Assembly (NCBI GenBank): GCA_000091205.1 | Contig: AP006497.2 | Length of the DNA: 64,000 nucleotides | Source of the DNA: Cyanidioschyzon merolae | Lineage: Eukaryota | Reading direction: 5' to 3' (one strand) | Shown here: piece after piece, positions 1-64,000 of the stretch | How positions within the stretch are numbered: position 1 is the first letter of the stretch | Layout: each line of letters opens with the position of its first letter | Notes under the pieces: model-generated | Database searches by the model: none | Seen by the model: the letters and a program-made list of their open reading frames with translations, nothing else | Told to the model about the DNA's origin: nothing | Translations under genes and position numbers: made by a program

Positions 1-3000
1 AAGTTCCTTGTCCGCTGCACGCGTAAAGCTTACACAGTCCCATTTGATACAGAATTTTTGGAACGCAATGTTGTCCATGATGAGAGGGGCATCAAATGGA
101 AAGTCTGGGCTCATAGTCGAGTCGTGAAAATTCGATTCGTCTACGCTCTTATCGCGCAAAGCTGAGACGCACTGTCGACTGGAACAAATGGCTGCAATGA
201 CACAGACCCGGGCCCAGGACGCTTTTCCACGCAATAAGAAGAGAAAAGTGCATCTGATAGCATACTCTGTAAGGGTGGTATGCTGCTGTCGTGTCCTGTT
301 TTTGTCAATGTGCGTGAAGAGCGGAGGGTTCGTCTTTCGCTTAGAATCATGTATTTGAGGAAAAATTTTAGTGAACTTGTGGCATGAGTTTATGACGAAA
401 TCTCCAAGAAACGGCGTCAGGCTTTTTCGTTTTCAATGCACTGGTGGTGATCGCTGCGCCAACGACGCTGCTGCAAACGGAAAGGGCGAAAACCTGAAGA
501 ATGCTTGATTTTTTTAGTGCATACTACGCGTAAGTAGACGAGAAGAGAGGTGTCTCGTTCGTACGCATCGGACAATATCATCTGTCATTTTACGAACGCT
601 TGCCCGCAGGTGTCACAAATCACCTTGGTGCAGGTGACGTTCGGAATTCCAGCTCCAAGGAGTCAAATGTGTCACTATGAAAAACTGACCGAAGATACTG
701 GGAGCATACGTAAATCGGTACGCCTTCACTGCTGCACTTCGATTTTTGAGGTTGCGCAAATGAAATAGCTCTGAAAACTATCAAAAGGCAGTAAAAGAAC
801 GAGTATATCCATGTTCCATTACAATCTGATACGCGAAAACGCGGACACATCGCTGTCAACAACTGCAGACGAGCCGAAGCACCCGGCGGGTGCATCGCTG
901 CGCGCCAAATTCCTCTGCATGCGCGTGCGGGATTTGTTCTCCCGAGCGAGTGCCTGATATCTGCCGCTGCAACGCGGTGGGACTTTCCCAGAGGGAGCTC
1001 GCTTCCTCTGGAACTGAGGCTCTCGAACCTTGAGGATCATCAGAGATCCTTGCATAGAGACCTTCTTGAATTTGAGCAGCAGATTCGTGGCGATCTGGCT
1101 GCGTTGGAGGGCGCAATGCTTGGTAAATTTCGCGCCTTGCTTGCCTTTCTGAAGAAGAGCTCCGTTGTCGGTGCTTCTAGCCAAACGGAAGCTGTCGGGG
1201 CGTCGAGAGTCCTGGCCACAATTCGACCTGCTTGAGAGATGCGGTTGGGAACGTCCGTTACTGCACGCGAAGCGCTGAAGCGCAAGCGGAAACAGCGCCA
1301 CCGAGCGGTGTGTCGACACCGTGTTTCACGTGTTCAGGCCAACTAGATCGTGATCGATATTCCCGTTGGATTTGAGAGTTTCGCCTCGCACTGGCTCGAG
1401 TGGAGCGAGCTCGTGAGGAGCTCGCGAAAAGACTGGACATGGTCGAAACCACGACCGCAAACCTAGTGCACATGGTCGAGTCAAGAGCCCGTCGTTTCGG
1501 CCCAGGTGGCCGCTTCGCGGCAAGCGGCGACGCCTGGAATGAAATATTCCAAAAGGACGGAACGAGCTCGCGCGTTCAGCTGTACCTATTGCGTATGATT
1601 GACGGTGTCGAAGAAAAAATAGCAGGTATGGTCCGCGACCAGGCAACATGCTTTCGACGACCATGAGGTGTCGACTGCAACAACCAAGATGCGATAACGA
1701 GTCACACGAAATCAGGCGCCTTCGAACGACGAAATCCTGAGACATTACAGTTTTTTACGGCAAAAATCTATTACTGCAGCGTTGTGTACGTGGTTATATC
1801 GAATAATGGAACATTACGGTCGATTAGCAATTACCGAGGAAAATTTTTCACGGCGTACGTGCAAGGCGCTTCAGACGTTCTGGATAACTGACCATACAAT
1901 TGAAATGCGTTGCTCCGTGAGAGAATCCGATGCTCGCTCCGCAGGCCAAGAATCCTTTTCACCGCACTTCTTCCGCATTGGAGCAGAATTTCCATATGGA
2001 ATACTGAACGACTCCCTCGCAAGTATGCATGACAGAAAGCCGCTGAACGATCCGGAAGCACATGACTCTTCCTGATTTTGATCGAGGCGTTTAAGCCGCG
2101 GTGTGAAAAGTGCCTGCGCACGTTTTAGCTGGTGGAATCAGACCAGAATAATCAGGTAGTTTTTGGTTTCCTTGCAATCTGACACTCATTCAGCCTACCG
2201 TACACTATATCGTAAATCCGTATCTGTTTCAAGCTCTTTTTCTGTATCTGTTTCTGTGTGCACTCGTGCCCGTGATGTGTGAATCTCACTCCAAGCTCAT
2301 CGACAAGAATCAAACAGAATCGATCCCCGCACTAGTTGTAAGCTTTCGTGTGCGGAGCCGGCATGCAACATTTGCGCGCTAAAGCACGTCCAGCGCCGCA
2401 AGATACCACCACCGAACGACGTGACATATATATATCTATCCATTTCTAACTTGCAGTGCATTTTGGTCGATGCACGCTTCTTGCATGCGCACAACTGACT
2501 CTGCTTGCGAACCAAGCACGCTCCCTTGTACTCGTGCAAAAAATCGTCCGTTTGAGTCAGTTGGACTCTACGGAGTATAAGTTTAACGCAGACCGATCTG
2601 CTCGATTCGATGCCCAGAGCGTCGAGATGGGTTCCGACCCGGCCACTCGACACGCTGGTATATCTCCTGACGTCCTGCGTACCCAGCTCTCGCTGGTACG
2701 GAGGTCTGGGAAAACTGAATGCCTGCACCAGCTTTCCTTTCAGGTCTTTGGGTTCGGCCCCTTGGTTTGGAGATGCGGCGCTGGTTTTGACGCCTTCCAA
2801 CCTGGGATCCACGCCAAACACAAACGCTTGCTTTTCGCTTACCTTGAAGGGTTGAAAATGAGTGTCGTTACTCGACTCAGGCTTTGTCCTCAAGACTTTG
2901 ACAAAGTACACGTAGACTGATATTCCGTCGGCCTCCACCGTCGCTGTGGATTGCTTTTTATATTCTCCCTGTAAAGGAGAAAGCTCCGATTCGCTCCATC

Positions 3001-5289
3001 AATGCTGCTCGACGTTGTTCGAATGCTTCATATTTGCTCTTAGAAACCGGCCGTGGCTCACCGACAACGCCATACACTGGACGAGTGTCTACGATGAGCA
3101 TACGGGCTCTGATGAAAGATATCCCAATAACGTCGCATAGACACTTCAGGAAGCCATGGAGCTGGGATTCACAGAGCAGTTGTGCCATGCTCTTGCGGGC
3201 TCTGTTCAGGAACACTTCGAAACGCAAAATCCGAGGAATGTAGGCATCCCGTTTCACCGATCGTTTGGATATCACGTCCGCCAGTTCTGGGGAAAGGCTA
3301 TCACAATGAGTTGGAACTGTACGAAGCTACCCATATTCTCGTTGAGACATCTCTTCTGAGCTCGCTACCATTTCGAACGTTCCAGGTATCAGCTCTGGAC
3401 ATGATTTAATCGACGCACCCGCGATCGTTTTCTTCAGTATTCACCTTTCTGAACCAGTAACGTGAGGCTACGATACCCACAGTGTGATCCTAATGAAGCG
3501 CTCTAGACTAAACCGCATCTCACTCCGGTTTTTGAGGTCTGCTTGATACTTTTTCAATCTGGTTCTATAGACTTTTATTCCGATCGATGCGGCACCGCGA
3601 AGACTCGGGCATGCTGGAAAGCGTTCCAGCGAATCTCGGATCCTAGTAACAGGCAGTGATGCATCTTTAGCCCCGGGAGTCAGCAGTGCTCCAACATGAA
3701 GGCTAGATCGAAAATTTCGAGGGGAATATAGACAGCTCGTCGTCCTACGTCCCGTACTCGTGCGAAAATCTGTTTGACGTGGTGCGTCCAGGCAAGGGAA
3801 ACTGGGCTAGGCTTCCTCAAGAAAGCTGCTACGCAATCCCTACTGGCGCCATCTGTAATATGTTTTGGAATATTCTCTCCAGTGATGAGATTGAATACGG
3901 AGCCATTGAAAGCGCTCTCAGACTGATTTTGCGGCGCCGACATTATTCCCTTCCAGTGAATCCTCATCGTCGTGGCTGGAGGGTCTTTCTCTTCTTTGCC
4001 GGGTGGTTTCCTCTTCTTCTCCTTCACACGGTGGAATGCCATGGATGTGATTGCGTTACTCCATATCGATTTGGTTCCCTTGAGATTCAGACACATGGGG
4101 AGAACGACCGGTACAAAGCTCGCCTTCCCTACGAATCTATCCACAGCTATCAAATTTCCTTTTGTCACTATCTCTGTTGCGAGCATGTCCACGATCTGTA
4201 GTGCTTTTTAGCGTCCCATCACGCATAAGAGCGGAGGAGTGGCACGCTGGTTCGTGGATGATACAGGGTAAAAACGACTTGAGAGAGAACCGTGGCATGG
4301 ACGCGAACGACTCCTGAATTCATCCACAAGCGCACATGCGACGTTAAACAACATCGATGACGCCCTCAACTGCAATAAACTGGAGAGAATAGGTTGAAAC
4401 GAAATATAGCTCAACGCCTGTCTCAGCTGCATGTCGTCCTTTGTGTTTTGTAAAGGAAAGCGGCCATTTCGAAAAGTGAGAAAGACTAGTGAGGCGAAAA
4501 GCCCCGAAGTGCGTCGGCGACGAGTCCAATATGTGATGATGGTATCCTTTTTAGATTTTGTACACTATCACATGATTCGAATGCCGGTTGGACTTCTATT
4601 CCAGGAGTGCTGGCTTGTTTTGTGGTGATGGACATCGGGTTGACTTCTTCCACCGTCGAGTGACAAGCAGAATATTTCTCCCGCATGAATTCTCATCGAG
4701 TGAGTCAAACACCATTCTTTGCTGTCATCAGCGTTCACATTTGAGTACGAGATCCATTCTCTGTGCTTCAACACTTGACGGTCTCCTGTGGAAGCACAAT
4801 TTTCTCTTTTATCTATCCGTATCTGTTCATTAGCGGTCGATTCTGCGGTAGAGATCCTCCATATCCTGTGCCTTCTTAGATAATAATTCCAAGAAAACGC
4901 AGTGAATAGAATGAACCAACAAGGTTAACAACATGAAGGTAGAGTTTGATTAGTTCTGTTTTGGTGTAGAGCGTTTTGGATAAGGACTACGAGATAGGTG
5001 GCTCATCTACCAGGTGCCTGAAGAATTACTGAGTTGTTCATTTCGAACCTTTCGCGCCAAAGCTGTCAATGAAAGAATAAACTGCTGCCGCGACCGTTCT
5101 CCGTATTAGATGATATATTCCTTATGTTGAGAGCATTCGATAAAAACAAAAACAAAAAGTTCATGCACGTACGGGTGTTCAAGGGACACGCTAATTTCAT
5201 AGTCCTTCAACTCAGGATTTTTCACGCCCGCAGCAGTGCATAGCAGGAGATCGAAATCACGATACAATGTATTCTATAGACCATTGATC

Positions 5290-6470
5290 ACTTGCCTGTA
5301 AGATATATACTCCTTACAGAACAGTGCCTGGAGGACTCCATTCCTCATTCATCTCAGGCATATCACAGTACTCAGATGAACGAGAAACACTCAAAGAAAC
5401 AAGAACAAGGGCTTCGCGTCGAAAACCGGTATTCTTAACAGGTGCTTGCGGTCAATGGTAGAAAACGACCCCTTGATCATATATTCCTGAAGGCAAAAGC
5501 GATGATAGTTGCCAGGATGGGCGTCTCTGTTTCTCAACAGCTTGTTCGTTTGGCCCTGAAAACACTTGGATACACTCGCGAAAAAGATCCCTATTTCACG
5601 CACAGCCATCGTCCACCAAAGTCGCGACGACAGCGTTCCCGGAACTTCGTTATCCATATGAAGCAGCGGGACGTCAATTCATCCTCGTCGCCGAGACTTG
5701 CTTCAGACGATACGGGTGGAGCGTATATGGGTATTCGAGGAGCAGGGCGGCCGTTGATAATACGGCCGAACTCGTGGAGACCGAGGACGTTATCAACTGT
5801 TCTGGCTGCAGTGGATTTACATGGCGGCCCCAGTTTCGCTCGTTGAGAAGCCTCATGCAATAGCACCAGCTTCGCCTTATCATTGACGACTTTTCCATGA
5901 CGTGTAGCGACGTCATTCTACTGGACGACATAGCATTTGGCCATTCCCATCGCGTTCGATTTTTTGGAGATCCTGTCCGGGTAGAGCTGCTCTTCAGTAG
6001 TCCGTTCTCTATGTGGTTCAAACGCATCGAAGAATGGTTTATTCTACTGAAACGTAATGGTCGCTCAACTCGTCGATTCGCTGAAGCGCTCAGTTCGGAG
6101 ACATCGGGACACATTTTTGTCTTTTTCCCGCAAGTGCTTTTCCCTCCGGGAAGGTCCTTACCTAAGGGCATCAAGAATTATGTTCATTTCAAAATGCTAT
6201 GGGATGAGTTGGGGTGTACACTTCAGAAGTTCGATATCGAGAAAAGCCAGCGGAACGCTTCGGCTATTGAAAAGTATGGAGAGCTGACCGAGCCGCAAAT
6301 GGCACCGAGGACACGAGTTCGAGGACTCTTTGCATTGGCAAGTTTAAGCGGCGTCATGAAAAGAATTAAATTCGTACGTCGAGACCAGAACGCCGCCATC
6401 AATATCGGGAGATGTCCTGTGCTGAACACGAGACCCGAGGAGCTGAGGCGAGACAACCTTGTGGGGTAGC
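5290..6470 (+). mobile_element. Decayed composite element: Tc1/mariner(IS630)-like DDE transposase remnant (about 5290-6060) followed by a Fanzor/TnpB-type RuvC-III module (about 6170-6470; RRDQNAAINI at 6377-6406)
   Basis: ORF 5442..5846 has an HTH-like N-terminus and a DETGF-like first catalytic region (LASDDTGGAYMGIRGAGRPL). The next frame (from 5897) has the third catalytic region (VILLDDIAFGHS) and the DDE_3 tail ELLFSSPFSMWFKRIEEWFILLKRN (compare FIPPYAPWLNRIDGVFSIVKRN at 30.9 kb). The 3' part (KSQRNASAIEKYGELTEPQMAPRTRVRGLFALASLSGVMKRIKFVRRDQNAAINIGRC) is homologous to the C-termini of the other Fanzor-like copies. Frameshifted, so non-functional. Confidence 0.5.
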
Positions 6471-7245
6471 CTCTCGGGCTCGAGTTGTACAAGGAAAAGC
6501 TGAAACTGATAGAAAGAGGCTCGTCAAAAAGGGATGGGAGGCATCTGCACAGGAGTTTTCATTTACTCTTCTTGGGCGTTGGACATAGTTTTGATTCACT
6601 GGCGATGATATGTCTAGTATAACTCTTTCGCTACACGCATGTTCCGAGAATTTCCGCGAATCCGGTTTTGTCCGTGATCAATTTTATGGGATCAAAATAC
6701 ATTGGTCAGATAAGAGAGCTTTTAGTTGGCTGCTAATGCTGAAGGTTCATTTGATCTCTTGAATGCAGCAGATTAGATGCTTATTTCATAAAACCTCTGC
6801 TGTAGATCTTAATTTCGGTGGGTTCTTGCGATGGAAATAGTGGAGTATGTTGTATCGAAACGGTATCCGCGGAGTGCCCAGTTGAAAGCTCGACGCTTGA
6901 TGGTAAGTTTTCGACGCTTTGAATTCGGCAGCTAGGGTCGTGAAAGAGTTTGTGCTGGAGAGAAAGCGCGCATATTCAGCGGAATGCAACGAGGCACAAA
7001 ACGCCCAGAGCCGACCATTGCAGAGATCGGAGGCAACTGAGCGTGAACGTGTTTATTCCACAAGCGCCTCTGTACTACAGCCTCAGGTGAGCGCTCGCTG
7101 AATTGCTCACTGGCGGCAGCATCTCATCGTATTTAGATGCCGTTGGATCGCAAGCGGGTCGCAGCGCCAGAATTGACTCCCAGAACGACGCCCAACTTGA
7201 GAACCTCATTTTGATTCAAGTTCAACACGGAAACTTTATGTACGG

Positions 7246-8865
7246 CTATGGAATGAGTTTCTTCTCTTTGCCTACTTTTGCGAAAGCGGCAACGCACTGC
7301 TCGATATCATCAGTGGAGTGGGCCGCTGAGATCTGGACCCGAATACGCGCCTTGTCCCGCGGCACCACGGGGTATGAAAATCCAACGACGTAAATACCCT
7401 CCTCAAGAAGAGCCTTGGCCATGTCGGCTGCTATTTGGGCATCTCCGATCATGACAGGTACTATAGGATGCCACTCGCCGCCCAGACGAAAACCTGCGGC
7501 GCCCATTTTCGTACGAAAGAGTCGAGTATTTCTGGCGAGTCGAGCACGTAATTCAGAGGCTTCCAAGGCCTCAGCGCCACCTGTTTCCGTCGTACTGGCT
7601 CCGGTTCCATCACTGCGAGCAGTGTCCGCACCAGAAGCCGGCGATCGCTTGCGCATTAGCATATCAAAGACGGTCAAACTGCCGGCTACAATAGATGGCG
7701 GCAATGCATTGCTGAAGAGGTACGGCCGGCTGCGTTGTCGCAGAATCTCAATGATCTCCTTCCGGCCAGTGGTGTAACCGCCCGCGCCGCCACCGAGCGC
7801 CTTTCCTAATGTGGATGTAACGATATCAACTCGATCCATGACGCCGCATAGCTCTGGAGTCCCGCGTCCTTTTGCACCGACAAAGCCAGTCGCATGGCAG
7901 TCGTCGACCATGACGATCGCGTCGTATTGGTCCGCGAGGAAGCAAATCTGCTCCAGAGGCGCGACATCGCCGTCCATACTGAAAACACCGTCGGTTGCTA
8001 TGAGCTTATGGCGCGCACCTTCCTGATTCGCTTTCTCCAGTTGACGCTCGAGGTCCTCCATGTCGAGGTGGCGATAACGATAACGCCGAGCTTTGCACAG
8101 GCGAACGCCATCAATGATGCTCGCGTGATTCAGCTCATCACTTAAAATCGCATCCTCCGGGCCCAGCAATACTTCGAAAAGCCCCTCGTTCGCGCCGAAA
8201 CAAGAATGATAGAGTATCGTGTCCTCAGTATCGTGGAACGTTGAGATTTTCCGCTCAAGTTCTTTGTGTACATCTTGTGTTCCGCAGATGAAACGCACCG
8301 AGGCAACACCAAAACCGTGGCTATCCAGTGCATCACGAGCAGACTGTTTGATTTCGGGATGATTCGCCAAACCGAGGTAGTTGTTGGCGCAAAAGTTCAA
8401 CACTTTGCGCGGCTTGTTGTTGGTCTCCGGACTCTCCACAACCACGTCTGCGGCTTGAGGGGAGAGAATGCGTCTCTCCGACTTGTAAAGCCCAGCGGAG
8501 CGAATGCCGTCCAGCTCTTGGTGAATCCACTGATATAGGCCGGTGTCGCGCCACTTTCTCCGCCGTGCTTCCGTGCTCTGCTCAGGCGTCGCCGCCAGGT
8601 GTCGCCGAGTTTGCCAGCCCCATAAACACGACGTGCGCTCGCTGTTTCTTGTGAACACCCCAGGAGAAGGCGCTCCGCTGTACCGTCTTACAAATGATCT
8701 TCCATACGAAAAACAATGGAGAAAGTTTCTTCCCATATCGTGTGCAACTAGTTCCAAAGCCGAGGAGGATGCGAATGCAGGTCGATGCAGACCCCCATTT
8801 GCCCTCAGCGAATGCATCGCTGAGCACACGACGATGCGCCCCGCTGCGCAACGGATGGGCCGCAT
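7246..8865 (-). CDS. GCAT: Glycine C-acetyltransferase / 2-amino-3-ketobutyrate CoA ligase (KBL, class-II aminotransferase, PLP-dependent), with N-terminal presequence-like extension
   Basis: Single 539-aa ORF with hallmark KBL/AONS-family motifs: [54 protein letters not shown]. About 90 N-terminal residues lack homology and look like a targeting peptide; the true start may be an internal Met. Confidence 0.85.
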
Positions 8866-10321
8866 TCATCGCCGTTCCGTCTCTGCCAGATGCAATTGGA
8901 AGAGTGAATAGCTCGAGCTGTTCCTGCTTTTTCATTCTTCCGAACTTTTTTACACATGCAGCATTGACGTTCAGATTGCATGAACGAGCGGTACATGATT
9001 CTTACGTACTTGTAGGATTCTCGGTCTTTTTTTAGATTTTGTTCTTACGAGACGTTGCGGCGGGAATTCGTTCTGCCACTGAAACCATGGTGATTCGCAA
9101 CGTCATCAACGAACAGATCGTAAAACAATCTATATCATTCTATAATGCGTACGCGGGAATCGCCAGACTTTCAAGTTCTTTACATGCAGCATGTTCAGAT
9201 CACGCATGCATCACCGTTTCGATCTTACTATTTCATGGCAACCCGTGAGCGCTGCAATTTGGGCGGATAGATTGACGAGGAAAACAACACCTCGTCGTCC
9301 CCCTGATGACTCGTTCACAAGTTCATGCCTAGAGTTCAATGAACTTGTCGCGTCTAATAGTCGATCCGTTTGCAGAGACAAAGACTCTTCTCTCTTGGGC
9401 AGTCGAGAAAACCAGAATCCGCAGCAGCATAATACCTCTCACGAGATATGCTTCCAGAGGCTTCCATCTCTTCTCTTTGCATAAAAAAGGTATTGGAGTC
9501 GGACTTGAGTTATCGCAGCGATCACTTCCAGTGCGGAATGCTTTGCCGCTCTGCGCGAAGGTAGCATACAGACACCGAAATTTCTCGACTTGTTCTCACG
9601 CCAGAATTTACCTTCCAGTACATGTTTCATCATGGGCAACCTCGCGTTCTGCATGTCCTCTATCGAGTGCAACAGCGTACACTTGCGCGTCCAGCATACA
9701 GAGTGCTAGACGATAGGATCGGCCAAGGCAAGCCCCCCATATAGGAGCGCTTCAAAGAAGGCGGATACGGAGTGACGCGCGGACAGGAGCCTTCTGTACC
9801 TGCCATTGGCATGCAACGAGCGTTGAAGCAAGCGTTCACGCGTTGTAGGACGGCGCTCGGAGTGCGATACCGTGTGCTGGATACCTTTTTGCTCCTGACA
9901 ACACTCAAATGTCAGCGGTACGAACTGCACACCGAGGCTGTCTGCAAACAAGATGAAAATGGCTAGCGAAGCATAGATGACAACTTCCATCGATGCATGA
10001 AATACATCAACAATAGCCAGAATCAGAGAAATCGGGATTTGCATGATTTCTTGACCATTCTTCGATAGCTGACAGCGGAGCTGGAGGGCAAGGAGAGATC
10101 AGCGTACTCAAAGCCGGAGACAAGATGGCGGAAATGGAAGACGTCAAAGATAGAGCCTGCAAAAGCTTGTGTTGATGGCAGTGTGAACTGACCCAAATCG
10201 TAATGTGCGCGTTCGCGTTCATCTAGTAGACCTATTCCATTTTTTATTCTGACATGGGTGGACGCTCGCGAACAGGCGGATCACTGCACAACAGCTGATC
10301 TCAACAAAACGGAGAATTGCA

Positions 10322-10490
10322 GAAGAATCCACATACACTCTTGTCTTGGGACGTATAGTCTCTGATCTCTGCCCTATCAAGTGGCACCAGAGGTTGTAGC
10401 GCATGCAAATCCACATACACTCTTGTCTCGGGATGTATAGTCTCTGGTCTCTGACCTATCAAGTGGCACCAGAGGTCGTAGCGCATGCAA
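10322..10490. repeat. Tandem repeat, about 84-bp unit x2
   Basis: The unit 'atccacatacactcttgtct.gggacgtatagtctctg.tctctg.cctatcaagtggcaccagaggt.gtagcgcatgcaa' occurs twice in direct succession. Confidence 0.8.
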
Positions 10491-10857
10491 GGCGCACTCA
10501 CAATCCGGCCGCTCCCGCTGTCGGCAATCATGAGTACCACGTCGCTTTGATACAAAACCAGGTGGCGCTGCGTCACAGCATCTTCGTACGCGGGCACCTC
10601 ACATCTGAGGCTCAAACAAAATAATCAATAATCGGGATTCTGCGCCAGCGTCTCAGAGCCTTGTCTTTGTGCACCTAAGGGCGCGCGCAGCGGCAGACTG
10701 TCATGGATGGGATACCAGCATCCGTACGGAAAACACGTCTCCGGCGACTGCGTGATTGGAACGCTACTCCGTGAGCCGGCTCACGCCCGAACTGGTGCTG
10801 CTGCCGACAAGCAGCTCAGCCATCGAAACAACGAATCTGTTTTCCATCTGGACAACA

Positions 10858-13392
10858 TCAGTTCCTTTCGAGTAAACGATGCGCGAACATCTCATCAACC
10901 CGTTCATATTTGCAGAAAGACGCTTCGAAGGAGGCACGTCCACCAGTCAAGCTGCGGAGCGCGTTCGCATAGCCGATCAGACCCTCGAGCGGTACGAGCG
11001 CCTCGACCACAGAGCCGCTTGCATCTGTGCCGAGCACCTGCCCGCGGCGTTGCGGGGACGTCAGGTCCCGAATCACGACGCCATACAAATGCTGCTTATC
11101 GACGCTCGTGTCGGAACGCGTAGGCTCGTCGGGCTCGCTTGCAAGCTCTCCAACTGCATCCAGTCGTACCTCAACTCTCATGACAGGCTCGACGAGTGCG
11201 ACTGTTGATCGACCGAGTGCATCGTGGACAGCATCCACAGCACAAGCTCGGAGCGCGGTTTCCACTGGATTTTCCGCAGAAATCTGATGAATGACTGCCC
11301 TGACCCCAACGACAGGGAGACCTGCTCGAGGGCCGCGCTGGAGCGCCGCTCGCGCACCGTCCGTGATAGCGTCCCGAATTGACGCTGGGATTTCGCGACT
11401 TGAAGGCGCGAGACCCTCTTGTGGCGACGCGCCCCTGAACACGAGGTTGGGGCACAGACACACCTCGCGTTCAAGTCGAATTCCATCATTGCTCTCGTTT
11501 CGAGGCAGTGGGTGCAACGTCACACGCATCGATGCTCGTAAACGAGTCGCGCCCACAGTACGGTCCATTGTGGAAAGCGGCATCTGATCGTGGCTCTTCA
11601 GCGTGCACTGGACGCTGTTCACAGCGGATACGCACCCAGCACCAGGCTCAGCGACCGTTTCAAAGAGCGCCACTCGCGGCGCACTCGCATGGAGGTCCTT
11701 TATTCCGAACTCCCTCTCGAGCCTTTTGCAGGCAATATCAAGGTGAAGCTCACCCATGCCGCTTAAAAGCAACTCTCCCGTGCGTTCATCTTCGTGAAAG
11801 CGAAGACTTGGGTCATCAAGTACCAGAACCTGCAGCGCGGCAATCAGTGCCTCCTGCGCTGAGCGCTGGTATCCCGTGTCACGCGCTAGCGCGACGCTAA
11901 ACATAGGCTCTGGTACCGGCACTGGCGGGAGACGCACCACACTGATGGGATCGGCATCTGACGAGACCAATGTGTCACCGGTGCGGACCCTTTTCAGACC
12001 GCTCAACGCATAGATACCTCCTGTTTGCACGTGCTGGATAGGCATGAAGTGGTCTGCGTGCACGCGGAAGACGCCTGTCACGCGTTCCTGTACGGCATCA
12101 TGCCATTTGACTCTGTCTGTCGAGAGAATTTTCAGGACAGACCCCGTCTGCAGGCACGCTGTGGCTCCCGCGGAAAACACGCGGACAAATGTAAGTGGTC
12201 CGCGGTGCAGATCCTGCTGAACCTTGAATGCGTACGCTACTAAAGCGTCTTTCGAATTCATGGCGATCTTCCGAGTCGACCCCCCATCGAGCGCCTCCCC
12301 CAGTCTCGCCGGACGCTCCTCCGGCGAGGGAAGCAGCTCCTCGACCGCATCCAACAAGGGTTGAATGCCCATACCACGTAACGCTGACCCGCAAAATACC
12401 GGCACAACGTGGCGTTCCAGCGTGGCACTACGAAGCGCACGGCTCAAGTCGTCGTCGTGGACGGGCTTACCGTCCAGATACTGTGTACACAAGCGATCAT
12501 CATATTCTGCTAAAGTCTCGACAAGTGCCTCTCGTAGATCTGTTGCGAGCTTCGACCAGGTCAGCGGGGTGTTTCGATTCACTGTCAGAAGCGGCTGGAC
12601 GGATGCTTCCGCATCCATCGCAATGCGCTCAACTGCTTCGCCGTGCGATCCGGTGAAAAGCAGCATATGGTTGGTGGCCCTCAAATCCACGATCCCTACA
12701 TGTCCGTTCCATGCTACCGGCGCTGTCAACAATACTGGTCGTCCGCCCAGGGAAGTGCGAATTTGCTGCAGACACCGAGACACATCCGCCTCTTTTCGAT
12801 CGCACTTGTTCAAGAAAATAAGCCTTGGCAGCCCGTATCGATTCGTCTGTCTCCAAACTGTGGCAGTTTGCGCCTGAATCCCCGCGATTGCGTCGACGAG
12901 CACCACAGCGCCATCCATGACGCTTAGAGAGCGCTCCACCTCGAAGGTGAAGTCCACGTGACCAGGCGTGTCGACGATGTTGATGAGTACAGCGGACTTG
13001 CGATCCTTGGGTTGCGGGAACGGCGGCCACGTTACACTGGTAGCTGCAGCTTGGATCGTAATCCCCCGCTGGCGCTCTTCCCACAGGTAGTCCATGACAG
13101 TGTCGCCGTGATCAACGTTTCCGACCCGCCGCGAAACTCCCGCATAGTACAAGATCTTCTCCGTCAAGGTCGTTTTCCCTGCATCAACATGCGCGACTAT
13201 CCCTATATTTCGTATAGAGTTCGGGCGTACCTCAGTCTCTGAAACGGAGGATGCAGCCTCACTCCAGAAGCGCCACTGGCTGTGGCGTTGTCGAAACGGT
13301 GCACACTTTTTCGTTATTCGAACTGGATTCAAGGGCAACCAGCTTCTAAAACTCGCCCAGAACGTGAAAGTTCCCTGTCTCAGCAAGCCCAT
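10858..13392 (-). CDS. Translation elongation factor G family GTPase, mitochondrial type (EF-G1mt or EF-G2mt/RRF2mt-like)
   Basis: 844-aa ORF with G1-G5 GTPase motifs (NIGIVAHVDAGKTTLTEKILYYAG, DTPGHVDF, NKCDR) followed by EF-G domains II-V. The N-terminal 70 aa are basic and presequence-like. Confidence 0.85.
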   Translation of the reverse strand: MGLLRQGTFTFWASFRSWLPLNPVRITKKCAPFRQRHSQWRFWSEAASSVSETEVRPNSIRNIGIVAHVDAGKTTLTEKILYYAGVSRRVGNVDHGDTVMDYLWEERQRGITIQAAATSVTWPPFPQPKDRKSAVLINIVDTPGHVDFTFEVERSLSVMDGAVVLVDAIAGIQAQTATVWRQTNRYGLPRLIFLNKCDRKEADVSRCLQQIRTSLGGRPVLLTAPVAWNGHVGIVDLRATNHMLLFTGSHGEAVERIAMDAEASVQPLLTVNRNTPLTWSKLATDLREALVETLAEYDDRLCTQYLDGKPVHDDDLSRALRSATLERHVVPVFCGSALRGMGIQPLLDAVEELLPSPEERPARLGEALDGGSTRKIAMNSKDALVAYAFKVQQDLHRGPLTFVRVFSAGATACLQTGSVLKILSTDRVKWHDAVQERVTGVFRVHADHFMPIQHVQTGGIYALSGLKRVRTGDTLVSSDADPISVVRLPPVPVPEPMFSVALARDTGYQRSAQEALIAALQVLVLDDPSLRFHEDERTGELLLSGMGELHLDIACKRLEREFGIKDLHASAPRVALFETVAEPGAGCVSAVNSVQCTLKSHDQMPLSTMDRTVGATRLRASMRVTLHPLPRNESNDGIRLEREVCLCPNLVFRGASPQEGLAPSSREIPASIRDAITDGARAALQRGPRAGLPVVGVRAVIHQISAENPVETALRACAVDAVHDALGRSTVALVEPVMRVEVRLDAVGELASEPDEPTRSDTSVDKQHLYGVVIRDLTSPQRRGQVLGTDASGSVVEALVPLEGLIGYANALRSLTGGRASFEASFCKYERVDEMFAHRLLERN

Positions 13393-13556
13393 ATGGAGCG
13401 TTTATGGGCAGCGAGCCTCATGCGGTTCCCAGACTTGCGCTTCGACAACGTCGACTACCCGTAAAAAGAAACGTAGCTGCTGTCTGCAGCACGCCCGCAT
13501 TTCGCCTTGTAGTCTCTCGACTGGGCTCTTTTGGTTGCCGGCTCTGTGGGTTATGG
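13393..13556. promoter_or_regulatory. Putative bidirectional promoter region between divergent EF-G (-) and ferredoxin (+) genes
   Basis: Head-to-head gene pair. Only about 165 bp separate the EF-G start codon (13392) from the most plausible ferredoxin ATG (13557). No specific motif identified. Confidence 0.3.
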
Positions 13557-14198
13557 ATGAGGGCTGCAGCAGGTGTCTGCTTGAAATCACTGAGATCTTG
13601 GGTTTTTCTTGGTTCCACTAGAGGTCACCAGTGTACGCTGTCTGGCTTGGTTGCCCGTACTAGTCAGCAGAGAGGACAAGAGGTGTTTTGGCGTCTAGAG
13701 CGGACCTCGGAAAGCGTGCTCGTACCAACACGACGTTGGTCGTCTAGTTGGCGACGATACGTTGCACATCAGTCGACAGGCGCTGCAGTTGAATCAAAGA
13801 GCACAGTGGGAAAGGCTGAAGAGAACCCTGCCGAAGCAGCAGAGACTATTTCTGTAACCTTTGTGGACCGAGAGGGCGTGCGGCACGCTGTTCGAGCACC
13901 GATCGGCTCCTCGATGCTGGAGGTTGCACACGAAAACCACATTGACCTGGAGGGTGCCTGTGAAGGCTCTCTTGCTTGCTCCACTTGTCACGTCTACGTC
14001 AGTGAGGAACACTTCCGACGCCTACCCGAGCCCACTGACGACGAGAACGATATGCTCGATCTTGCCTTTGGGCTGCAAGAGAACTCGCGTCTGGGCTGCC
14101 AAGTCATAGCGACGAAAGAGCTAGACGGCATGGAACTGACCCTCCCGAAAGCTACTCGGAATATGGCAGTTGATGGGTATGTTCCGAAACCACACTAG
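13404..14198 (+). CDS. Adrenodoxin-type [2Fe-2S] ferredoxin, mitochondrial (Yah1/FDX2-like); probable true start at 13557 (MRAAAGV...)
   Basis: The C-terminal about 110 aa carry the adrenodoxin fold signature: VTFVDREG, ACEGSLACSTCHVYV, LDLAFGLQENSRLGCQ. The upstream part is a long presequence-like region. The ORF-track N-terminus overlaps the divergent EF-G gene and is probably over-extended. Confidence 0.75.
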   Translation: MGSEPHAVPRLALRQRRLPVKRNVAAVCSTPAFRLVVSRLGSFGCRLCGLWMRAAAGVCLKSLRSWVFLGSTRGHQCTLSGLVARTSQQRGQEVFWRLERTSESVLVPTRRWSSSWRRYVAHQSTGAAVESKSTVGKAEENPAEAAETISVTFVDREGVRHAVRAPIGSSMLEVAHENHIDLEGACEGSLACSTCHVYVSEEHFRRLPEPTDDENDMLDLAFGLQENSRLGCQVIATKELDGMELTLPKATRNMAVDGYVPKPH

Positions 14199-14879
14199 TC
14201 TTTTCGAGTCAATCGCTTGAACGATAAGAACCGCACGTGAAAGCGTGTCCTGTTGGAAGTAATGACGCTCGCGTGCGAGACCACTGGACATGCAGCCGCC
14301 AGATGTCGGGGAACCAGGCGTTGGGCGAGGAGGCCTAGCGTATGGTGGAGACGCCACCAATGAGGGCCTTGATCAGATATAGCGACCGGGAGACGGACAC
14401 ACAGACAGCATGACTGACGGACTGACAAACCAACCGATCAACTGGCTGACTGAATGGCTAGCAGACTTACTGACTGACAAACTCGAGCAGAGCATGGGAT
14501 CACAGGTCTCATTGCCAACGACAACGACGCAGCAACATGCTCTATGCCTCGCTTTTCATTTCACCGGTTTTGTTGGATGGGTGGCACATTCCTGGAATCC
14601 CACACAAAGAGTGCGGCCAGCATGACCTGACTCTGGCACACGCTCTGCATCCATCGAGCGCTTGAGACCCCAGCCCACGCCAAAGATAAGTCATGCATGA
14701 AGACGTCACTTGTGCTCCAAAAGCAAATCGTGTTTTCCAGGACGCTGAAATTCGGTTTCCTGGTGTGCTTAAAGGCGCTGCAGCCTCGGGAGCTCGACGT
14801 GCTGAACCATACTCTACAGCTCGCTGTCAGAAATCCAGGATGTACGGTACTGCAGGGTGGACAAGCTTTCAAATTCGGG

Positions 14880-15070
14880 GCACGTTGCTGTTTTTCAAAG
14901 GATCAAACGCTGGATATCCAGTTGTCTAGGTCCAAAACCGGTCCAAATTCGGTGTACATCGCTGTTGTTCAAAGGATCAAAAGCTGAATATCCGGTTGTT
15001 TAGGTCCGAAACCATCCAAATTCGGTGTACATCGCTATTTTTCAAACGATCAAAAGCCGTGTATACAGTG
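14880..15070. repeat. Tandem repeat, about 80-bp unit x about 2.5, preceded by a short (ctga/gactga)n low-complexity tract at about 14400-14470
   Basis: The unit '...caaattcggtgtacatcgctgttgttcaaaggatcaaaagctgaatatccggttgtttaggtccgaaacc...' is repeated with minor substitutions. Confidence 0.75.
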
Positions 15071-15573
15071 ATGCAGGTAAAGCATGCCTCGAATCTGGTT
15101 CGCTTTGCTGTTCTGCAAACAGTCATTGATTGTGAGCAAGTGCAACAGCGTCGCCTCGGATAGACGCTTACGAAAGTGTCGTCCTTGATCTGAAACTGGG
15201 TTGGCATACGTATCGTAGACTTGCCCGGATGCGCCAGCGGGGCGCTCCCATCGACGGCATCAAGCTGCATTTAGTGAGCGTACGCTTTCGTCTGCATGAT
15301 TCAGGACTGGTGGATACGTTTGGGTATTCCCTTCCAAACGTCCTCAGCGACTTTTTCCATGAATACGTCCTAGCACATGTGCTCAAGAGGGCAGCCCCGA
15401 AGGGTCTGGCTAGAACTGCTGCACCTCATGCGTGCATGTGCCGCCGCCGAGCTCCCTTTCGCATACCCGGGAGAGAAGCCACAAACACACACACCGTTAT
15501 CGTCGTGCTTTTCGTTGCTCTCGTCAGCATCTTTGTAGCTTTATACAGTGCTGTCACCATGCAGACGAGCAAT

Positions 15574-17163
15574 CTAGTCGCGGTACTTCATTTCCGAAAT
15601 GGACCAACCAACGGGGTCAAACTGTCGAGCGAAGCGGTGCACTTTGTCCCGAAGCTCCAACAAGGAAGGAAAGCGCGTGCCCTCAGCGCCGTCCGCCATT
15701 AAAGCTCGAAAATCCTTGAGCTTGGGTCCAGCAATCTTCTTGAGCTCTCCCGTAACCTTCAGTCCCTCGTCAACGAGCTCGGCAATGCGTGCAAAGTCTT
15801 TTTCTGTGCAGCCCCGAGTCGTCATGGCGTGCGCACCCATCCGAATGCCGGAAGGATTCATCGCACTTAGATCACCTGGTACCGTGTTCTTGTTGAGCGA
15901 AATATCTGCGAGCTCAAGAACTCGCTCAGCACGAGCTCCATCCAAACCACGGGAGCGCAGGTCGCACAACAGCAGATGATTGTCTGTGCCGCCACTCACA
16001 ATGCTAACGCCGCGTTCCGTCAAACCGCGAGCGAGCGCCTGAGCGTTCGCAAGAACCTGGCGCTGGTACTCTTTGAACTCTGGTGATTTGGCCATCTTCA
16101 GGGCTACTGCTAAGGCACAGATTGTATGGTTGTGAGGTCCGCCCTGGAGTCCGGGGAACACGGCGTTCTTAATTGGATTTTCCAGGTCGTACTCCTCTAT
16201 GATTCCTGTTTTGGGGTCCTTGCTCTTCACGCCTTTGCGGTAAAAGATGAGCGCACCGCGCGGGCCCCGAAGCGCCTTGTGTGTCGTCGTCGTGACGACG
16301 TCTGCATATTCGAACGGCGACGGTATCACACCAGCCGCAACCAGACCACTAATATGCGCGATATCGGCAAGGAGGTATGCCCCTTGCGAGTCGGCGATTT
16401 TGCGCATCCGCTCGTAGTCATAGAGCCGCGAGTAAGCCGAAGCGCCCGCAATCAACAAACGGGGTCTGAAGAGGTTCGCCAATTCCTCTAGCTTGTCGTA
16501 ATCGATGCGCCCGGTAGCCTCGTTTAGGCGATAGGGCATGCTCTCGAAAAAGATGCTCGTAGCGGACACACGCTTCTTGGCTGTCATGAACCCGTGACTC
16601 AAATGGCCGCCGTGCGGTAGGTCAAGCGCCATGATGCGATCATGGGGCCGTAGCAGGGCAGTATAGACGGCCATATTCGCTGGTGACCCGGAGAGCGCCT
16701 GCACGTCAACCCCCCAGCGCTCTGGATCCAGGGAAAACGCTTCCAGTGCCCTTTGCGTACATAGCATTTCCGAGCGGTCAATCCACTCATTCCCTCCATA
16801 ATACCTGGCCCCTGGTCGGCCTTCCGAATACTTGTTGGTTAGAGGCGACCCAATGGCCTCGAGAACGGCTCTCGGTGCAAAGTTCTCCGACGGAATGAGC
16901 GTCACACAAGACCACTGACGCTGCTTCTCTCGTTCTATTATTTCCACAATATCTGGGTCCACTTCCGCTAAGGAAGCGTTCAACACCGGTTCCGCTGTTC
17001 CACGACGCTCCGGCGAGGGTACCGGTTGAGCCGCCGCGAAGAAGCGCTGTCCTCTCGTTGAATTCACCGCCAAGAGGCCCCGTAGTGCGTCTAAGGTTTT
17101 ATTCGCCCCCCAGGTGCCCTTCGAACGACTAATGAATGAGCGTAGAGTAGCAGATGAGAGCAT
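15574..17163 (-). CDS. SHMT: Serine hydroxymethyltransferase (SHMT), probably mitochondrial isoform
   Basis: 529-aa single ORF with canonical SHMT motifs: [54 protein letters not shown]. The N-terminal about 50 aa are presequence-like. Confidence 0.9.
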
Positions 17164-18041
17164 AGAGGCAGTTTATTGAGAGTTATAGCGCACAAGGCGT
17201 GTGAAAACTGGCGGAGCGCACCGCAGGCGTCAGCGATGCGAAACAGCCGGTAAAGGACGCAGATGAATTCGTGGCCGCAGGGACGCGCAGCGCCATGGCG
17301 GCACGCTCGGACGCTGTTGCTACCAAAAGCAGGGGAAGCTCCATGCCGCAGGCCCTGGAGGGTTCCCCCAATGCAGCCCAGATGATGCACACCGTGCAGC
17401 TAGATGCACTCTTCTCCCATGCAGCATAGTCTTATCTTCCAGAGGTACATCGCACCGAAGCTGGTGTGGCGTCCTCGGTTGCACCAGCTGCGGGGCGACG
17501 TCTGCGAGAAACTCTTCAGTGCGTACGATTGTGGAATACTGAACGCACCTGGTTTCCATTTGCCAAAATGTCAAGACTGTCCAGGTATAATTCATGTGAA
17601 GAACAGGATATCCGTTTGGTTCATTCGAGGCTTGTCTCCGGAACGGCTTCGAAATGAGACCAATCATCGTGATCGGGGCAGATCTGTGGTCTCCATGTGA
17701 ATGGCGATACCTGCGGGCGGGGCTGTTGCAGCAGCTTGCAAAGAATGAGACGGTTCCGTTTTTGTAAATGCGTGTACAAGACGGGTCTCTCGCAGAGCTC
17801 GAGAACAATATCGCGTACGCTATCGTAGCGTGGTTGATCATGCAGGCATCGTGCGGATGCACTTCGCCCATCGAAAGACTTCGCTGCGCATATCCGTGCC
17901 GGGCAGGGGAGCAGAATGCTATCGATACTGGCTCGGTGTCCTCATTTGCTGCTTCGGCTTACGGAGGCAGTAGCGAATTGTGCACGGGATCGATGTTGTC
18001 GAAAAGAGCGCCTCTGCGATGAGGCGACCTGAGACATTGAA

Positions 18042-18199
18042 TTGATATCGGGCAAATCCATTCCCAGCGGGCAACTGGAAGTTCGACGCTCGGCAGCGGG
18101 ATCTCGTGGAAGGCAGTACCCGTAGCAGCGATTTGATATCGGGTAAATCCATCCCCAGCGGGCAACTGGAAGTTCGACGCTCGGCAGCGGGATCCCGTG
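18042..18199. repeat. Tandem repeat, about 91-bp period x2
   Basis: 'ttgatatcggg.aaatccat.cccagcgggcaactggaagttcgacgctcggcagcgggatc.cgtg' appears twice, 91 bp apart. Confidence 0.8.
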
Positions 18200-19390
18200 T
18201 ACGAGAAGGCCAAAGCACATGAGCACCCCAACGGGACAAGTCGCGAGCCACTCGCACGATTTGCCGCTGCAGCAAGGTCAGCGAATCGAAACAGAAGACC
18301 ATGGATGGGCGGAAGCTGCCCAACACAGCCAGGAATGTCTGCGTTTTTCTCCAGAAAACTCTAAAAGTTGCAAATCTCAGAACGGTTTGCGTATTTGTTG
18401 AACGCTTGGACGCCAACACGGATACGGGACGATTTTCGAGAGTTTCGCCTCAACGCATGTACTGGAGCCTCTGGACGGACAGCATATCCGCGCGAAGAGA
18501 TTCCATATGTTTCCAGAGACAAAAAGTTTACGTTGATCGGGGATCCCATATTGCGGAATGGGTATTGGCTGTCGGGAAAGTGTCCATCATCCTGCGCTAT
18601 ACTCCCAGATTCCATCACCTGTTCTCGGGTGTACTGGTCGTTTTCTACGTTCGATTTTGCACCGAGCCTGCGGTGAGAACCCGCCTCAGCGCTTATACCG
18701 CTAGAGCAGAAGCATCACGGAGACCGGACTGCTTTGTCATACCAGTGAGGGCGGCGACTCGAGGCAGGGTGCACCCCGCACGGAATCCGAGGACAGTATC
18801 ATTCTGGAGCCGACAATCTGCGCAGGCAGACGTACTGCCTGCGGCACCGCAAAGAGATGTGCTGGGAGACCACGTCGACTAGGGCGATGGCTGGGTGCAT
18901 CCGAACCACTCCTGTTCCCAGAATAAACCTGCATTGCGGACGAGCTGCTCAGGTCTCTTCACAGCACTAGGCACTGGGAAGAGCACGACGCACTTACATA
19001 GCAGACTCGGTCGGCACGCCGGACATTCCGCCTCGAAGGTAAACTTTCCACAATACGGAAACCTTTTCCCCCTTTTAACGCCTACTGTGAAGGTCGAACG
19101 AAAGTATCATCGAATTGCCAGTTAGTGTTTAGCTTCTGTTGTTTTTTCTATAGTGCGGTCGATACGCGCACCTCGATTCCTGGCAGGCATGACACACGAG
19201 ATGCATCTCGCAGTTGATGAGAAACGCGATCCTTTTTTCGCGTGTTGCTCTAGCGTACAAGATGTATTTGCCTGAGCGTAATACCAAAGTAAGTTTCCCA
19301 ACTGAATTGTGTTCCATTCCCAAATTAGTGTATTCAAGTGATTTTTCTCGGTTTATAGGAGACGCGTTCGAAGCGCGTTCATCGTCAGAA

Positions 19391-21600
19391 ATGGAAAATA
19401 CCAGAGCAAGTTATGGACATGGAAGTCGAGGATCCTGGAGGGCCGGTGTCGCCGGCTGCCGGAAAAATTAGGGAAAACAGTGGCGAGCAAAGAGGAACAG
19501 AAGAAGAAGAAGCCAAGCCAGGAGGACCGACATCAATGACTGCTAGAAAGACAACAATGCGACGAGTTGGTTGTGACAGCCTGTCTTCTTGGACATATCA
19601 CAGATCCGTGCAAGCCAAAGTTGCAAGCGGCCATCAGAAATCGTGTCATTTCGTACTCCCTGAGTATTCGAAATGCTTCTTCAGGACTAATGAATTTGGT
19701 GAGCAAGATATATCGCAGCGTGACAATTACGAAAACAGTCGAGATTCCGGAGGAATTTATCTACAAGAGCTTCATTTGTCACCTGATGGTTGGCACAAGG
19801 GAATCATCGAGGAGAAATGGGGGAGTGCACACCCTCCACGAAACCGACGGGGCAACAAAGTACCACAAGAGCCTGAAGAATCATATGACCATGAACCTCG
19901 AACGTTTCATGATACGCGCAGTGTTTGCGCCATACCCGGGAATCTCTCGCAAAGGAATATGGGCGACTATCAATGGCATCACGAACGATGGTCATCATGA
20001 AGATGAGATAGAATTCATCGACAAGAAGACGTCACACAGGAGCAAGAATGAAGCTTCTGTAATCCGTGCGCGTATTCAAGAGCGTCGTGGGTTACTGGGC
20101 GGGCGGATCCAACAGAAAAGATATCAGAGTTGAAAAAAAATATGCAAAGATACTATCGCCTCATCCTACGGTATTTCATGTTCCTGGATCGAGAACTCGA
20201 ACGCAAGGCAGAGGTGACGTTAAGTGGGGGAAAATGAAGAGTGGGAGAGACGGAAGGCTCTCCTAATAGGAGAGCGCTTCAAAGTCGTTCCGTTGTGGAA
20301 CATGAAGTCACATTTTGTGACTACCGACTCCAGAGTCCTTTACGGTATCATGGAGGTGATCAGTTCGGAGTTCGATGTAAGGAAGACAGAGTTCTCTGGT
20401 GAAACCCGGGAACGAACTGGAAGAATATCTTCGATTTCAAACGTCTGAAAGTAAGCAAACAAAAGGTATTCACTGGTATGATCGAAACAGATGGGGTAAC
20501 CATGTGTGTACACTATCGGTGCTTGAAGGTGGATCGCCCAGTTCCGCTCGTGACGAAGCATGAAGATGAGAAGGAGGCGGATCCTTCGACGCAGAAAGTG
20601 CAGGATAACGACTTTGTTGTTGGCGCGGACCCCGGGGAATATGAATATCATAACCAACGCAGCACCCAAGCGTGCGGAAGGTGGCATTGACGGTACCTTA
20701 CGTCAGAAAGACATGCGACTTTTCAGGTTTTCGAGAGCGAAATGCTATCTAGAAACGGGTAGAATGAATGCGAGGAAAAAAATCGAGAAATGGAATGCAG
20801 GAATGAGAGAGCACCTGGAAGCTGTGAGCGATGTGACGAGCCACGGAGCGGACGTTCAGGCTTTTCTGAAATTCATGGAAGTTCGCATATGGCGCACCGG
20901 GATGCGCTGTGGGAGGAGTATGCCAAGCCCCGGTGGGCTCGTTTGCGAATGAATCTATACGGTGGTAAGCAGCGGGCATTTGCGAATTTTTTCAATGAGT
21001 TGAGCTCCCTGAAGGAGGACGAGAGTCAGAGGCTGGTTGTAGCATACGGAGCAGGTCGCTGGATGATCCCGAACGAGACTACGCCAGCTCCAAGGACAAG
21101 AACGTACAAAGAGTGCGCATAGCGTTCCGGCACGATACCTGTAGATGAGTTCCGAACATCGTATACACACCATGAACTGGGGTGTATACTCCAGAGGGTG
21201 TAGATGGAAAAGTGTCAGCGGAGTCCTGAGGATATAGCAAAGTACGGAGCGCTGACGGAGGAGCAAATGGAAAGGGGGCGAAAGTTCGAGGACTTCTCGC
21301 ATTGGTACGTACAATCAATGGCAAGAAACGTATGGAGTTTGTGAACCGAGGCTTGAACGCCGCCATCAATATCAGGAGATGTGCGGTGCTGGAGACGAGA
21401 CCTCCAAAGCTGACGAGAGAGAATTTTGTGGGGGAACCTCTTATGGTCATATTATACGGCAAGAAGCTGGAACCACTCGTAGGTTGCCGGTCCAAAAAAA
21501 CCGGGAGGCGTCTGCACGTCAGTTGGACGCTTTTCGTCTGGGGCGCCGGTCGCCGCCACTTTTGTACACCGCCGGCGGCTGCGTTTTTCTTTAGAACGGC
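19391..21600 (+). mobile_element. Fanzor/TnpB-like element, copy C (degenerate; multiple frameshifts)
   Basis: Collinear homology to copies A/B across ORF fragments 19567..20133, 20224..20448, 20478..20690 ([11 protein letters not shown], a RuvC-I-like DPG motif), 20560..20952, 20790..21122 (LVVAYGAGRW) and 21302..21661 (KRMEFVNRGLNAAINIRRCAVLETRP). A 1-nt indel relative to copy B is visible at about 21270. The 5' end 'tatggacatggaagtcgaggatcctggagg' is shared with the 31.1-kb copy. Confidence 0.6.
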
Positions 21601-21633
21601 CTTCGGTGTTAGCGTTGGCACTAGCAGTTTATC

Positions 21634-23037
21634 ATGTTCAGCTACGCTGGAAACGCTTTGACCCGTCTTACATTTAGCAATGGAATAGAACGTGAACATC
21701 GGAGCGAGTTGACGGGTAGCAGTCGCTCCAGACGGTCGCACCGCCAGGTAACGCTGCCGCTGCGGACGTACGCAGCACGTACGCGCGCTTATAGCTCCGC
21801 CGATGCTACCAAATTTTTGGATGCGAGGAAGTTACCGTTTTTGAGAGCAACGAAAGTGATCAATTGCTGCTCGAGCTTGTCGATGCGGGACTCGGGCAGC
21901 AGTGGTGCAACCGGCACCGCCCCTGTTGGCACCAACAGAAACACAGCAGCGCAGCGGGTCGGACGCGCTGCAGTTGACTGGCAGTCTCTCGGTTTCGGGT
22001 TCACGCCGACCAACTGCTACGTCAAAGCGGTCTGGAGAGAGCAAACTGGGACCTGGTCTCCTGTAGAGGTCGTCCCATACGGACCCAACGGTGAAGCTAC
22101 GTTCCCTCTGCACGTCGCGTCGACGGCCCTGCACTATGGACAGTCCATATTCGAGGGCCTCAAAGCGTTTGCATGTGCCGACGGGCACGTTCGATTGTTT
22201 CGTCCACAGGAGAATGCCCGCCGTCTCGAGCGCTCGGCCTTGCGTCTGAATATGCCAGTGGTACCAGCTGCGCTTTTCCTCGAGGCGGTGACCCGATGTG
22301 TATACGAAAATCTGGAATTCGTGCCCCCGTATGTCGAACAAGGCGGTGGCGGATCACTCTATGTACGCCCTGTTCTGTTCGGATCTGGAGGTCGCATTGG
22401 CCTCGGCCCAGCTGATGAGTATACCTTTATGGTGCTGGTGGTGCCGGTCGGCAACTACTACAAGGGCGGCTTATCGCCAGTCACAGCATACATATCCACG
22501 AATTATGATCGAGCTGCGCCCCGCGGTGTGGGTCACGTCAAAGTGGCAGGCAACTACGCCGCCGACTTGAAACCGAGCATGGAAGCGAAACAACGAGGCT
22601 ACCCGATCAATCTCTATTTGGATGCGCGTGAGCAAAAGTTTATCGAGGAATTCGGAACCAGCAATTTTTCTGCGGTACGCTATCTAGATGAAAACGGAAA
22701 CCGATATGTATACGTTACACCAGACAGTCCCTCGGTTCTGGAAGGTGTCACCAACAAAACGCTCATGGAGCTTTCACTAGATGCAGGGATGAAGGTGGAG
22801 CGACGACGCATTCCTGTCGAGGAGTTGGCAACGTTCGATGAGGTGTTCGCCTCGGGAACCGCTGTTGTGATCACAGCTGTGGACCAGATTGTATATGGTG
22901 ATCAGGTCATCGGCATCGGTAAGCATCCCGGCTCTGGTCAGGTAGGACCTGTGGCGCGCCGACTCTACGACACCGTGCGCGGGCTTCAGACGGGGCGATT
23001 GCCAGACCGGCACGGATGGACGTATTTGGTCGCCTGA
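21634..23037 (+). CDS. BCAT: Branched-chain amino acid aminotransferase (BCAT, PLP fold type IV), probably mitochondrial
   Basis: The catalytic domain from about aa 115 has BCAT motifs: GFGFTPTNCYV, YGQSIFEGLKAF, LYVRPVLFGSGG, VKVAGNYAADL, EVFASGTAVV. The first about 110 aa are presequence-like and the start codon choice is uncertain. The ORF begins less than 50 bp after the end of Fanzor-like copy C. Confidence 0.85.
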   Translation: MFSYAGNALTRLTFSNGIEREHRSELTGSSRSRRSHRQVTLPLRTYAARTRAYSSADATKFLDARKLPFLRATKVINCCSSLSMRDSGSSGATGTAPVGTNRNTAAQRVGRAAVDWQSLGFGFTPTNCYVKAVWREQTGTWSPVEVVPYGPNGEATFPLHVASTALHYGQSIFEGLKAFACADGHVRLFRPQENARRLERSALRLNMPVVPAALFLEAVTRCVYENLEFVPPYVEQGGGGSLYVRPVLFGSGGRIGLGPADEYTFMVLVVPVGNYYKGGLSPVTAYISTNYDRAAPRGVGHVKVAGNYAADLKPSMEAKQRGYPINLYLDAREQKFIEEFGTSNFSAVRYLDENGNRYVYVTPDSPSVLEGVTNKTLMELSLDAGMKVERRRIPVEELATFDEVFASGTAVVITAVDQIVYGDQVIGIGKHPGSGQVGPVARRLYDTVRGLQTGRLPDRHGWTYLVA

Positions 23038-23314
23038 GCGCTGTTCACGGTGCGTTTCCACAGCAACAGGCAGCCGCGTTTGCATACCTCTCACAGAAAG
23101 CAGTGACGAATGAAGAACTGTCTGCGAGCATGTCGGCGCATACGATTTTATGATACGAATGCTGTGCGGCTAGCGACTCAGGAACGAAAGCGCACGCGTC
23201 TCAGTACTTGGCCAAGCTCGATCGAATTCCGATGGACTGGGGAGCGTTTGCGTCAGCCAGTGTTCCATTGCTCGCGCTTTCCAGTGTGAATCGCGAGGCT
23301 AGATCGCCCTAGTA

Positions 23315-24427
23315 TCATCCATGCTGGGTTTGGTCGTAGCCGGCTCCCTGGACAAGTTTCTCGACCGCGGCGGCCGCCTTGGGGTCCATGCCGGACTCCG
23401 AGTCGTCAATCATGCTTGCAGCCAAGCGGAAAATTCCGACCAGAGCTGCCAGCTGAATGCGCTCTGAGGTTGCGCTTACGAGACGCCATTCCATGTTGGC
23501 TAGCTGCTCAAACAAAAACGCCTTCACCTTTGGGCTGAGCTCCATGAGCATAACGGCCTCATGGAGGCCGTGGATCATGTCGAGCAGGGCAAAGCCCTTA
23601 CCTTTCTTGATTTCGCTTATTTTGCAAAAGGCTTGTGCGAAAGGATCGTAGAGCAGTATCTGGGCGATCGCATGCAGATCAGCGGGGCTGGGCATGCCAG
23701 CATTCGCATAGACTCCATCTTCTGTGACTCGAGCGGAGGCAGATGCGAGGAATGTGCTTTGCATGAGGTAAATGGCCCGTCGCATGTCGCCTTGTGCGAT
23801 GCGGGCTAGCGCATCGAAAGCGGCCCGATCTACTGGGACGCCTTCGCGATCGGCAATGTACTCAAGACGCTGGATCATCTGCGCAACTGGTACCGGTTGG
23901 AAGCGGAATCGGGTACATCGCGACTGGATGGCGGGAATAATCTTGTTGGCGTAGTTGCAAATCAGGCAGAACCGAATGTTGCTCGTGTACTTTTCCATGA
24001 TCCGGCGTAGCGCTGCTTGGGCCGCGGAGGTCATCGCATCCGCTTCATCAAGGATAACCAGCTTTATCCCGGCCTTCAACGCGTAAATGTGTCGAGTCGA
24101 GGCAAAGGTTTTGATTTGCTCGCGGACGACGTCGATTCCCCGGTCGTCTGAAGCGTTGAGTTCGAGTACCATTGTCTTGAACTGAGCCCCGAACATTTCT
24201 CGTGCACAAGCGAGGATTGCTGTCGTTTTGCCTGTTCCCGGTGGCCCGTAAAAGAGCAAGTGGGGCAAGGTGCGTTCCGCTATCAACCTGCGGAGCGTTC
24301 CGCGGATTTCATCGTGGGCAACGATCTCGTCAAGCTCGCGAGGCCTGTACTTTTCGACCCAGATTGTCTCCGACTGCTCGCTCTGTGTCGCTGTCAGTCG
24401 ACCGTTTGAAGACATTCCGATTCGCAA
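23315..24427 (-). CDS. Replication factor C small subunit (human RFC5 / yeast Rfc3-like AAA+ clamp-loader subunit)
   Basis: WVEKYRP box, Walker A LLFYGPPGTGKTT, DEAD-like ILDEADAMT, SRC motif IQSRCTRFRF. 370 aa. Confidence 0.85.
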   Translation of the reverse strand: MRIGMSSNGRLTATQSEQSETIWVEKYRPRELDEIVAHDEIRGTLRRLIAERTLPHLLFYGPPGTGKTTAILACAREMFGAQFKTMVLELNASDDRGIDVVREQIKTFASTRHIYALKAGIKLVILDEADAMTSAAQAALRRIMEKYTSNIRFCLICNYANKIIPAIQSRCTRFRFQPVPVAQMIQRLEYIADREGVPVDRAAFDALARIAQGDMRRAIYLMQSTFLASASARVTEDGVYANAGMPSPADLHAIAQILLYDPFAQAFCKISEIKKGKGFALLDMIHGLHEAVMLMELSPKVKAFLFEQLANMEWRLVSATSERIQLAALVGIFRLAASMIDDSESGMDPKAAAAVEKLVQGAGYDQTQHG

Positions 24428-25715
24428 AGCGCGGGTCGTGTTCCGGACGCCCAGGAATGCCGTCCCGAGTTCACTTTGACAGCAGCGACGCTCGACAAAG
24501 CTGCTTTTCCTGGTTTACGGAGCAGCCTACAGCGGAATCGTACCCAGCGTAGCGACAGCGCAGCGTCAAGCGACACTGTTTCGCGGGTAGCGTTATCGCC
24601 GCGCGCTCTGCAGCGGGTGTACGCACAGGCCTCGACTCGACGACCGCAGACAGCGGCACACTACGAGGCCGCTATCTCTGCGTCCGAGGACAGCAGTGGT
24701 CATCCAGCGCCATGACTCCGTGTTTGTCCTGGGACTGGGGTGGACTCGAAAGTCGCAGAATCCCTTGATCCGTCGAGCGTCTATGCCCCCGACCACAAGG
24801 TCGGTCTGGAGCTGCTGGAGCGCACATATGTCTGCGCAGGCAGGCGCTAACACCTGTTTCCTGGACTGTGTAGTCTCTTGGTACTCGGGTGCCTCGCTGA
24901 ATCAATGTAGAGCCATTTAGTTTACACCATGAAAGAAAAGTGACGCTGAGTGCTCCAATGTCTGAAAAGGAAACGTATAAACTTGTGTGGAAATGTCGTT
25001 GGCGTGCATCCAGCGAGGCTTACGCGCTCAATGGGAAACAGAACTGTTGGCGTGCTTGCCATCGAAGGATGCCGTACGCCTGCATGCAAACTGACCTCTG
25101 TGGAGATGCTCGCCAGTTAGCACTCGGGGGATGCATCGTACACACCTAGCTTGTCGTCCGTTCGAGCTGCGTCTGTGGTCGACGAAATCACGACATGCTA
25201 GAGAGCGCCAGCACACACGGGTCACGACTTGAACACCGCAGCGCTGGGGGCGCGTACGCCCGTCGTGCGCAAGCGCCGTCAGTATCGACTGCTGCAGGTT
25301 GCGGTTAGCTGCTCGCCACAACAGTACGGGAGTTAGATAGCGTTTGACTCTTGAACGGTGTCGGTGGTAATGATGGAGTGCCCTGCGCGGGATCTGTGTT
25401 GCGTTGACCATGCTTAGTGACTGCAGCGCTTTTGTGGTCGTTCCAAGGTTCTGCTACCGGTTGCACGTGGGCGCGTCGCCGCCCGGAGCGTTGCAGTCGT
25501 CACGACGGCGAGTGGCTAGGTTACGGGAGCGCTCTGCTGGCACGCTTCCCTGGGCACGTGCAACATTCTGCAAGGCTGGGTGTCGTATTGGCAGCAGCAG
25601 TTGCAGCGTGTTGCTTCGCTGGAAGTCGTGCTTTCTTGCCGGTGAGGAGCGTTCGCACCTCCGCCAGCTCGGAAGCTTGGTACAACAACCGGGCGCTCTC
25701 CGTCAGCACGTAAGT

Positions 25716-26531
25716 ATGAGCTTGTTCTCAACGCCTGCTCAAGTCAGTTCTTATGAAATAATTGAGTCATATCCACACGACCCGAGTGCGTTCACGCAAG
25801 GCCTCGTCTACGCTGAGGCGCCGATTCATTCCCCAGACGAGGCCGAGTGGACGATGTTGCAAACCTCGACTGAGGTCTTTTACGAGTCCACCGGTCTTGT
25901 GGGGGAATCTTCACTGCGCTGCGTTCACAAGTTATCAGGGAAAGTCCTAAAATGTGTGCAGGTCCCGGCACCGCATTTCGCTGAGGGCCTCGCGCTCGTT
26001 CCACGACCCACTCGGATGCTGTTCCAGCTCACGTGGCTGACCCGCACAGCCTTCCTCTACGACGGTGTATCGCTGAAACAGGTGCGGGAAATACCGTACG
26101 ATCTCGAAGGCTGGGGAGCAACCTATGATTCCAATCGCCATTGCATCTACACGAGTAATGGAACCGACCGAATCCATATCGTGGACGCAGACACCTTCGA
26201 GATCCTGGACCAAGTTCGGGTCCGTTCGAGTCCGTACAAGTTCTCGCGCTCTTGCCCGACATTGTGGTACCTGAACGATCTCGAAATGATTCCCGATACT
26301 GACGAGCTCTGGTGCAACGTTTTCTTCAGTGACTATGTTGCGGTTGTGGATCCAGCGTCATGGGAACTGAAACGATGGATTGACCTGCGCGGTTTACTCT
26401 TACCCGAGCATTGCCTGCCTTGCCATGAAGTGGATGTCTTGAATGGACTGGCCTGGGACAGAAATCGGCAACTGATGTACGTGACCGGGAAACGCTGGCC
26501 GCGAATGTATGCCATTCGAGAACGCCCATAG
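25716..26531 (+). CDS. Plant/bacterial-type glutaminyl-peptide cyclotransferase (beta-propeller QC), paralog 1; ORF track extends upstream to 25404 without recognisable signal peptide
   Basis: YEIIESYPHDPSAFTQGL, the hallmark N-terminal motif of plant-type QCs, followed by propeller blades (YESTGLVGESSL..., WGATYD..., IHIVDADTFE..., LNGLAWD...MYVTGKRW). Start assigned to the first in-frame ATG before the conserved domain, at 25716. Confidence 0.7.
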   Translation: MSLFSTPAQVSSYEIIESYPHDPSAFTQGLVYAEAPIHSPDEAEWTMLQTSTEVFYESTGLVGESSLRCVHKLSGKVLKCVQVPAPHFAEGLALVPRPTRMLFQLTWLTRTAFLYDGVSLKQVREIPYDLEGWGATYDSNRHCIYTSNGTDRIHIVDADTFEILDQVRVRSSPYKFSRSCPTLWYLNDLEMIPDTDELWCNVFFSDYVAVVDPASWELKRWIDLRGLLLPEHCLPCHEVDVLNGLAWDRNRQLMYVTGKRWPRMYAIRERP

Positions 26532-27954
26532 CCAGCAGCGTGATATAGGCTCTAGCGCCCACCAGGTCGGAACCGGCAGTAACTAGAATCCCCAGTACCT
26601 CTCTGGTGCTGAAGAGCGATAATCCGATTCCGGTACCGGGGGCGATCAGAGCGCAGCATTTGCTGCTGCCCGAGTCGAGGATCTCCTGCAGCAGCGCATG
26701 CGGCACCAAACCTGTTCACAGCGAAATGCATGCAGTATTTATGGGAAGGTAACCCCGCGCTCCGATTCCATCGGATATCACGAATTACTGCAAGCTATGG
26801 TGAAAACAGCTTGCGGTAAGGGAACGTCACGTACGGCGTTTGAATATCGGCATGATGTACAGGCTGAGTCATCGCATGGTGCACCAGGCGTGCTTTTTTC
26901 CGCACTGGTCGTGACGTCATTCATTGGCGCCGTGTGCATGGCAATGCATGCGTACACACAGGCGCGCATTTTCTATATACATAGACTCGAATGCGACACA
27001 TGCGTTCACTACTGATCGCTGTATACAGCGAGCACCAGCAGCAGCACTGGACTTGAGAGCGCCTAAAAAGAATAGAGACTAATCGCTAACTAGCTGCAAC
27101 TGTGCCGGAAGTACAAATACTAACAATTAAGTAGCTACTCGATAACAATTCCGTGCCACCTTCACGGTAAGCTTTGAAAAGGGAGCATTATCCCGTAATT
27201 TCGAAAGTTTACCTCATAGGCGGAGAGTCCCACCAGCCGGACGAATATGTCGGACCTGCGCTCCCTGCTGCTCCCAGACCCGAGTGCTGTGGCAAGACCT
27301 GTACAGATCGTCCATCACGCATTTCATTCACGGACTAGGAATGGGTAGGTTGCATCCAAGTGTCGCCCTGGTCGCTGTCGGCTTGTGGTATAGCGCTTCG
27401 CGTTGCCGCTGGCAGTAGGTCTGTCTGAGTAGCTTGCATGCACCCAGCATGATTATGGATCCCGATCCCGCACCATGCAAACTACACCTCCAGCCGATGC
27501 CCTCATCGATACCGTAAAGCGGTTCTGTCGCCCTAACGCATCTTCCCCAGCGGTATACGCGCTATTGCAGGTGCAGCAAGGCAGGCACTCGGCGCACGCT
27601 AGAACCTACGGAACGACAAGCGTATCCGAAAGGAACTCGCCGAAATGGAACGTGAATGCATGATGCATCATGATGGACGAGTTTCCGATTACCAATATCC
27701 ATCCCACAAACTGACATCCATGTACAAGTAAACGTTCTGACGAATGAGAAACATAGTCTTGAAAATGCTCCTCGACGGCGCCTGTGTCCAGATGATTCCC
27801 GCCAGGAGTGCGCAGCGCCGCAGGCGATCGTGATCCATCCTGCCTTGGACCATGGTATTCACTTTCCGCAGGCGGGGTAGTGTGTGCACAGTTTCAGGAG
27901 AGGCTGACGCACGTAGACGTTGTTTAGGGGAACTTTTGGCCGCGTTTAGGCCCT

Positions 27955-29781
27955 ATGTTAAGGTATGACGTCCATAGATTTGATAGGATAGTGATTGCGA
28001 GGACGTCGGTGGCGCCCGCCGGCTTCGTGGAGGCAGTGACGACGCTGCTTCCGTCGCTGACGAGCAGAATCAGCTGCGTTGGAGCGCACGCCACTCTCGC
28101 GGGTAGGGACGCAGTCGGTTCACGCACGTTGGTGAAGCTATGCAGGCGACCGCTTTACGTATCTGCAAAAAGAGTGGATTGCGCGCGGAGCTTGACGCTG
28201 CACCTCCAGGAGTTTTCCGATGCTGAAGCGGAGGAAGTGCGCGGACCTGTTTCAAGAACGAACAAACGCAGTGCAACTGTGGCGAAAACACCTCAGCATG
28301 CAAATGAACGGGCCCTAATCAATCCGGTGGAGACCAGTTCCGCACCCGTAGAGGCCGGAACTGGGAAACGTGCGCTCAAGTCGCTGCAGGCGTTGTCGCT
28401 GTGGGAGTATCTGTGGCCGCGTGGACTTTTAGTGCTCGTTGCGGCCATCTGGGGCACGAATTTTGCAACTGTAAAATTCATCGGGGACGCGGACTCTTTG
28501 GATGTGTCCGCTGGCGCCTTTGTTCGGTTTGGTATTGCGGCAATCGCGATGGCACCGTTCACCTGGAGGGCCGTTCAGCGCCTCCTTGACGACAAAACTC
28601 CGACCTCGGAGCACGGATCGGATGCAAACGCCGCTCCGCAACCTGAGGTAGCGGGAACGGAAGACCCGTCAGCAACTGTAGAGCAGCGTTTACGCAAACG
28701 TACCTCTGAATTTCTGTTCGGTGTACTCGGTCTTGGGACTGTCGTGTTCACCGGCTATTTTACGCAAGCAATTGGTTTACTCGGCACAGATGCCAACAAG
28801 TCAGCATTTCTGTGCTCACTGACCGTCGTCTTGGTTCCGTTCATGGAAAGAACTTTCCTGGGCAAACGCATCGAGCCGCGGGCGTGGATGTCCGCGTTCT
28901 TGGCCACGATTGGTGTAGGGCTCCTTGAGCTCGATGGCTCTGCGTCTGTGTCGCTCAGCGATTTGTGGTCGTTTTTGCAGGCGGTATGCTTCGGTGCAGG
29001 CTTCATGATTGTCGAAAAGCTCACCCGGAGGTTCCCAGGACACCCATTGGAGATTGCCGCCCTGAACCTGACAATCGTAGCGGTTTACAGTGGCCTATGG
29101 TGTCTGAGCGCAGCTTTCGTGTCCGGGACCACCATGCAAGACCTCTTACAAAGTCTGGCACAGATCCTGATAGATCACGGCTCTGGAGTGGCGGGAGCGC
29201 TCCTCTATACTGGTCTGGTTACAACCGCGCTTGCGGTCATGATGCAGACAGTTGCGATTAGCAAAGTCAGCGCCGAGGAAGCGGCGGTCATTTTTTGTTT
29301 GGAGCCCCTCTTTGCGGTAGCGTTCTCAGCAGCACTACTTGGAGAGAGTATGTCCATGAAAGGCGCGTCCGGCGGTGCGCTCATATTGCTTGCGGTACTC
29401 TGCAACCAGGCGCTGAACCCAGAGATGCGCTCGCGGTTAGGTTTGCAGCGATCGCGTACCAGAAATATTCGCGCGATAGAGGGACACACGAGGACCCTTG
29501 CCCCATCGGATCGTACTCCATCGGTAATCGCGCCGATGAAACCGCGAATGGTTTCCCCAGCTACACCAGAGCAGTTCGTGAACGGTACCGCGCCTGAGTC
29601 CGCTTCGTCCAGTAGTACACATCTGGAGAAGCCGCAGCAGCCTCGAACTCGCCCACGCCCGTCAATCTTGCCGAATGAGATCACCTTCATCGCGTCGAAA
29701 GACAAAAATAGTGCGTCTACCGCATCGCAAGCAGAGGACACGCGATCCGACGAGTCGGAAATGGCGAGTGTCCACAGCTAA
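27955..29781 (+). CDS. EamA-domain (drug/metabolite transporter, DMT superfamily) membrane protein with long N- and C-terminal extensions
   Basis: Two EamA-like halves, each with 4-5 predicted TM helices (LVLVAAIWGTNFATVKFIG..., FLATIGVGLLELDG..., ALLYTGLVTTALAVMMQ...). The roughly 150-aa N-terminal extension could be a transit peptide; the start is uncertain. Confidence 0.6.
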   Translation: MLRYDVHRFDRIVIARTSVAPAGFVEAVTTLLPSLTSRISCVGAHATLAGRDAVGSRTLVKLCRRPLYVSAKRVDCARSLTLHLQEFSDAEAEEVRGPVSRTNKRSATVAKTPQHANERALINPVETSSAPVEAGTGKRALKSLQALSLWEYLWPRGLLVLVAAIWGTNFATVKFIGDADSLDVSAGAFVRFGIAAIAMAPFTWRAVQRLLDDKTPTSEHGSDANAAPQPEVAGTEDPSATVEQRLRKRTSEFLFGVLGLGTVVFTGYFTQAIGLLGTDANKSAFLCSLTVVLVPFMERTFLGKRIEPRAWMSAFLATIGVGLLELDGSASVSLSDLWSFLQAVCFGAGFMIVEKLTRRFPGHPLEIAALNLTIVAVYSGLWCLSAAFVSGTTMQDLLQSLAQILIDHGSGVAGALLYTGLVTTALAVMMQTVAISKVSAEEAAVIFCLEPLFAVAFSAALLGESMSMKGASGGALILLAVLCNQALNPEMRSRLGLQRSRTRNIRAIEGHTRTLAPSDRTPSVIAPMKPRMVSPATPEQFVNGTAPESASSSSTHLEKPQQPRTRPRPSILPNEITFIASKDKNSASTASQAEDTRSDESEMASVHS

Positions 29782-30229
29782 ACACGGCAGCATGAAATTT
29801 TCGGATTCAACTAAAATGTTCTTTTGTATTCAAGGGGGCAATGCGCTACGCTGTGTCCGATATGTAACCACGGAATGACGGATGATGCTGAATTGCTGCA
29901 TCTGATTGGATGTCACCGGAAAGGCAATTGCTGCTGACGACCACGGAGGATGCGTCGTTTCCTGCAAATACGACGATATTGATGGATGGTATCACAATGG
30001 GATAGCGTTTGGCGAAGCTGGGGACGCAGCGAGTCCTTTCTGATCCCAAGTCGCCGTGAATCCGGCGGTGCGTTCCTCGTAACCCGGTGATATGCTGCTT
30101 GTCGAAGTCTTGCGATTCAATTGGTAATACCTCTGTTGCGTCTGGTAGAATGCTTTTCGGCAGTGCCGAACATGAGATCGAAATCCCCATGAAATATACC
30201 GTATAGATCGCAGACGAATTGCCTGTAGG

Positions 30230-31035
30230 ATGTACGTTCCTTACTGAACAGTGCACAGAGTACTGCATTCCGTATTCAGGTCCGTCGTACCACAGAACTC
30301 AGATGGTTGAGGAACACGGAAAAAAAGAAGGATACGCGTTCCGCGTCAGCAACCGATATTCTAAAAGACTGCTTGCGGTCAATGGTGGTGGACGACCCAT
30401 TGATCACCGTACGAAAAGCAGAAAGCGACGATAGTTGCTATCGCGGGCGTATCTGAATCTCGCCAGCTTGTCGCTGTGCTCCTGAAAACACTGAGATGCG
30501 GTCGTAAAAAAGAATCCTAGTTCATGCACGATCAACTTCTGCTGAAATCGCAACTACGACACAGTCCCTGCAAGGTTACGATCGATATGAAGCACAGGGA
30601 CGTCGGTTCCTTTTTGCAGTCGACGAGACCTGCATCGAACGAAACCGTCGGCGCGTATATGGGTATTCGCAGCTAGGGAGCCCGTTGCGTATACGGATGA
30701 AGTCGAAGAGAACGAGGATATCATCTGTTCGATCTGCAGTGGATATATTTGGCGGCCTCAGACGCTTTCACGGAGAAGGCTCACGCAACGGCACCAACCA
30801 TTATGTCGAATCCTTGAGGACTTTTCCCTTGACGCCCAGCAACGCCCCTCTACTGGACAACGTGGCATTTCACCATTCTCTTTGGCTTCGAGCTTTTGCC
30901 GATTCCCGCGGGGCAGATCAGCTTTTCATTCCTCCGTACGCTCCGTGGCTCAACCGCATCGACGGAGTGTTTTCTATCGTGAAACGTAATGATCACTTTA
31001 CAGAGCGCATTGATGAATCCTTCAGGACACGGTGA
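30230..31035 (+). mobile_element. Tc1/mariner(IS630)-like DDE transposase remnant (frameshifted)
   Basis: HTH region (SKRLLAVNGGGRPIDHRT, homologous to 5442 LAVNGRKRPLDH), first catalytic region VDETCIERNRRRVYGY, third catalytic region and DDE_3 tail LLDNVAFHHS...LFIPPYAPWLNRIDGVFSIVKRN. Spread over at least 3 frames. Confidence 0.6.
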
Positions 31036-31136
31036 CACACCAGGGCACAGTACCTCGTTCGTCCACGTGTGCTTCTGCCTCCGGGACGCCCCACTCCCTG
31101 GGTCATATTGAAGTGCTTTCATCAAAGGAAATAGAA

Positions 31137-31623
31137 CATCTATGGGACAGGTATGGACATGGAATTCGGGAATCCTGGAGGCTCGGTCTAGCCGGGTGTC
31201 GGAAGAGAAACGGAAACATCCTCTTCTCGCCAACCAGCAAGCGAAGAAGAGCAAGTCGTGAAGAAGAAGAAGAAGACGAGGAAAAGCGGAGATAGGCGAG
31301 GAAAGTTGGTTGTCCGATGTGACGATGACGGGACTGTAGTGGCGCAGAAGGCGCAAGTTCTAGGAATCCTTGCATTGGTACGTTCCACCAACGGTATTGC
31401 AAGCATGGCGTTCGTAAACAAAGCCTTTAACGCTGCTATCAATATCAGACGATGTGCGGTGCTGAAGACGAGACCCGCGGAGCTTACGCGATCTAAATTT
31501 GTATGGCAGCCGCTAAGGCTCGAAGTGTGCAGGGATAAACCGAAACCGATAGCAGGTGGCAGGTCAAAATACGCTGGGAGGCGTCTACACGTCGGTGTAG
31601 ATACAGACACGCTATCGTCGTGA
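31137..31623 (+). mobile_element. Internally deleted (MITE-like) derivative of the Fanzor-like element: 5' about 190 bp joined to 3' RuvC-III module
   Basis: The 5' part matches the copy C 5' end ('tatggacatggaattcgggaatcctggagg', (gaa)n tract, 'gttggttgt'). It then jumps directly to the 3' module (ORF 31258..31623: ...AFVNKAFNAAINIRRCAVLKTRPAELTR...GRRLHV). It sits immediately downstream of the DDE remnant at 30230..31035. Confidence 0.55.
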
Positions 31624-31897
31624 AGCTTTTCAGGTTTCATCGATAAGGCATGGACATGCTCGTTGGTGGCAGGGAAAACCTCGCGAGACTTGCCGTGCGC
31701 ATGCTGGTGCGATCCGCTACTGCATGCGCCAGCAAGCACTTTATGAGCGCACTCACGGTCATGAGATCACGGAAGACCAGGATCCGCTACGACACGCGCC
31801 AGCAAGCACTTTAGAAGCGCACTCGCGCCCATGACAGGCCGTCATAGATCCGATTTCGACACCACTGGCGAGATTTCACGGGAATCGCCCAACTGGC

Positions 31898-32797
31898 TCA
31901 GGACTCGATGATCATCGTATCCGTGGATGCGGCACCAGTATCCACCGTGGATGCCGTCGTTGGTGCCGTCTGTGCTCGGAAGCCCATGTACTCTGCGTAC
32001 TTGGTTATGCCAGAATCATCATGGGACAAGTTGACCCAGCCATCGGCTTTGACATGATAAACGTTAATGTAGCCGCCGCTGTAAGCATCTCGGTGGGTTG
32101 CGTGGAAGATAGCGCGTCGGCCGAGCTCCGCAGCCTCAGCTGCATCCATGTCCCAGCGATAGAACTGGTCCAGAACTCCGTAAGCAAATGTTGAACCTGA
32201 CCCGACTGAGAATCGTGTCCCCCGTAAACGAACACCATCGCTATCGACGTAGAAAAGCTGCGGGCCGGTTTTATCCCAGCCCGCAATCATCGTGCCCATG
32301 GACAATCCCATGCCCTTGTATTCGTAAACGATATTGGCAAGAAGCTTGGATGCAGCGGCGACTGAGATCCGTTCCCGGTGCTGCAACTCGTGTAGACGAC
32401 ATCGCATTCCGAGATAGCGCTCCCAGAATGAGCAGTCGGCCGCGCCGCCCGCCATGGTGCCCAACAGATATGGATTGATCTCGATGATTTTCTTCACGGT
32501 ACCAGATCCAATGTATTGGCCCATAGACGCTCTCGAGTCGACGGCCACAATAATCCCATCGCGGAAGACAAACGCTAAAGTGGTTGTCCCGTGCAAAAAC
32601 TTCACCAAGGAGCTGTTCTGTTCGTCCCGTAGAACGTCCCGCAACCTCGGTGCGATGCTTGCTCCGCGAGGAACTCGAACTCGCCCAAGACTCAGGTCCA
32701 TGGGTGCAGCGGTGTTGTCACCGTCCGAGCTGGGGCATATGTCGCTCCCGCTGCACAACGAAAACGTCCGATCTAAAAACTCCAGCGGTGCGTACAT
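31898..32797 (-). CDS. PSMB5: 20S proteasome subunit beta type-5 (chymotrypsin-like, PRE2/PSMB5) with propeptide
   Basis: Propeptide junction LHGTTTLAF (mature N-terminus Thr follows Gly), then conserved beta-5 core ([48 protein letters not shown]). Confidence 0.9.
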
Positions 32798-34750
32798 GAG
32801 CGGAACAGGACGCTGAAACTTTGAGCTGTGAAGAGAACCGCGGTTTCCCTAACAAAGAACCGCCTGGTCGATGCAGAGCGCCGTTTGACCAGGAGTACAC
32901 ACAGCAAAGCCAGTCAGAGAAGGGCCTCCAGAAGCGTCCCCGTGCGACAGTAAGGCGTGCCTCAGCCCGAGAACGGACGTGCGAAGTAGCTGCAAGTCTC
33001 CCGTGCTCACTTAAAGGAAACCTTCGGTTTTGTGCGTGGCAAGTCAATGGCCAAGCTGCTGAAGAACGAAGCAATCCTAACGGTGCGAGAACGTTGAACT
33101 GAGCCAGCCGCTCACGTCCACGCGAGAAACGCCTCGAGCCCGCGCAATACGCCTGAAACGTCGTGCCCGGCTTGCGGTTCAGCGCAGAAGCGCTGTCCAT
33201 ATTGGACCATTTTTGTACATAACTGCGCTTCAGCGTCGCTACACCCTTACCTGGAACACGGAACCGCTCGATATGTTTCTGAATTTTGATGTATTCGAAC
33301 TTTTTAGATGTGCAACATCGACATTCAAACTGCATCCGTGCGAGATTACGGATTCGTAGATACTTGTAAGGTGCTCGATCTTCTGCTGGGGTCGCTCTTT
33401 CGAATCGTCTCCGCGGGAATTCGTAATGTCTCTGAAATCAAGATGATTCGCAGAGTTATTGAACACGAGTTGGTAAAATAACTGATACAGGTATCCCATG
33501 CAAATGAACAAGTGCCATACCTTTTCCGTCCTTACTTGTACAACGCTCAAAACACGCATACACTCCGAGCTGTCTACATATCTGCATCAACGGAAATTTT
33601 GGACTCGACACTTTTCGCAGCTTGATTGACGAGGAATCATACTCCACTTTTTCGCATGAAGACTTTTCAAAAATTCATGCATAGAGTTCAATGAACTTGG
33701 CAAGTCGAGTATTCCATGCGGTCCAATAGACATATTCTGCTCTCCTAGTGGCTATCGAAGAGACGCCATTCCACGATAGCATCATGATCGGTCTCATCGG
33801 GCACCATCCTTGAGGCTCCCTGTCCTTTCTGTTTGTATGGGAAAGGATCTTGGACTCGGACCTCAGTCATTCCAGGCATCGCGTCCAATGGAGCATGTCT
33901 TGCCAGCTTGCATGAATCACGCGTACACAATTGCAAAGTTCTCGACATCGCCTTCCGCCTGGATGTTCCCTCCGGTACCTGTGCCACCACGGGCAGCTCC
34001 TCGTTCGACAAATCCTCTCTCTCGTACCGGACAGCGTACGCTCGCATATGCAGCAGACGTTGCACCCACTGGATGCCTTATCCAGAAGAGATCCGCTTTC
34101 CTAGGGTACCGCACTGAGCGCGAGAACGGGGCAGCGCCTCCCAGAGAGCCCCCTGGATCTGTCAAGCGTATGTAGCAAACGGTAGAGCAAGCGTACGCAA
34201 GCTACAAGGCGGCGTTCAGAGCATGAGCTGCGGCACGCATCCGGGAACACCCGGCGAGGTCCACGTTTCACTCCTGGAAAGCGCGCACGGCTGCCGCAGA
34301 TGATGATCATCAAAATGGCAAGCGAAGTATCGTTCGCAACGACCGCCCGTGCATGGAACGCGCGACCAAAGTTCGCGAGCTGCTACATCAGAACTTTCAT
34401 GCTGCTATCCACATGCTTCGGCTGCTGACAATAGAGCTGGAGGCGCTGCGCATACCACGCGAATGAAAGACGTAGCTGGTGGAGCAAGGAAAATCAAGCC
34501 GTCAGATACCTTGCCTCCATTGACTGTTGTTGACGACAATGGCAAGAAATCCTGACTTGAACGTGTACACTCGAGTCCGTATAGTGAAGCTCTTCCATTG
34601 TGGTCTGAAAATGACAAGTGCAAGGCAGAACTGTTCGTGTGCATCGGCAGTCGTGCGTTTACCCGCTGAGGCCGCCCGCGCCCAGCGTCCAGATCCGTCG
34701 AGCGATTCGTTTCCGTTCACAGCGTCTAGGGCTTGACCTTTAACGCTGTC

Positions 34751-34780
34751 TGTATATGTGTGTGTGTGTGTGTGTGGGTG
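34751..34780. repeat. (TG)n microsatellite, about 11 units
   Basis: tgtatatgtgtgtgtgtgtgtgtgtgggtg. Confidence 0.9.
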
Positions 34781-34844
34781 CTCCTGCGTACGCTCGATAG
34801 TCGACTACACCCAAAGAAGAATTTGAAATAGCAATCAAACGCTC

Positions 34845-35687
34845 ATGTTTGTCACATGTTTACTCGTGTCCGGTTCGAGGCGTAAAGGAACCGCTAACTG
34901 TGCATTGAACTTGCACAGAGCACAAACGGCAACCTGGGCAGCCTCGCGAAGCACGCAGCAGTTGCAAGTGCAAGGTTGGCGGAAACCCGTCAAACCAGGG
35001 GCATGCCAGGTCCTAAACGCCCAGTTAACTGTCTTTCGAAATCCGAAAAGCGGAGGGCCCGGCGCTCAAGCGAGCCGCGAGCCGCCGTCATTCGCACAGG
35101 TCTTGCGTGAAATGGCGCCCACTGGAAAACTCGACGACTTTGTCGTTTACGACTCAGACGGAAAACAACACCAGTTGCTCGATGTTGTCGGGAGTTACGG
35201 ACCAGAAGATAAGGATATGAAAGCAACGTTAGTGATCTGGCCGCGGCACTTTGGCTGCGTGCTTTGTCGCCGCCTCGTGAAAGAGCTCGCCGCCCGTGAA
35301 CAAGCCTTTCGACAAGAGCGCAAGTGGCGGCTCATGGTGATAGGTTGCGGCACTCCGGAGCAAGCTGCCAAGTTCCGTACGGATGCAACGCTTGGGCCCT
35401 TACCAGCGAGCATTCCGGTATACACAGATCCGTTGCGTCGTTCGTATCTCGCACTACGTTTCCGACGCGGTATTCTGTCAACGTTCAACTTGCCTGCACT
35501 ACAGAACATCTTGGACAGTTTTCAGAAAGGCGAGCGTCAGCGCTGGGATATGATTCCTCCGGACGCGTTCCAACAGGGTGGTATTGCGCTCATTGAACGG
35601 GATACCGGGGCACTCTGGATGCTGTACCGTAGTCAGTACGCTGGCGATGCGCCCACTGCAGAGGACCTCCTGAATATAGAACTTTGA
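34845..35687 (+). CDS. Peroxiredoxin-like 2 / AhpC-TSA-like thioredoxin-fold protein (PRXL2/FAM213-type, CxxC)
   Basis: WPRHFGCVLCRRLVKEL (CxxC in PRXL2-family context), conserved GCGTPEQAAKF and IALIERDTG blocks. The hydrophobic N-terminus (MFVTCLLVSGS) could be a signal anchor, as in PRXL2A. An alternative start is at 35112 (MAPTGKL). Confidence 0.6.
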   Translation: MFVTCLLVSGSRRKGTANCALNLHRAQTATWAASRSTQQLQVQGWRKPVKPGACQVLNAQLTVFRNPKSGGPGAQASREPPSFAQVLREMAPTGKLDDFVVYDSDGKQHQLLDVVGSYGPEDKDMKATLVIWPRHFGCVLCRRLVKELAAREQAFRQERKWRLMVIGCGTPEQAAKFRTDATLGPLPASIPVYTDPLRRSYLALRFRRGILSTFNLPALQNILDSFQKGERQRWDMIPPDAFQQGGIALIERDTGALWMLYRSQYAGDAPTAEDLLNIEL

Positions 35688-36289
35688 TGCAAGCTGGGAT
35701 ATATTTTGCGCATATTCATGGAACCAAGGCTTGTCGCCTGTTCTGGCATGAAACTCTGGTGCATGATGCCGGCGCGCCAGAACGATTCACGTTTCGACGT
35801 ATGACTTGGTACCGGCCCGGACTCCCTGGCGGGCGCTACTCTTTGGTCACATGGACAGCGTGCCGGGCGAACAGAGCCATAGCAGGAGCCGAGTGTCCCT
35901 ATATGGCCGACGTGTCTGTGTTCAGATAAAACGAACCTGGGATTGTGTGACGCCCACGCAAGGTGCGAGGCACTGGCAGCGGCTGCTGCTTCGCCTTCAG
36001 GAAAGACGCCAGTCGAACAGAGCCTCGTGACCGGCGACGGCACGCGAACGTACGGTCGCAGGTTGCTGCAGCTCACACCCTCTGTTGACAGCGTTTGGCG
36101 GTCATGACGCGTGCCGTCGCAAAGCTTCAAATCGTTCGGGCAATTTTACCCAGCGAGCAGGACCCCACACAGGAGAAGCACCTGAGACATCGTTCACGTA
36201 CGGAATTGCGATCTGTTACCCACCCACGTGAAACTGCACCAGACTGTGCACCCAGACGCTGTCCGCTGCGTACCGTCGACGGGACAGCT

Positions 36290-37555
36290 TCAGTGTGAGG
36301 CCATTTTACGAGCGACCAATTCACGTGTTGCTTGCACTTCAGCGGTTAGTTTCCTGGAGGTATCGTCGTTTTGCGTACGCGATATGGTCAAGCCATCTGC
36401 GAGCCGGCGACGTATTCGTACCAGCACCCGAACCAAGCCAGAAATTGCCATGACGAGTACGGCAACGATGAGCAAAGTACGCATCAGGCGGAGCAGCGCT
36501 CGCTGATGCCTCGCAGCGCCACGGCTGGTATGCCCAGCGACATGCTCACGCAAGCCGAGTTCCAAGGTGTAGAGCTTGCGCCACCATTTGCCCGTAACAT
36601 AAAGATTTCGTGGTCGATTCGCATCCCAGGCAATCCCATTGAGCACTGCATCCGGATGTACGGGGTGCACCGGTGACGGGCCCTGCGCTGTTCGCTCCAG
36701 TGCCAGCACCGACAGGTTCAGTTCACCGACAAACAGCGCATGACGCTGACGCTCCAGACCCGCGCAAATATCCATAACAACGATGTTGCTTGAAAGCCAG
36801 ATATTTGCCCATAATTCGGGGAAGCGTTCCGGCCGATTTGCAGCTGGTCTCATGACGACCTCCAGTTCGTTCAGAGACGAGACCTGCTCTCCCGAGCAGG
36901 GATGGTGTAACGCGGGAAAGCTCGTGAGCCATGCTAGTGTCCGGGGATGTCGCACTGTAATGATGCTCGATCCGTTGCTCATGAGGAAGCAAGCTGGCTC
37001 CTCATCTCGTCGAAGACAGTGCTCCGAGTCGGAGCAGGTCCATTGCCGCAACGCACCCGGGCAGGCTGCCAGGTGGTCCCAGTGGACTGCAGCGAGACCC
37101 CAGGCACCCGAGGGCCCGTACGGAATGTCCTGCCCAAAACGGTATCGGAGCTCCGTGCGATCGAAGGTTAGGGCACGTCCAGCGCTCAAGGTCAAGACGA
37201 CGATAGCATCGTCGAAGGCGCGGTATGCAGCACCTTCGGCAAAGAGGCTAGCAGGTTCCACACGCGCTGTCTGTAGGACGCGACCTGTTGGTAGTTCAAC
37301 GTGTTGCAGCCTCGAACGAAAACGAAGCCCGCTCGACTCGTATAATCGACTGCTATTGATGGGGTCAACGAAGAGACCCTGCGTAAACGTAGTCTCGTCG
37401 TGTGGGAGTGCGTTTAAGACGCGAAAGGGAATAGCGTGTTGAAGGTAGCAGACGCGCTGAGCGTCTGGCGCCCAGGCCCGGTGCAGCACCGCTCCAGAGA
37501 CGACAGCTACGGCACTTGCGATGAACAGAAAGAGCGTGTGGAGTGGTCTGTGCAT
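36290..37555 (-). CDS. Plant-type glutaminyl cyclase paralog 2 with N-terminal signal peptide and C-terminal transmembrane anchor plus charged tail
   Basis: N-terminus MHRPLHTLFLFIASAVAVVSGAV (signal-like), then NALPHDETTFTQGL hallmark motif and propeller blades (VLNGIAWDANRPRNLYVTGKWW). C-terminal LLRLMRTLLIVAVLVMAISGLV hydrophobic helix followed by RVLVRIRRRLADG... basic/coiled tail. Confidence 0.7.
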   Translation of the reverse strand: MHRPLHTLFLFIASAVAVVSGAVLHRAWAPDAQRVCYLQHAIPFRVLNALPHDETTFTQGLFVDPINSSRLYESSGLRFRSRLQHVELPTGRVLQTARVEPASLFAEGAAYRAFDDAIVVLTLSAGRALTFDRTELRYRFGQDIPYGPSGAWGLAAVHWDHLAACPGALRQWTCSDSEHCLRRDEEPACFLMSNGSSIITVRHPRTLAWLTSFPALHHPCSGEQVSSLNELEVVMRPAANRPERFPELWANIWLSSNIVVMDICAGLERQRHALFVGELNLSVLALERTAQGPSPVHPVHPDAVLNGIAWDANRPRNLYVTGKWWRKLYTLELGLREHVAGHTSRGAARHQRALLRLMRTLLIVAVLVMAISGLVRVLVRIRRRLADGLTISRTQNDDTSRKLTAEVQATRELVARKMASH

Positions 37556-37970
37556 GCTCCTCTTTGAATGCAGCTGTGCTCTTTTACGGCAGACGAAGCC
37601 GTGTTGTTCATACTACCGAACAGTGGAATCACTTCATCGGATCCAGTCGATGGCAGAGCTTGTTTGCCGCATGAAGCATTTGCAAAGCGAAGGCAGTTGC
37701 GCTTCGCATGCGGGTGCACTTGTTTTTCCTGGAGCTGTAAACCCCTGCGGGCTCTCATCAACGTACGGTGACGAGGTTGCACACATCCGGGAGACATTTG
37801 GGCAAGCGCCTGTTCTCGAGAAGAGGTGCTGGTTCTGAGGTAGCGCTCACCTGGTGTTTGGTGTCGCTATTCCGCTTTCCGAGACGGTGCTGTTGTGGAG
37901 CATCGTGCGCAGGTCTCCAGGCTTCTGTTCGGTGCTTGGTTTGGTAAGCGTAGCGAGAACAGGCCTCGTG

Positions 37971-38261
37971 ATGGCCCAGAAGCGCCACACGGTTGCACAG
38001 GACCGCGAAACGGCAAACGCTGGGCACGGTGAACCGCAGGATGAGGTTGCAGGTTCGACGTCTGATGCGTGCCAAGCTCTCTTCGACGCCTACATATCCT
38101 GTACACAGCGCTATTTGAGCAGAGGCGGCTTGATCAGAGACGAGTGTCGTCAGGAAGCGAGAGCCTATCGGGAGTGCATAGCGCACTATCTGGAACAGCA
38201 GCGAGCGACCTCGAGTGTCGGTAGAGTGCGGGCAGAACCGACGCGTTTCCAGGACTCGTGA
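37971..38261 (+). CDS. Twin Cx9C (CHCH-domain) small protein, mitochondrial intermembrane-space type (COX19/CMC-like)
   Basis: Two Cx9C pairs, C-QALFDAYIS-C and C-RQEARAYRE-C, separated by a short linker. Start taken as the first ATG (MAQKRH) inside the GTG-initiated ORF 37854..38261. Confidence 0.6.
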   Translation: MAQKRHTVAQDRETANAGHGEPQDEVAGSTSDACQALFDAYISCTQRYLSRGGLIRDECRQEARAYRECIAHYLEQQRATSSVGRVRAEPTRFQDS

Positions 38262-39234
38262 CGCGATACGACTCGAAAGCTACTGCGTAACAGGGCAAGT
38301 ACAGAAACGAGAAGCTGTCACTGCATCCTGTGACGTGGCGCTGTTCAGGGAGCACTGCAATCAAGTCGCTTTACCGAAACTGCTGTATAGCGATGGGGGT
38401 TCTCTCGAGGCCGCTTCGCTGCATCGTTGAAGGAATAGAAGCCCCGAGGAAATCGCTTTGACAGAGAAGTCATGTGAAAACGATTGCACCAGTGAAAGCA
38501 ACTGTTATTCCTGTGTTCTGATTACAACTGCTCAAAATGAAATGGAAGCGGAGTGCGGTGTCATATCATAAAAAATGTGATGCTGGCGCTAGTCGACATC
38601 CATCCAAGCAAGCGCCAACATTGGCCTTGGTTGGTCGTTCATGATACGCTGATACGTGTTCTTTGTTTTATTTCTTTTGAACAAGGTATCCGCTCTGCAG
38701 CGAGCTGCTGGGAAGCCGCTCGGGAAACGCTCATGACAGCCTAAAGTTCTGTGTTCGGATCAAGCGAAACCTCTAGTGCAATCATCTTCGCAATGAGACG
38801 CTTGTCGGCAGGGAGCAGATGTTTACAAAGCCTCCCGTTACAATCGTGCGTTTACGAGAAGCTGCAGCGATAGCCCTGGGGGCCTCCCAGCGTCAAGAGT
38901 CCGCGCAGCATCCTCGCACGACGGCCAAGCTGGCGGTATACTCAGGTCCGAGGTCAGCGATGCTTCCTGGGACGACATTCGCAGCCGCAGCGTCCCGTAC
39001 ACCGCAAAAAGGGTATGGTTGCGTCAGAGACCTGTTCGGGATAGATTCGCTCCCCGACATACGTTCAGCGGCAGTGCTTTCTTTTGCCGAAACGGCTATG
39101 CGATAAAGCAAGCCAGCGAGCGAAAAACCATGGATACCAGTCCAGTTCAGCGCGTTCCACTCGCGACGCTCGCACGACAAGTGCGGCAACTCGGACTGGT
39201 TTGGCACTGAGCACGATTCCAACTTTTCCGGTCG

Positions 39235-40785
39235 CTAGCGGCGAGGAATTGCCCCGCTTCGACCAGACATAAGCTGCTGCATGACGCGCTGGAGGCCACC
39301 CGGACCGCTTCCCAGTTGTTGGAGCATGCGTGGGTCCATCATTCTTTGCATCTGCTGCTCCATAGCGCCTATATTGGGTATGCTGTTTGGGCCGGTACCG
39401 TGGCCAACGCCGCCGTGCCCGGGCTGCATCAGGTGCTTCATATTCTTCCCGATACGACTCCATGCCTTGCTGATCAGTTTGTATTGTGTGAGAACCTCAT
39501 CAACCTCCTGCACAGAACGACCACTACCACGAGCAATGCGACGTTTGCGTGAATCATCCCACCGCACTGAAGTACTTTCATCAAGCTCTTCCCGATTCAT
39601 GGAATCGAGAATGACGAGCATATTCCGCACTCGAGTTTGAGCGTCCTTCTCGGAGCCTTTGGGCAGTATCTCCGCCATGCCCGGCATCATGGAGGCGACT
39701 TTGCTCAGCGGCCCAAGCCGCAGCACATTCGAGTACTGCATCTGCATATCGCGCAGCGTCAGGATGCCCTGTGAAATGCGATTCATTTGCTCCTCATCGG
39801 GATTCTCCAGATCTGCCTCCGCAATGGTCGACACGAGACCACGCACGTCTCCCATGCCTAAAAGGCGTCCGACAAAACTCTGTACCTGGAACTCTTCCAA
39901 GTCGTCTAGGTGTTCGCCAGTGCCCAGGAACACGATCGGTGAATGGGTAGCGGCCACTGCGCTGAGGGCACCACCGCCACGGGCGTGGCCGTCCATCTTG
40001 GTGAGGATGACGGAACCCACTCGAACGCGCTGTTGAAACGCTCGTGCCTGGTCGTAAGCTGCCTGACCGATGGAACCGTCCATCACGAATATCACGTGAT
40101 CTGGAGTCAGCGCTCGGTCCAATTGCTCCATTTCAGCGAAGAGGGCTGCCTCCTGCTTGTGCCGTCCACTCGTATCGACCAGAATGACTTCGAAGCCCTC
40201 GCGACGGAATCTTTCGACGCCCTCGCTCGCAACCTTGACAGCGTCGGTCTCACCGTAGCGCCCATAAAAAGGAACACGTGCACGTGTTGCATTCTGTCGC
40301 AGTTGGTCGAAGGCTCCCGCTCGAAAGGTATCGGCACAAACGAGGCCGGTGCGGTATCCCTTGCGCTTGTAAAAATAGGCTACTTTGACACAGCTGGTAG
40401 TCTTGCCGTTTCCCTGGAGACCGACGAACATGATGACGTTTGATTGGCCGCGTTGTGGTCTATAGGGCGGTATGCCTGGGTCCAGCATACGACATAGCTC
40501 CTCGAAGACGGTTTTGTGGATGAGGCGGCGACGATTGGTGCCCGGCGGGAGCTCGGCTAGTCGAACGCGGTTCTTCACGCGCTGGCGCAGCTCCGAGACC
40601 TGTTTTACGTTGACATCAGCCTCGAGAAGGGCACGTGCTACCTCTTTTAGAGCTGCTTCCAAAGCTGTTTCATCTACGACGACTTGGTTGGTTAGCGACT
40701 GCAGCGCCTTGACGATTTTGGTTCCAAGTGTTTCGAGAACCATGAAGCTGTGCAGGTGGCGCCGAACCGCAACAGCCTCCAGCAC
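39235..40785 (-). CDS. SRP54: Signal recognition particle 54-kDa subunit (SRP54; N, G and M domains)
   Basis: N-domain MVLETLGTKIVKALQSL, G-domain GLQGNGKTTSCVKVAYFY, DTSGRH, TKMDGHARGG, and Met-rich M domain (MMPGM..., QMQRMMDPRMLQQL). Confidence 0.9.
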   Translation of the reverse strand: MLEAVAVRRHLHSFMVLETLGTKIVKALQSLTNQVVVDETALEAALKEVARALLEADVNVKQVSELRQRVKNRVRLAELPPGTNRRRLIHKTVFEELCRMLDPGIPPYRPQRGQSNVIMFVGLQGNGKTTSCVKVAYFYKRKGYRTGLVCADTFRAGAFDQLRQNATRARVPFYGRYGETDAVKVASEGVERFRREGFEVILVDTSGRHKQEAALFAEMEQLDRALTPDHVIFVMDGSIGQAAYDQARAFQQRVRVGSVILTKMDGHARGGGALSAVAATHSPIVFLGTGEHLDDLEEFQVQSFVGRLLGMGDVRGLVSTIAEADLENPDEEQMNRISQGILTLRDMQMQYSNVLRLGPLSKVASMMPGMAEILPKGSEKDAQTRVRNMLVILDSMNREELDESTSVRWDDSRKRRIARGSGRSVQEVDEVLTQYKLISKAWSRIGKNMKHLMQPGHGGVGHGTGPNSIPNIGAMEQQMQRMMDPRMLQQLGSGPGGLQRVMQQLMSGRSGAIPRR

Positions 40786-43700
40786 TTACGGCCGTTTTTT
40801 GACCTTGGAAGGCGCACCCGCTCCAATAAAAAGTGCTGGAGGCAGCCGCTGTTCCTTGTGACAGGTGCGTGCGAAGCACCGCGTACCGCAAAAACGGAGC
40901 GTTCCCCGGTAAACGACTGACCAGGTTGAGGTTTCGGGTCTGGGTAGCTGCTGGGACGTAGCAGCGGGCCCCGGTGCGGCCTGCTGTTCAACTAGATGGG
41001 TGCGTTCATAGAATGAGCAAGTATATACTATGGTGTTCGGAAAGTATAGTTTAGTCGCAGGGGCGAACACGCCTCGCCGATCTGCGCGCCTTGCTGCCCC
41101 GCTGCGTTTGGCAGATGAGCATGGGATGCGACGCTGGTCACTCGGTTCCCGAATTTCGAGTTGTTCCACCAGCATGAGCACCGAGATGCAGACTCGATAT
41201 TCATAGAGTGGCAATCAAGGCTCACGAGCGCCCGGGTAGCTTTCGAATTCGCGGTCGTCGTTTCGGAGTGGATTCTGGGAGACGTTGCAGTTGGAATGCC
41301 TCATGGGAGCGGCATCAAAAAATGATTCGCGACACCTTTGAACAAGGGTTCGTCCAGTAACCGACTTCGCCATCCCGTTTGTACGTATACCGCTCCATGA
41401 TTCGCTTTTGCGTACGTATAGCATGCGCAAACCGCGCATTGTTCAAGTTGCAGGTCTTTTATTTCTAAGAAAACGCAAGGATGCAGCAATGCGCGCTGCT
41501 GCATTCACGAGGCGCGAAGCTCGTCGTCGTCCTTTGGCGACTTGTTCAGAAACGCATGCAGAAACTTCGTTGACCCGATCACGTTAAATACTCAATTCTA
41601 TTCGAAAGAAAAACGCTACTCCTTTCTTTGACCATCGACGCGAATGCAATCGGCGTCAACATGTTCTCGCTCATGGGACATGCTCCCAGAGGTTCGCGTC
41701 TCTTCTGTTTGCGTGGAAGTGGGTCTTGGGGTCGGACCTGATTTGCTGCAGCAATCGCCTGCAGTGGGGAGTGCGTCACTGCTTTGTACGAAGCGGTTTC
41801 GTCCGATCGAAAAGATTTCGATTGTTCTCCAGCCTGGATTCTCCTTCCTGTTCTTGTTTCATCATGGATAACATCGCCGCTCGCGAATTCTCTATCGAAT
41901 GTAAAAGCGTGCACTTGCATGTGAGCGAACAGAACACTCCCTGAGCGGATCGGCATGAAGAGGCCTCTGTTCGTGGTGTACGGCGTCAGGCGCGAAAACG
42001 GAGAAGAGCATCGGGACGACATTGTGTATCCGTCAAGGGCATGGACCGAGCAGTGCAGCAAGCATACGCGTGTGACGAGGCGGCGTTCAGAGGAGGAGAT
42101 GTGGGAGACCTACGGGAACACCTGGCAACGGACAGGTGCCATTGCTGCGACGGACATGCCCTGATCATATGCGAAGGAGACGATACCGGTTGGTGAATCG
42201 TCGATCGATCGCAACTTTCTGCTGTGTATGAACTGGGTAGAAAACAGTGGGAAGCAGCGTCATCGCGACATGAACGATGCCATCAGCATCCTTCGACCTC
42301 GTTCATCGGACCCGAGCTGGCGCGATAGACCTCGGTATGTGAAGCCGGATACCAGAGCGATGAAGTGGAAACATTTGCGGAAGAATCCCGTAAAGGCTGA
42401 CGTTGATCACAGTACGAAGAGACGCAAACTTGCGCGTGCACGCCAGAGTTCGCTACGTGGACTCCCGCCACCTTAGTCCAACACGGATATACTTGTTCAC
42501 GTCGCACAGTCCTATTACCCAACTGTATCTGCTTTCATGGTCGAGACTACCGGTCGCATACGACGCATCAGAGACCGTATCCCGCAGAACTGAAGATAGC
42601 GCTTGTGAGCGCCCGGGAAGTGTTTGCGCGCTCGACATCGCAACGCCACCGCGCGTTGCTCTGCGGTGAATCACCGAGTGTTGCGCATGATTCGATGTAT
42701 TGGGGGCAACATTGCTGACAACGTTCGCGTTAGCCTGTTGGTTTGTTGGGATACCTGCCCTCGACGCAACGAGCGCTTGCCGCAGAGCATTCAGTGTCTG
42801 CAAACCTCGCTCTATGGCACTGCTCTATGAAAAGTCCGCGACCTGGCGTTGGCTCGTGCAGCAGGCGCGACGCTCCACAGCAGGGTTGCTCCGAGTGAGC
42901 GGCGCCTTCATTGCGATAGGTATGGGCACTGGTGTTGCGATTTATGCTTTTAGTGAGTGGTTCTCCGGTGGTGCGGAAGTGCGCGCGGCAAACTACCGGG
43001 CAGCTATGCGTCACGACCCGGAGGCTAAGCGCTACGCCGACCACAGCCGGGACGCGCTGCGAGCACTTTTCGCCCAACGAGCGGACCAGCAGAATGTGGA
43101 GCCGGAGACGAGCTCTGAAAAGAGCTCCGTAGCGCTCCCGAAGATTCCCCGAGTGGCCTGGCACCCCAAGGCCGACCCCAAGCCGGACTCGTGTTCCTAG
43201 ACGACCACGGTCGCTGGTCGCTTCCCCGGGTCGGTTGGGTCCCGGGTGTCGCTCCTCTTCTTGAGTCGTGTTGCACACTCGGGTGCACCTCGCTCGATGC
43301 CCTCATACCACTCCGCCAAAACAGGCAGCCAAGTCGGAGACGCCAACATAGAGGCCTCGACGCTGTCGCCTTGGAGACCAGGGGTGTCTGCTGTTGCGGT
43401 TGGCGCTGAAAGGTTACTCGAGCCCTGGATAGAGCCCTGAGACGCACCTGCTTGCTCGCGAGGTGCCTCTCGGGGTGCTGGCCCCTGCCTCTGAGCTGGC
43501 TGGTCGGAGCGAGTCCGCCGTCGCCAACGAAACCAGCCCCCTGAACCCGTGCGTGCGGCGGGTGCTGTGGACCCTGAACCTGTCGCCTTTAACTCACACA
43601 GTGCCTGTTCACTGCAAAGCATCTCCGCCAATTGCCAAGCTCGCGTTTGAACCAACTGCCTGCGCGCCTCTGCTAGCTGCGACTCGCGGTGCTTAAAGTC

Positions 43701-45128
43701 TGCGATCTGTAACCGCAGGCGCTCTTTATCGTCCTCTAGCTGCGTTTTACGCTCTAAACCCTGCAATGCCACTGCGAGCGCTAAACCAGCACACCCCATA
43801 GCGATCCAGTCCCAACGAGGAGCCATGTTAGTGGCTCAGCAGCGGCCTGCTATCGAAGACACCGACGAAGAACGAAAACGGGGAAGCAGCGCCGACTGCC
43901 AGCATATCTGCACGGCGACCAGAACGGTTCTCAGAGACCGGTTCGATATTGACCGGGCGCGCACACTCATACGCTTCCTCGCCTAATACCTTCAGGGGTT
44001 TATCTAAACATCACTGGTACAGTTGATCATACGACCAGGAGTGTGCGCTCGCCCGAGTCCAGGAACCTGAAAGCGGGACGGGAACAGAACGTCGCCTCGT
44101 GGACAGCGTGGCGCTCTCTGGTGGTGCACTGGACCCAAGCACGCTTGGGTGTTCTTGTGAATAGTTTCAACCGGGGAAGTAGTAACTATTCTGGAATAAG
44201 AATGGAAACCCGTTGGAAAAGCGTCTTGTACACGTTCACGACACCAGTGGGTAGCGAGAGGACCTTCCCGGAACTTCCTCGCAGCTACCTAGCAGGTAGG
44301 TCGTCTGCGGGCACCTGTTTAGAAGAACCAGCGCAGCGAAGCCTGCTGAACGCAAAGTTCGCAAACTTGACGAGTTCTACGCGATGAATTTACAGTGTGT
44401 TTGCAAGGCGGCACGTAAGCGCAACGTTCGAGCACTTGATGGCGAACGGGGGTCGCTTTGCCGCTGCACCGACGATAAGACACCGTTTGAGCTGGTGTCA
44501 ATAACGACGACGGAGAAAAGCGCGTATATTCAAGGACGATTCTGCGAGGCGTGCACGTCGTCATGCATCCAATAGAAACAAGAGTTTATAGAGTGGAAAA
44601 AATGCTCGTTTTCTTGGTCCCTTGGACCCACGAACAGAAGCGCGTCGGTGGCTTTGGTAAACAATGTGCACGACATCGTCGTTCCCTGAACAGAATGCTT
44701 CGAAGCGTGCTTGCGTCATCACACAACGACTCTAGTCACGCCAACGAAGATGTCTGGAATCATCCTGCTCCTGTTTCTATGACGAGTGTTCCATTTCGAT
44801 GCTACGCTGAGCAAACAGACACACAGACGCTTGCACCCAAGCATTCGTCTACTATGGTGCGCGGATCCTAGGGTCTCTGCTGCACCAGCGTAGCAGCTAA
44901 GCGTTTCGTGAATCGAGCCGAAAGCTGCCCGCACCTAGCACACAGGCCAATGCGGAGATGCAGCCAGGCTCCTGGGGACAGCACCACGGGTCCAAGGCAC
45001 GCGACGACACCGCAGCGTGTTCCAGCGACCGAGAAGCTGCAGCAGTAGCGGGCATGGAGGTCAATGTGCTGCCATCCAGAAGCCAAGGTCTTTACACAGA
45101 CAGCCCTGCTGTAGTATCGAGGGCGCAC

Positions 45129-47726
45129 TCAAAATGGAGATTCTGCACCCGATAGGGACGAGACGGCGTACATGCCTTCCAAGTCGGAGGCGCTCCACGC
45201 ATCCATGTTGGCTTCGTCGTCCTCCGCCGAGAGACGCAGATATTCGAGTGCTGCGAAGCGATCCCAGTCCGTTAGGTCGGGGACTGCCCGCTCCTGTCTC
45301 AAGAGTGATGGATCTCGACTTTCGATCGCGATGAACTTGTTCAAGTTGAACAGGATATTGAAGAAATGGCTCTGCATGCGACTGGATCGTAAAGCTGAAC
45401 GCGTGATCACCGGTGGATCAAGATCCTTGCTGATCATGTCCAGCAACTGACAGAGAATATCCTCAAATGCAACTGGTTCGTGCCCCAGACACTCCATTCG
45501 ATGCAGTTGTTCTGAATAGAGCCAATCAACATCGTACAGGGTGATCTTTCCATCGCCGTCCGCATCAATGCAGCGAAACCAATAATCCAAGGCCGTCTCT
45601 GAATTCTTGTCTTCCTCGCTGAGGATAAACCAGATGAAATCCGTATAGCTCATGTAGCCTGGGCGTGCGCAGTCGAGAGGCCTTCCTCGTCCACTAAAGA
45701 TACAGTCAATGATCCGGTAGGTCAGGGCGTGCCCGTTGTAGCGCAGCAGATCCTCGCGGTCGATCATGAGATCATGATCTGTGTCCAATTCCCAGAATCG
45801 ACAGTAAATCACGTAGAAATGCTCGTAGCTGAAACAACTACGCTCCTGGTTGATGTCCTCTTGTTCGTCGACGCTTCGAAAAATGTCCAAGAGACGATGT
45901 CGGCGGATATCCGACAGATACGCCTGCCCATTCGGCCGGTTCAGATAGTAGAATATCCGTTCGATGACTGTCTCAGCGTAGCGATGCTGGAACTCTGGGG
46001 TGGACTGCAGAAACTGTAAGCCGGGATGCGTCGCCAGCAGCGCATCAATGAAGGGTCGAAAGTCGGAACCAACAAGGTATCGGCGCTCATGTGCTTGTCG
46101 GTCGGCTCGATCCCGTTGCCCGTCGAGATTCCGCCGATTCGATGTCCATGAAGCTGCTGCAGACCTGGGCGAGATGCTGCTTCTTGGTGAGGATACGCTG
46201 TGAGCGTCGCTCTCCGTACGCTCCTCGTTCGGAACCGATGCGTGATAGTCACGGGAGCGTTGGAGTGCGTGGAAGAGGCGAGCGTGTCGATCGTAGCCGG
46301 CACAGTCCTCAACATACCATTGCAAGAATATGGACTGATGGATACGCTCACCCGTTGCCCCCGGGATGCTGATCTCCTTTGCGCCCTTCTTGTTCGTACC
46401 TTCTACCTCCGAAGCTACGTTGGACGTTTCGAAGTGCTGTTGGCGTTGGAGCAAGCGCTCGAAAATGACCAGCGAGACAAAGCTCGGCAACCCGACAATG
46501 TCCATAATGAGTTCAACGACCTCGCGCTGGCTCAGTGCTCCGTCTTGGCAATCAAAAGCGGCCTGTATGGCCTGTTGTTCTTCTGCAGCCCGGATGACGT
46601 GTTCGTGCGCGCGCCCATCTGGATAGTAGAAGCGCGGGATCGTCTCCGCCTTTGCGAATGCGCACTCTGATGGTACAAAGAGCGCATTCACCGCTGAACG
46701 CTTGTTCAGACCTCCTGAATGGAGCGCATTTCGCTGGTGTGCTGTCTCCTCACATGCAGGTAATGGTGGCGAGAACGATGCTCCATTCTCAGTCGAAGAG
46801 CCATCGTGGCCTACTCCCGAGTCCATATATGATGCGATCTCATGGCAACGCTCCTCGGTATCGGATTGACCATGTGCCATCGCCGCATCGCTATCCTCAA
46901 CTTCGGACCAGATCCTAAAAACCTCATACTTTCTGATGAAATGTGATACTGGCGACTGTGGGCTCGACGTCAAAGAAGCTTCCTCTGTGGAGCTACTCCG
47001 TGAACGGCCTTGCCTTGCAACGCGTGCTTCGCCACCAGCGGGCGAGCCCGGAGTTTGGCTCAAGATGCGATAGAAGGCGCTGCGCGCCGCTCCGGCCGGG
47101 GAGTTTGGCGTAATGGTATCGGCATTCGTCGGACGCTTTGCGGTTGCCCCGTGCGATGCAGCATTACACGAAGCTGTCGGGCTCGAAAGTCGTTCCTGGC
47201 GGAGCATGGTAGGCTTCGGTGAACCAGCAGTCACAAGATCTTCGTCGGTCACCCTTCCCGTGACGTCCAGTTTCCCCAGGACCTGCTCCAACCAAGCGAG
47301 CGTTTCCGGGAGAAACAACCAACGCATAAAGAGGTACTCTAAGTGCCGTTTCGGCTCTAGCGCAATATCCGTGGCCGATAGCGTCACCAGCAGTTTTGGT
47401 GCGTCCATGGTGCCGGAAATCGCGTGCACACCGGACTCGTCGCCCCCGGTAACAAACACAGCTGTAACCTCTATACCAGACTCTATGGTCTGCTCAGAGG
47501 ACATTATTGAAGCGTTCCTACGTAGATCACTCGAGCTGCTGCAGCTCAGCGGAGTCAGGCCGGGGAGATGTGTGCCAAGCCTCACCCGCTTGCGTCTCAA
47601 GACACGAGGCGAGACTGGAACGCACCTTTCAACTTTACAACCATCGCCAGAAGCCGTTCGAAAGTCGAACGACGTCGGGCGTGTACAGTAGTGGCGGCGA
47701 ACGCGCCCTAGACAAATCGTCTCCAA
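45129..47726 (-). CDS. Protein phosphatase 2A regulatory subunit B-double-prime (PR72/PR130/TON2-type, EF-hand containing)
   Basis: Conserved B-double-prime core: FYYLNRPNGQAYLSDI, FWELDTDHDLMIDREDLLRY, EF-hand DADGDGKITLYDVDWLYSEQ, FEDILCQLLDMISK. The N-terminal about 500 aa are low-complexity and Ser-rich. The first codons overlap the end of Fanzor-like copy A, so the true start is probably downstream. Confidence 0.75.
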   Translation of the reverse strand: METICLGRVRRHYCTRPTSFDFRTASGDGCKVERCVPVSPRVLRRKRVRLGTHLPGLTPLSCSSSSDLRRNASIMSSEQTIESGIEVTAVFVTGGDESGVHAISGTMDAPKLLVTLSATDIALEPKRHLEYLFMRWLFLPETLAWLEQVLGKLDVTGRVTDEDLVTAGSPKPTMLRQERLSSPTASCNAASHGATAKRPTNADTITPNSPAGAARSAFYRILSQTPGSPAGGEARVARQGRSRSSSTEEASLTSSPQSPVSHFIRKYEVFRIWSEVEDSDAAMAHGQSDTEERCHEIASYMDSGVGHDGSSTENGASFSPPLPACEETAHQRNALHSGGLNKRSAVNALFVPSECAFAKAETIPRFYYPDGRAHEHVIRAAEEQQAIQAAFDCQDGALSQREVVELIMDIVGLPSFVSLVIFERLLQRQQHFETSNVASEVEGTNKKGAKEISIPGATGERIHQSIFLQWYVEDCAGYDRHARLFHALQRSRDYHASVPNEERTESDAHSVSSPRSSISPRSAAASWTSNRRNLDGQRDRADRQAHERRYLVGSDFRPFIDALLATHPGLQFLQSTPEFQHRYAETVIERIFYYLNRPNGQAYLSDIRRHRLLDIFRSVDEQEDINQERSCFSYEHFYVIYCRFWELDTDHDLMIDREDLLRYNGHALTYRIIDCIFSGRGRPLDCARPGYMSYTDFIWFILSEEDKNSETALDYWFRCIDADGDGKITLYDVDWLYSEQLHRMECLGHEPVAFEDILCQLLDMISKDLDPPVITRSALRSSRMQSHFFNILFNLNKFIAIESRDPSLLRQERAVPDLTDWDRFAALEYLRLSAEDDEANMDAWSASDLEGMYAVSSLSGAESPF

Positions 47727-50195
47727 TTGCTGTGTAGACGCCTTCCCGTCTTTTTGGAGCGGCCGCCAACTACTGCTTCCAACTTTTTCTCATATAGTTC
47801 GACCTTGAGAGGTTGTCCAACAAAGTTCACTCTTGTCAACGCTGGAGGTCTCGTCTCCAGCGCCGCACATCTCCTTATATTGATGGCGGCGTTAAAGTCT
47901 CGGTTCACAAACTCCATACGTTTCGTGCCATCACTGGTTGTACTTACTGATGCAAGCAATCCTCGAACTTTCGCTCTCCTTTCCATTTGCCCTTCCGGCA
48001 GCGCTCCGTACTTTTTCGTATCCTTAGGGCTCCGCTGGCACTTTTCCATCTCCACCCTCTGGAGTGTACACCCCAGTTCATGGTGTGTATACGATGTTCG
48101 AAACTCATCTACAGGTATTGTTTCAAAACGCCGTGCGCGCTCCCTCTACGTTCTCGTCGTTGGAGCTGGCGTCGTCCTTTTTGGGTCTTCCATCGGCCTG
48201 CTCCGTACGCTACTATGAGCCTCTGACTTTTATCCTCCTTCAAGTCACTCAACTGATTGAGAAAGTTCGCGAACGCACGCTGCATCCCACCGTAGAGATT
48301 CATTCGCAAACGAGCCCACCGGGGCTTGGTATACTCCTCCCACAGCGCATCCCAATGGGCAACACGAACTTCCATGAATTTCCGAAAAGCATCAAGGTCC
48401 GCTCCTCGGCTCGTCACCTCGCTCATAGCTTCCAGGTGATCCTTCATTCCTGAATTCCATGTAACGATTTTCTTCCTCGCATTCACTATACCGGATTCTC
48501 GATAGTATCTCGCTCTCGAGAACCTCAACAGACGCATGTCTTTCTGACGAAAGTTGCCGTCAGCACCATCTTCCGCACGCTTGGGAGCAGCGATGGTGAT
48601 GATATTCGTGTTTCCGGGGTCCGCGCCAAGGACAAAGTCGTTATCCTGCACTTTCTGCATCGCAGGATCCGCCTCCTACTTTTCTTCATGCTTTGCCGCG
48701 TCAGCGACAAAGTCGTTATCCTGTACCTCCAGCGTCTCAGGATCCGCCTCCTTCCCATCTTCATCCTTCGTCACGTCAACGTTAAAGTCGTTATCCTGCA
48801 CTTTCTGCATCGTAGGACCCGCCTTCTTCTCATCTTCATGCTTCGTCACGTCAACGACAAGGTCGTTATGCTCCACCTCCTGCGTCGCAGGACCCGCCTC
48901 CTTCTTTGCTTCATCCTTCGTCACGGGCGCAGCCGAGGGCGGAACTGGCCGATCTTTCCTCAATGCCGATAGTGTACACAGATGGCTACTCCATCGGTTT
49001 CGATCAACCCAGTGAGTACCTTTTGTTTGCTGACTTTGAGAAGTTTGAAATTGAAGATATTCTTCCGGTACGCCTCCTGGTTTTCACCGGAGAACTCCTC
49101 CCTGCGAACATTGAACTCCAGACTGATCTCCTTCATAATGCCGTGAAGGATTCTGGAGTGGATGGACACAAAATCTGACCTTATGTTGCACATTGGAACC
49201 ACGTTGAAGCGCTTCCCCATTAGGAACGCCTTCCGTCTCTCCCGCTCTTCATTTCTTTCCTCACTCAGCTTCATCTCCGCTTTGCGTTCGAGCTCTCGGT
49301 CCAGAAACACGAAATATCGCAGGATGAGGCGATAATATCTTTCCTTATCTTTTTTCAACGCTGATATCTTTTCTGCTGGATTCGCCAGCCCCAAGACTGC
49401 ACAGTGCTCTTGTATAGCCGTACGGATTACAGAATCCTCATTCGTGCTCTCGTTTGACGCCTTCTTGTCAACGAATTCGATCTCATCTTCATGCTAGCGA
49501 TCTTTCGTGATGGCATCGATAATCGCCCATATTCCATTGCGAGATAGGCCCGGGTAGCGTGCAAACACGGCGCGTATCATGAAACGTTCGAGGTTCATAG
49601 TCAAATGCTTCTTCAGGTTCGTGAGCTACTTCATCGCCCCATAGTCGTAAATATTCGAGTCACCCTTGTATCGAGTACCATTGAATCTGTAAAAGGGATG
49701 TTTTTCGTGGAGGGTATGCACTAGCACATTTTCCTTCCGCGCTTTCTCTTTACGAAGCATCAGGTGTTGAATAAACGTCTTATCGATGGACTCGTCCGGA
49801 ATCTCGACCGTTTCGATCTGCGTCACGTCGCGATACATCTCTCTCGCCAAATGCATCAGTCCTGACGAAGCCTTGACAAGACTCTTGGAGTACGAGTCGA
49901 CACGGTTTTCGATTGCGTCTCGCAACTTTTCCCTGTACGGATCCTTGATATGTCCAAGAAGAATGGTTGTCGCCACCTTCTCGACGTACAGCCGTCTTTC
50001 TTGCCGCCTTCGACGTAGGGCCTCTCCCTTTAGGTCCTTCTTCGCTTCCTTGTCTTCTGGACTCGGCACAGTTTTCGTTTTTTTCTGGTAGTCGGCGACA
50101 CTGAGCCTCCAGGATCGTCGGCTTGCTGTTTCATAGCTTTTTTGTTTCTTTGAAAAACAACGCTCTTTGAAGGCTTCTGTTACATACAGCGACAA
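47708..50195 (-). pseudogene. TnpB/Fanzor-like RuvC nuclease pseudogene (about 650 codons over 4 frame-shifted segments)
   Basis: Homologous segments are in-frame and continuous in copy C (for example TLHETDGATKYHKSLKNH) but interrupted by TAG stops here (YGAMK*, KDR*). Confidence 0.6.
48617..48900. repeat. Coding minisatellite (about 69-nt unit, about 4 copies) inside copy A; single copy in copy B
   Basis: Repeated peptide module K[DH]EDEK[KE]AGP..Q.VQDNDF.VDVT (ORF 48676..48963). The corresponding stretch at 55880-55940 in copy B has one unit. Confidence 0.75.
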
Positions 50196-51149
50196 AACGC
50201 TTGACTAGACTTGTTTGAGGTTTGAACCACAAATGAATTAGAAAACTACACTTTGCTACGACCTGAACGGATATCCAATGTTTTACAGCTGAACAACACG
50301 TTACTGATGCCCACGACAGGGACCTTTACCACAATGAACGGAGGGGCGGAGGCAGTAGCAGCAGAAAATATTGACGATAATTCTGAGTAGTTATCCGCTG
50401 CTCCCGAAACAACGCTGCAGCTTCGGGCGCAAAATCTGGGTCCATCCTCGAGCTCGGGCTCAGTTTTACCTCCTTCTTCGGTTTCTACCTCAACTCTGGA
50501 AACAATCTCGGCGGATATTTTGGAAGACGGCTGGCGGTATGTTCGCGTTCGAAGCTGGAACGAACGACTTGCCCGCCTATGTGTTTGGGGAGCGGATACA
50601 AAGCCGCTGAAAGGTTGGTTCGTAGAGTATCCCCAGTGGTTGAGGGGAGCTTCATGTGTCCGGCAAGATAAAGGTCGCATTCGAGTCGACCTTGACTAAT
50701 GTACATCTGATTCTACGCTAGTGCGGCGCCAAGCACTCAATGAACGACTGGAATGCGGGAGGCGCTGGTGGCATGTACGCTCACACACCCCGTGGAGGGT
50801 GCATCTAAATTGACGACGTATCTCTGGAGTACCGCAGCGCTATTCCTATTCCGTTACGCGCTACAAATCGGTAGGTATTGCATCATGGAATATTTGTGGT
50901 GTAGCCTCGAAACTAGAATAAGAGATATCGAATTACTAGTAGAGTAAAGAGGATCAGATACAACTGAAGGACTCTACAAAAGGAAAAGCGATCCAACGAG
51001 ATACGGAGAAGGAGACACAGGAACCTCATGATCCACCTAGATGCAAAATAACCAGAGAAAGCAGCTCAGGAAAGAGCCCGAAGAAGAAGAAGACCAACAA
51101 GAAAAGACAGAAGAATAGAGAGAAGAACTCCCAAGCGAGCCCATCATGA

Positions 51150-53378
51150 GTGATCCCCCGAAAGAGCACCCCAGCAGGAACTCAAGAAAGCCGTCGCCAA
51201 ACCGAGTCACCTACTCACAGCGCTGAAGATCCGAAAAGCCGTGCGTACAAATCTTTAGACCAATTGGCACGCGAGTTTGTAGATGGGAATCAGAAGACTG
51301 CCAGAGAACTGGGACGGCTGGCACCAGAACGCAACAGTTGGAAACCGCAGTACCTGAAACGACGTATCAAAACTCGGATTGATGAATGCCACCGACTCAA
51401 TAAGATCCTCAACCGCACCGCCATACGCGCCAACGCCGGAGACAAGGAAGCGAAGGCAGCGCTACCGGCGCTACAGGCGCAACATGAGGAAGCTATCAAA
51501 AGAAAGAAGAAACTTTCCAGAGAAGACAAACGAGAGGATCGAAACCGCAAAATCGCCTCTCTGATGGAATCTACGCTAGAGAGCACCAACGAAGATGAGA
51601 CCTGGCGCTATATTCGATCGAGACTCGACCCACCGAAAAGTGCTTGGGGCTCACACCAACTGTTAAAAAGAAGAGCTGAGGACGGAGAGTGCCTCAGTGA
51701 ATGAGGCCTGGATAGACCACGGGAGAGAGCTGCATGAAGACGCAACTGGGAACTGCCAAGACCGAATCTATTGGCATCAGTATGCTGCAGAACTACCGCG
51801 CCTCAACCCGGTACCGGAATGGAACGACCCAATCTTCTGGCCTGAATCTGTTCGGACCCTGCTATGCTCAAGCAACCGCAAAACACCTGGCATCGACGGT
51901 ATCGCGACGGAGTGGATGAAACTGGCGACCCCAAAAGACGGGACAACAGGGACACCATCGATACCAGATGAACCTGACACAATCTTAGGCAAACGCCCTC
52001 TGGAGCTCATCCAACGCATGTTTGAAGAAGCATACATCCCTGATGTATGTAGGAGTGTTGAGGTCGTATCGATCCTCAAAAAGGACTCCCACATACACAG
52101 ACATGAACAACTACCGGACTATTCGCCTCATCCCGTCAATCATGAAGCTACTTTGCGCCATGCTCACGAACCGGATCCAGAGGGGCCTCGAGGAGCGCAA
52201 GTTCTTCGCTTCAGAACAGGCTGGATTCCGGAGTCGCGAGGAGTGCATGAGCCATGTCCTGACCCTCATCGGAGTGGCGCAACGTCGCTCCATTAGCGAC
52301 CAACAACCAGCTTACGTATGCTTCATCGACTTTCAAAAGGCCTTTGACACGGTCCCGCACGAGGCTCCATTTCTCAAGATGGAACGCGCCGGAGTCTCCG
52401 AAAAGTGCTTGGCGTTCTTCAGTGCGCTCTATGCAGACTCGTGGATGCGCATCCGACTGGGCGACAGCTCAAGAACCCCTTCCAGAAGAATCCGCCGTGG
52501 ACTGCGACAGGGCGACCGCGCATCCCCGCTCCTTTTCAACATCTTCATCAACGATCTGCTGAACAACGGCAGACAATTCGTGGCTGAGGCGCCGTGGATA
52601 GACTGTGGAGATGTCCGGTGAGGAGCCCTCAGATAGGAACCGCCTCGCAGGCCTTCTATTCGCGGACGATGTCGTGCTGTTGGCACCCACCCCGGAAACG
52701 CTTGCGGCTAGCATGGAACAAGTCAGCGCCTGGACCGATCGCTGGGAGATGAGCATAGGAGCATCGAAGTGCGGCGTCATGGTCATCCATGGAGACTCGC
52801 AGAGCATTCGCAATCGCTCGTGGCGGTTGCAGAATCAGGAAATTCCGGTCGTGGAAAAATATCGCTACCTGGGGGTCGGTCTCATGCTGACGCTCGACGA
52901 AAAGGCACACATCGACGAGATGATCGCCAAGATGCATAGAGGTACAGCGATCGCACGCCCATTCCTATCCGATCCCTCTATCTGCATAGCAATCCGTACG
53001 AGGGCACTAAGGATGTGTATCATCCAGCCTGCGACCTGGGGTGCTGAATTGTGCGGCATAAAGCACAAAAATGCCTCGCGTCTGCAGACAGCCGCCAACA
53101 GGGCAATGCGACTCGTTCGTGTTGGATGCTCAGTGCAGAGCAGAGCAACCAACCCGTTGACACTCGGACCTGAACTCCAAACACCATCGACAGAGGCGAT
53201 AGCAGCAGGCTTCCAGGCACGTGTGTGGGCCAAAGGGCCCATCATGCGCACCTGGTTCAGTCGGAGTTTCATGCAGACCCCAACGCACTCCAAGAAATCT
53301 TGGATGGAATCGACGCAGATTTGGTTGGAGCGCCACTTAGGCGAAAACACGCTCCCCAATCATTCCCCAGGAATATAG
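51150..53378 (+). mobile_element. Non-LTR (LINE-like) retrotransposon fragment: reverse transcriptase, 5'-truncated and frameshifted
   Basis: RT motifs across frames: KTPGIDGI (domain 1), YRTIRLIPSIMKLL, FIDFQKAFDTVPH, GLRQGDRASPLLFNIFIND, LLFADDVVLLA (the YxDD box in its FADD variant), and the thumb region ...YRYLGV. No endonuclease domain upstream; at least two frameshifts. Confidence 0.75.
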
Positions 53379-54477
53379 AAGGCTCCCGCCGCCTCTAGCG
53401 AACGGTCCGAACAACCATATGGGAATTTAGACAAGGTACCAGTCGCGCAAGTAACGCCGGCTTGACCCTATCCGGAACTACACCCTAGCATACACATGCA
53501 AGTACTGGTAGGGGGTGCTGGAATTCCCGGGACTTGCTCGAGGTACCCAGTGGCTCGCCAAAATCCGCGTTGGTGGCTTCCGGCTGGCAGCACCGGCTCT
53601 AAGCCGGAAAGGAGCACTGGAATCGCACTGGGAATCACACTGTCCCTGCTGTGGAGACGAGAGCCCCCGAGAAGCTGACGCATTTACTGTTACAGTGCCC
53701 GCGCTAGAATCAGGAGCGCAGCGAGCTCCTTGAAGGACAGCAGCAGCTGGGCATCAGCGTGATAGTGGAAGGCCGGACACTCATTCTGAGTGTAGCACTG
53801 GCAACTGATGGTCCGCTAACCGAGCCGCAGCGCTCGTTAGTGGCGAACAAACTCACATTCTACCTTCTAAGCGGCAGGTCCAACGAATCGGATGAGCACA
53901 CGGGTTTAGTGCTCTTTGTGCCTGCCTACTGGCGGGTGTCAAGCACAAACCCGCATTGCCGACCGACAACACATTCAATGCATGATCACGAAGGAGAGAG
54001 GCGGCTCCCAGGATTCATCCTAACAGCCAAGTTTCTCCAGCGTGTCGTGCAGCGAAGGTAAGACTGCATTTGCAGACTCGCTGAGCATATATCGACGAAG
54101 AGACCCGATTCTACGTCGGGTGAACCACGCCTCGAGCCGACGCCCTCTGTGGTATAGCAACGCCGTTCTGTCTCTATGAGCTATCTGCTCCAGCATTTAA
54201 GGTGCAAAGGCGAATACGGAGCGGCAGCTACTAGGCACACACGATAGGACGTATGAAACGACCAGAATATCTGAGATGAAGCATAGGTAATCTAACTTGG
54301 AGGCAGGTGCTTCATCATGGACGCTTTCCCGAAAGCCATTATCCATTCCAAATTCTGGGATCCATGGTCAATGGAAACGTCTTGTCAATAACAAAAAAAC
54401 AAATTGCGCTCGGTGGGCGCACCTCGGAGATCGGGAAGTCAACTGACACGACGCGCATGCCGCCGTAGAAGGGTAAC

Positions 54478-56890
54478 GCGATTGGGATCAGTAACGTGTT
54501 GTTCAGCTGTAAAACATTGGATATCCGTTCAGGTCGTAGCAAAGTGTAGTTTTCTAATTCATTTGTGGTTCAAACCTCAAACAAGTCTAGTCAAGCGTTT
54601 TGTCGCTGTATGTAACAGAAGCCTTCAAAGAGCGTTGTTTTTCAAAGAAACAAAAAAGCTATGAAACAGCAAGCCGACGATCCTGGAGGCTCAGTGTCGC
54701 CGACTACCAGAAAAAAACGAAAACTGTGCCGGGTCCAGAAGACAAGGAATCGAAGAAGGACCTAAAGGGAGAGGCCCTACGTCGAAGGCGGCAAGAAAGA
54801 CGGCTGTACGACGAGAAGGTGGCGACAACCATTCTTCTTGGACATATCAAGGATCCGTACAGGGAAAAGTTGCGAGACGCAATCGAAAACCGTGTCGACT
54901 CGTACTCCAAGAGTCTTGTCAAGGCTTCGTCAGGACTGATGCATTTGGCGAGAGAGATGTATCGCGACGTGACGCAGATCGAAACGGTCGAGATTCCGGA
55001 CGAGTCCATCGATAAGACGTTTATTCAACACCTGATGCTTCGTAAAGAGAAAGCGCGGAAGGAAAATGTGCTAGTGCATACCCTCCACGAAAAACATCCC
55101 TTTTACAGATTCAATGGTACTCGATACAAGGGTGACTCGAATATTTACGACTATGGGGCGATGAAGTAGCTCACGAACCTGAAGAACCATTTGACTATGA
55201 ACCTCGAACGTTTCATGATACGCGCCGTGTTTGCACGCTACCCGGGCCTATCTCGCAATGGAATATGGGCGATTATCGATGCCATCACGAAAGATCGCTA
55301 GCATGAAGATGAGATCGAATTCGTTGACAAGAAGGCGTCAAACGAGAGCACGAATGAGGATTCTGTAATCCGTACGGCTATACAAGAGCACTGTGCAGTC
55401 TTGGGGCTGGCGAATCCAGCAGAAAAGATATCAGCGTTGGAAAAAGATAAGGAAAGATATTATCGCCTCATCCTGCGATATTTCGTGTTTCTGGACCGAG
55501 AGCTCGAACGGAAAGCGGAGATGAAGCTGAGTGAGGAAAGAAATGAAGAGCGGGAGAGACGGAAGGCGTTCCCAATGGGGAAGCGCTTCAACGTGGCTCC
55601 AATGTGCAACATAAGGTCAGATTTTGTGTCCATCCACTCCAGAATCCTTCACGGCATTATGAAGGAGATCAGTCTGGAGTTCAATGTTCGCAGGGAGGAG
55701 TTCTCCGGTGAAAACCAGGAGGCGTACCGGAAGAATATCTTCAATTTCAAACTTCTCAAAGTCAGCAAACAAAAGGTATTCACTGGGTTGATCGAAATCG
55801 ATGGAGTAGCCATCTGTGTACACTATCGGCATTGAGGAAAGATCGGCCAGTTCCGCCCTCGGCTGCGCCCGTGACGAAGGATGAAGCAAAGAAGGAGGCG
55901 GGTCCTGCGACGCAGGAGGTGGAGCATAACGACCTTGTCGTTGACGCGGACCCCGGAAACACGAATATCATCACCATCGCTGCTCCCAAGCGTGCGGAAG
56001 ATGGTGCTGACGGCAACTTTCGTCAGAAAGACATGTGTCTGTTGAGGTTCTCGAGAGCGAGGTACTGCCGAGAATCCGGTATAGTAAATGCGAGGAAGAA
56101 AATCGTTACATGGAATTCAGGAATGAAGGATCACCTGGAAGCTATGAGCGAGGTGACGAGCCGAGGAGCGGACCTTGATGCTTTTCGGAAATTCATGGAA
56201 GTTCGTGTTGCCCATTGGGATGCGCTGTGGGAGGAGTATACCAAGCCCCGGTGGGCTCGTTTGCGAATGAATCTCTACGGTGGGATGCAGCGTGCGTTCG
56301 CGAACTTTCTCAATCAGTTGAGTGACTTGAAGGAGGATAAAAGTCAGAGGCTCATAGTAGCGTACGGAGCAGGCCGATGGAAGACCCAAAAAGGACGACG
56401 CCAGCTCCAACGACGAGAACGTAGAGGGAGCGCGCACGGCGTTTTGAAACAATACCTGTAGATGAGTTTCGAACATCGTATACACACCATGAACTGGGGT
56501 GTACACTCCAGAGGGTGGAGATGGAAAAGTGCCAGCGGAGCCCTGAGGATACGAAAAAGTACGGAGCGCTGCCGGAAGGGCAAATGGAAAGGAGAGCGAA
56601 AGTTCGAGGATTGCTTGCATCAGTAAGTACAACCAGTGATGGCACGAAACGTATGGAGTTTGTGAACCGAGACTTTAACGCCGCCATCAATATAAGGAGA
56701 TGTGCGGTGCTGGAGACGAGACCTCCAGCGTTGACAAGAGTGAACTTTGTTGGACAACCTCTCAAAGTCGAACTATATGAGAAAAAGTTGGAAGCAGTAG
56801 TTGGCGGCCGCTCCAAAAAGACGGGAAGGCGTCTACACAGCAGTTGGAGACGATTTGTCTAGGGCGCGTTCGCCGCCACCGCTGAAAACT
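54478..56890 (+). mobile_element. Fanzor/TnpB-like element copy B (right arm of inverted duplication), pseudogenised
   Basis: ORF fragments 54600..55169, 55401..55835, 55832..56461 ([19 protein letters not shown] at 55937-55966; LIVAYGAGRW) and 56515..56862 (NRDFNAAINI at 56665-56694; ...GRRLHSSWRRFV stop). Confidence 0.65.
54600..56862 (+). pseudogene. TnpB/Fanzor-like RuvC nuclease pseudogene
   Basis: Same as the copy A pseudogene; identical premature stops. Confidence 0.6.
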
Positions 56891-57163
56891 GCGGGAAGCA
56901 ACGTCTTTCTTTTGAAAGAGGTTTGTTGTTGCTGGTGGCGGTTGTGCATCTTTATATCCTGGATCGTGTCAGCGATCTCACACGGTACAAAAGTTGAAGG
57001 GGTGCAACACACGTACAGCTTCTCTGTCTGGGCACGTGCAACGCTCGAATCCTGGCGGCGCTCTCGAGACTGATAGAGAAAGCCCGCTTGTGAGGTATGC
57101 TCGGCGCTTGTTTGATTCGCGCTCTTACCCTGCGCAGGAAGCCGTGAACAAAATACTGCTGGC

Positions 57164-59260
57164 ATGGAGGCAGAAGGGGTTGCTGTTGCGACTGCCGCAG
57201 AGCAGGCAGCACTAGTATTCTTCTGCGGTCCGCTGAACGGCAGCATCTTTGTAGCGGAGTGCGCAGAAGTAATAGATGCCGCTATCGTTGAGAGCTCCGA
57301 GGCGTGGCGCTGGACGGTGCGACCAGTGTGGCTGCGCTCTCCCACGAGCGACAACGCATTGAGCCCCGCACTGGCGAGAGCAACCACTGACGGACGCGAA
57401 AGAAAGCGACAGCGGACGAAACCTGCTGACGTATCCGCCAATGTGTCCGAACGAGAGCACCTCCGAGCAGCCAAGGTTGCCGCTGCCCGCTCTCTGCGTG
57501 GCAATGGGGTACGCTGTATCGCGGCTCAGCGCTGCGGGCGGGCGACAAGTCGGGGCGATGGCGAGACCTGCTGGATGCTTGCCGCTGCCGGAGATGATAA
57601 GATACTGCGCGTTTTTCGAGGGAAACACATACAACCCGCGCAAGCGACAGATGCAGCGATGCTCTGGGAGACTGTCGTCGAAAAGTAAGCTGGTTCGGTA
57701 CGAGTACCTCGCTAGCATGCCGAGATCTAAGGATGAAGCGTATAACTGCATTGGACTAGAGTTTCTGAGTCTAATTCTGTGCTGAAAGCGTTGCTTTCCC
57801 TTGGCTGTCTGAAGCTTTCCGGAACGCTGGCCGGGTGCCTCGCACGCTTGACGATACGAGCGTCGCGGATGGAGCCTTTGCTGGACAGATAAACTAACCG
57901 CGGTAATTTTGAGCACAGAGCGAACCCGAAACGGATGACAGCTGTACAGCTGGGTTTCGACGGCCGTGTGGCGCTCACAGCCGACAAATTCGGTGACGTC
58001 TACGCGCTCCAGATCGGGGAGGAAGCGTTGCTGCCAGAGCCGGCTTGGCAGTATTTGTTGCGTCAGCCGGTATATGTTGCGGGGGACGCTTCTGTAGAGC
58101 CAGTCATGGGGCATTTGTCAATCATTACATCGTTGGCAATCGATCCTGGAGGCCGTCTCATAGCTAGTGCTGACATCGAGGGCCAAATTCGCATTTCGGC
58201 ATTTCCGGAGGTGTACAGAGTAGAGCAAATCTACTCTAGTTGCGGCGGTGATCCATCATGGTGCACATCCAGCGACTTTATCACGAGACTCTCCTGGAAG
58301 CATGGTAGTCAAACGCCAACGCTCATAGGCGCTGGGACCGACGTCTGGTTCGTGGCAAAACAAGTGAAGCCGGTGCCCGCGGCACGCGACACTTGCGATG
58401 GTGAATCCTGTTGGCGTATCTGGGGTGGGCGTCTCGGCTCCTTGCGCGGAACTGGAGCGGCCTATGAGGGATCAACTTCAGACGAGAACGCATCAATGGT
58501 GGCCCGAGCGCCTTCTGAGGGTGCAGCTGGCCGCGCACTGGGTCGAGCATCGGGGCTGGAATCTTGCTCGACGCACGGTTTCACGTGGATTTGTCTGGAT
58601 ATCGATGCTCGCCTGACGCTAGCGCTCTGGGGCAACGCTCAGCATCAGACGTGCTTCAGTATTATTTCGTTGATGAACGCGGAATCCGAGAGCGCACTGC
58701 ATCGTTTGAATGAAAGACTGGGCGATGCTCGAGCTCGCTATCGAACGCGTATACCAACCGGATGCTGCTCACTGCCGCTCAGCACGTGCTTGCCCAAGGG
58801 CCGTGAACACCAGCTCCGGTCGTTATCGACGCCCGTAGAACTGTGCTCGATGATCTTCGTTCCGACAGCGCCTGGTCCACTTGATGCCGCGGTCTGCTCG
58901 ATGCATGAGACAGGCGCCCGGTGGACACCTGAGGTGACCCGAACCTCCACAGACGTCTCTGAACCCGAAGCTGTTCGTTTCTTCTTTGTTCTTCCCTTTG
59001 TGGAAAGCGATGACCCAGCAGCGGAGGATGCGCTGTTGCCTCTGGCGGCGACGATGCAGTGGACGCTCAACCAGTCCGTCGCAACTTGCATCCGAGAGTC
59101 CAGCGGGGCGTTCAGTACATCTGAGCGAGCAAACACACCTTACAATGCCTTACATCACTCGGGCTGGAGCTGGATATTCGATCAGGCATGCAACGCCGTG
59201 ACCGGAGGCGACGGAAGCCCAGCGCCCGTGCCGACCCCCACTACGGAAACCTCGAGGTAG
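57164..59260 (+). CDS. WDR4: tRNA (guanine-N7)-methyltransferase non-catalytic WD-repeat subunit (WDR4/Trm82 homolog); two exons inferred (57164..57684 and 57919..59260)
   Basis: Exon 1 ends ...AAAGDDKILRVFRGK... (compare human ALTDDSKRLILFRTK). Exon 2 has TADKFGDVYALQI (WDR4 hallmark DKSGDVYSF) and HLSIITSLAIDPGGRLIASADIEGQIRISAFPEVY (compare [30 protein letters not shown]). Both ORFs are in the same frame, separated by a TAA. GTAAGC at 57685 and CACAG ending at 57918 give a 234-nt in-phase intron. Confidence 0.65.
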
Positions 59261-59735
59261 AGCAGGGACAATTGCCAAGGAAACCTCGAGGTACAGATTG
59301 TGCGTGAGAAAGCCTCACACGAGCGCTTCACGCGCGCAAACTGGTTTTTGGATGACGATTACCGCACGGAGAGTCGCGTCCGAGCCCAACGCGATGCATA
59401 CATCGCGATAAAGCGCACAGACTTTCACAGCATACGTCGGATACTCGCCTATCGCAGCACAGTTCGCGTCGATGACGAGACCGTTACATGGTGCAGTTTT
59501 TAGCGTGCAAATGCTCAGGATATGATATCCCGACGACTCCAAGCTCCGCAAAGCCAATATCGACGCAAATTCTACGCTGCAGCCGGACGCTTTGGTGCTG
59601 CGGCTCTGGGTTACAGGGCTCTAGCGCCTGGTGACGGCATGCGGCTGCACCTGGAGATGTCGGTGACGCCCGGATCCACATATATCCACTATTGCCTGAA
59701 CCAGTTCTCAAATCGACGGCGTATCCGCAGCGATT

Positions 59736-60797
59736 TCAGATATCCACGATAACGAAAACCTCGTAAACGCGCTCGGGGTCGTTGTCGGCAGCTGTCTCTG
59801 CCGGTGTTCGTTTACGAATCGTCATTGCGCTGTACGTGATCGCTTTTACCTCAGTGCCAGTGCCGTGTTTTTGTGGGTCAAAAGCCTCACCGAATGCAGT
59901 GACTTGCATCTGATAGGATTCTCGAGCTTCAGCGGTTAACTGGCCTTCCGAATCATTTAAATCGCTTTCTCGAAATAACTCTTTGTCGGAGACTGGTATT
60001 TGCCACGCCGTCACCAGCACTCGTGCAGCCACGAAGCCGTCCACGTGAAATCGATATAGACCCTCGGACAGAAAGTCGTACAGAAGACTCTTGAGATCGT
60101 GACCCCGAGCGCTCCACGTTTGCGGACTCGCATCCAAGCGCGCACGCACTTGTTCCACGTTGAGCATGACCCCGTAGAGTCCCAGCAGGCACTGGGCGAA
60201 CGCCCCAGGCAATGAGCTCGACCACGCATGGATCATGACGTCGGCAGTGTGGTCAAGATACGTAAACTGGCCACGCGAGTCTAGAATGCTCGCCTCGGCG
60301 ATCGCAACCGGGAACGCGTCGAGTGCCTCAGGCTGCTCCTCCGTTCGCTCCGGGACGTGGTGAGCACCAGAGTCCCGACACAAACGCTGACTTGAACCAG
60401 AGGCGTGGGCGCCTTCCTCGCCCTGCCCCATAGGATCATGCGTTTGGTCAAGTACCGCTTGCCCTGGCTGGTGCAGACTCTCCAGTGAAGAGGCAGCCGT
60501 CGTCGCTGGCTCAGACGTGCGAACCGTAGCCCGCCGCTGGCAACGGGGCCCCGCGGGACGCCTCGGAAGTGAACGGAACCCCCATTCGATCATATGCGGG
60601 TCAAGAGACATACTGTGGCACTGTTTGCTTTCAGGCAAGCGTCCAGTGCTGGCGTCGAGTCGCACGTTCAATACCCGAACTGAGTTTTGTCCACAAGCGA
60701 CTTGTATCGCTGAGAAGCTATCTCCCAGCCGCGTACGGCGTTGCGCATGTGCTGGCGTCCTGCCGACGCACCGATGACTCCCAGGTCGTTGCCGCAT
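59736..60797 (-). CDS. Archease (RtcB tRNA-ligase cofactor) homolog; probable true start at internal Met near 60431
   Basis: The C-terminal about 180 aa match archease: FTYLDHTADVMIHAWSSSL, SLLYDFLSEGLYRF, GTEVKAITYSAMTI, YEVFVIVDI. The N-terminal about 120 aa of the ORF are Arg/Pro-rich without homology, so the ORF is likely over-extended. Confidence 0.7.
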   Translation of the reverse strand: MRQRPGSHRCVGRTPAHAQRRTRLGDSFSAIQVACGQNSVRVLNVRLDASTGRLPESKQCHSMSLDPHMIEWGFRSLPRRPAGPRCQRRATVRTSEPATTAASSLESLHQPGQAVLDQTHDPMGQGEEGAHASGSSQRLCRDSGAHHVPERTEEQPEALDAFPVAIAEASILDSRGQFTYLDHTADVMIHAWSSSLPGAFAQCLLGLYGVMLNVEQVRARLDASPQTWSARGHDLKSLLYDFLSEGLYRFHVDGFVAARVLVTAWQIPVSDKELFRESDLNDSEGQLTAEARESYQMQVTAFGEAFDPQKHGTGTEVKAITYSAMTIRKRTPAETAADNDPERVYEVFVIVDI

Positions 60798-62096
60798 TCA
60801 CTTGTGAACTTGGGTGCCTGTGGGGCCACCTAAACAGCATAAATCCAGAAAGCATGGCGTTTGGAGTGGTTCCGCAGACACCAAGGCAACAGCCGTCTTT
60901 TTTTCGTTCGCGAACGACGTGCTGTTTCGTGCAACGAACTGCGCAGAGCTCTCCCGCAGTCCTGCGAGCGGCTAGTGCGCTCTCCTGGAACGAAGGCGGA
61001 GCCCAGAGGCCGCTTTGGTTCGTTCCCCCGGCCACAGGAGGACAATCTAAACATTGTGCGAGTGGTAGTCTGTTGATCGCTGCCTCTGACGGGAAACCGG
61101 CGCACACGAACTTGAACCGTCAACGTTCGGGGCCTGCATATCGACCGTCGCGGGACACCAGGCGCGGTGGACACCACCGTGCAGGCGGACGCCCCCAAGC
61201 AAGGCGTTCCGAACAGCAGTGTTTCGTGCTCGTCGCCAACCCGTGCAGACGACCAACGCAGCGCCCGATTATTGAAGTTCGGGCAAGCAAGGCTGTCTTT
61301 GGGAAACGAGCAACGGTGCGGACCCGAGCGCGAAGACGCCTTCGCGCTGCTGCACGGCAAGTGCTGGTGATCTGGGGACGCAGCGACTTTTCCTACGTTA
61401 TTCACGGCTTACCGGAATGTCTCTTTGTGTCGTGGAAAGACCTGCTACAGGAAATGATGGAAGCTTTGCAACGGTCTGGTTGTGCGCATGAGAAAGCTCG
61501 TGCTCCGCCACGTCTACCGCAGCACCCACACGACGCCTCCTCTTCATCAAATGGGCAGGCGTCTGCCGCGGAATCCACCAAAGACGGTTCTCCAGCCGCG
61601 CAGTTGACTCAAACAGATGAAAAACCCACTACAGACGCGTTTCGACGACAGTAGCGCCAATGTCACTGCAGTGAAGCGGCGCTCGAACCATACCAGCATG
61701 ACGACTCAGACAAGAGCTGGAAGTACTGTATCGCATGAGCCGATGTTGGCGACCATTCTTCCATTCCATTGAGGAGTAGAATCGATGATGCGAGGAGGTC
61801 GCCATGCGCGCTAGTGGATGATAGCGAATAGAGCGAAACGGCATTCAGTGCTGTGGCCGACGACAGTGCCCCAGATGCATGCCCCTAGCCCAATGCCCCT
61901 ATTCTGATCACGATACCTGCAGCGATGCCTTGGTGTAGCGTTTTTCGGATGCAATACAGGCAGGCTGCATCGAATGGATGCGGAATATGGCGGGAAACGG
62001 GACACGTGTGCCTTGAATGAACCCCGCGATCATGAGGAACAAGCGGACTCGCCCGTGTGTGTATCAACCGCGTCTCCTTGCGGTGTTCACATTCCG

Positions 62097-62540
62097 CTGA
62101 TAAAGCGCTTTGCTGAGTACGAGACGTTCTCGTGATGAGAGCGCAGCCCCGGTGCTTGTCTCTCGCAGTGATCACGCCCATGGCAGAGCACTGGGAACCC
62201 CCGCATTGCACTCATAAAGCGCTTTGCTGAGTACGAGACGTTCTCGTGATGAGAGCGCAGCCCCGGTGCTTGTCTCTCGCAGTGATCACGCCCATGGCAG
62301 AGCACTGGGAACCCCCGCATTGCACTCATAAAGCGCTTTGCTGAGTACGAGACGTTCTCGTGATGAGAGCGCAGCCCCGGTGCTTGTCTCTCGCAGTGAT
62401 CACGCCCATGGCAGAGCACTGGGAACCCCCGCATTCCACTCATAACGCGCTTTGCTGAGTACGAGACGTTCTCGTGATGAGAGCGCAGCCCCGGTGCTTG
62501 TCTCTCGCAGTGATCACGCCCATGGCAGAGCACTAGGAAC
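62097..62540. repeat. Tandem satellite, about 115-bp unit x about 3.9
   Basis: The unit 'cataaagcgctttgctgagtacgagacgttctcgtgatgagagcgcagccccggtgcttgtctctcgcagtgatcacgcccatggcagagcactgggaacccccgcattgcact' is repeated head-to-tail; the last copy has point substitutions. Confidence 0.85.
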
Positions 62541-63900
62541 CGGAACGAGTGCGTGCACTGCGATTCAGCTTGAGAATGAGGAGATCCTCGATACCATGTG
62601 CTAAACGAATACCTGGTGGACAGCAAATATCCCGACCATATCGCCGCTCTTCGAGTTGCATACGCGCCACACTGATTGCTAAAAACGGAGGCGGTATCAC
62701 GTCGCGCTCCACGAACACATCGATGGCTCGTACGATCCAGTTCACGAACCCGAGTTGAAGGTCGGTGCATTCCTCCAGATCGGTCGGACGAACTGGCAGC
62801 CGCATTCGAAAGCCACGGGGGTGCAGTACACCCGATACATCAACGGCATAAAAACCCGCATGAATAGGCAGCATGTTCACCGGATCGATTTGGAGCTGTC
62901 GTAGAACAGCCCGATAACAGTGGTCGATCGGTTGTGCTGATCCGTTTTGCACAGCGCTTAATGCCGCTTCATCAGTGTAAACAATGAGGTTATAGAGTGG
63001 TCCGCAAAACGTCAGTGAGTTACGTCGATTCCGAGCGCAGCGGTGGTAAACATGCAGGTCCGCATAGAGCGGCTCCAACGGCACACTAAGATAGATGTCA
63101 GGCTGTTGATAGCGTTGAATCACCGCAGGGATCATGGTTTTCGAGTGTCTGTTTCGGGACCTTGCCGAGCTGGCACGGTTCGGTCGCAGCATCCCCGTCA
63201 GGCTAGTGAGTGCGGGGTGTAGAGGCGCCAACCACTGAGGCCCCGGTGACTGCTCCACTGCTGCAGACGCTTTCTGCACAGTCGCTGCCTGAGCTGCCTG
63301 CCGGTGCTGTTGGTTGCGTAGGCCCCAGCGCGACTCTTGGAGTGATCTAGCAACGCGACTGGCAACCTGAGGCTGCACGCGAGCCGAGGCTAGCGCCGCT
63401 CGTTGCACAGCGATCCAGCCCTGCATGTGCCTCTCGGAACAACCGGCGTTTGTTGAGCTATACCAACAGCTGGACGTGAAACTCAAACTTCGAAACTGAA
63501 GTATAAACGCTCTGAAAGAAAACAACGCCAACGCTGCAGCGGCAGGTGCGCTGTCGTCTCTCGGAACACTGAAACCGATGATTGTATGCCGCTGAATGCC
63601 ATGGTTGTGGGCAAAGCAGCGAATTCTGGAGAACCTGTACCAGAACACCCTATTTATCTTGGTTTCCCCAAAGGCATGGAACAAAGGGAAAGTATCGAGT
63701 AGAGTGGAGACAAGTCCCGCAACGTCTGTGTGCTGTGCCTGCTGGCATGACCTGTACCAGAACACGCTATTTATCTTGGTTTCCCCAAAGGCATGGAACA
63801 AAGGGAAAGTATCGAGTAGAGTGGAGACAAGTCCCGCAACGACTGTGTGCTGTGCCTGCTGGCATGAAGGAGAACGGCATGACGTGTCGGTGTCAGTCAC
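62533..63900 (-). CDS. Hypothetical protein; only the C-terminal about 300 aa (62533-about 63450) look like a genuine globular domain
   Basis: Long ORF with a non-repetitive, non-low-complexity C-terminal half (…YNLIVYTDEAALSAVQNG…LPIHAGFYAVDVSG…FVNWIVRAIDVFVERD…). I cannot assign a family. The N-terminal part runs through the 117-bp tandem repeats and is probably an artefact. Confidence 0.3.
   Translation of the reverse strand: MTDTDTSCRSPSCQQAQHTVVAGLVSTLLDTFPLFHAFGETKINSVFWYRSCQQAQHTDVAGLVSTLLDTFPLFHAFGETKINRVFWYRFSRIRCFAHNHGIQRHTIIGFSVPRDDSAPAAAALALFSFRAFILQFRSLSFTSSCWYSSTNAGCSERHMQGWIAVQRAALASARVQPQVASRVARSLQESRWGLRNQQHRQAAQAATVQKASAAVEQSPGPQWLAPLHPALTSLTGMLRPNRASSARSRNRHSKTMIPAVIQRYQQPDIYLSVPLEPLYADLHVYHRCARNRRNSLTFCGPLYNLIVYTDEAALSAVQNGSAQPIDHCYRAVLRQLQIDPVNMLPIHAGFYAVDVSGVLHPRGFRMRLPVRPTDLEECTDLQLGFVNWIVRAIDVFVERDVIPPPFLAISVARMQLEERRYGRDICCPPGIRLAHGIEDLLILKLNRSARTRSGS
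63634..63867. repeat. Tandem repeat, 117-bp unit x2
   Basis: 'cctgtaccagaacac.ctatttatcttggtttccccaaaggcatggaacaaagggaaagtatcgagtagagtggagacaagtcccgcaacg.ctgtgtgctgtgcctgctggcatga' occurs twice in direct succession. Confidence 0.85.
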
Positions 63901-64000
63901 TTTTTCGGTCAGCAGGCGGATGAACTACCCGCGCCGTTGTTCCTATGCTGATAGCCTTGCACCGAAAACAGAACTTGGGAAACTCTATTCACACCACTGT

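Follow-up and report, generated by a model that had tools for sequence, protein, structure and literature searches.

The window analysed here, a eukaryotic stretch of 64,000 nucleotides from the red alga Cyanidioschyzon merolae (contig AP006497.2), is rich in transposons and poor in introns, with a G+C content of ~54%, and is matched by JGI metagenome contigs at 99.4% identity over 18 kb. Between host genes, at positions 5199–6602 of the plus strand, lies a dead ~1.4-kb copy of a red-algal transposon that pairs a DDE transposase with a Fanzor protein and from which most of the Fanzor gene is gone (hereafter L1, an internally deleted composite of DDE_3 and Fanzor1). Its limits, ATAGTCCTTCAACTCA on the left and about ...GTTTTGATTCACTG on the right, are the points at which similarity among aligned copies starts and stops, and are good to about ±5 bp. 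The element is thus larger than the segment 5290–6470 outlined in the initial annotation, which falls within it. An alternative right end at ~6557, where similarity to the three long Fanzor copies of the window fades, was discarded after alignment of the copies sharing the L1 tail placed the end at ~6602.

All parts of L1 lie on the plus strand. The element opens with a conserved non-coding region belonging to the 5′ side of the DDE unit (5199–5375), which is conserved in the aligned copies and has no inverted match to the right end. It continues into a transposase pseudogene of the DDE_3 family (Tc1/mariner-IS630 type, with DD34E spacing; 5376–6097), delimited by three-frame reading and by a consensus protein, and broken in L1 itself by stops and frameshifts. 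The transposase is followed by a spacer (6098–6172) common to the aligned DDE composites, in which GTGCTTTTCCCTCCGGGAAGG aligns with the sister locus of the window (L2, see below) and with copies L007, L030, L026, L028 and L071, and by a remnant of the Fanzor 5′ leader (6173–6203, about positions 865–895 of the published CMe-1A consensus), in which AAGAATTATGTTCATTTCAAAATGCTATGGG aligns with L2 just 5′ of 31137 and with the full-length Fanzor copy A just 5′ of its start codon at 19413. The DDE and Fanzor coding parts are therefore neighbours, as first described, but do not quite abut, since 105 bp separate them, the last ~30 bp being Fanzor leader. Likewise, the Fanzor 5′ terminus reported as missing is absent as far as the start codon and N-terminal coding sequence are concerned, but a piece of the leader persists, stopping roughly 8–12 nt short of the expected position of the ATG.

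The deletion junction lies at 6203|6204, where CTATGGGA|TGAGTTGGGG joins CMe-1A position ~895 to position 2737, with 1 nt of possible microhomology. From here a C-terminal coding remnant of Fanzor1 extends over 6204–6550, recognised by similarity to other copies in the window and to CMe-1A (71% identity to consensus positions 2737–3086, E=1.5e-46), and contains the RuvC-III motif RRDQNAAINI (RDxNAAxNI) at 6377–6406. Only the segment from 'ELGCTLQ' through RuvC-III is retained; RuvC-I and RuvC-II are deleted, leaving a gene fragment and not a nuclease gene. The last part, a 3′ tail of the type here called tail-2 (6551–6602), runs to the common right end and is shared with composites of the L2 type, with DDE-less mini elements and with the full-length Fanzor copies L063 and L028b. 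Both peptides by which the initial annotation had recognised a DDE remnant together with a Fanzor C-terminal region are encoded here, in a chimeric 190-aa frame from the list of open reading frames (5897–6469) that joins the C-terminal ends of the DDE and Fanzor parts across the spacer.

Family assignment of the DDE and Fanzor parts

Comparison of the window with itself matched L1 at 5233–6065 to 30160–30997 (70% identity, E=1.6e-99) and at 6204–6557 to 21172–21441, 56489–56845, 31340–31590 and, on the minus strand, 48081–47777. The first of these blocks is the transposase. Pfam searches with the raw open reading frames gave DDE_3 at E=0.032 for L1 and E=1.7e-9 for the frame at 31 kb, matches weak enough, with no Fanzor family found, to make consensus rebuilding necessary; a protein search with the degenerate DDE translation of L2 returned no matches. 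The DDE protein rebuilt from a nine-copy consensus matched DDE_3 with E=2.9e-21 and 76 bits against a cut-off of 28.6, over profile positions 4–136 of 146, and the D...D(34)E spacing can be read from it.

The second block corresponds to the C-terminal end of a long protein that is encoded, with stops and frameshifts, by three long repeats of the window. Neither Pfam on the raw reading frames nor single-sequence or shallow-profile searches of solved structures identified it as Fanzor. A family-profile search of a library of 1.8 billion proteins found 1380 relatives, many of them 600–700 aa long, and a profile of 50 homologues (including P0001) matched the Fanzor1 structures of Parasitella (9cf0, E=5e-19), Spizellomyces (8gkh, 5e-11) and Guillardia (9cer, 1e-5) in the PDB, placing the long repeated protein, by profile comparison, in Fanzor1. 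The AlphaFold2 model of another homologue, P0002, reached a mean pLDDT of only 33.

The Fanzor repeats of the window and the published CMe-1 protein and CMe-1A consensus are plainly one family. CMe-1A was described as a Fanzor1 family of Cyanidioschyzon merolae with about 150 copies and a consensus of 3169 bp, without a transposase or terminal inverted repeats (TIRs), and was left unclassified (Bao & Jurka 2013, PMC3627910). Copy A (18518–21600, plus strand) is a full-length CMe-1A pseudogene covering consensus positions 5–3168 at 80–86% identity. Copy B (54406–56918, plus strand), also a pseudogene, covers 649–3166 at 86% identity, and copy C (47681–50308, minus strand) covers 729–3137 at 85–90% identity and is 98–99% identical to copy B in inverted orientation. 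The 5′ module published as TE-N2_CMe is present in the window too, as a solo copy on the minus strand (27739–27109; CMe-1A positions 7–635, 75% identity). L1 differs from CMe-1A in having a DDE_3 transposase unit in place of consensus positions 1–~865 and another tail, of ~50 bp.

A census of CMe-1A copies revealed variable 5′ starts (positions 1, ~650 and ~870) and several classes of internal deletion. The 3′ end, in contrast, is reached by almost every copy that is not cut on its 3′ side by the end of a contig, and in all deletion classes the terminal ~250 bp of the consensus, or more, are retained and a tail follows. Besides the DDE unit, at least four recurrent modules were found 5′ of the Fanzor unit, one of them TE-N2_CMe.

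Dispersed copies, junction classes and element ends

The sister locus L2 (30150–31650, plus strand) is the same composite with a different internal deletion. The global alignment of L1 and L2 is colinear from end to end, through the 5′ non-coding region, the transposase, the spacer with GTGCTTYTSCCTCCGGGA, the Fanzor leader, the Fanzor 3′ end and the tail, with left and right limits at about the same points, so that the likeness between the two loci extends well beyond the RuvC-III block. L2 retains two pieces of CMe-1A, positions 898–968 (31145–31216, plus strand, 78% identity) and 2840–3092 (31347–31596, plus strand, 71% identity), that is, ~70 more bases of Fanzor 5′ coding sequence together with a GAA-rich stretch, and resumes near position 2840. 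The difference in junctions noted in the initial annotation is thereby borne out: L1 has lost CMe-1A positions ~895–2736 and L2 positions ~969–2839.

Copies outside the window were collected by two routes. With the Fanzor profile, 78 loci were located in metagenome contigs, and further DDE copies were present in their flanks; the consensus DDE protein, a query free of selection for the Fanzor part, retrieved 28 called proteins whose contigs yielded more DDE copies. The resulting 16 independent DDE copies from this organism, L1 and L2 included, are 64–73% identical to each other, and none lacks a Fanzor tail. All 16 start with the 5′ part of the DDE unit, 15 carry a near-complete transposase gene, and the left edge is the same in the 14 copies in which it can be read. 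Multiple alignment of seven composites resolved two junction classes with common ends; similarity begins at ~5199 (ATAGTCYTTCAACTCA) and stops at ~6602 ('...GTTCAC(T)G') at about the same point across the aligned copies. These findings uphold the original proposal that the DDE and Fanzor 3′ parts form one repeated unit, as does an intact pair at another locus (L090, see below).

The L1 junction occurs in eight copies: L1 itself; L007, L030 and L026, in which the junction was aligned directly; and L089, L093, L095 and L098, which were typed by colinear matches across the junction and by the start of the CMe-1A match. The L2 junction occurs in seven (L2, L028, L064, L080, L092, L096 and L099). 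In L071 (the same locus as L072), a full-length, pseudogenised Fanzor follows the junction between DDE unit and leader, and this junction is identical in all classes, L071 included. Among the DDE copies with flank sequence, the only similarity between flanks was one 95-bp match, and the called neighbouring genes differ, indicating that the copies are not one locus in different strains. Because each deletion junction is common to seven or eight dispersed copies, it was passed on by a master copy that had undergone the deletion before spreading. Consequently, the two independent truncations postulated from the window are indeed two distinct deletion events, but not local ones.

Stops interrupt the sense strands of the paralogues, whose longest open stretches measure 122–257 aa over ~1.4 kb, and identities are equal within and between the two junction classes. 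The spectrum of substitutions is balanced, with no C-to-T excess (transitions 0.53; C>T+G>A roughly as frequent as A>G+T>C), which ruled out RIP-like hypermutation as the source of the ~70% identities. On this substitution spectrum, the composite copies are the remains of an old burst followed by neutral decay.

Shared terminal repeats, the feature by which the initial annotation had envisaged recognising the element ends, were not found: no TIRs were detected in L1, L2, the 7- and 13-copy consensus ends or L090, and the left consensus end scored no better against the reverse complement of the right end than did shuffled sequences. Nor was any target-site duplication, TA or other, recognisable in the aligned copies. 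In most copies a TA dinucleotide is present at or close to each edge, but at ~30% divergence it is inseparable from element sequence, and the decay of the copies is such that a 2-bp duplication cannot be judged. A likeness by eye between the left end of the composites and the leader of stand-alone Fanzor copies failed to beat shuffles.

The tails divide the family in another way. Tail-2 (~50 bp) of the L1- and L2-type copies differs from tail-1 (~80–130 bp), which is carried by most CMe-1A copies and by L071; L071 is therefore not the direct parent of L1 and L2. Tail-2 is found as well in the full-length Fanzor copies L063 and L028b and in DDE-less mini elements with the L2-type deletion (L045, L076, where it occurs twice, and L051). 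The existence of the L2-type Fanzor deletion without DDE implies that Fanzor ends may move independently of the DDE transposase. The Fanzor unit has palindromes at its left margin and within its 3′ tail. An Rfam search of the 3′ module for a guide RNA gave no match, and RNAalifold predicted nothing paired in tail-2 and, in tail-1, a helix of just 3 bp. In the two named tail-2 hairpins, 64% of cells were paired, compared with 56% in shuffles (0 of 500 shuffles reached 64%) and 35–55% in slid controls. Support for these putative hairpins is hence weak, as is to be expected for decayed copies.

A requirement for the 3′ tail in cis, as argued in the initial annotation, fits all of these data; given that neither TIRs nor target duplications were found, it is a requirement that we infer.

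Origin and spread of the composite element

The order of genes suggested by the relics is found intact elsewhere. In L071/L072 the DDE unit lies directly upstream of a full-length Fanzor, and in L090, a locus in the Logan assembly of run SRR29704191 from an unrelated AT-rich organism, an intact DDE_3 gene (294 aa) is separated by 33 bp from a downstream Fanzor1 gene that is likewise intact (619 aa; hhalign probability 100%, E=6e-145; 28% identity to P0001). Published counterparts are PUl-1 and PUl-2 of Pythium ultimum and the viral PGv-1, Mariner-type elements that encode a transposase and Fanzor1 and have TIRs and TA duplications (PMC3627910). As in L1, the transposase gene of PUl-1 lies upstream of Fanzor1, and the transposases are homologous: the consensus DDE protein is 42% identical to the intact DDE of L090 and 30% identical to the PUl-1 transposase (E=3e-12), and the latter two match each other with E=5e-19. 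Taken together, L071/L072, L090 and the published Pythium elements identify the DDE_3–Fanzor1 pair as a real transposon architecture. The red-algal copies nevertheless differ from the Pythium elements. The latter combine TIRs of 24–33 bp with TA duplications and retain both genes, whereas in the alga no TIRs or duplications were seen, the Fanzor gene is mostly gone from 15 of 16 copies, and every copy is a pseudogene. Fanzor has been reported in association with autonomous Mariner/Tc1 elements, among others, and the guide RNA of characterised Fanzors is located at the 3′ end of the gene, where it overlaps with the right terminus of the transposon (Jiang et al. 2023, PMC10530073). The module retained in L1, the 3′ end of the Fanzor gene plus a tail reaching the end of the element, is the site that the guide-RNA scaffold occupies in those Fanzors.

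We therefore consider it probable that 5199–6602 stems from a two-gene DNA transposon, composed of a DDE_3 transposase gene, a downstream CMe-1 Fanzor1 gene on the same strand and a 3′ tail, and represents an insertion, long since dead, of an internally deleted form of it. The alignments show that a single internal deletion excised CMe-1A positions ~895–2736, which span the Fanzor gene from a point shortly upstream of the ATG to codon ~610, and spared the transposase gene in full, a small fragment of the leader, the ~115 C-terminal Fanzor codons and the tail. This L1-type form was then copied to at least eight places and a second, independently deleted form, represented by 30150–31650, to at least seven, all copies having decayed neutrally since to ~70% pairwise identity. 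The composite copies would have been moved by the element's own DDE transposase, and the Fanzor tail that they kept would be the right end of the transposon, in a region that, by analogy with characterised Fanzors, may overlap the guide-RNA scaffold.

Internally deleted derivatives are a familiar product of cut-and-paste transposons, for instance Ds from Ac, deleted P and mariner elements, and the precursors of MITEs. The L1 and L2 types resemble these classical derivatives in that an internal deletion left both ends in place and the deleted form then spread. However, the classical derivatives lose the transposase and need it in trans, whereas in the L1 and L2 types it is the passenger nuclease gene that was lost and the transposase gene that stayed.

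A different account of the same copies would make them chimeric elements anchored by their 3′ side, the mobility of the CMe-1 units residing in their own ends, chiefly the 3′ tail, rather than in DDE, which would be one of several captured 5′ modules, like TE-N2_CMe. Movement could then have occurred by one-ended or rolling-circle-like transposition, or by nuclease-helped recombination or homing. We regard this account as possible but unlikely. It would sit well with the lack of TIRs and target duplications in the composites, the CMe-1A consensus having likewise been published without TIRs (PMC3627910), with the joining of a constant 3′ part to at least five 5′ modules (DDE, TE-N2 and another three groups that recur upstream), with the retention of the 3′ end in every deletion class, with the occurrence of L2-junction mini elements that lack DDE, and with the palindromes that the Fanzor unit carries on its left edge and in its 3′ tail. 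It also has precedents in chimeric Fanzor1 families that combine common 3′ ends with different 5′ regions and in one-ended, Helitron-borne Fanzor1 families (Bao & Jurka 2013, PMC3627910). Yet a randomly captured fragment would not be expected to begin in all 16 copies with the 5′ part of the DDE unit, to include a near-complete transposase in 15 and to share its left edge in the 14 that are readable, nor to yield a consensus in which the catalytic domain is restored. The intact gene order in L090 and in the TIR-bearing Pythium elements, and the weak support for hairpin structure in the tail, speak against it as well. More doubtful still is the specific proposal that the constant CMe-1 3′ tail (~50–130 bp, with terminal palindromes) is the real determinant of mobility and needs neither TIRs nor this DDE. 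If true, it would imply hairpin-dependent, one-ended or nuclease-assisted copying, and it would explain both the fusion to at least five unrelated 5′ partners and the presence of the tail in every deletion class. For a DDE-driven model, the absence of TIRs and of target duplications, the mismatch between tail-1 and tail-2, the mini elements without DDE and the several 5′ partner modules all count on the negative side.

Two further readings were considered. An unrelated DDE transposon and a Fanzor element might have landed next to each other and been truncated separately at each locus of the window, and the window is indeed transposon-rich and holds other cases of nesting, such as a reverse-transcriptase element between two inverted Fanzor copies. 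This is very improbable, because the L1 junction recurs in eight copies and the L2 junction in seven, with unrelated flanks wherever flank sequence was available, and because the DDE-to-leader junction is alike in all classes, L071 among them. We give even less credence to the 190-aa frame being a functional, domesticated fusion of the DDE C-terminus with the RuvC-III region of Fanzor. It does run uninterrupted from an ATG across both parts, but it stays open owing to a gap of 4 bp, in the alignment with the 31-kb copy, at ~6097, which is the site of the stop codon in the consensus transposase; moreover, only fragments of each catalytic domain are present, and the paralogues are interrupted by stops and evolve neutrally. 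The frame is an accidental read-through.

Taken by itself, L1 is an inert and ordinary relic. The presence of Fanzor1 in Mariner/Tc1-type transposons was already known, as were deletion derivatives of transposons. What is new is that one branch of the unclassified CMe-1A family is physically coupled to a DDE_3 transposase, and that the coupled element spread at least 16 times. The loss of the nuclease bears, if weakly, on the role that Fanzor and TnpB play for the transposons hosting them, as both the mobilising enzyme and the ends are putative. The derivatives that spread kept the transposase and dropped the nuclease, suggesting that they could spread without a Fanzor protein supplied in cis.

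An intact transposase–Fanzor pair and the ends of the composites

Both genes of the DDE_3–Fanzor1 pair are intact at L090 5001-7778, a locus on a Logan contig (SRR29704191), where a 294-aa DDE_3 transposase gene is followed after 33 bp by a 619-aa Fanzor1 gene. The contig is AT-rich and eukaryotic, with a G+C-rich stretch of ~150 bp after the Fanzor stop codon, and L091 (SRR19052713) is identical to it over the DDE_3 and Fanzor1 genes. Terminal inverted repeats were sought at the L090 locus, and none was found. In the consensus of 13 copies in which a DDE unit is joined to a Fanzor tail, an 8-bp inverted match (GTTTCACG / CGTGAAAC) occupies roughly symmetrical subterminal sites, set in from the left end by about 22 nt (window ~5222-5229) and from the right end by about 15 nt (window ~6575-6585). 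Within this consensus the match scores no higher than shuffled sequences and may therefore be due to chance.

Edges, upstream partners and internal repeat of the Fanzor unit

The Fanzor unit proper of the published CMe-1A family opens with a palindrome at consensus positions ~645-665 (window ~19150-19175), which varies on both arms across subfamilies (GCGCTC-GGT-GAGCGC versus GTGCGC-TCGATA-CGCGCAC). In copies A, B and C its 3' end (window ~21520-21600 and 56800-56918) carries up to three short hairpin-like palindromes. The terminal one has two variants that are complementary to each other, CGTTCGA-CTT-TCGAACG and CGTTTTTC-TTT-TGAAAGGCG. RNAalifold provided no confirmation of the Fanzor-unit palindromes.

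TE-N2_CMe, the 635-bp element with which the published CMe-1A consensus begins at its 5' side, is represented in the window by a solo copy and fragments, at 27109-27739 (minus strand), 18518-19150 (plus strand) and 54104-54387 (minus strand), the last being inverted and immediately upstream of the Fanzor unit of copy B. Among loci L002-L079, the Fanzor unit is bordered on its left by at least four distinct recurrent upstream sequence groups, TE-N2_CMe among them, with the boundary about 250-520 bp 5' of the Fanzor start; one group includes a ~95-bp piece of the extreme CMe-1A 3' end, about 750 bp upstream.

Inside the Fanzor coding region, copy C contains a 75-bp unit repeated four times (window 48627-48925), encoding a 25-aa repeat immediately ahead of the RuvC-I aspartate. 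The number of units differs among Fanzor copies, and P0001, an intact homologue of 752 aa, has four 25-aa units at residues ~385-480.

Other repeats in the window

Four stretches consist of near-perfect tandem repeats, their periods being 114, 117, 82 and 74 bp (62100-62541, 63633-63867, 10326-10490 and 14870-15057, respectively). They comprise 2 to 3.9 copies and bear no relation to the Fanzor or DDE elements; the first two lie within or beside long ORFs at the right end of the window. A further dispersed family, unrelated to CMe-1A and the DDE unit, pairs 8897-9699 with 33252-34058, 9438-9686 with 41670-41918, and 34154-34255 with 42025-42126, at 64-74% identity between copies.

Inverted pairs of element copies

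On one contig, L071, the 5' part of the DDE unit is present twice, in inverted orientation and 3 kb apart (1-392, minus strand, and 3539-3931, plus strand). These two copies are 96% identical and form a pair far younger than every other DDE pair seen. The CMe-1A Fanzor copies C (window 47691-50311, minus strand) and B (54484-56879, plus strand) are inverted relative to each other and 98-99% identical, with their 5' ends pointing toward each other across 4.2 kb that contains a series of reverse-transcriptase-like (LINE-type) ORFs (51150-53400). Judging by this arrangement of the two copies around a retroelement, the region appears to have undergone either a recent inverted duplication or a palindromic rearrangement.

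Follow-up and report, generated by a model that had tools for sequence, protein, structure and literature searches.

Transposons of the mariner type coding for a transposase as well as a Fanzor1 protein have been known since 2013 (PMC3627910), and the capture of Fanzor1 by Tc1/mariner elements, on which the sequence-only reading of the locus described here drew, is established in the literature (PMC3627910, PMC10530073). Bao and Jurka (2013, PMC3627910) described PUl-1 and PUl-2 from Pythium ultimum and PGv-1 from a Phaeocystis globosa virus as Fanzor1 elements of Mariner/Tc1 type, and Jiang et al. (2023, PMC10530073) described "Fanzor1c" associations. Cyanidioschyzon merolae has a Fanzor1 family of its own, CMe-1A (3169-bp consensus, ∼150 copies), which was published without terminal inverted repeats, with its target site duplication not determined and its classification given as unknown (PMC3627910). 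That intact Fanzor ORFs should be kept for so long in such a "non-autonomous" family was a puzzle for its discoverers (PMC3627910).

We analysed a stretch of 64,000 nucleotides of C. merolae DNA (the window), in which one decayed element, copy E, joins a transposase to Fanzor sequence. The elements considered here are like PUl-1, PUl-2, and PGv-1 in their layout (transposase then Fanzor1, on one strand), their IS630/Tc1/mariner DDE_3 transposase, their size (∼3–3.6 kb), and their short terminal inverted repeats with TA duplication, the last seen here in three intact relatives (L057, L058, and L063-65). However, the window-family transposase belongs to another clade than that of PUl-1 (30% identity over the catalytic core, E=9e-14; DD34E as opposed to DD43E), and unlike the three published elements the window copy is dead, with ∼580 Fanzor codons lost. 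The Fanzor sequence in and around copy E belongs to CMe-1A, and the window contains TE-N2_CMe as well; but CMe-1A has no transposase gene, whereas copy E has one, together with Tc1-like ends of its own and only two short Fanzor pieces. Defective P elements and Ac/Ds are internally deleted derivatives of DNA transposons that keep their termini and continue to be amplified. Here, likewise, there is internal loss, both termini are kept, and amplification goes on, but it is the passenger (Fanzor) that was deleted and the transposase that was kept, with the reverse probably true of a sister lineage.

Results

Anatomy of copy E

Copy E is a single decayed element in which transposase and Fanzor are both inactive. 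Its parts are as follows.

30105–31642, plus strand: copy E, whole element, 1.54 kb
30105–30193, plus strand: 5′ terminus, Tc1-like inverted repeat and short leader; 11 paralogous copies alignable from here
30194–31100, plus strand: dead IS630/Tc1-type DD34E transposase gene (Pfam DDE_3, E=1e-12)
31101–31340, plus strand: Fanzor1 leader (∼50 nt), ATG at 31153, and ∼75 N-terminal codons
31347–31596, plus strand: Fanzor1 C-terminal remnant (last ∼85 codons), equivalent to CMe-1A 2840–3092
31597–31642, plus strand: 3′ terminus; 10 copies alignable to here, then diverging

A decayed IS630/Tc1/mariner DDE_3 transposase had been recognised at 30230–31035 from the letters alone, and both the motifs then quoted and the Pfam match bear this out, the relic being larger (30194 to ∼31100). 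Translation of the frame at 30235–31032 contains FAVDETCIE, LLDNVAFHHS, and LFIPPYAPWLNRIDGVFSIVKR, and scores 48.6 bits against DDE_3 (cut-off 28.6). The relic spans 98–99% of intact ∼295-aa transposases. Its ORF begins at 30194, where the start codon has changed from ATG to ATA (a second window copy, D, retains ATG at 5267), and the reading frame passes a TGA at 31033 and continues to ∼31100. There are in-frame stops, a frameshift near the 5′ end, and a change of the third catalytic residue from E to D, leaving a longest open stretch of 175 aa; all transposase copies are degenerate, with 193 aa the longest open stretch among them. A consensus of the transposases of copies D, E, and F (F is truncated) shares 44% identity over 284 aa with P0032, and intact relatives carry the PF01498 (HTH_Tnp_Tc3_2) and PF13358 domains. 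The catalytic D140, D217, and E252 are invariant across 19 relatives and, with a spacing of 34 between the last two, form a DD34E triad. Judged by its sequence (DDE_3, DD(34)E, HTH), the copy E gene, now broken and with D as third residue, would have encoded an IS630/Tc1/mariner transposase. The conceptual protein matched no PDB sequence (phmmer), and the transposase alignment scanned against viral contigs gave one truncated match.

Downstream, the sequence-only reading had placed the 5′ terminus and RuvC-III module of a Fanzor-like element. Both pieces do match CMe-1A, but the first was mislabelled: it represents the start of the Fanzor gene (leader and N-terminal codons), not the left end of a free-standing element. 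Positions 31145–31216, comprising leader, ATG, and first codons, correspond to CMe-1A consensus 898–968 at 78% identity, the same figure as for the type-1 consensus against CMe-1A 869–971, and 31110–31204 matches 19370–19464 of a free-standing copy in the window (copy A, below). The N-terminal part has a frameshift within a GAA-rich run. The second piece, from the C-terminal RuvC-III region, matches CMe-1A by blastn (71% over 255 nt, E=1e-29), and residues 663–747 of the Fanzor protein match copy E by tblastn (56%). Its RuvC-III motif reads NKAFNAAINI (NAAINI at 31429–31446) as against NRDFNAAINI in intact copies, so that the catalytic Asp is lost, and homology stops at GRRLHVG, five codons short of the Fanzor stop. 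The lost codons, equivalent to CMe-1A ∼1100–2840, include RuvC-I, RuvC-II, and the zinc-ribbon region. D484, E656, and R724-D725 are invariant across intact Fanzor members, and copy E lacks the complete RuvC set. We saw no sign of selection on the retained tail, which is as similar between pairs of copies as the dead transposase region is. The locus thus holds a Fanzor remnant and no Fanzor gene.

The 5′ repeat of copy E is AAGTCTTGCGATTCAATTGG... (family consensus CAGTCTTTCAACTCAATTTTGTTTCACCCC), and the family consensus of the 3′ end is ...GGTCGTGAAACATTTTTTGTTTCACTG, which is unlike the 3′ end of free-standing CMe-1A. Hand alignment of the family consensus ends, CAGTCTTTCAAC...TGTTTCAC and GTGAAAC...GTTTCACTG, matched 18 of 28 positions of the terminal repeats. 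The repeats became visible only through the multi-copy consensus and the intact relatives; blastn of composite 5′ ends for inverted repeats gave nothing significant on single copies. The 5′ repeat consensus and the repeat of L063, an intact relative, have 19 of 30 bases in common. TA duplications were not recovered in the window family, whose copies differ among themselves by ∼30%: a TA stands before the 5′ end of 4 of the 11 copies, and the A-rich 3′ flank mostly has an A and then another base in place of TA.

Recurrence and deletion forms

The companion locus noted earlier at 5290–6470 proved to be related, homologous to copy E end to end with ∼70% identity, and is a second deletion form.

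5200–6601, plus strand: copy D, transposase relic, Fanzor leader, then CMe-1A 2737–3092

The RuvC-III motif of copy D is RRDQNAAINI. A metagenome scan gave 33 loci in 12 distinct groups, one of which is copy D itself (99.3% identity to L034–L036 and L039).

Within the same organism, of 18 related transposase copies at least 14 have a Fanzor remnant joined to them at the same point, always in the order first proposed, and all pairs of composite copies share 66–72% identity over 1.3–1.47 kb. Their outer boundaries are sharp and common to the copies at both ends, while the flanks are unrelated, each copy having its own; upstream, this holds for the 11 paralogous copies beyond the equivalent of 30105. 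The E-like form retains CMe-1A 869–971 and 2840–3092, and the D-like form 869–894 and 2737–3092. Because these parts are not nested, the common ancestor must have had more of the gene than either form. A copy uniting a transposase with a full-length Fanzor did not turn up in the DNA sampled from the organism.

Free-standing CMe-1A copies

The window is rich in repeats, with nested and inverted copies. Those belonging to CMe-1A and TE-N2_CMe are listed here.

18518–21600, plus strand: copy A, free-standing CMe-1A pseudogene, full length, 80–86% identical to the consensus
54406–56918, plus strand: copy B, CMe-1A pseudogene, 86% identical to CMe-1A 649–3166
47653–50308, minus strand: copy C, CMe-1A, inverted duplicate of B (97–99% identical)
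27109–27739, minus strand: solo TE-N2_CMe repeat, 75% identical to CMe-1A 7–635

Copies A, B, and C match the CMe-1A consensus at 85–90% identity and remnants D and E at 71%; copy B has two nonsense codons and two frameshifts. The solo repeat, equivalent to the 5′ 635 bp of CMe-1A, was identified as TE-N2_CMe through PMC3627910, and the 5′ part of copy A (18518–19145) is the same repeat. We had considered the repeat beside copy A, found also after the truncated transposase copy F, as part of the composite, and rejected this on its identification as TE-N2_CMe, a separate published repeat.

The 5′ inverted repeat and leader of the composite recur in CMe-1A. Positions 786–862 of CMe-1A are colinear with them (786–817 against the type-2 consensus by blastn, 81%), the composite 5′ end matches free-standing Fanzor copy L029 at 1759–1853 (nhmmer, E=4e-8), and in copy A ∼90 nt separate this inner Tc1-like repeat from the Fanzor ATG that follows it at 19413. 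The two checks first suggested, linkage and common termini, both gave positive results. CMe-1A and the composite differ by a clean indel, the ∼950-nt transposase segment, located between CMe-1A positions ∼860–862 and ∼869; the segment itself has neither repeats nor a TA. A transposase adjoined none of 11 free-standing copies within the flanks fetched, and the literature searched held no link of CMe-1A to any transposase. We consider it likely that CMe-1A derives from a composite of transposase and Fanzor by loss of the transposase gene.

All free-standing copies have ∼137 nt of common sequence outside the inner 5′ repeat, and their common 3′ end differs from that of the composite over the last ∼45–75 nt, so the present mobile unit of the free-standing copies is not simply the Tc1-like one. 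That the extra outer sequences are a host repeat struck by a Tc1-like Fanzor insertion was rejected for now, no empty copy and neither piece by itself being found in ∼0.5 Mb.

Intact relatives and Fanzor1 identity

In the four closest intact relatives examined (L057, L058, L060/61, and L063-65), the transposase is followed, 50–224 nt downstream and on the same strand, by a Fanzor1 ORF. This ORF is 624–631 aa long in L057, L058, and L063-65, and the L060/61 contig ends after 546 aa of it; that of L057 aligned with the Fanzor family profile at probability 100 (hhalign, E=2e-158). Three of the four have inverted repeats bordered by TA on either outer side, of 28–34 nt with 71–82% identity in L057 and L058 and, in L063-65, of 26 nt including 7 mismatches. 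Full-length copies with terminal repeats and TA, for which a search had been proposed, were thus found elsewhere, but not in the organism's sampled DNA. The sequence sources of these relatives are SRR32481250 (L057), JGI 3300078403 (L058), SRR13287422 (L060), and SRR32903057 (L063).

The intact family member P0001 is a Fanzor1 protein by both homology and fold. A 41-sequence family profile, tested on P0001, matched PpFz (9cf0, E=6.7e-22), SpuFz (8gkh, 5.6e-12), and GtFz (9cer, 1.5e-5), and the top seven Foldseek hits of its AlphaFold model (pLDDT 79.7) were PpFz, SpuFz, and GtFz structures (E=1e-16 to 4e-14). The PDB matches required this profile, built from an exhaustive search; a nine-sequence profile gave none, and a single-sequence AlphaFold model was unusable (pLDDT 32). 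Pfam matched neither the Fanzor ORF pieces nor intact P0001, P0002, and P0031, and phmmer of the conceptual Fanzor protein against PDB sequences found no match.

For a guide RNA, Rfam returned nothing, and RNAalifold on ten CMe-1A 3′ ends showed no covariation support (covariation term +1.78). In copy E, where no guide-RNA module could be discerned, the 77 nt found in CMe-1A after the shared segment are missing, as is the spacer between the Fanzor remnant and the 3′ end, which is 125–250 nt long in intact relatives.

Discussion

We conclude, with a probability of roughly 80%, that in copy E we see the inactive, ancient remains of a Tc1/mariner-IS630-type cut-and-paste transposon from a Cyanidioschyzon-like red alga, and that the ancestor of this transposon carried a transposase and then Fanzor1. 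The suggested origin of the local family, as such a composite or a derivative of one, is supported by the linkage at a recurrent junction, the non-nested deletion forms, the composite 5′ repeat in CMe-1A, and the intact relatives. The ancestor in this genome would have been ∼3 kb long, with TA, inverted repeat, a ∼295-aa DD34E transposase, Fanzor1, inverted repeat, and TA; we infer this layout from the exact same one in intact relatives from other organisms. On binding of its transposase to the terminal repeats, such an element would be excised and reinserted, here too presumably at TA. What is known of TnpB and of characterised Fanzors suggests, by analogy, that the Fanzor1 protein, guided by an RNA encoded close to the 3′ end, might cut DNA and help the element persist. 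Three kinds of internal deletion would then have followed. One would have left the transposase and a mini-Fanzor, the leader and ∼75 N-terminal codons being fused to ∼85 C-terminal ones (copy E); another, the transposase, the leader, and ∼120 C-terminal codons (copy D); and a third, Fanzor with the transposase gene gone, which would be CMe-1A. The first two would have retained both ends and the transposase and been amplified as 1.4–1.5 kb units.

Alternatively, a transposase-only Tc1-like element could have taken up pieces of Fanzor, for example by template switching in the course of gap repair, with no complete Fanzor ever present in the lineage. All 14 tailed copies do show fragments only, and the composite 3′ end is unlike that of CMe-1A; however, the two forms hold different, non-nested parts in the same order at the same junction, in CMe-1A that leader and C-terminal segment enclose the whole ORF, with the composite 5′ repeat present as well, and a complete Fanzor1 gene follows the transposase in all closest intact relatives examined, and we consider this course unlikely. 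Somewhat less probable still is derivation in the opposite direction, from an ancestral CMe-1A of unknown superfamily that received a transposase in its leader and acquired shorter new ends later. It would account for the outer ends of CMe-1A, which are its own and without terminal inverted repeats (PMC3627910), and for the persistence of intact ORFs there while the transposase copies are all dead; but a bare ORF, without repeats or TA, cannot insert itself, the inner repeat of CMe-1A is similar to genuine terminal repeats, those of intact transposase–Fanzor elements in other organisms, and the linkage occurs in four independent relatives. That two unrelated elements adjoined by chance and were spread by segmental duplication, as the nested and inverted repeats of the window might invite one to think, is very improbable and already contradicted by at least 14 copies with the same junction and outer boundaries between unrelated flanks on both sides, and by the same gene order in unrelated organisms.

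Descent from a transposase–Fanzor1 composite does not change the general picture, in which Tc1/mariner capture of Fanzor1 was already established. What is added is a member from a red alga, together with its derivatives that lost Fanzor, and a place in the classification for CMe-1A. That family, chief among the DNA repeats of the highly compact genome of Cyanidioschyzon, gains a probable origin and superfamily. Sister lineages from one composite, one without the passenger and one without the transposase, are also documented. A bolder idea, which we regard as improbable, is that these reciprocal lineages form a split, mutually dependent system. The transposase elements would then provide transposase in trans to CMe-1A, which retains the 5′ repeat, CMe-1A would supply the Fanzor nuclease in trans, and the ∼250-nt Fanzor 3′ segment in every transposase element would have been retained as a cis-acting site or part of a guide RNA rather than by chance. 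Such dependence, if true, would account for the long-retained intact Fanzor ORFs of the "non-autonomous" CMe-1A.

Public metagenomes hold a clade of compact (∼3.05–3.4 kb), apparently intact transposase-plus-Fanzor1 elements (L057, L058, and L063-65). Their ends are defined, and 125–250 nt, the expected site of a guide RNA, separate the Fanzor stop from the 3′ repeat. Such elements are better suited than the dead locus for studying what use Fanzor is to a cut-and-paste transposon, or for tool mining.

Results

The transposase gene of copy E (window 30105-31642) is decayed but readable. Single-frame translation of 30235-31032 yields a 266-aa product with just two internal stops, and the motifs FAVDETCIE, LLDNVAFHHS, and LFIPPYAPWLNRIDGVFSIVKR together with a match to Pfam DDE_3 (E=1e-12) bear out the sequence-only reading of a decayed DDE transposase at ∼30230-31035, the motifs it quoted lying in frame. 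In a search of 5.8 billion proteins, the product spanned 98-99% of intact 292-300-aa transposases, which bear HTH_Tnp_Tc3_2 and DDE_3 domains. Comparison with intact relatives and two paralogues revealed that the gene is longer at both ends: it starts at 30194, where the start codon is ATA (copy D, a companion element at 5200-6601, has ATG, then MYSID), and reads past the TGA at 31033, beyond which 'HTRA' aligns with the C-terminus of the relatives. D140, D217, and E252 were invariant in 19 transposase relatives (DD34E spacing), and the last catalytic E is replaced by D in copy E.

Downstream, 31110-31204 matches 19370-19464, which straddles the start of the long Fanzor-like pseudogene at 19282-21600, and 31340-31596 matches the 3' end of the same pseudogene; the RuvC-III motif is NKAFNAAINI in copy E versus NRDFNAAINI in intact copies. 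Both pieces first described after the transposase, a Fanzor 5' terminus and a RuvC-III module, are thus present, but the "5' terminus" is the leader and first codons of the Fanzor gene rather than the left end of an element.

Fanzor pseudogenes of the window and the near neighbour of copy E
19282-21600: Fanzor pseudogene A, long
54484-56916, plus strand: Fanzor pseudogene B, long
47653-50311, minus strand: Fanzor pseudogene C, inverted duplicate of B
31898-32797, minus strand: proteasome beta subunit gene, neighbour of copy E

Further Fanzor sequence in the window comprises the two remnants after the transposase relics of copies D and E and one divergent fragment at 2014-2412. By sequence identity, the Fanzor of the window can be identified as CMe-1A, the Cyanidioschyzon merolae Fanzor1 family of Bao and Jurka (2013), which comprises ∼150 copies ∼80% identical to a consensus of 3169 bp, is listed without inverted repeats, with target duplication not determined and class unknown, and shares its first 635 bp with another repeat, TE-N2_CMe (PMC3627910). 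Compared with the consensus in their supplement, copies A, B, and C are 85-90% identical and the remnants in D and E 71%; 18518-19145 (beside copy A) and, as a solo copy, 27109-27739 correspond to the TE-N2_CMe portion of CMe-1A. From these two repeats, the window probably derives from C. merolae or a near relative. A protein search yielded 31 close relatives, every one from a JGI metagenome and among them an intact 752-aa ORF, P0001. Fanzor1 membership was examined independently by an exhaustive HMMER search with P0001 (1232 relatives). D484, E656, and R724-D725 were invariant in a 41-sequence Fanzor alignment. Its profile matched Fanzor1 proteins of known structure from Parasitella (E=6.7e-22), Spizellomyces (5.6e-12), and Guillardia (1.5e-5). 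When the alignment was used to build an AlphaFold model (pLDDT 79.7), these same proteins made up the top seven PDB matches of the model (E=1e-16 to 4e-14).

At L001 10001-12259, on a metagenome contig of 49 kb, an intact 752-aa CMe-1-type Fanzor1 ORF is surrounded by ordinary host genes; coding capacity therefore persists in at least some members of this old family, as already remarked by Bao and Jurka (PMC3627910). A 75-nt unit is repeated in tandem at 48624-48923 (also at 20549-20635 and 55870-55949) in the Fanzor linker that joins the N-terminal half to RuvC-I; intact P0001 has more copies of the acidic, lysine-rich segment it encodes, and the model shows disorder here (residues 374-470, pLDDT <50).

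Copies C and B stand head to head as an inverted duplication 97-99% identical, with a reverse-transcriptase (RVT_1) element at ∼51150-53378 in the spacer (50312-54483). Other head-to-head pairs occur in L053, where both members are Fanzor copies, and in L027-L031, where a Fanzor copy faces a transposase composite. TE-N2_CMe (∼635 bp, class unknown as published) occurs at 27109-27739 (minus), 18518-19145 (plus), 54104-54387 (minus), and L002 738-1354. Three of these four copies directly abut a Fanzor or transposase element, and both orientations are seen; at locus F the repeat takes the place of the transposase C-terminus.

We examined four of the closest intact transposases; downstream of each, on the same strand, is a Fanzor1 ORF that belongs to the same family.

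Intact transposases and the Fanzor ORFs that follow them
P0032, L057: gap 224 nt; Fanzor 624 aa
P0034, L058: gap 54 nt; Fanzor 627 aa
P0038, L060/61: gap 50 nt; Fanzor at least 546 aa, ORF cut by contig end
P0051, L063-65: gap 53 nt; Fanzor 631 aa, weak Pfam Cas12f1-like_TNB

The match of the L057 ORF to the Fanzor family profile has a probability of 100 (E=2e-158), and over the RuvC half the L058 ORF shares 38% identity with P0001. Both ends were definable in three of the four elements, L060/61 being cut before its 3' end. The L064 element (417-3471, 3055 bp) reads ta|CACTTTGACAACTGAATTTTGCAACA ... TGTTGCAAAATTGCCTTGCACGAGTG|ta and recurs in L063 and L065 with other flanks; the others span 352-3426 in L058 and 5-3380 in L057. 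The 5' repeat of the window family matches that of L063 at 19 of 30 bases. Intact elements stand in tandem in L063 (1-5770), where a second transposase and Fanzor come after one complete element. L058 has two copies of the 3' repeat (3351-3380 and 3401-3428), and at 3399-3456 the 3' repeat is separated from a new 5' repeat by just one TA.

According to the literature, the Fanzor guide RNA lies in the interval from the Fanzor stop to the 3' repeat (PMC10530073), which measures 125-250 nt in the intact relatives. No support was found for a guide-RNA module at the copy E locus: an Rfam search returned nothing, RNAalifold detected no covariation among ten CMe-1A 3' ends, and copy E lacks both the terminal 77 nt of CMe-1A and the spacer between Fanzor and 3' repeat present in intact relatives. 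Nor is evolution of the retained Fanzor tail any slower than that of the dead transposase region.

Copies D and E align along their full length at ∼70% identity. When JGI metagenomes were scanned with a transposase consensus derived from copies D and E and the further paralogue F, 33 loci in 12 distinct groups were recovered; one group is copy D itself (99.3% identity), so the loci sample the same organism. Counting extras found in locus flanks, there are 18 transposase copies, and 14 of these are followed within ∼100-330 nt by Fanzor sequence, C-terminal only. The exceptions are copy F (L012a), truncated by TE-N2_CMe; one truncated and one very divergent transposase; and a partial transposase followed by another part of a divergent Fanzor at a contig end. 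None of the family's copies has an intact transposase, the longest open stretch being 193 aa.

A second and far more divergent lineage of Fanzor, with 24-36% identity to P0001, is represented by fragments at window 2014-2412 (minus), L021 9385-9816, L033 569-1000, and L037 8484-9175. In L037, transposase residues 166-274 precede Fanzor residues 479-564 at the contig end, an arrangement that could represent either a third form of deletion or a second family of composites.

Discussion

The evidence fits descent of both local families from a Tc1/mariner-type composite in which the transposase precedes Fanzor1. Copy E would then be a Fanzor-deleted derivative that kept the transposase, was amplified long ago, and is now dead. 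No transposase lies near any of 11 free-standing Fanzor copies (A, B, C, L001, L028fz, L045, L047, L052, L053a, L053b, and L055). We consider it less likely that a transposase gene was inserted into an older Fanzor element. Some 90 nt before the Fanzor ATG, the free-standing copies carry sequence such as ACAGTCTTTCAGTTCGATTGCGTTTCACACCTC, which is the 5' end of the composites (consensus CAGTCTTTCAACTCAATTTTGTTTCACCCC); the match runs through the leader to '...TTTTTCGCAGTATATAACAGAAG', just short of the transposase ORF start in composites, and similarity restarts ∼36-55 nt ahead of the Fanzor ATG. The ∼950-nt transposase segment falls between CMe-1A ∼862 and ∼869 and has no repeats of its own, so the gap in CMe-1A is best read as a deletion. 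All free-standing copies also share ∼137 nt outside the inner repeat, and their 3' end departs from that of the composites after GRRLHV; neither extra piece was found alone in the ∼0.5 Mb examined.

Capture of Fanzor fragments only could account for the partial tails, but it is less likely because these tails are of two kinds. Type 1 (E, L016a, L020, L021, and L029b) retains CMe-1A 869-971 and beyond plus 2840-3092, and type 2 (D, L022, L029a, L030, L033a, L037a, and L041) retains 869-894 plus 2737-3092; neither is derivable from the other, so their ancestor carried more of the Fanzor gene than either. Chance nesting of two elements is also less likely, as all composite pairs are 66-72% identical over 1.3-1.47 kb with similarity beginning and ending at common positions and unrelated DNA outside, and the composites therefore moved as units. 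The composite order suggested from sequence, for which linkage and shared termini were the proposed test, is supported on both counts.

Mariner elements with a transposase and Fanzor1 (PUl-1, PUl-2, and PGv-1) were described in 2013 (PMC3627910) and confirmed in 2023 surveys (PMC10530073), and the local element is a further member of this known kind. We found no link of CMe-1A to any transposase in the literature searched. The added value is modest: a class for CMe-1A, reciprocal deletion lineages out of one composite, and pointers to intact transposase-Fanzor relatives.

The window (GC content ∼0.53) has a eukaryotic look with few introns, and long single-exon genes lie on both sides of copy E. 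Short tandem arrays occur at 62090-62541, 63633-63866, 14870-15086, 10326-10489, and 18039-18199, with units of 114, 117, 74, 82, and 91 nt, respectively. Between the 3' end of copy E and the proteasome gene, outside the repeat family, is a 54-nt direct repeat (31711-31764 and 31781-31834; 85% identical, 70-nt spacing).

What the first reader, a model, noticed from the sequence alone, without database searches (positions are those of the whole stretch)
36290..37555. Membrane-anchored plant-type glutaminyl cyclase (signal peptide, propeller, C-terminal TM helix, basic tail)
Plant/bacterial-type QCs are normally soluble secreted or ER-lumenal enzymes. This paralog has a clear signal peptide, the PHDETTFTQGL catalytic-fold hallmark, and an additional C-terminal hydrophobic helix followed by a highly basic coiled tail. 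That predicts a type I membrane-tethered QC, an unusual topology.

A second, much more divergent paralog lies only about 10 kb away at 25716-26531.
Basis: partly seen in the sequence, partly recalled or inferred. Interest (0 to 1): 0.5.

Follow-up and report, generated by a model that had tools for sequence, protein, structure and literature searches.

The report
Membrane-anchored glutaminyl cyclase, red alga
This is the annotated Cyanidioschyzon merolae gene CMO151C, a plant/bacterial-type glutaminyl cyclase with a secretion signal in front and one membrane-spanning helix plus a short basic tail behind; the layout is real, shared by related hot-spring red algae and uncommon in the family, but it is a modest variation on a known enzyme.

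Summary
Window 36290-37555 (-) is an intact 421-codon ORF, identical to the annotated C. merolae 10D gene CYME_CMO151C (hypothetical protein; UniProt "glutamine cyclotransferase").

- **Family:** it matches Pfam PF05096 (E 5e-37). The model is a five-bladed propeller matching all solved type I QC structures (TM 0.83-0.87).
- **Active site:** 8 of the 9 papaya QC active-site residues are kept; W83 is Leu.
- **Additions to the propeller:**
  - an N-terminal hydrophobic signal-like segment (residues 8-24);
  - a Cys-rich 35-residue insert;
  - a disordered linker;
  - a hydrophobic helix (360-379);
  - a 42-residue net-basic tail.
- **Conservation:** three other Cyanidiophyceae lineages have the same layout in conserved synteny. 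The propeller is 48-74% identical but the anchor and tail only 0-29%, so the anchor is kept as a property. That rules out read-through.
- **Rarity:** of 300 family representatives, 11 have a hydrophobic segment after the propeller, and 6 of those are this clade.

Membrane tethering of QCs is already known by other means (bacterial lipoproteins, the Plasmodium N-terminal TM, human isoQC). Similar C-terminal anchors also occur in an amoebozoan and a diplonemid. I rate it a new variant of a known kind, of low-to-moderate interest. The "more divergent" paralogue (CMO146C) is in fact the more canonical one.

The parts
36290..37555 (-). Complete CDS of CYME_CMO151C (421 aa plus stop), a single exon
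   Evidence: ORF listed. The exact sequence is XP_005537554.1 / UniProt M1VJK3, from a 902,900-bp C. merolae 10D record.
37469..37555 (-). N-terminal signal-like segment, residues 1-29 (MHRPLHT / LFLFIASAVAVVSGAVL / HRAWA)
   Evidence: KD peak at 6-24, score 2.08. AF2 helix at 5-28. A hydrophobic N-terminus is also present in P0002/P0196, P0359 and P0004 despite only 14-21% identity. Cleavage was not tested.
36551..37426 (-). Five-bladed beta-propeller QC domain, residues 44-335. It includes PHDETTFTQGL (nt 37373-37405) and the active-site equivalents F57, Q59, F105, E107, L123, W152, N229, W253 and K323.
   Evidence: Pfam PF05096. AF2 pLDDT is mostly above 90. Foldseek top hits are 3mbr, 3nol, 2iwa, 2faw and 3nok, TMt 0.83-0.87. 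Residues were mapped through the papaya QC numbering.
36986..37090 (-). Clade-specific Cys-rich insert, residues 156-190 (C165, C174, C180, C189), splitting the Pfam match into two stretches
   Evidence: It shows as the gap between the two Pfam/PDB matched stretches and is absent from the bacterial and papaya sequences. It is 34-66% identical among orthologues. All four Cys sit at matching positions in P0196 and P0359, but only C165 and C174 are invariant once Cyanidium caldarium is included.
36479..36550 (-). Low-confidence linker between propeller and membrane helix, residues 336-359
   Evidence: AF2 pLDDT is below 50 at 338-344. Identity among orthologues is 12-29%, and the linker is longer in Cyanidium caldarium.
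36419..36478 (-). C-terminal transmembrane helix, residues 360-379 (TLLIVAVLVMAISGLVRVLV)
   Evidence: KD score 2.79, the highest in the protein. An equivalent segment is present in every orthologue at only 10-25% identity. Population variants change it only conservatively: I371V, G373C, V379I.
36293..36418 (-). Predicted cytosolic tail, residues 380-421, starting RIRRR, net charge +5
   Evidence: Composition. Predicted helical at pLDDT 63-83. Orthologue tails of 28-48 residues all start with a basic cluster but are otherwise 0-29% identical.
25410..26531 (+). Paralogue CYME_CMO146C (373 aa as annotated). The QC domain starts near the Met at 25716. It has no hydrophobic N-terminus and no C-terminal extension.
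   Evidence: PF05096 at E=1.3e-57. Exact match to XP_005537549.1. No KD peak. The same SRP54-QC ... EamA-QC synteny is seen in Cyanidium caldarium.

Best explanation
CMO151C encodes a type I (beta-propeller) glutaminyl-peptide cyclotransferase that is held on a membrane of the secretory pathway.

**Shown:**
- the ORF and its family membership;
- the propeller fold;
- conservation of 8 of 9 active-site residues;
- the two hydrophobic segments;
- their conservation across Cyanidiophyceae.

**Inferred:**
1. The N-terminal segment directs co-translational translocation into the ER. It is probably cleaved near G21/A22 rather than at AWA|P.
2. The propeller then sits in the lumen or on the exoplasmic side. 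There its conserved cysteines can form disulfides and its conserved N-x-S/T sequons can be glycosylated.
3. Helix 360-379 acts as a stop-transfer anchor, leaving the RIRRR-initiated tail in the cytosol.
4. From this position the enzyme would cyclise N-terminal Gln/Glu to pyroglutamate on secretory and membrane proteins, soon after signal peptidase exposes those residues. This is analogous to lipoprotein QCs at the bacterial inner membrane and to Golgi isoQC in animals.
5. In a wall-less alga living at very low pH, tethering would also stop the enzyme being lost to the medium. This last point is speculation.
For: - **Family and fold.** PF05096 at E=4.8e-37. PDB sequence hits are to the four solved type I QC sequences only. 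AF2 mean pLDDT is 88.3, and the top five Foldseek structures are all type I QCs with TMt 0.83-0.87.
- **Active site.** F22, Q24, F67, E69, W110, N155, W169 and K225 of papaya QC (residue list from PMC9436314) map to F57, Q59, F105, E107, W152, N229, W253 and K323. They include the proposed proton shuttle E69 and the oxyanion residues N155 and K225 (PMC5837995).
- **Anchor.** Hydropathy and the AF2 helix agree. The anchor is present in four lineages, with the propeller 48-74% identical and the TM and tail 0-29%. Thirteen environmental variants keep the 421-aa frame, with only conservative changes in the TM. Synteny SRP54-QC-AhpC/TSA_2 is conserved.
- **Lumenal orientation.**
  - Seven Cys positions lie at matching sites in the C. 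merolae, Cyanidiococcus and P0359 proteins. Five of them (C36, C165, C174, C220, C264) are invariant when Cyanidium caldarium is included.
  - The N-[SA]-S sequon at residue 67 is conserved in all four lineages and lies in a clade-specific 3-residue insertion.
  - The NGS sequon at residue 194 is kept in three lineages; P0359 has DGT there.
- **Not a GPI signal.** 28-48 hydrophilic residues follow the helix.
- **Precedent for membrane-tethered QCs.** PMC5837995, PMC9436314 and PMC7948796.
Against: - No signal-peptide or topology predictor was available, and there are no localisation or activity data.
- Pro at +1 of the best-looking AXA site means the N-terminal segment might stay uncleaved.
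- Both flanks of the TM helix are basic: five Arg in residues 341-359 and five in 380-394. The positive-inside rule therefore does not decide orientation on its own.
- Active-site W83 is Leu123 in C. merolae. It is fixed in all 13 variants, whereas the orthologues keep Trp.
- Between two near-identical strains the gene carries 7 nonsynonymous changes to 1 synonymous, against 12:13 in six neighbouring genes. This is only suggestive (Fisher p=0.098).
- No dilysine or other recognisable sorting motif is conserved in the tail, so the compartment is unknown.
Confidence: 0.7

Rival explanations
1. Same enzyme, but the N-terminal segment is an uncleaved signal anchor. The protein would then be a two-pass hairpin with both termini in the cytosol, and the lumenal propeller would be held at both ends.
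For: - The uncharged N-terminal core is 17 residues long (L8-L24), longer than typical signal-peptide h-regions. AF2 models it as a 24-residue helix.
- The AWA site is followed by Pro30 (sequence).
- The Plasmodium type I QC is reported to use an N-terminal TM domain (PMC9436314).
Against: - Alternative small-residue cleavage sites exist in C. merolae (VSG|A, SGA|V), and Cyanidium caldarium has ASA|W.
- A second anchor would make the conserved C-terminal TM redundant.
- The N-terminal segment is very poorly conserved (14-21% identity), as cleaved signal peptides usually are.
Confidence: 0.15
2. In C. merolae the protein is a catalytically weakened or inactive QC-fold membrane protein. It could be a lumenal peptide- or N-terminus-binding factor that evolves under relaxed or altered constraint rather than as a working cyclase.
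For: - W83 is replaced by Leu123, uniquely among about 37 aligned family members, which have W or Y there.
- The substitution ratio is 7 nonsynonymous to 1 synonymous against strain L001, the highest nonsynonymous load among seven neighbouring genes.
- The Pfam score is much lower than the paralogue's.
- The clade sits on a long branch.
Against: - Eight of nine active-site residues, including E69, N155 and K225, are kept in all orthologues.
- Plasmodium QC is active with Y, Y and F at the three Trp positions (PMC9436314), so the pocket tolerates change.
- Polymorphic sites avoid the second half of the propeller entirely (0 of 145 positions).
- The N:S excess is not significant (p=0.098).
Confidence: 0.12
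3. The C-terminal extension is not part of the protein (read-through, mis-annotated stop or unrecognised intron), or it is a cleaved GPI-attachment signal rather than a TM anchor.
For: The region is poorly conserved in sequence (0-29% identity).
Against: - An open frame with a hydrophobic helix and basic start is kept in four lineages and 13 strain variants, with no frameshift or stop.
- TM substitutions are hydrophobic-for-hydrophobic.
- The deposited gene models in three species include it.
- 28-48 hydrophilic residues follow the helix, which is incompatible with a GPI signal. GPI signals end in the hydrophobic stretch (established knowledge).
Confidence: 0.03

Closest known systems
Papaya and bacterial type I glutaminyl cyclases (CpQC 2FAW/2IWA; Xanthomonas 3MBR; Zymomonas 3NOL; Myxococcus 3NOK)
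   Same: Same Pfam family and the same five-bladed propeller (TMt 0.83-0.87). Eight of nine active-site residues are identical, and there is an N-terminal export signal.
   Different: Those proteins end about 12 residues after the last blade (median over 300 homologues). This one adds a linker, a TM helix and a 42-residue tail, plus a 35-residue Cys-rich insert and a W83L change. Identity is only 23-30%.
Plasmodium QC (PfQC/PbQC, PMC9436314)
   Same: A eukaryotic type I QC with a membrane-spanning segment. It is experimentally active and acts on a secretory or surface protein (CSP).
   Different: Its TM domain is N-terminal, which implies a type II signal-anchor topology, and it has no C-terminal anchor. 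It has aromatic substitutions (Y, Y, F) at the three Trp positions, whereas here one Trp becomes Leu.
Bacterial lipoprotein QCs at the inner membrane (PgQC and predicted lipoprotein type I QCs, PMC5837995, PMC10653852)
   Same: The functional logic is the same. The QC is tethered on the exoplasmic face of the translocation membrane, so it meets N-terminal Gln as soon as signal peptidase exposes it.
   Different: The tether is an N-terminal lipid on a lipobox Cys, not a C-terminal helix. PgQC itself is a type II (alpha/beta-hydrolase) QC.
Human isoQC (QPCTL), Golgi-resident (PMC7948796)
   Same: A membrane-anchored, lumen-facing QC isoform of the secretory pathway that exists alongside a second QC gene.
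   Different: The fold is unrelated (a type II zinc enzyme) and the anchor is an N-terminal signal anchor.
Other type I QC homologues with post-propeller hydrophobic segments: Nematostelium gracile (P0050), Artemidia motanka (P0067), and the metagenomic P0145 and P0173
   Same: A QC propeller followed by a C-terminal hydrophobic helix. P0067 and P0145 also have a basic cytosolic-type tail.
   Different: They are not the same clade: they lack the insert and fall elsewhere in the tree. This suggests independent acquisitions. P0050 has only 3 residues after the helix and so could be a GPI signal. None has been described in the literature I could search.

Membership tests
Type I (plant/bacterial) glutaminyl cyclase, Pfam PF05096 Glu_cyclase_2 | Sequence match to the family profile above the curated threshold | tested here: met
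   128.2 bits against a cut-off of 22.3, E=4.8e-37. The match is in two stretches because of the insert.
Type I (plant/bacterial) glutaminyl cyclase, Pfam PF05096 Glu_cyclase_2 | Five-bladed beta-propeller fold | tested here: met
   The AF2 model has mean pLDDT 88.3. The Foldseek top five are all solved type I QCs (E 2e-22 to 3e-17, TMt 0.83-0.87), with a clear gap to generic WD40/NHL propellers.
Type I (plant/bacterial) glutaminyl cyclase, Pfam PF05096 Glu_cyclase_2 | The nine active-site residues of papaya QC (F22, Q24, F67, E69, W83, W110, N155, W169, K225) | tested here: inconclusive
   Eight of nine are identical. W83 is L123 in C. merolae only; the orthologues keep W. E69, N155 and K225 are all kept.
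Type I (plant/bacterial) glutaminyl cyclase, Pfam PF05096 Glu_cyclase_2 | Cyclisation of N-terminal Gln to pyroglutamate | not testable with these tools
   This needs an enzyme assay on the recombinant ectodomain.
Type I (plant/bacterial) glutaminyl cyclase, Pfam PF05096 Glu_cyclase_2 | Structural metal (Ca/Zn) site on the propeller axis | not tested
Type I single-pass membrane protein (cleaved signal peptide, exoplasmic N-domain, C-terminal TM, cytosolic tail) | Single hydrophobic helix of about 20 residues near the C-terminus, followed by a hydrophilic tail | tested here: met
   KD score 2.79 at 361-379 and a 42-residue tail starting RIRRR. Conserved in all orthologues.
Type I single-pass membrane protein (cleaved signal peptide, exoplasmic N-domain, C-terminal TM, cytosolic tail) | Cleavable N-terminal signal peptide | tested here: inconclusive
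   An n-region/h-region pattern is present and conserved as a property. No SignalP-type predictor was available. The AWA site has Pro at +1, and alternative sites lie at residues 21-23.
Type I single-pass membrane protein (cleaved signal peptide, exoplasmic N-domain, C-terminal TM, cytosolic tail) | Exoplasmic orientation of the N-terminal domain | not testable with these tools
   The only support is indirect: conserved cysteines and conserved N-x-S/T sequons in the propeller.
GPI-anchored protein | The hydrophobic stretch lies at the extreme C-terminus with no hydrophilic tail after it | tested here: not met
   42 residues follow the helix, and 28-48 in the orthologues.

The most novel reading that the evidence does not exclude
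Cyanidiophyceae may have taken bacterial-type QC genes (one QC orthogroup is listed as a Cyanidium-lineage horizontal-transfer candidate in PMC6629376) and split the function between two compartments. One copy became CMO151C by gaining a signal peptide, a disulfide-rich insert and a type I membrane anchor, making it a resident pyroglutamyl-forming enzyme of the ER/Golgi or the naked cell surface of an acidophile. The other copy, CMO146C, gained an N-terminal, Phe-containing, transit-peptide-like extension and works in the plastid. That would give a eukaryotic counterpart of the bacterial 'Q-rule' machinery and the first organellar type I QC.
Probability: 0.15. Interest if true: 0.55.

Novelty: new variant of a known kind. 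Interest (0 to 1): 0.3.

Why it matters
The physiological roles of type I QCs in eukaryotes are poorly known apart from Plasmodium. A clade-conserved, C-terminally anchored form in a genetically tractable, minimal-genome alga would give a simple system for three questions: where pyroglutamate formation takes place in a secretory pathway, which proteins are its substrates, and whether tethering next to the translocon matters. It also shows a bacterial-type soluble enzyme being fitted with eukaryotic targeting and anchoring modules. The gain is incremental: the enzyme family, the chemistry and the principle of membrane-tethered QCs are all established.

Tried and rejected
- **Read-through or intron artefact.** Rejected on orthologue, population and gene-model evidence.
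- **GPI signal.** Rejected because of the long hydrophilic tail.
- **Tail-anchored protein with a cytosolic propeller.** Considered unlikely. The helix ends 42 residues before the C-terminus, there is an N-terminal hydrophobic segment, and cysteines and sequons are conserved. It is not formally excluded.
- **Recent tandem duplication of the two window QCs.** The NJ tree gives each clade 100% bootstrap support, but only 10% for focal plus paralogue together. Both sit on long branches, so the origin stays unresolved.
- **Positive selection or relaxed constraint.** The 7N:1S count is not significant against the neighbouring genes (p=0.098).
- **Dilysine or other sorting motifs in the tail.** None is conserved.
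- **Literature on CMO151C/CMO146C.** No paper in the held library mentions either gene. The supplements of the eLife HGT paper were not available, so I could not tell which paralogue is OG0006251.
- **AFDB fold library.** It was not available.
- **First tree script.** It timed out and was rerun with a faster distance routine.

Full report
**What is there**

Window 36290-37555 on the minus strand is an uninterrupted 421-codon ORF starting at the first possible start codon. An exact-sequence look-up identifies it as CYME_CMO151C (XP_005537554.1, UniProt M1VJK3) of Cyanidioschyzon merolae 10D. NCBI annotates it as a hypothetical protein and UniRef as glutamine cyclotransferase. Its neighbour SRP54 and the second QC gene also match this genome. 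The window is therefore nuclear DNA of an intron-poor red alga, and the deposited single-exon model equals the ORF.

**Family and fold**

- The protein matches Pfam PF05096 (Glu_cyclase_2) at E=4.8e-37, in two stretches.
- Among solved structures it matches only the type I QC sequences from Xanthomonas, Zymomonas, papaya and Myxococcus.
- An AlphaFold2 model built on a 34-sequence alignment has mean pLDDT 88.3, with the propeller mostly above 90.
- The top five Foldseek hits are those same QCs (E 2e-22 to 3e-17, TM-score 0.83-0.87 on the target), well separated from generic propellers.

**Active site**

The nine papaya QC active-site residues are listed in PMC9436314. I checked their numbering against the 2FAW alignment. 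They map as follows:

| Papaya QC | CMO151C |
|---|---|
| F22 | F57 |
| Q24 | Q59 |
| F67 | F105 |
| E69 | E107 |
| W83 | L123 |
| W110 | W152 |
| N155 | N229 |
| W169 | W253 |
| K225 | K323 |

Eight of the nine are identical, including the proposed proton shuttle E69 and the oxyanion residues N155 and K225 (PMC5837995). W83 is Leu only in C. merolae; the orthologues keep Trp. Plasmodium QC is active with Tyr, Tyr and Phe at the three Trp positions (PMC9436314), so activity is likely here but not assured.

**The additions**

Kyte-Doolittle scanning finds exactly two hydrophobic segments, at 6-24 and 361-379. The model shows a helix at 5-28, a disordered stretch at 338-344 and one long helix at 343-420.

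Compared with 300 family representatives, which end a median of 12 residues after the final-blade TGKxW motif, this protein continues for 96 residues. The continuation is a linker, a TM helix (TLLIVAVLVMAISGLVRVLV) and a 42-residue tail that starts RIRRR and carries 10 K+R against 5 D+E.

A 35-residue insert (156-190) with four cysteines interrupts the propeller and explains the split Pfam match.

**Is the C-terminal anchor real?**

It is present in all of them:

- Cyanidiococcus yangmingshanensis (KAK4530416, 424 aa);
- a third lineage (P0359, 417 aa);
- Cyanidium caldarium (CDCA08G2295, 443 aa).

Each has the N-terminal hydrophobic segment, the insert, a post-propeller hydrophobic helix and a 28-48-residue tail.

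The genes sit in conserved synteny, SRP54 - QC - AhpC/TSA_2. Identity to the C. merolae protein by region:

| Region | Identity |
|---|---|
| Propeller | 48-74% |
| Insert | 34-66% |
| TM helix | 10-25% |
| Tail | 0-29% |

This is the signature of a segment kept for its physical properties. Thirteen full-length environmental variants of the C. merolae protein all keep the 421-residue frame. The three variable TM positions change conservatively: I371V, G373C and V379I. A GPI signal is excluded by the long hydrophilic tail.

**Topology and mechanism (inferred)**

With an N-terminal export signal and a C-terminal stop-transfer helix, the propeller should face the lumen or exoplasm and the basic tail the cytosol.

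Indirect support:

- Seven cysteine positions lie at matching sites in the C. merolae, Cyanidiococcus and P0359 proteins. Five of them (C36, C165, C174, C220, C264) are invariant when Cyanidium caldarium is included.
- Two N-x-S/T sequons are conserved. N67 is kept in all four lineages and lies in a clade-specific three-residue insertion. N194 is kept in three; P0359 has DGT there.

Caveats:

- I had no signal-peptide predictor.
- The tempting AWA|PD site has Pro at +1, which signal peptidase disfavours. Cleavage near G21/A22 is more plausible, and an uncleaved signal anchor (a two-pass hairpin) cannot be excluded.
- Both flanks of the TM helix are Arg-rich, so the positive-inside rule does not decide orientation.
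- No conserved sorting motif in the tail identifies the compartment.

The likely job is pyroglutamate formation on newly exposed N-terminal Gln/Glu of secretory and membrane proteins. The tether keeps the enzyme at the membrane of a wall-less acidophile.

**How unusual is it?**

About half of bacterial type I QCs are predicted lipoproteins, 87% in Bacteroidetes (PMC5837995). The Plasmodium type I QC has an N-terminal TM domain (PMC9436314). Human isoQC has an N-terminal anchor (PMC7948796).

A C-terminal helix is nevertheless rare. A profile search of 1.84 billion representatives returned 4825 family members. Among the 300 representatives I could inspect, 11 have a post-propeller hydrophobic segment. 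Six of these are the Cyanidiophyceae clade. The others are:

- Nematostelium gracile (Amoebozoa);
- Artemidia motanka (a diplonemid, with a tandem QC);
- three metagenomic proteins.

Several bacterial proteins have weaker C-terminal sorting-tag-like ends. The architecture therefore seems to have arisen more than once. I found no description of it in the searchable literature, and no paper mentions CMO151C.

**The paralogue**

The gene at 25410/25716-26531 (+) is CMO146C. It is the more canonical QC:

- 196 bits to Pfam, against 128 for the focal protein;
- 40-43% identical to Acidobacteria and Chloroflexota QCs.

It is only 29% identical to the focal protein. A neighbour-joining tree supports each clade at 100% but their union at only 10%. 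Whether they arose by duplication or by separate acquisitions is therefore unresolved. Rossoni et al. (PMC6629376) list one QC orthogroup as a Cyanidium-lineage horizontal-transfer candidate; I could not determine which gene that is.

**Verdict**

- It is a new variant of a known kind, in an already annotated gene, of low-to-moderate interest.

Noticed in passing
window 25410-25715 (+), upstream part of CMO146C; L006:19653-20696 (-): The paralogous QC has an in-frame extension of about 100 residues before the conserved 'MSL' Met. It is R/S-rich and lacks a hydrophobic core. It begins MLSDCSAFVVVP in C. merolae and MAFRSPTFVLSP in Cyanidiococcus (P0226); from memory, this resembles the N-terminal Phe motif of red-lineage plastid transit peptides. 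The frame stays open for 102 codons (chance about 0.013 from base composition), and a similar extension is present in the Cyanidium caldarium gene model. This could mean a plastid- or organelle-targeted QC. Alternatively, translation may start at the internal Met and give a cytosolic protein.
   Followed up: partly
window 36290-37555 vs L001:10001-11266: Between C. merolae 10D and a 99.4%-identical environmental strain, the QC gene has 8 nucleotide differences, 7 of them nonsynonymous. Six neighbouring genes together have 12 nonsynonymous and 13 synonymous. Fisher p=0.098, so this is only a hint of relaxed or diversifying selection.
   Followed up: partly
window residue L123 of CMO151C (nt 37187-37189): The active-site position equivalent to papaya W83 is Leu in all 13 C. 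merolae-type variants, but Trp in the three other cyanidiophycean orthologues and W/Y in all other aligned homologues. This is a species-specific change in the substrate pocket.
   Followed up: partly
P0035 (194 aa, from the representative library), corresponding to window ~36290-36990 (-): One database gene call joins the out-of-frame ORF 36723-36992 (-) to the C-terminal third of the QC (…SAGTLPRMERQRHALFVGEL…). This implies a deletion or frameshift variant, or an assembly error, in some environmental contig.
   Followed up: no
window 34845-35687 (+) and 39235-40785 (-): The QC gene is flanked by an AhpC/TSA_2-family thiol-antioxidant-like gene and by SRP54. This trio is syntenic across C. 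merolae, Cyanidiococcus and Cyanidium caldarium. Having the SRP54 gene next to a secretory-pathway enzyme gene is probably coincidental.
   Followed up: no
P0036 (Grammatophora oceanica, 1013 aa), P0067 (Artemidia motanka, 685 aa), P0038 (503 aa): Several homologues carry two QC propellers in tandem. The diatom protein also has an N-terminal TM and a long acidic low-complexity region. Tandem type I QCs did not come up in the papers I read.
   Followed up: no

Follow-up and report, generated by a model that had tools for sequence, protein, structure and literature searches.

Arm-to-arm gene conversion maintains palindromes such as P1-P8 of the human Y chromosome, and also the inverted repeats of plastids. 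Cyanidioschyzon merolae harbors the Fanzor1-family element CMe-1A, with ~150 copies of ~3 kb that are ~80 % identical to the consensus, have neither TIRs nor TSDs and correspond in their 5' 635 bp to TE-N2_CMe (Bao & Jurka 2013, PMC3627910). The novel interspersed repetitive element of 3.2 kb with 253 copies and a WSV486-like ORF, described by Nozaki et al. 2007 (PMC1955436), is probably the same element. In a window of 64,000 nt of contig AP006497.2, which contains the ORF of BAM81511.1 of C. merolae 10D, a palindromic locus lies between the PP2A-B'' and WD40 genes, which are transcribed divergently and stand 9.7 kb apart. We read this locus, with a probability of roughly 85 %, as two separate ancient dead CMe-1A copies in head-to-head orientation, whose interiors are ~99 % identical through recurrent gene conversion.

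Repeat search, blastn and MAFFT delimited the arms to 47691-50311, with a Fanzor1 pseudogene on the minus strand (~47708-50195), and to 54484-56879, with a Fanzor1 pseudogene on the plus strand (54600-56862); both are putative gene-conversion tracts. The spacer comprises 4172 nt (50312-54483). Twenty substitutions over ~2396 aligned nt separate the arms (99.2 % identity by MAFFT), together with one repeat-number indel of 225 nt. A chance origin cannot explain an inverted repeat of such length and identity. Near-identical inverted arms of a Fanzor-like pseudogene had been proposed in the earlier note, and the self-alignment it had called for recovered them, ~7-11 nt off its coordinates. Each of the two arms corresponds to the core of a Fanzor1-family CMe-1A element. 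The conceptual protein of the arm matched intact homologs (e.g., P0001 at 66 % identity), Profile A2 matched the solved Fanzor1 nucleases PpFz (9cf0, E = 1.6e-19), SpuFz (8gkh, 1.3e-13) and GtFz (9cer, 1.2e-4), and for an AF2 model (pLDDT 85.7) the best Foldseek matches were seven Fanzor structures (E ~1e-17, TM 0.53-0.70). The residues of the RuvC D-E-D triad, D422, E593 and D662, are invariant across the family. The likeness to the solved nucleases lies in fold, profile and triad, but sequence identity is just 12-15 %, and the window copies are pseudogenes. We counted 290 family stretches; some intact Fanzor ORFs are present in the family (cf. PMC3627910). In common with the published CMe-1A are the organism, units of ~3.2 kb with a single Fanzor1 ORF, a TE-N2-type 5' region, the lack of TIRs and TSDs and copies that are ~80 % alike. 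Unlike the published CMe-1A, these two copies are dead, arranged head-to-head and, in one case, carry a LINE in the 5' region, and the pair is 99 % identical instead of ~80 %, set against CMe-1A by its published description rather than the Repbase consensus. A third copy in the window (18508-21603, plus strand), complete, long-form and likewise a pseudogene, served as internal yardstick for ordinary paralog divergence and is ~81 % identical to the arms. Another head-to-head pair of the family, L007, has arms of only 82 % identity. A solo TE-N2 is located at 27120-27739 of the window.

The arms are 113/115 identical directly before 'GCCGCCAC' and 21/43 directly after it. Beyond this point lie two 3' tails outside the 99 % tract: variant A in the left element (47651-47690, minus strand), 88 % identical to the paralogs L068/L024, and variant B in the right element (56880-56923, plus strand), 74 % identical to L034/L021/L013. 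Both are in register with 22 paralogs in the family alignment, and their identity to each other is 49 %. Folding revealed in each a terminal hairpin of 8-12 bp, different in sequence, namely CGTCGTTCGA-CTT-TCGAACGGC at 47651-47675 on the left and AACGTCTTTC-TTTT-GAAAGAGGTT at 56900-56923 on the right. The 3' non-coding tail of CMe-1A is conserved and its terminal hairpin stops exactly at the unique flank, a position as expected for a Fanzor omega-RNA scaffold followed by the guide, which makes the tail a candidate only. An Rfam search gave no match, and RNAalifold support was limited to a small internal hairpin.

At the inner side, the first 82 nt of the right element core (54402-54483, plus strand) are in register with the family, lie outside the inverted repeat and have no counterpart in the left copy; 43 loci extend across 54484, with their starts near 54403. 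The adjoining 54104-54401 (minus strand) represent the TE-N2-like 5'-terminal 300 nt of the left element, the true 5' end of a long-form CMe-1A. Their reverse complement matches positions 5146-5445 of L055 and the third copy at 18508, and L013 continues from this terminus into unique DNA. The right copy may have arrived within a larger unit instead of by simple solo insertion, because the junction of reverse-complement TE-N2 terminus and core start recurs in at least seven paralogs. The segment 50312-54103 (plus strand) is the remnant of a non-LTR (LINE-like) retroelement that sits antisense to the left Fanzor gene within the left element's 5' region; its junctions recur in the paralogs L013, L005, L010, L015 and L001. 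The RT region (~51150-53700) contains at least three frameshifts. RVT_1 matches were obtained in the spacer, and the best matches among solved structures were R2 (E = 6e-18) and L1 ORF2p (LINE-1; E = 2e-13), in line with the truncated non-LTR RT that had been suspected in a ~4.2-kb spacer. No endonuclease domain was found in 50312-54103.

The right arm carries TAG stops at 55167 (Y in intact homologs), 55299 (K) and 56422 (Y), and frameshifts at ~55833 and ~56392. The same three TAG codons and two frameshifts are present in the left arm (frames -3/-2/-1 in tblastn against P0001), and the 20 differences between the arms all lie elsewhere. The left arm has one additional stop inside its extra tandem repeats, three further copies of an in-frame 75-nt (25-aa) repeat found by TRF at 48626-48850 (minus strand) in this arm only. 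That both arms share premature stops had been recognized before, and it had been concluded that a segmental inverted duplication, rather than two transpositions, followed pseudogenisation. A single duplication of an already dead Fanzor gene, with 0.8 % divergence since, agrees with the arm identity and the common lesions, and the R-odd and WL-odd counts (14 vs 6) do not differ significantly (p = 0.12). The element ends contradict it: the arms run in register into different family-typical 3' tails, so that the 99 % tract stops within the complete 3' ends of two elements, the 82 nt of element 5' sequence occur in the right copy only, and two-sided homology cannot later swap a terminal 44-nt tail adjoining unique DNA.

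Orthologous arms were available as contigs from short-read metagenome/SRA assemblies of several strains. The passage from the PP2A flank through the left arm into the spacer is reproduced in L030 and L031, that from the right-arm tail to the WD40 flank in L084-L095. The contigs L087-L095 comprise the WD40 flank and the right tail, kept as variant B, and reach as far as 1.2 kb into the right arm. Flanks diverge from 10D by 0.56-0.67 %. Left and right orthologs each retain their own tail and flank, and by these contigs both arms are old. No single contig from another strain was found to span both arms. In a repeat of 99 % identity, a contig can join parts of both arms into a chimaera; therefore we relied only on sites where the two orthologous arms have one state and the two 10D arms another. 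Both 10D arms have the 1-nt deletion of frameshift 2, which neither L031 (left ortholog) nor L091 (right ortholog) has. The change from TAC to TAG at 55169 (stop 55167) is likewise found in both 10D arms and is missing from L031 and L030. At nine polarised sites the two 10D arms share the derived state and L031 is ancestral; at sites 56397 and 56566 the right orthologs are ancestral as well. Lineage-specific sites number 6 in the 10D left arm vs 21 in L031 (p = 0.006). The lesions have thus spread between pre-existing arms, because one frameshift common to the 10D arms is missing from the orthologous arms on both sides, and one common TAG is missing from the left ortholog. Strains in which neither arm has this frameshift possess a right ortholog with the same tail and flank. 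A single duplication is very improbable and largely refuted, and the conclusion drawn from the shared stops is not supported.

The family offers many copies (290 stretches here; 253 in Nozaki 2007, PMC1955436), and intact Fanzor ORFs could act in trans (PMC3627910), so that one defective master might recently have been inserted twice, independently and head-to-head, without any conversion. This is very unlikely: no other copy is closer than ~85 % to the arms, and the tails differ by 51 % with bodies differing by 0.8 %. In 10D, both arms have the strain-specific frameshift, which neither orthologous arm has, and both have the strain-specific TAG, which the left ortholog does not have. Independent insertion cannot give this cross-strain pattern because the arms predate these mutations. 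Five clustered arm differences at 56036-56086 are arm-specific across strains, therefore homogenisation has been patchy and incomplete. The copy numbers of the 75-nt repeat are the same in the orthologous arms as in 10D.

Long near-identical inverted repeats are classic assembly traps, and no independent contig was found over 51534-54483. An artefact of the 10D reference is nevertheless extremely unlikely, as three of the four junctions are reproduced by independent assemblies from at least eight samples, the inner junction type occurs in at least seven paralogs, the arms differ at 20 sites and by the 225-nt indel, with arm-specific features recurring in orthologs, and clone-by-clone finishing brought the 10D genome to 100 % completeness (PMC1955436).

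The divergent housekeeping genes at the outer ends were confirmed, with corrections. The PP2A regulatory subunit (45132-47504, minus strand; EF-hand_13) is an exact match to the annotated protein BAM81520.1 of 791 aa, whose ATG lies at 47504; the previously given start at 47726 was an artefact of ORF read-through. On the other side, the WD40-repeat gene region (57164-59260, plus strand) consists of the ORFs 57164-57688 and 57935-59260; a gene at 57164 holds, its naming as WDR4 is weakly supported (Trm82, E = 0.005). Each dead Fanzor gene faces the neighboring housekeeping gene, the left element ending 146 nt upstream of the PP2A ATG and the right element, at 56923, 240 nt short of the start codon at 57164. 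This arrangement, and the reported transcription of the family (PMC1955436), would suit a selected role, with selection keeping the arms identical, either as a source of functional hairpin RNA/siRNA or, e.g., as a promoter/insulator module serving PP2A and WD40. Hairpin-RNA/siRNA loci of plants, fungi and animals share the long inverted arms and short spacer, but their defining pathway is absent, since C. merolae and all Cyanidiophyceae have neither Dicer nor Argonaute (PMC11376382, PMC9812998). The siRNA source suggested in the earlier note is for this reason implausible. Moreover, the arms gather disabling mutations and differ in repeat number, and arms and spacer diverge by 1.2-2.4 % between strains, faster than the flanks (~0.6 %), hence no sign of constraint. 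A selected role is highly improbable.

Gene conversion between two old copies is in accordance with the behavior of Y palindromes and plastid inverted repeats: inverted arms around a unique spacer, an identity far above the expectation for their age, and derived mutations shared within a genome and absent from the relatives' orthologous arms. Unlike these, the locus has tiny 2.4-kb arms made of two transposon relics instead of duplicated genes and no evident selected cargo, and the 56036-56086 cluster and the repeat number are still arm-specific. As in composite transposons of the Tn5/Tn10 type, bounded by inverted IS copies, two inverted copies bracket a centre, with element 3' ends at both outer ends; in contrast to these, the element is asymmetric and presents one and the same type of end on both outer sides, and the inner junctions are shared by paralogs, the whole unit not. 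No target-site duplication around 47651-56923 was found on reading the sequence.

The left copy (47651-54401, minus strand) is a long-form element whose TE-N2-type 5' region was earlier invaded by the antisense non-LTR retroelement, and the right copy (54402-56923, plus strand) a core-only element adjoining the left copy's 5' terminus; their order of arrival we infer. C. merolae performs homologous recombination with high efficiency (PMC11376382). Conversion over 2.4 kb between copies of perhaps ~80-85 % identity would have been rare at first because mismatch repair suppresses it. As molecular route we infer double-strand-break or gap repair without crossover, in which one arm would be repaired by homologous recombination with the other arm as template. 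Recurrent intrachromosomal conversion of this kind has probably homogenised the ~2.4-kb core interiors and carried disabling mutations across between the arms; the 3' tails and the innermost 5' segment have remained outside the tract and kept their separate identities, at a locus that presumably has no selected function.

Two near-identical arms in inverted orientation were located at 47691-50311 (gene on the minus strand) and 54484-56879 (gene on the plus strand), 4172 nt apart. Repeat search, blastn and a global MAFFT alignment were concordant on the extent of this inverted repeat, and its coordinates in the earlier note were right to about 10 nt. Between the arms there are 20 substitutions in approximately 2396 aligned positions (99.2 % identity) and a single 225-nt indel, which TRF assigned to three additional copies of a 75-nt tandem repeat (25 codons, in frame) in the left arm. 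The whole pair covers 9273 nt and lies 146 nt from the ATG of the PP2A gene and 240 nt from the next ATG on the right. Target-site duplications were sought around each element and around the 9.27-kb unit, and none was found. The left neighbour is the annotated PP2A regulatory subunit BAM81520.1 with its start at 47504; the open reading frame up to 47726, earlier taken as the gene start, is a read-through into the repeat. On the right follow two open reading frames (57164-57688 and 57935-59260) with one WD40 repeat and a weak similarity to Trm82/WDR4. The open reading frame 21634-23034 is identical to the branched-chain aminotransferase of C. merolae 10D (BAM81511.1/XP_005537547.1), a strain whose genome was finished by a clone-by-clone approach, with a reported completeness of 100 % (PMC1955436). 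Rfam and tRNA scans of the 64-kb window gave no matches.

The arm copies are relics of a Fanzor1 family, not working members. Translation of the right arm revealed a single long reading frame that is split over three frames and interrupted by three in-frame TAG codons (55167, 55299 and 56422). As each arm carries two frameshifts and the three TAG stops, the gene is not intact; tblastn with the intact homolog P0001 displayed the three-frame split on both arms and one extra stop within the additional repeats of the left arm. The conceptual protein retrieved intact homologs, P0001 (752 aa, 66 % identical) and P0031 (702 aa, 39 % identical). Introns or a variant genetic code were rejected as explanations of the in-frame TAG codons, since the intact homologs are collinear over both frame changes, with Y, K and Y in place of the stops, and since each frameshift is an indel of 1 nt. 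The premature stops are without exception TAG, with TAC/TAT or AAG as the corresponding codons of the homologs, and the natural stop is at 56860; no RIP-like or CpG-biased mutation pattern was seen overall. Pfam searches with the single open reading frames of the arms and with the intact homologs yielded nothing, and the NCBIfam single-sequence search gave only a weak tail match to guided_TnpB (E = 0.016). A first, shallow profile (A1) retrieved no Fanzor from the PDB, but the wider 38-member profile A2 matched the solved Fanzor1 proteins of Parasitella (9cf0, E = 1.6e-19), Spizellomyces (8gkh, 1.3e-13) and Guillardia (9cer, 1.2e-4). In a Foldseek search with the AlphaFold model of P0031 (pLDDT 85.7, pTM 0.83), the best seven matches were all Fanzor structures (E ~1e-17, TM 0.53-0.70), followed by Cas12 proteins. 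The split-RuvC triad D422, E593 and D662 was invariant in the 38 family members, and the window copy still has the motifs DADPGNT, VDEFRTS and NRDFNAAINI. The assignment as Fanzor and as pseudogene, made earlier from the sequence alone, was correct. The family comprises 1934 cluster representatives at E <= 1e-3 and 290 close stretches in JGI metagenomes. Directly upstream of the RuvC-I motif, this Fanzor1 clade has a 25-aa acidic/lysine-rich tandem repeat (...KHEEKKEA.PATQEVEDNDLVVD...), observed at 48624-48925 and 55870-55946 and in the homologs P0001, P0002, P0005 and P0008. Its copy number ranges from 1 to at least 5 among the copies, and the difference between four copies in the left arm and one in the right arm is stable over strains.

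The host C. merolae, the unit size with sharp ends, the Fanzor1 gene and the TE-N2-like 5' part match the published description of the element family CMe-1A. Bao and Jurka (2013) described about 150 copies of approximately 3 kb, some of them intact, with about 80 % identity to the consensus, neither TIRs nor TSDs, and TE-N2_CMe as the 5' 635 bp (PMC3627910). A search for TIRs or TSDs found none. Almost certainly, the same family had been reported by Nozaki et al. (2007) as a '253-copy novel interspersed repetitive element' of 3.2 kb with a WSV486-like truncated ORF; that element is transcribed and accounts for about 5 % of the genome (PMC1955436). The family is unusually abundant in the window: a third complete long-form copy, a pseudogene with about 10 stops, is situated at 18508-21603 on the plus strand, and three degenerate fragments, all representing the 3' end of the element, are at 2047-2412 (minus), 6204-6579 (plus) and 31110-31619 (plus). 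A solo TE-N2-like element of about 620 nt (27120-27739, minus strand) has 65 % identity to positions 13-625 of the long-form 5' region, consistent with the independent TE-N2_CMe family of Bao and Jurka.

The palindrome consists of two such elements. The left element (47651-54401, minus strand) comprises a tail of variant A (47651-47690), the Fanzor pseudogene, a remnant of a non-LTR retroelement on the plus strand (50312-54103, the junction to the pseudogene at 50311/50312) and the first 300 nt of TE-N2 (54104-54401), the genuine 5' terminus of long-form elements. The right element (54402-56923, plus strand) contains only the core, followed by a tail of variant B (56880-56923). The earlier call of a LINE in the spacer was correct: an RVT_1 domain was detected (E = 1.8e-19), and the best solved relatives are R2 and LINE-1 ORF2p. 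This LINE has at least three frameshifts and many stops; an endonuclease domain was not detected upstream of 51150, no poly(A) was present at its end at 54103, and the compared sequences included no independent LINE copies that define its ends. The junction of LINE and core (50306-50312) recurs in the paralogous loci L005/L004, L010, L013, L015 and L006, that of LINE and TE-N2 in L001, L007, L013, L025 and L036/37. These recurrent junctions place the LINE inside the 5' region of CMe-1A before the spread of the sub-family, and it is not a free insertion between the two arms.

The tract of high identity starts and ends within two separate elements. Towards the tails, the copies agree in 113/115 of the final alignment columns ahead of 'GCCGCCAC' and in 21/43 of those directly after. 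The left tail is 88 % identical to the loci L068/L024 and the right tail 74 % to L034/L021/L013, both in register with the family. At its inner end, the right copy has a further 82 nt of family sequence, missing from the left copy because of a deletion of about 262 nt relative to L005. A terminal tail of 44 nt that adjoins unique DNA could not have been swapped later by two-sided homology, thus the right copy came with its own tail. A simple segmental inverted duplication was considered and rejected, as the sequences beyond the tract are not unrelated: the tails are homologous in register and represent different variants. Furthermore, both arms are present in strains that lack lesions common to the 10D arms. 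The earlier note had concluded from the shared stop codons that the duplication took place after pseudogenisation; with different tails and with both arms in strains that lack some of the shared lesions, this logic fails. Whether the similarity of each arm to its sub-family relatives changes across the tract boundary was also tested, with no informative signal.

Orthologous arms from other strains revealed that mutations have moved between the arms. The 80-kb contig L031 is collinear with the window at 41711-51533 and contig L030 at 48333-51501; together they cover the PP2A flank, the left tail, the left arm and 1.2 kb of the spacer. For the right side, L084-L095 span the WD40 flank and the B-type tail and extend by up to 1.2 kb into the right arm. 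The divergence of the flanks from 10D is 0.56-0.67 %. The orthologous arms stem from short-read metagenome assemblies of several strains, in which the two arms may be mixed in a contig that runs into a 99 % repeat; therefore, the case rests on characters in which both orthologous arms agree against both 10D arms. Such a character is the second frameshift, a 1-nt deletion (window 56392/48175) that is present in both 10D arms and absent from L031 on the left and L091 on the right; both contigs keep one frame of Fanzor homology across this point. The stop codon TAG at 55167 is also in both 10D arms, while L031 and L030 have TAC (Tyr), the family state. Polarisation of the variable sites against 51 paralogs identified nine derived states common to both 10D arms and ancestral in L031, among them TAC to TAG; at the sites 56397 and 56566 the orthologs of the right arm are ancestral too. 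At frameshift 2, 56397 and 56566, derived states occur in both arms of 10D and are absent from both orthologous arms, as concerted evolution leaves them. The left arm of 10D has 6 unique sites versus 21 in L031 (p = 0.006), an asymmetry expected if approximately two thirds of the mutations of the 10D lineage had either been passed on to the other arm or been received from it. The homogenisation has gaps: over strains, arm-specific states persist in a cluster of five differences at 56036-56086, at the site 56766 and in the repeat number. For scale, the third copy in the window is about 81 % identical to the arms, and the arms of another head-to-head pair, in locus L007, are only 82 % identical to each other. 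One right-arm ortholog, L093, presents the left-arm states at the 56036-56086 cluster and has 16 private substitutions within 155 nt (window 56025-56179); an ectopic conversion with another paralog as donor could have produced this block, or the metagenome contig could be a chimaera.

The transfer of mutations is read directly from the strain comparison; from it we infer by which molecular route, in which direction and how many times conversion took place. The best-supported explanation is that gene conversion has occurred recurrently within the chromosome, between two inverted elements that were already in place. Most likely, it would proceed without crossover, by repair of a break or gap in one arm from the other, at a distance of 4 kb. 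In the haploid C. merolae, homologous recombination is very efficient (PMC11376382), which fits the conversion account. The earlier expectation that the inverted repeat is recombinogenic finds support in this gene conversion, with lesions moved between the arms. Only one orientation of the spacer was seen, from the left side, in the contigs L031 and L030, and a search for independent contigs over 51534-54483 found none.

Hairpin-derived siRNAs from the palindrome, also proposed earlier, are implausible in a host without Dicer and Argonaute, the loss of which dates to the ancestor of the Cyanidiophyceae (PMC11376382, PMC9812998). The between-strain divergence is 1.2-1.3 % in the arms, 2.4 % in the spacer and 0.6 % in the flanks; arms and spacer thus diverge faster than their surroundings, which argues against selective constraint. 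Considered separately, the LINE part of the spacer (50312-51533 versus L031/L030) is 2.4 % diverged, the arm 1.2 % and the unique flank 0.67 %; either the repeats evolve two to four times faster here than the surroundings, or they swap sequence with paralogs. A 114-nt tandem repeat at 62090-62541 has copies that are 97-99 % identical, and alignments of metagenome contigs are offset by 114 nt in this stretch, which suggests a copy number variation between strains.

An all-versus-all comparison of 80 loci defined the CMe-1A units as discrete elements of about 3.2 kb, with a coverage that drops to zero at either end. The 3' end is conserved: the stop codon is followed by about 60 nt ending '...GCCGCCACTACTGTACACCGCTGGCGTCGTTCGACTTTCGAACGGCGTT', then by unique flank. 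Tails folded one by one formed in nearly all copies an 8-12-bp hairpin from the terminal ~25 nt, in two sequence versions, variant A (CGTCGTTCGA-CTT-TCGAACGGCG) and variant B (AACGTTTTTC-TTTT-GAAAGACGTT). The pairing is kept in both versions at the 3' ends of about 25 paralogs, e.g., at 47651-47675, 56900-56923 and 21560-21603 and in L024 at 8455-8480. RNAalifold on 25 tails yielded only a small internal hairpin of 5 pairs; the two tail variants pair in different registers. Judged by its position, the terminal hairpin may mark the point where the scaffold of a Fanzor omega-RNA would stop and the guide would start; Rfam gave no match. Motifs resembling G[ATG]TGGTG are frequent in the first nucleotides of the unique flank at the 3' ends of the elements, and the flanks of the two arms have 11 of 14 nt in common (CTGGCGATGGTTGT versus CTGGTGGCGGTTGT); the elements may prefer such targets, or the likeness may belong to a terminal extension that has escaped recognition. 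On the 5' side, the units are built from modules. A search ahead of the core start, which corresponds to window 54402/3, found no shared target motif; instead, at least four different sequences precede this start: the canonical 3' end of TE-N2, a class with the palindrome GGACACGTGTCC, a LINE-containing class and the 5' terminus of TE-N2 in reverse. The palindrome, perfect in its sequence, lies within an alternative 5' end of about 60-90 nt at eight or more loci (L020 at ~6600-6686, and upstream of the core start in L003, L032, L058, L062, L068, L072 and L073). A CMe-1 element without TE-N2 could originally have had it as its left-end hairpin.

The two elements of the palindrome are joined by the reverse complement of the TE-N2 5' terminus and the core start, and the same junction was found in at least seven paralogs. 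In these, the retained upstream length differs, with 27 nt, about 180 nt, about 270 nt, or more than 1 to 2.7 kb into the LINE. The orthologous loci L007 and L001 are 98.6 % identical over 10 kb and split exactly at the TE-N2 5' terminus, where L007 (1-2934) has an inverted CMe-1 core and L001 (8401) continues into unique DNA that holds a 2OG-oxygenase gene; either a second palindrome is polymorphic for presence and absence here, or the difference stems from an assembly join. The formation of head-to-head pairs may therefore be a recurrent event. It is rather improbable that the layout is non-accidental, either because new cores insert site-specifically where resident elements end or because read-through transcripts of the LINE mobilise the cores by 3' transduction with 5' truncation. 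If true, this would be a first mechanistic handle on the movement of Fanzor1 elements without TIRs and TSDs, and palindromes would be a regular by-product of that mobilisation mechanism.

That gene conversion homogenises small palindromes is textbook biology, and the repeat family has been known since 2007 and 2013. The locus is no discovery in kind; it is a new instance of two known things, relics of CMe-1A and a palindrome maintained by conversion. For annotation it is a caution that nonsense mutations common to repeats are no proof of a duplication after pseudogenisation. The locus also defines the ends of CMe-1A with two 3'-hairpin variants and modular 5' regions, an anatomy needed for the reconstruction of an active C. 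merolae Fanzor and its guide RNA. In an organism used as a model mainly for its efficient homologous recombination, it presents a clean, datable natural case of intrachromosomal gene conversion, in which a frameshift and a stop codon are seen moving between the arms after the divergence of strains.

What the first reader, a model, noticed from the sequence alone, without database searches (positions are those of the whole stretch)
54478..56890. Eukaryotic TnpB/Fanzor-like RuvC nuclease gene family (five copies in the window), apparently lacking the canonical zinc finger
All five loci (5897..6469, 21302..21661, 31258..31623, 47708..48055, 56515..56862) share a C-terminal block: K/R-R-[MI]-[EK]-F-V-[NR]-R-D-x-N-A-A-I-N-I-[RG]-R-C-[AP]-V-L. 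This is the RDxNAAxNI RuvC-III signature that defines prokaryotic TnpB/OrfB and eukaryotic Fanzor proteins. The three long copies also carry a RuvC-I-like V-V-[DG]-A-D-P-G motif about 240 aa upstream (55937-55966) and a [IV]-V-A-Y-G-A-G-R-W block where RuvC-II would be expected. Fanzors are eukaryotic RNA-guided endonucleases derived from TnpB.

In all copies, the 15-20 residues preceding RDxNAAxNI (for example LLASVSTTSDGTKRMEFVN) contain no CxxC pairs. The zinc finger that normally sits between RuvC-II and RuvC-III is therefore absent or relocated. A RuvC-II glutamate is also not obvious.

This could be a divergent, zinc-finger-less Fanzor subfamily, or a domesticated or decayed derivative.
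Basis: partly seen in the sequence, partly recalled or inferred. Interest (0 to 1): 0.8.

Follow-up and report, generated by a model that had tools for sequence, protein, structure and literature searches.

The report
Known red-alga Fanzor1 transposon, zinc-finger-less

Summary
The window is Cyanidioschyzon merolae 10D nuclear DNA. Region 54406-56918 matches the published 3169-bp CMe-1A consensus (Bao & Jurka 2013) at 86.7% identity. That element encodes the 734-aa Fanzor1 protein CMe-1.

The window also holds a sixth, divergent copy and two fragments of the TE-N2 5' module. Every copy is a pseudogene.

A profile of relatives hits only solved Fanzor1 structures (E 2.9e-22 to 2.5e-10). A confident model of a 39%-identical intact relative (pLDDT 88) superposes on SpuFz1, PpFz1 and GtFz1.

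The catalytic D, E and D are invariant or nearly so in 78 diverse relatives.

The canonical C4 zinc finger is absent. Of the four Cys positions only the third is commonly kept (57/78), and CMe-1 has Ala there. This is a trait of the clade, not decay.

The 3' UTR has hairpins and a conserved box, consistent with an omega-RNA, but support is modest.

The family is already known. The extent of zinc-finger loss is not discussed in the papers I read.

The parts
54406..56918 (+). Copy A: core of CMe-1A (consensus positions 649-3166). This is the flagged locus, and it is a pseudogene.
   Evidence: 86.7% identity to the published consensus over 2511 columns. It has 3 frameshifts (about 54720, 55831, 56393) and 3 in-frame TAG codons (55167, 55299, 56422).
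54104..54387 (-). Inverted TE-N2-like 5' module (consensus positions 4-282) abutting copy A.
   Evidence: blastn to the consensus. The same inverted arrangement occurs in metagenomic copies L058, L023, L016, L047, L029, L069 and L027.
54661..56862 (+). Degenerate Fanzor1 (CMe-1) coding region: ATG at 54661, stop TAG at 56860-56862.
   Evidence: Three-frame translation and tblastn with the published 734-aa protein.
55949..55957 (+). RuvC-I DPG motif (catalytic Asp at 55949-55951).
   Evidence: D is invariant in 78/78 relatives and P in 76/78. It aligns with SpuFz1 D383.
56354..56380 (+). IVAYGAGRW strand. This is my inference for the position of the canonical TnpB RuvC-II Glu, which Fanzors replace with Gly or Pro.
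   Evidence: The Gly is invariant in 78/78 relatives. Jiang 2023 (PMC10530073) describes the Glu-to-Gly/Pro substitution and a compensating Glu about 45 residues away. Here the invariant Gly lies 33 residues before the relocated Glu.
56458..56478 (+). VDEFRTS: the relocated RuvC-II catalytic Glu (56464-56466).
   Evidence: E is invariant in 78/78 relatives. It aligns with SpuFz1 E541. It lies six residues before the position of the first zinc-finger Cys, as in the Fanzor fingerprint.
56479..56664 (+). TNB-domain remnant without a C4 zinc finger. It contains THHELGC (56482-56502), EKCQ (56524-56535) and VRGLLASVSTT (56602-56634).
   Evidence: No CxxC pair. At the four Cys-equivalent columns, 78 relatives have: Cys1 H29/Y12/C8; Cys2 D41/T27/C0; Cys3 C57; Cys4 no Cys among the eight commonest states.
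56665..56694 (+). RuvC-III NRDFNAAINI (catalytic Asp at 56671-56673).
   Evidence: R 78/78 and D 77/78 in relatives. It aligns with SpuFz1 D606.
56863..56918 (+). 3' UTR and right end. It has a post-stop GGCG..CGCC hairpin, a degenerate CACTACTGTACAC box and a terminal hairpin. It is a candidate omega-RNA scaffold or transposon end.
   Evidence: Alignment of about 50 copies, pair counts and folds. Similarity between copies stops a few bases after GGCG.
47653..50308 (-). Copy A': inverted partner of A (consensus positions 729-3168). It carries the same 3 frameshifts and 3 stops, plus three extra 75-nt repeat units.
   Evidence: 97-99% identical to A over 47681-50311. Lesions are shared. Its 3' tail is of a different sequence class from A's.
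18518..21600 (+). Copy B: full-length CMe-1A (consensus positions 5-3168). Pseudogene.
   Evidence: 84.7% identity to the consensus, with 7 frameshifts and 3 stops.
5233..6557 (+). Copy C: internally deleted derivative. An unrelated 5' module 'X' (5233-6194) is joined to the last 350 nt or so of the Fanzor ORF (6204-6557, from consensus position 2737).
30160..31596 (+). Copy D: second copy of the X-module plus Fanzor 3' fragment derivative.
   Evidence: 70% identical to C over both parts. HMM hit at 31330-31533.
2011..3281 (-).
   Evidence: 33-36% amino-acid identity by tblastn. HMM hits cover profile positions 113-609.
27109..27739 (-). Solo TE-N2_CMe-like element (consensus positions 7-635).
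   Evidence: 75% identity to the 5' 635 bp of CMe-1A. TE-N2_CMe is described in PMC3627910.

Best explanation
The locus is a decayed copy of CMe-1A, a multicopy DNA transposon of Cyanidioschyzon merolae. Its single gene encodes the Fanzor1 protein CMe-1.

Shown here: the sequence matches the published element. The protein family is homologous in sequence and predicted fold to the solved Fanzor1 nucleases. It keeps the Fanzor-specific catalytic arrangement: DPG Asp, a relocated Glu in DEFRTS, and the RD Asp. All six copies in the window are pseudogenes. The C4 zinc finger of the TNB domain is lost in CMe-1 and in a large clade of intact relatives.

Inferred: when intact, the protein binds an omega-RNA transcribed from the 3' end of the element. 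The RNA's 3' tail reads into flanking DNA and guides RuvC cleavage of matching DNA next to a short motif (TAM), which helps the transposon persist.

For CMe-1A the candidate RNA scaffold is the 60-85 nt after the stop codon. The candidate TAM or target motif is the T-run (TTTTY) found just 5' of nearly every copy.
For: Organism:
- ORF 27955-29778 is exactly C. merolae 10D XP_005537550.1.

Identity with the published element:
- Published consensus and protein were retrieved.
- Mapping gives 85-87% identity for the long copies.

Homology to Fanzor1:
- A 78-sequence profile hits only Fanzor1 chains in the PDB: 9CF0 at 2.9e-22, 8GKH at 6.4e-15, 9CER at 2.5e-10.
- In that alignment the family's D, E and D align with SpuFz1 D383, E541 and D606.
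- The AF2 model of P0031 (39% identical to copy A, intact, 702 aa) has pLDDT 88 and pTM 0.87.
- Its seven best Foldseek hits are all Fanzor1 (E about 1e-14 to 1e-16, TM up to 0.72). Cas12 proteins follow at E >= 1e-3.

Selection:
- D 78/78, E 78/78 and D 77/78 in diverse relatives.
- Majority-base fraction by codon position in 40 non-redundant CMe-1A copies is 0.909, 0.925 and 0.828.

Zinc-finger loss:
-.

3' RNA candidate:
- Hairpins are 74% paired, against 36-60% when partners are slid.
- Cells with changes on both sides number 23, against 15.2 +/- 2.8 in shuffles (1/500).
- Distant subfamilies have conserved 3' UTRs of roughly 120-200 nt with a hairpin plus a CTACTG-like box, and one compensated stem.

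T-run:
- Position -4 is T in 19/20 copies. There is 1 A in 120 cells at -6..-1.
Against: - No activity, RNA or expression data exist for this lineage.
- All window copies are dead. Among about 60 CMe-1A-type environmental copies, only L002 and L058 keep a long ORF (722 aa).
- Support for the 3' UTR structure is weak. RNAalifold predicts only 3 pairs, fold z-scores are -0.1 to -2.4, and the copies share descent.
- The 3' UTR is less conserved overall (0.73) than third codon positions (0.83).
- The zinc finger stabilises the TNB domain in the solved Fanzor1 and TnpB structures. Its loss could impair cleavage.
- Standard models do not recognise the protein. Pfam PF07282 scores E=0.23. NCBIfam guided_TnpB scores 11-14 bits against a cut-off of 100.
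- The T-run could be the terminal bases of the element rather than a target or TAM.
Confidence: 0.85

Rival explanations
1. The zinc-finger-less proteins are nuclease-dead or domesticated RNA-guided DNA binders (like TldR-type TnpB derivatives) rather than nucleases.
For: The C4 zinc finger is missing. Pfam files the proteins only under a DUF (DUF8286, weak).
Against: - The catalytic D, E and D are invariant or nearly so in 78 diverse members. Known domesticated derivatives lose them.
- The genes are multicopy, decaying and carried on repeat elements with defined ends. They are not single-copy host genes in conserved synteny.
Confidence: 0.05
2. The missing zinc finger is only an artefact of pseudogene decay in these particular copies.
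For: Every copy in the window carries frameshifts and stops.
Against: - The published consensus lacks CxxC pairs.
- So do intact relatives (P0031, 702 aa; P0047, 699 aa).
- So do nearly all of the roughly 100 full-length cluster representatives in which the interval could be read. All of these keep the catalytic residues.
Confidence: 0.02
3. The RDxNAAxNI block belongs to a family unrelated to TnpB/Fanzor, and the resemblance is convergent.
For: Single-sequence and shallow-profile searches against Pfam and the PDB gave nothing significant.
Against: - The deep profile hits only Fanzor1 structures, over 300 or more residues.
- The full-length predicted fold matches Fanzor1.
- The family was published as Fanzor1.
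Confidence: 0.01
4. CMe-1 has replaced the C4 site with a new metal site built from His-His-x3-Cys and the Cys of EKC (an HHCC-like site), so the TNB domain still binds zinc.
For: - HHELGC and EKC are kept in most CMe-1 copies, and HHxxxC is kept in P0031 at 39% identity.
- The first His occupies the Cys1 column.
Against: - P0047, which is closer to P0031, has THAETGQ with no Cys there.
- Across 78 relatives these columns are not conserved: H in 29/78 at Cys1, no Cys at Cys2, and Cys in 2/78 at the HHxxxC Cys position.
- Conservation within CMe-1 copies is uninformative at 70-80% identity.
Confidence: 0.15
5. Classification of the carrier: CMe-1A and its short relatives are non-autonomous Helitron2-like (rolling-circle, HUH) elements. 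Their mobilising enzyme sets the T-run target.
For: - There is no TIR or TSD.
- A terminal 3' hairpin of about 10 bp occurs in two sequence classes.
- The 5' end sits after a T-run, as reported for Chlamydomonas Helitron2 elements that insert after TTTT.
- The 5' GACAAAACGT is the reverse complement of ACGTTTTGTC at the stop codon, which resembles an asymmetric TIR.
- Internally deleted derivatives keep both ends.
Against: - No RepHel gene was looked for or seen.
- The 3' partner of the putative ATIR lies about 60 nt from the end, not 20-30 nt, and it is coding sequence.
- The 5' module is variable: direct, inverted or replaced. The true 5' end is therefore uncertain.
- A Crypton-like or other mechanism is not excluded.
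Confidence: 0.2

Closest known systems
Fanzor1 CMe-1 on element CMe-1A, with TE-N2_CMe (Bao & Jurka 2013, Mobile DNA 4:12; PMC3627910)
   Same: This is the same family. The window copies are 72-87% identical to the published 3169-bp consensus, and the protein motifs are the same.
   Different: Nothing essential differs.

Additions made here:
- The copies in this window are all dead.
- The 5' TE-N2 module is direct, inverted or absent in different copies.
- The paper describes a strictly conserved C4 zinc finger, but its own alignment shows CMe-1 without it.
Solved Fanzor1 nucleases: SpuFz1 (8GKH), PpFz1 (9CF0) and GtFz1 (9CER)
   Same: - Bilobed fold, with TM up to 0.72.
- DPG Asp, relocated Glu and RD Asp align with D383, E541 and D606 of SpuFz1.
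- Transposon-borne.
   Different: - Only 13-15% sequence identity.
- SpuFz1 has a CCCC zinc finger in its NUC/TNB domain. In the alignment both SpuFz1 and PpFz1 show CxxC...CxxxxC Cys pairs. The CMe-1 clade keeps at most the third Cys.
- Omega-RNA and activity are shown for those proteins and not for this one.
Prokaryotic TnpB (IS200/IS605, IS607) and Cas12f
   Same: RuvC fold, the RDxNAAxNI helix, and an RNA-guided mechanism encoded at the 3' end of the element.
   Different: [quoted passage not shown]
- NCBIfam guided_TnpB scores only 11-14 bits.
- Foldseek E >= 1e-3 for Cas12 proteins.
Helitron2-borne Fanzor1 of Chlamydomonas (CRe-1, 2, 3)
   Same: A Fanzor1 gene on a non-autonomous element without TIRs, with a 3' hairpin and insertion after T-runs.
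   Different: CRe elements share their ends with verified Helitrons. No such link has been shown for CMe-1A.

Membership tests
Fanzor1 (eukaryotic TnpB-like omega-RNA-guided nuclease) | Identity or close similarity to a published member | tested here: met
   85-87% nucleotide identity of copies A, A' and B to the published CMe-1A consensus. The protein motifs are the same.
Fanzor1 | DPG motif with the catalytic Asp in RuvC-I | tested here: met
   VVDADPG at 55937-55957. D 78/78 and P 76/78 in relatives. Aligns with SpuFz1 D383. Fingerprint defined in PMC10711439.
Fanzor1 | [quoted passage not shown] | tested here: met
   VDEFRTS(YT)H, with E at 56464-56466. E 78/78 in relatives. Aligns with SpuFz1 E541. 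The Gly of AYG is invariant; its correspondence to the canonical Glu site is my inference.
Fanzor1 | RuvC-III Arg-Asp in the RDxNAAxNI helix | tested here: met
   NRDFNAAINI at 56665-56694. D 77/78 in relatives. Aligns with SpuFz1 D606.
Fanzor1 | C4 zinc finger between RuvC-II and RuvC-III (OrfB_Zn_ribbon / Cas12f1-like TNB, PF07282) | tested here: not met
   No CxxC pairs. PF07282 scores E=0.23, below its cut-off. Cys-equivalent columns in 78 relatives: Cys1 C in 8/78; Cys2 C in 0/78; Cys3 C in 57/78 (Ala in CMe-1); Cys4 no Cys among the eight commonest states.

Yoon 2023 says 'many', not all, Fanzors have the zinc finger. I therefore treat it as typical rather than obligatory.
Fanzor1 | Overall Fanzor1 fold (WED/REC/RuvC/TNB) | tested here: met
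   AF2 model of the intact relative P0031: pLDDT 88. The top seven Foldseek hits in the PDB are all Fanzor1, with TM 0.53-0.72. This was tested on a 39%-identical relative, not on the broken window copy.
Fanzor1 | Omega-RNA encoded at the 3' end and reading into the flank | tested here: inconclusive
   The 3' UTR has conserved features and hairpins with some compensatory changes. RNAalifold support and fold z-scores are weak. There is no Rfam match and no RNA data.
Fanzor1 | RNA-guided, TAM-dependent DNA cleavage | not testable with these tools
   Needs biochemistry.
Prokaryotic TnpB (NCBIfam NF040570 guided_TnpB) | Score above the curated cut-off | tested here: not met
   Best score is 14.5 bits (E=0.016) against a cut-off of 100. 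Only the RuvC-III end matches.
Helitron2-type non-autonomous element | 3' subterminal hairpin, asymmetric TIRs, insertion after T-runs, no TSD | tested here: inconclusive
   The hairpin and the T-run are present. A 10-nt 5'/3' complement exists, but about 60 nt from the end and in coding sequence. No empty sites were found.
Helitron2-type non-autonomous element | Ends shared with an autonomous RepHel-encoding element | not tested

The most novel reading that the evidence does not exclude
CMe-1 is the one published member of a large clade of Fanzor1 nucleases. The clade has at least about 100 full-length 50%-identity cluster representatives, out of 1978 profile hits, and members occur in Cyanidiales red algae and on giant-virus-like contigs. 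It has dispensed with the TNB zinc finger while keeping an intact catalytic triad and the Fanzor1 fold. Its members would be active, zinc-independent RNA-guided nucleases. CxxC-based screens would not retrieve them, and Pfam labels them only as a DUF.
Probability: 0.45. Interest if true: 0.55.

Novelty: already known. Interest (0 to 1): 0.3.

Why it matters
The locus itself adds little. The family was named and its consensus deposited in 2013, and the copies here are dead.

The useful by-product concerns the zinc finger. It is treated as a fixed landmark of TnpB and Fanzor: it is part of the 2013 motif definition, it is part of a 2023 regular-expression screen, and a 2026 review uses it as its reference point for the catalytic Glu. 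Yet it is absent from a large clade of relatives that are otherwise intact.

If those proteins are active, two things follow:
- The zinc finger is dispensable for the TNB domain. This matters for engineering compact editors.
- Surveys that rely on CxxC motifs or on PF07282 under-count eukaryotic and viral Fanzors.

Tried and rejected
- **Pfam on the four ORF fragments and on intact relatives.** Nothing significant.
- **phmmer of the CMe-1 consensus, and a 13-sequence profile, against the PDB.** Nothing. Only the 78-sequence profile worked.
- **First AF2 run with the shallow alignment.** Unusable, pLDDT 38.
- **Rfam.** No family matched in the window or in six loci.
- **RNAalifold on 35 right ends.** Only 3 pairs. 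A stem enclosing the ACTACTG box forms in single-sequence folds, but in different registers, so I do not claim it.
- **Search for empty target sites.** Flanks blasted against all held loci recovered only the same insertions from other samples.
- **A longer terminal direct repeat.** The idea was that the 5' flank resembles the 3' subterminal GGCGGCAGCGTTTTTC. Once the T-run is excluded the similarity is marginal: 5.95 against 5.24 +/- 0.27.
- **The sixth RDxNAAxNI-like site at 42264.** Rejected as chance, with no HMM support.
- **Organism names for the wider clade.** All ten representatives checked were unnamed metagenome or Logan sequences.
Full report
**Where the window comes from**

The window has long intron-free ORFs for ordinary eukaryotic housekeeping proteins: EF-G, SHMT, SRP54, an RFC subunit and aminotransferases. 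ORF 27955-29778 is exactly the Cyanidioschyzon merolae 10D protein XP_005537550.1, on a 902,900-bp record. The window is therefore nuclear DNA of this thermoacidophilic red alga.

**Checking the observation**

A degenerate DNA pattern for RDxNAAxNI finds six sites, against 0.01 expected by chance. Repeat finding, tblastn and a family HMM show what they belong to.

- Three long copies: A at 54406-56918 (+), A' at 47653-50308 (-) and B at 18518-21600 (+).
- Two C-terminal fragments: C at 6204-6557 and D at 31347-31596.
- The site at 42264 has no HMM support and is chance.

The flagged copy is not an open gene. Measured against the family consensus it has three frameshifts and three in-frame TAG codons.

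**What it is**

A protein search returned only unnamed metagenome proteins. The literature gave the answer. Bao & Jurka (2013, PMC3627910) list one Fanzor1 family in C. merolae.

- The protein is CMe-1, 734 aa.
- The element is CMe-1A, with a 3169-bp consensus and about 150 copies, each roughly 80% identical to the consensus.
- It has no TIRs and its TSDs are undetermined.
- Its first 635 bp equal a second repeat, TE-N2_CMe.

I retrieved the consensus from their supplement and mapped it to the window.

| Copy | Consensus positions | Identity | Lesions |
|---|---|---|---|
| B | 5-3168 | 84.7% | 7 frameshifts, 3 stops |
| A | 649-3166 | 86.7% | 3 frameshifts, 3 stops |
| A' | 729-3168 | 87.2% | same lesions as A, plus 225 nt of extra 75-nt repeats |
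| C | 2737-3093 | 71.8% | fragment |
| D | 2840-3092 | 73.0% | fragment |

A solo TE-N2 lies at 27109-27739 (-). The family is therefore already known and named.

**Independent test of Fanzor membership**

I did not want to rest on the name alone. Single-sequence and shallow-profile searches fail. NCBIfam's guided_TnpB model gives only 11-14 bits against a cut-off of 100.

A profile search of 1.84 billion cluster representatives found 1978 relatives at E <= 1e-3, of which 299 are at E <= 1e-30. Most are intact proteins of 580-700 aa.

A profile of 78 of them hits exactly three things in the PDB, all Fanzor1:
- Parasitella PpFz1, E = 2.9e-22;
- Spizellomyces SpuFz1, E = 6.4e-15;
- Guillardia GtFz1, E = 2.5e-10.

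In the SpuFz1 alignment the family's DPG Asp, DEFRTS Glu and RD Asp fall on chain residues 777, 935 and 1000. With the 394-residue tag offset these are D383, E541 and D606, the catalytic residues named by Xu et al. 2024 (PMC11423790).

With the same 78-sequence alignment, AlphaFold2 gives a confident model of P0031 (pLDDT 88, pTM 0.87). P0031 is an intact 702-aa relative, 39% identical to copy A. Its seven best Foldseek matches in the PDB are all Fanzor1, at E of 4e-14 to 4e-16 and TM up to 0.72. Cas12 proteins follow only at E >= 1e-3.

**The RuvC-II glutamate**

Yoon et al. 2023 (PMC10711439) and Jiang et al. 2023 (PMC10530073) describe two Fanzor fingerprints.

- The RuvC-I motif is DPG.
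- The canonical RuvC-II Glu is replaced by Gly or Pro. A compensating Glu lies six residues before the zinc-finger position, about 45 residues from the canonical site.

CMe-1 fits both. The working Glu is in VDEFRTS (56464-56466), also 78/78.

**The zinc finger**

In the solved Fanzor1 proteins the motif reads TSxxCPxC...HGLLxCxxxxC. Saito et al. describe a CCCC site in SpuFz1.

CMe-1 reads TSYTHHELGC...EKC...VRGLLALVSTT, so the four positions are:
- His at Cys1;
- Leu at Cys2;
- Ala at Cys3;
- nothing at Cys4.

Bao & Jurka's own alignment shows the same gaps, although their text calls the C4 finger strictly conserved.

Across the 78 relatives the four columns are:
- Cys1: H29, Y12, C8;
- Cys2: D41, T27, C0;
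- Cys3: C57, Y11;
- Cys4: no Cys among the eight commonest states.

Of the roughly 100 full-length representatives in which the interval between DEFRTS and RD could be read, nearly all have no CxxC there. Two look transitional:
- P0182 keeps CxxC...CxxxxC;
- P0055 keeps the first pair.

The loss is therefore a trait of the clade in proteins that are otherwise intact and conserved. It is not decay.

A replacement HHCC-type site in CMe-1 is possible but poorly supported. P0047 lacks the Cys, and the columns are not conserved.

None of the papers I read discusses a zinc-finger-less Fanzor1 clade. The 2026 review still uses the finger as its reference point for the catalytic Glu.

**State of the family**

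In 40 non-redundant CMe-1A copies the majority-base fraction is 0.909, 0.925 and 0.828 at codon positions 1, 2 and 3. Copies therefore diverged under protein-level constraint, as Bao & Jurka argued.

Most copies are now broken. Among about 60 environmental CMe-1A-type loci, only L002 and L058 keep a 722-aa ORF. Sister subfamilies are intact, at 702 and 699 aa.

One clade member (P0069) lies on a contig that looks like giant-virus DNA: it carries EsV-1-7-like, DUF5755 and DHFR genes. In locus L084 a second, zinc-ribbon-bearing TnpB-like gene lies about 5 kb away.

**How it probably works**

This part is inferred. Fanzor1 proteins use an omega-RNA transcribed from the 3' end of the element. Its last 14-20 nt come from flanking DNA and act as the guide, and cleavage needs a short AT-rich TAM.

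In about 50 aligned right ends the stop codon is followed by four features:
- a GGCG...CGCC hairpin, with a few fully compensated variants (for example L028, AGCG..CGCT);
- a conserved CACTACTGTACAC box;
- a terminal hairpin of about 10 bp, which exists in two sequence classes with a shifted register;
- an end near GGCG|TT(T)G, after which copies are unrelated (majority fraction 0.73 in the UTR, 0.42 in the flank).

Pair counts support the two hairpins modestly:
- 74% of cells are paired, against 36-60% when partners are slid.
- 23 cells have changes on both sides, against 15.2 +/- 2.8 in shuffles (1/500).

RNAalifold and fold z-scores are weak, and the copies share ancestry.

Distant subfamilies have conserved 3' UTRs of roughly 120-200 nt, two of which end in GAGTATA. 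Each has a GC hairpin followed by a CTACTG-like box. One stem is compensated between L052 (CCACTC/GAGTGG) and L054 (CCGC/GCGG). I regard the 3' UTR as a candidate omega-RNA scaffold and nothing firmer.

At the other end, 20 non-redundant copies are preceded by a pyrimidine run:
- position -4 is T in 19/20;
- positions -3 and -2 are T in 16/20;
- position -1 is C in 12/20 and T in 7/20;
- there is 1 A in 120 cells at -6..-1.

The unrelated X module of copies C and D is preceded by a T-run as well. This is either a target or TAM motif, or the last bases of the element. No empty sites were available to decide.

**The carrier element**

- The 5' part is modular. Upstream of consensus position 645 or so, copies carry the TE-N2 module direct (as in the consensus and copy B), inverted (copy A at 54104-54387 and seven environmental copies), or something else entirely.
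- C and D are internal-deletion derivatives. They join a different 5' module to the last 350 nt or so of the gene.
- Several features recall the Helitron2 elements that carry Fanzor1 in Chlamydomonas: no TIR or TSD, a 3' hairpin, the T-run, and a 10-nt complement between the 5' GACAAAACGT and ACGTTTTGTC at the stop codon.
- No RepHel link has been shown, and I give this reading about 0.2.

**A and A'**

The two are 97-99% identical from consensus position 727 or so to 3137, and they share all six lesions. Their last 30 nt belong to different right-end classes.

This fits gene conversion between two independent inverted insertions about 4 kb apart better than a simple duplication. I did not test it further. 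A reverse-transcriptase remnant lies between them.

**Verdict**

The family is already known, and the copies here are dead.

The one point of wider interest is that the zinc-finger loss is real, clade-wide and coupled to a fully conserved catalytic triad. None of the papers I read discusses this.

Noticed in passing
47681-50311 (-) and 54484-56889 (+): Copies A' and A form an inverted pair. They are 97-99% identical internally and share 3 frameshifts and 3 stops. Their last 30 nt or so belong to different right-end sequence classes, which suggests gene conversion between two independent insertions rather than duplication.
   Followed up: partly
48624-48923 (copy A'); also proteins P0001, P0008, P0020, P0030: A 75-nt (25-aa) tandem repeat lies just upstream of the RuvC-I strand. 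The unit resembles ...ATQEVEDNDLVVDATKHEE... It varies in copy number between elements, and A' has three more units than A.
   Followed up: partly
5233-6194 and 30160-30997; L020:1953-2908; L051:7070-8041: An unrelated 'X' module of about 960 bp replaces the TE-N2 module in some elements. In copies C and D it is joined to only the last 350 nt or so of the Fanzor ORF. These look like non-autonomous internal-deletion derivatives.
   Followed up: partly
54104-54387 (-); L058, L023, L016, L047, L029, L069, L027: The TE-N2-like 5' module is inverted relative to the Fanzor unit in a whole subfamily, direct in others and absent in others. The core Fanzor unit seems to start near consensus position 645.
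   Followed up: partly
5' flanks of 20 copies, e.g. window 18504-18513, 27746-27755 (-), 54391-54400 (-): A pyrimidine or T-run (TTTTY) immediately precedes the 5' end of almost every copy, including copies with the X module. It is a possible target site or TAM. Similarity of the flank further upstream to the element's own 3' subterminal sequence is only marginal.
   Followed up: partly
CMe-1A consensus 5-14 versus 3098-3107 (in copy A, 3' partner about 56850-56859): The 5' GACAAAACGT is the exact reverse complement of ACGTTTTGTC, which overlaps the last codons and the stop. It resembles an asymmetric terminal inverted repeat of the Helitron2 kind. Copy B shows one compensating change.
   Followed up: partly
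   Followed up: partly
52022-53378 (+): Two adjacent ORF fragments match reverse transcriptase (RVT_1). They are a retroelement remnant lying between copies A' and A.
   Followed up: no
L083:8001-9896; L084:5989-7884 and L084:12743-14515: A zinc-finger-less clade member (P0069) sits on densely packed contigs with EsV-1-7-like, DUF5755, DUF5679 and DHFR genes, which look like giant-virus DNA. In L084 a second gene with a canonical Cas12f1-like TNB domain lies about 5 kb away.
   Followed up: no
62090-62541; 63633-63866; 10326-10489: Tandem repeats of 114 nt (about 4 units), 117 nt (2 units) and 82 nt (2 units). The first two lie inside long minus-strand ORFs with no Pfam match.
   Followed up: no
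25404-26531 (+) and 36290-37555 (-): Two glutaminyl-cyclase-like (Glu_cyclase_2) ORFs lie about 10 kb apart on opposite strands.
   Followed up: no
L052-L055, L013; L004-L006; L001/L003/L007: Distant subfamilies of the same clade have conserved 3' UTRs of roughly 120-200 nt. In the first two groups the UTR ends in GAGTATA, after which independent insertions diverge. Each UTR has a hairpin followed by a CTACTG-like box, and one stem is compensated between L052 and L054.
   Followed up: partly
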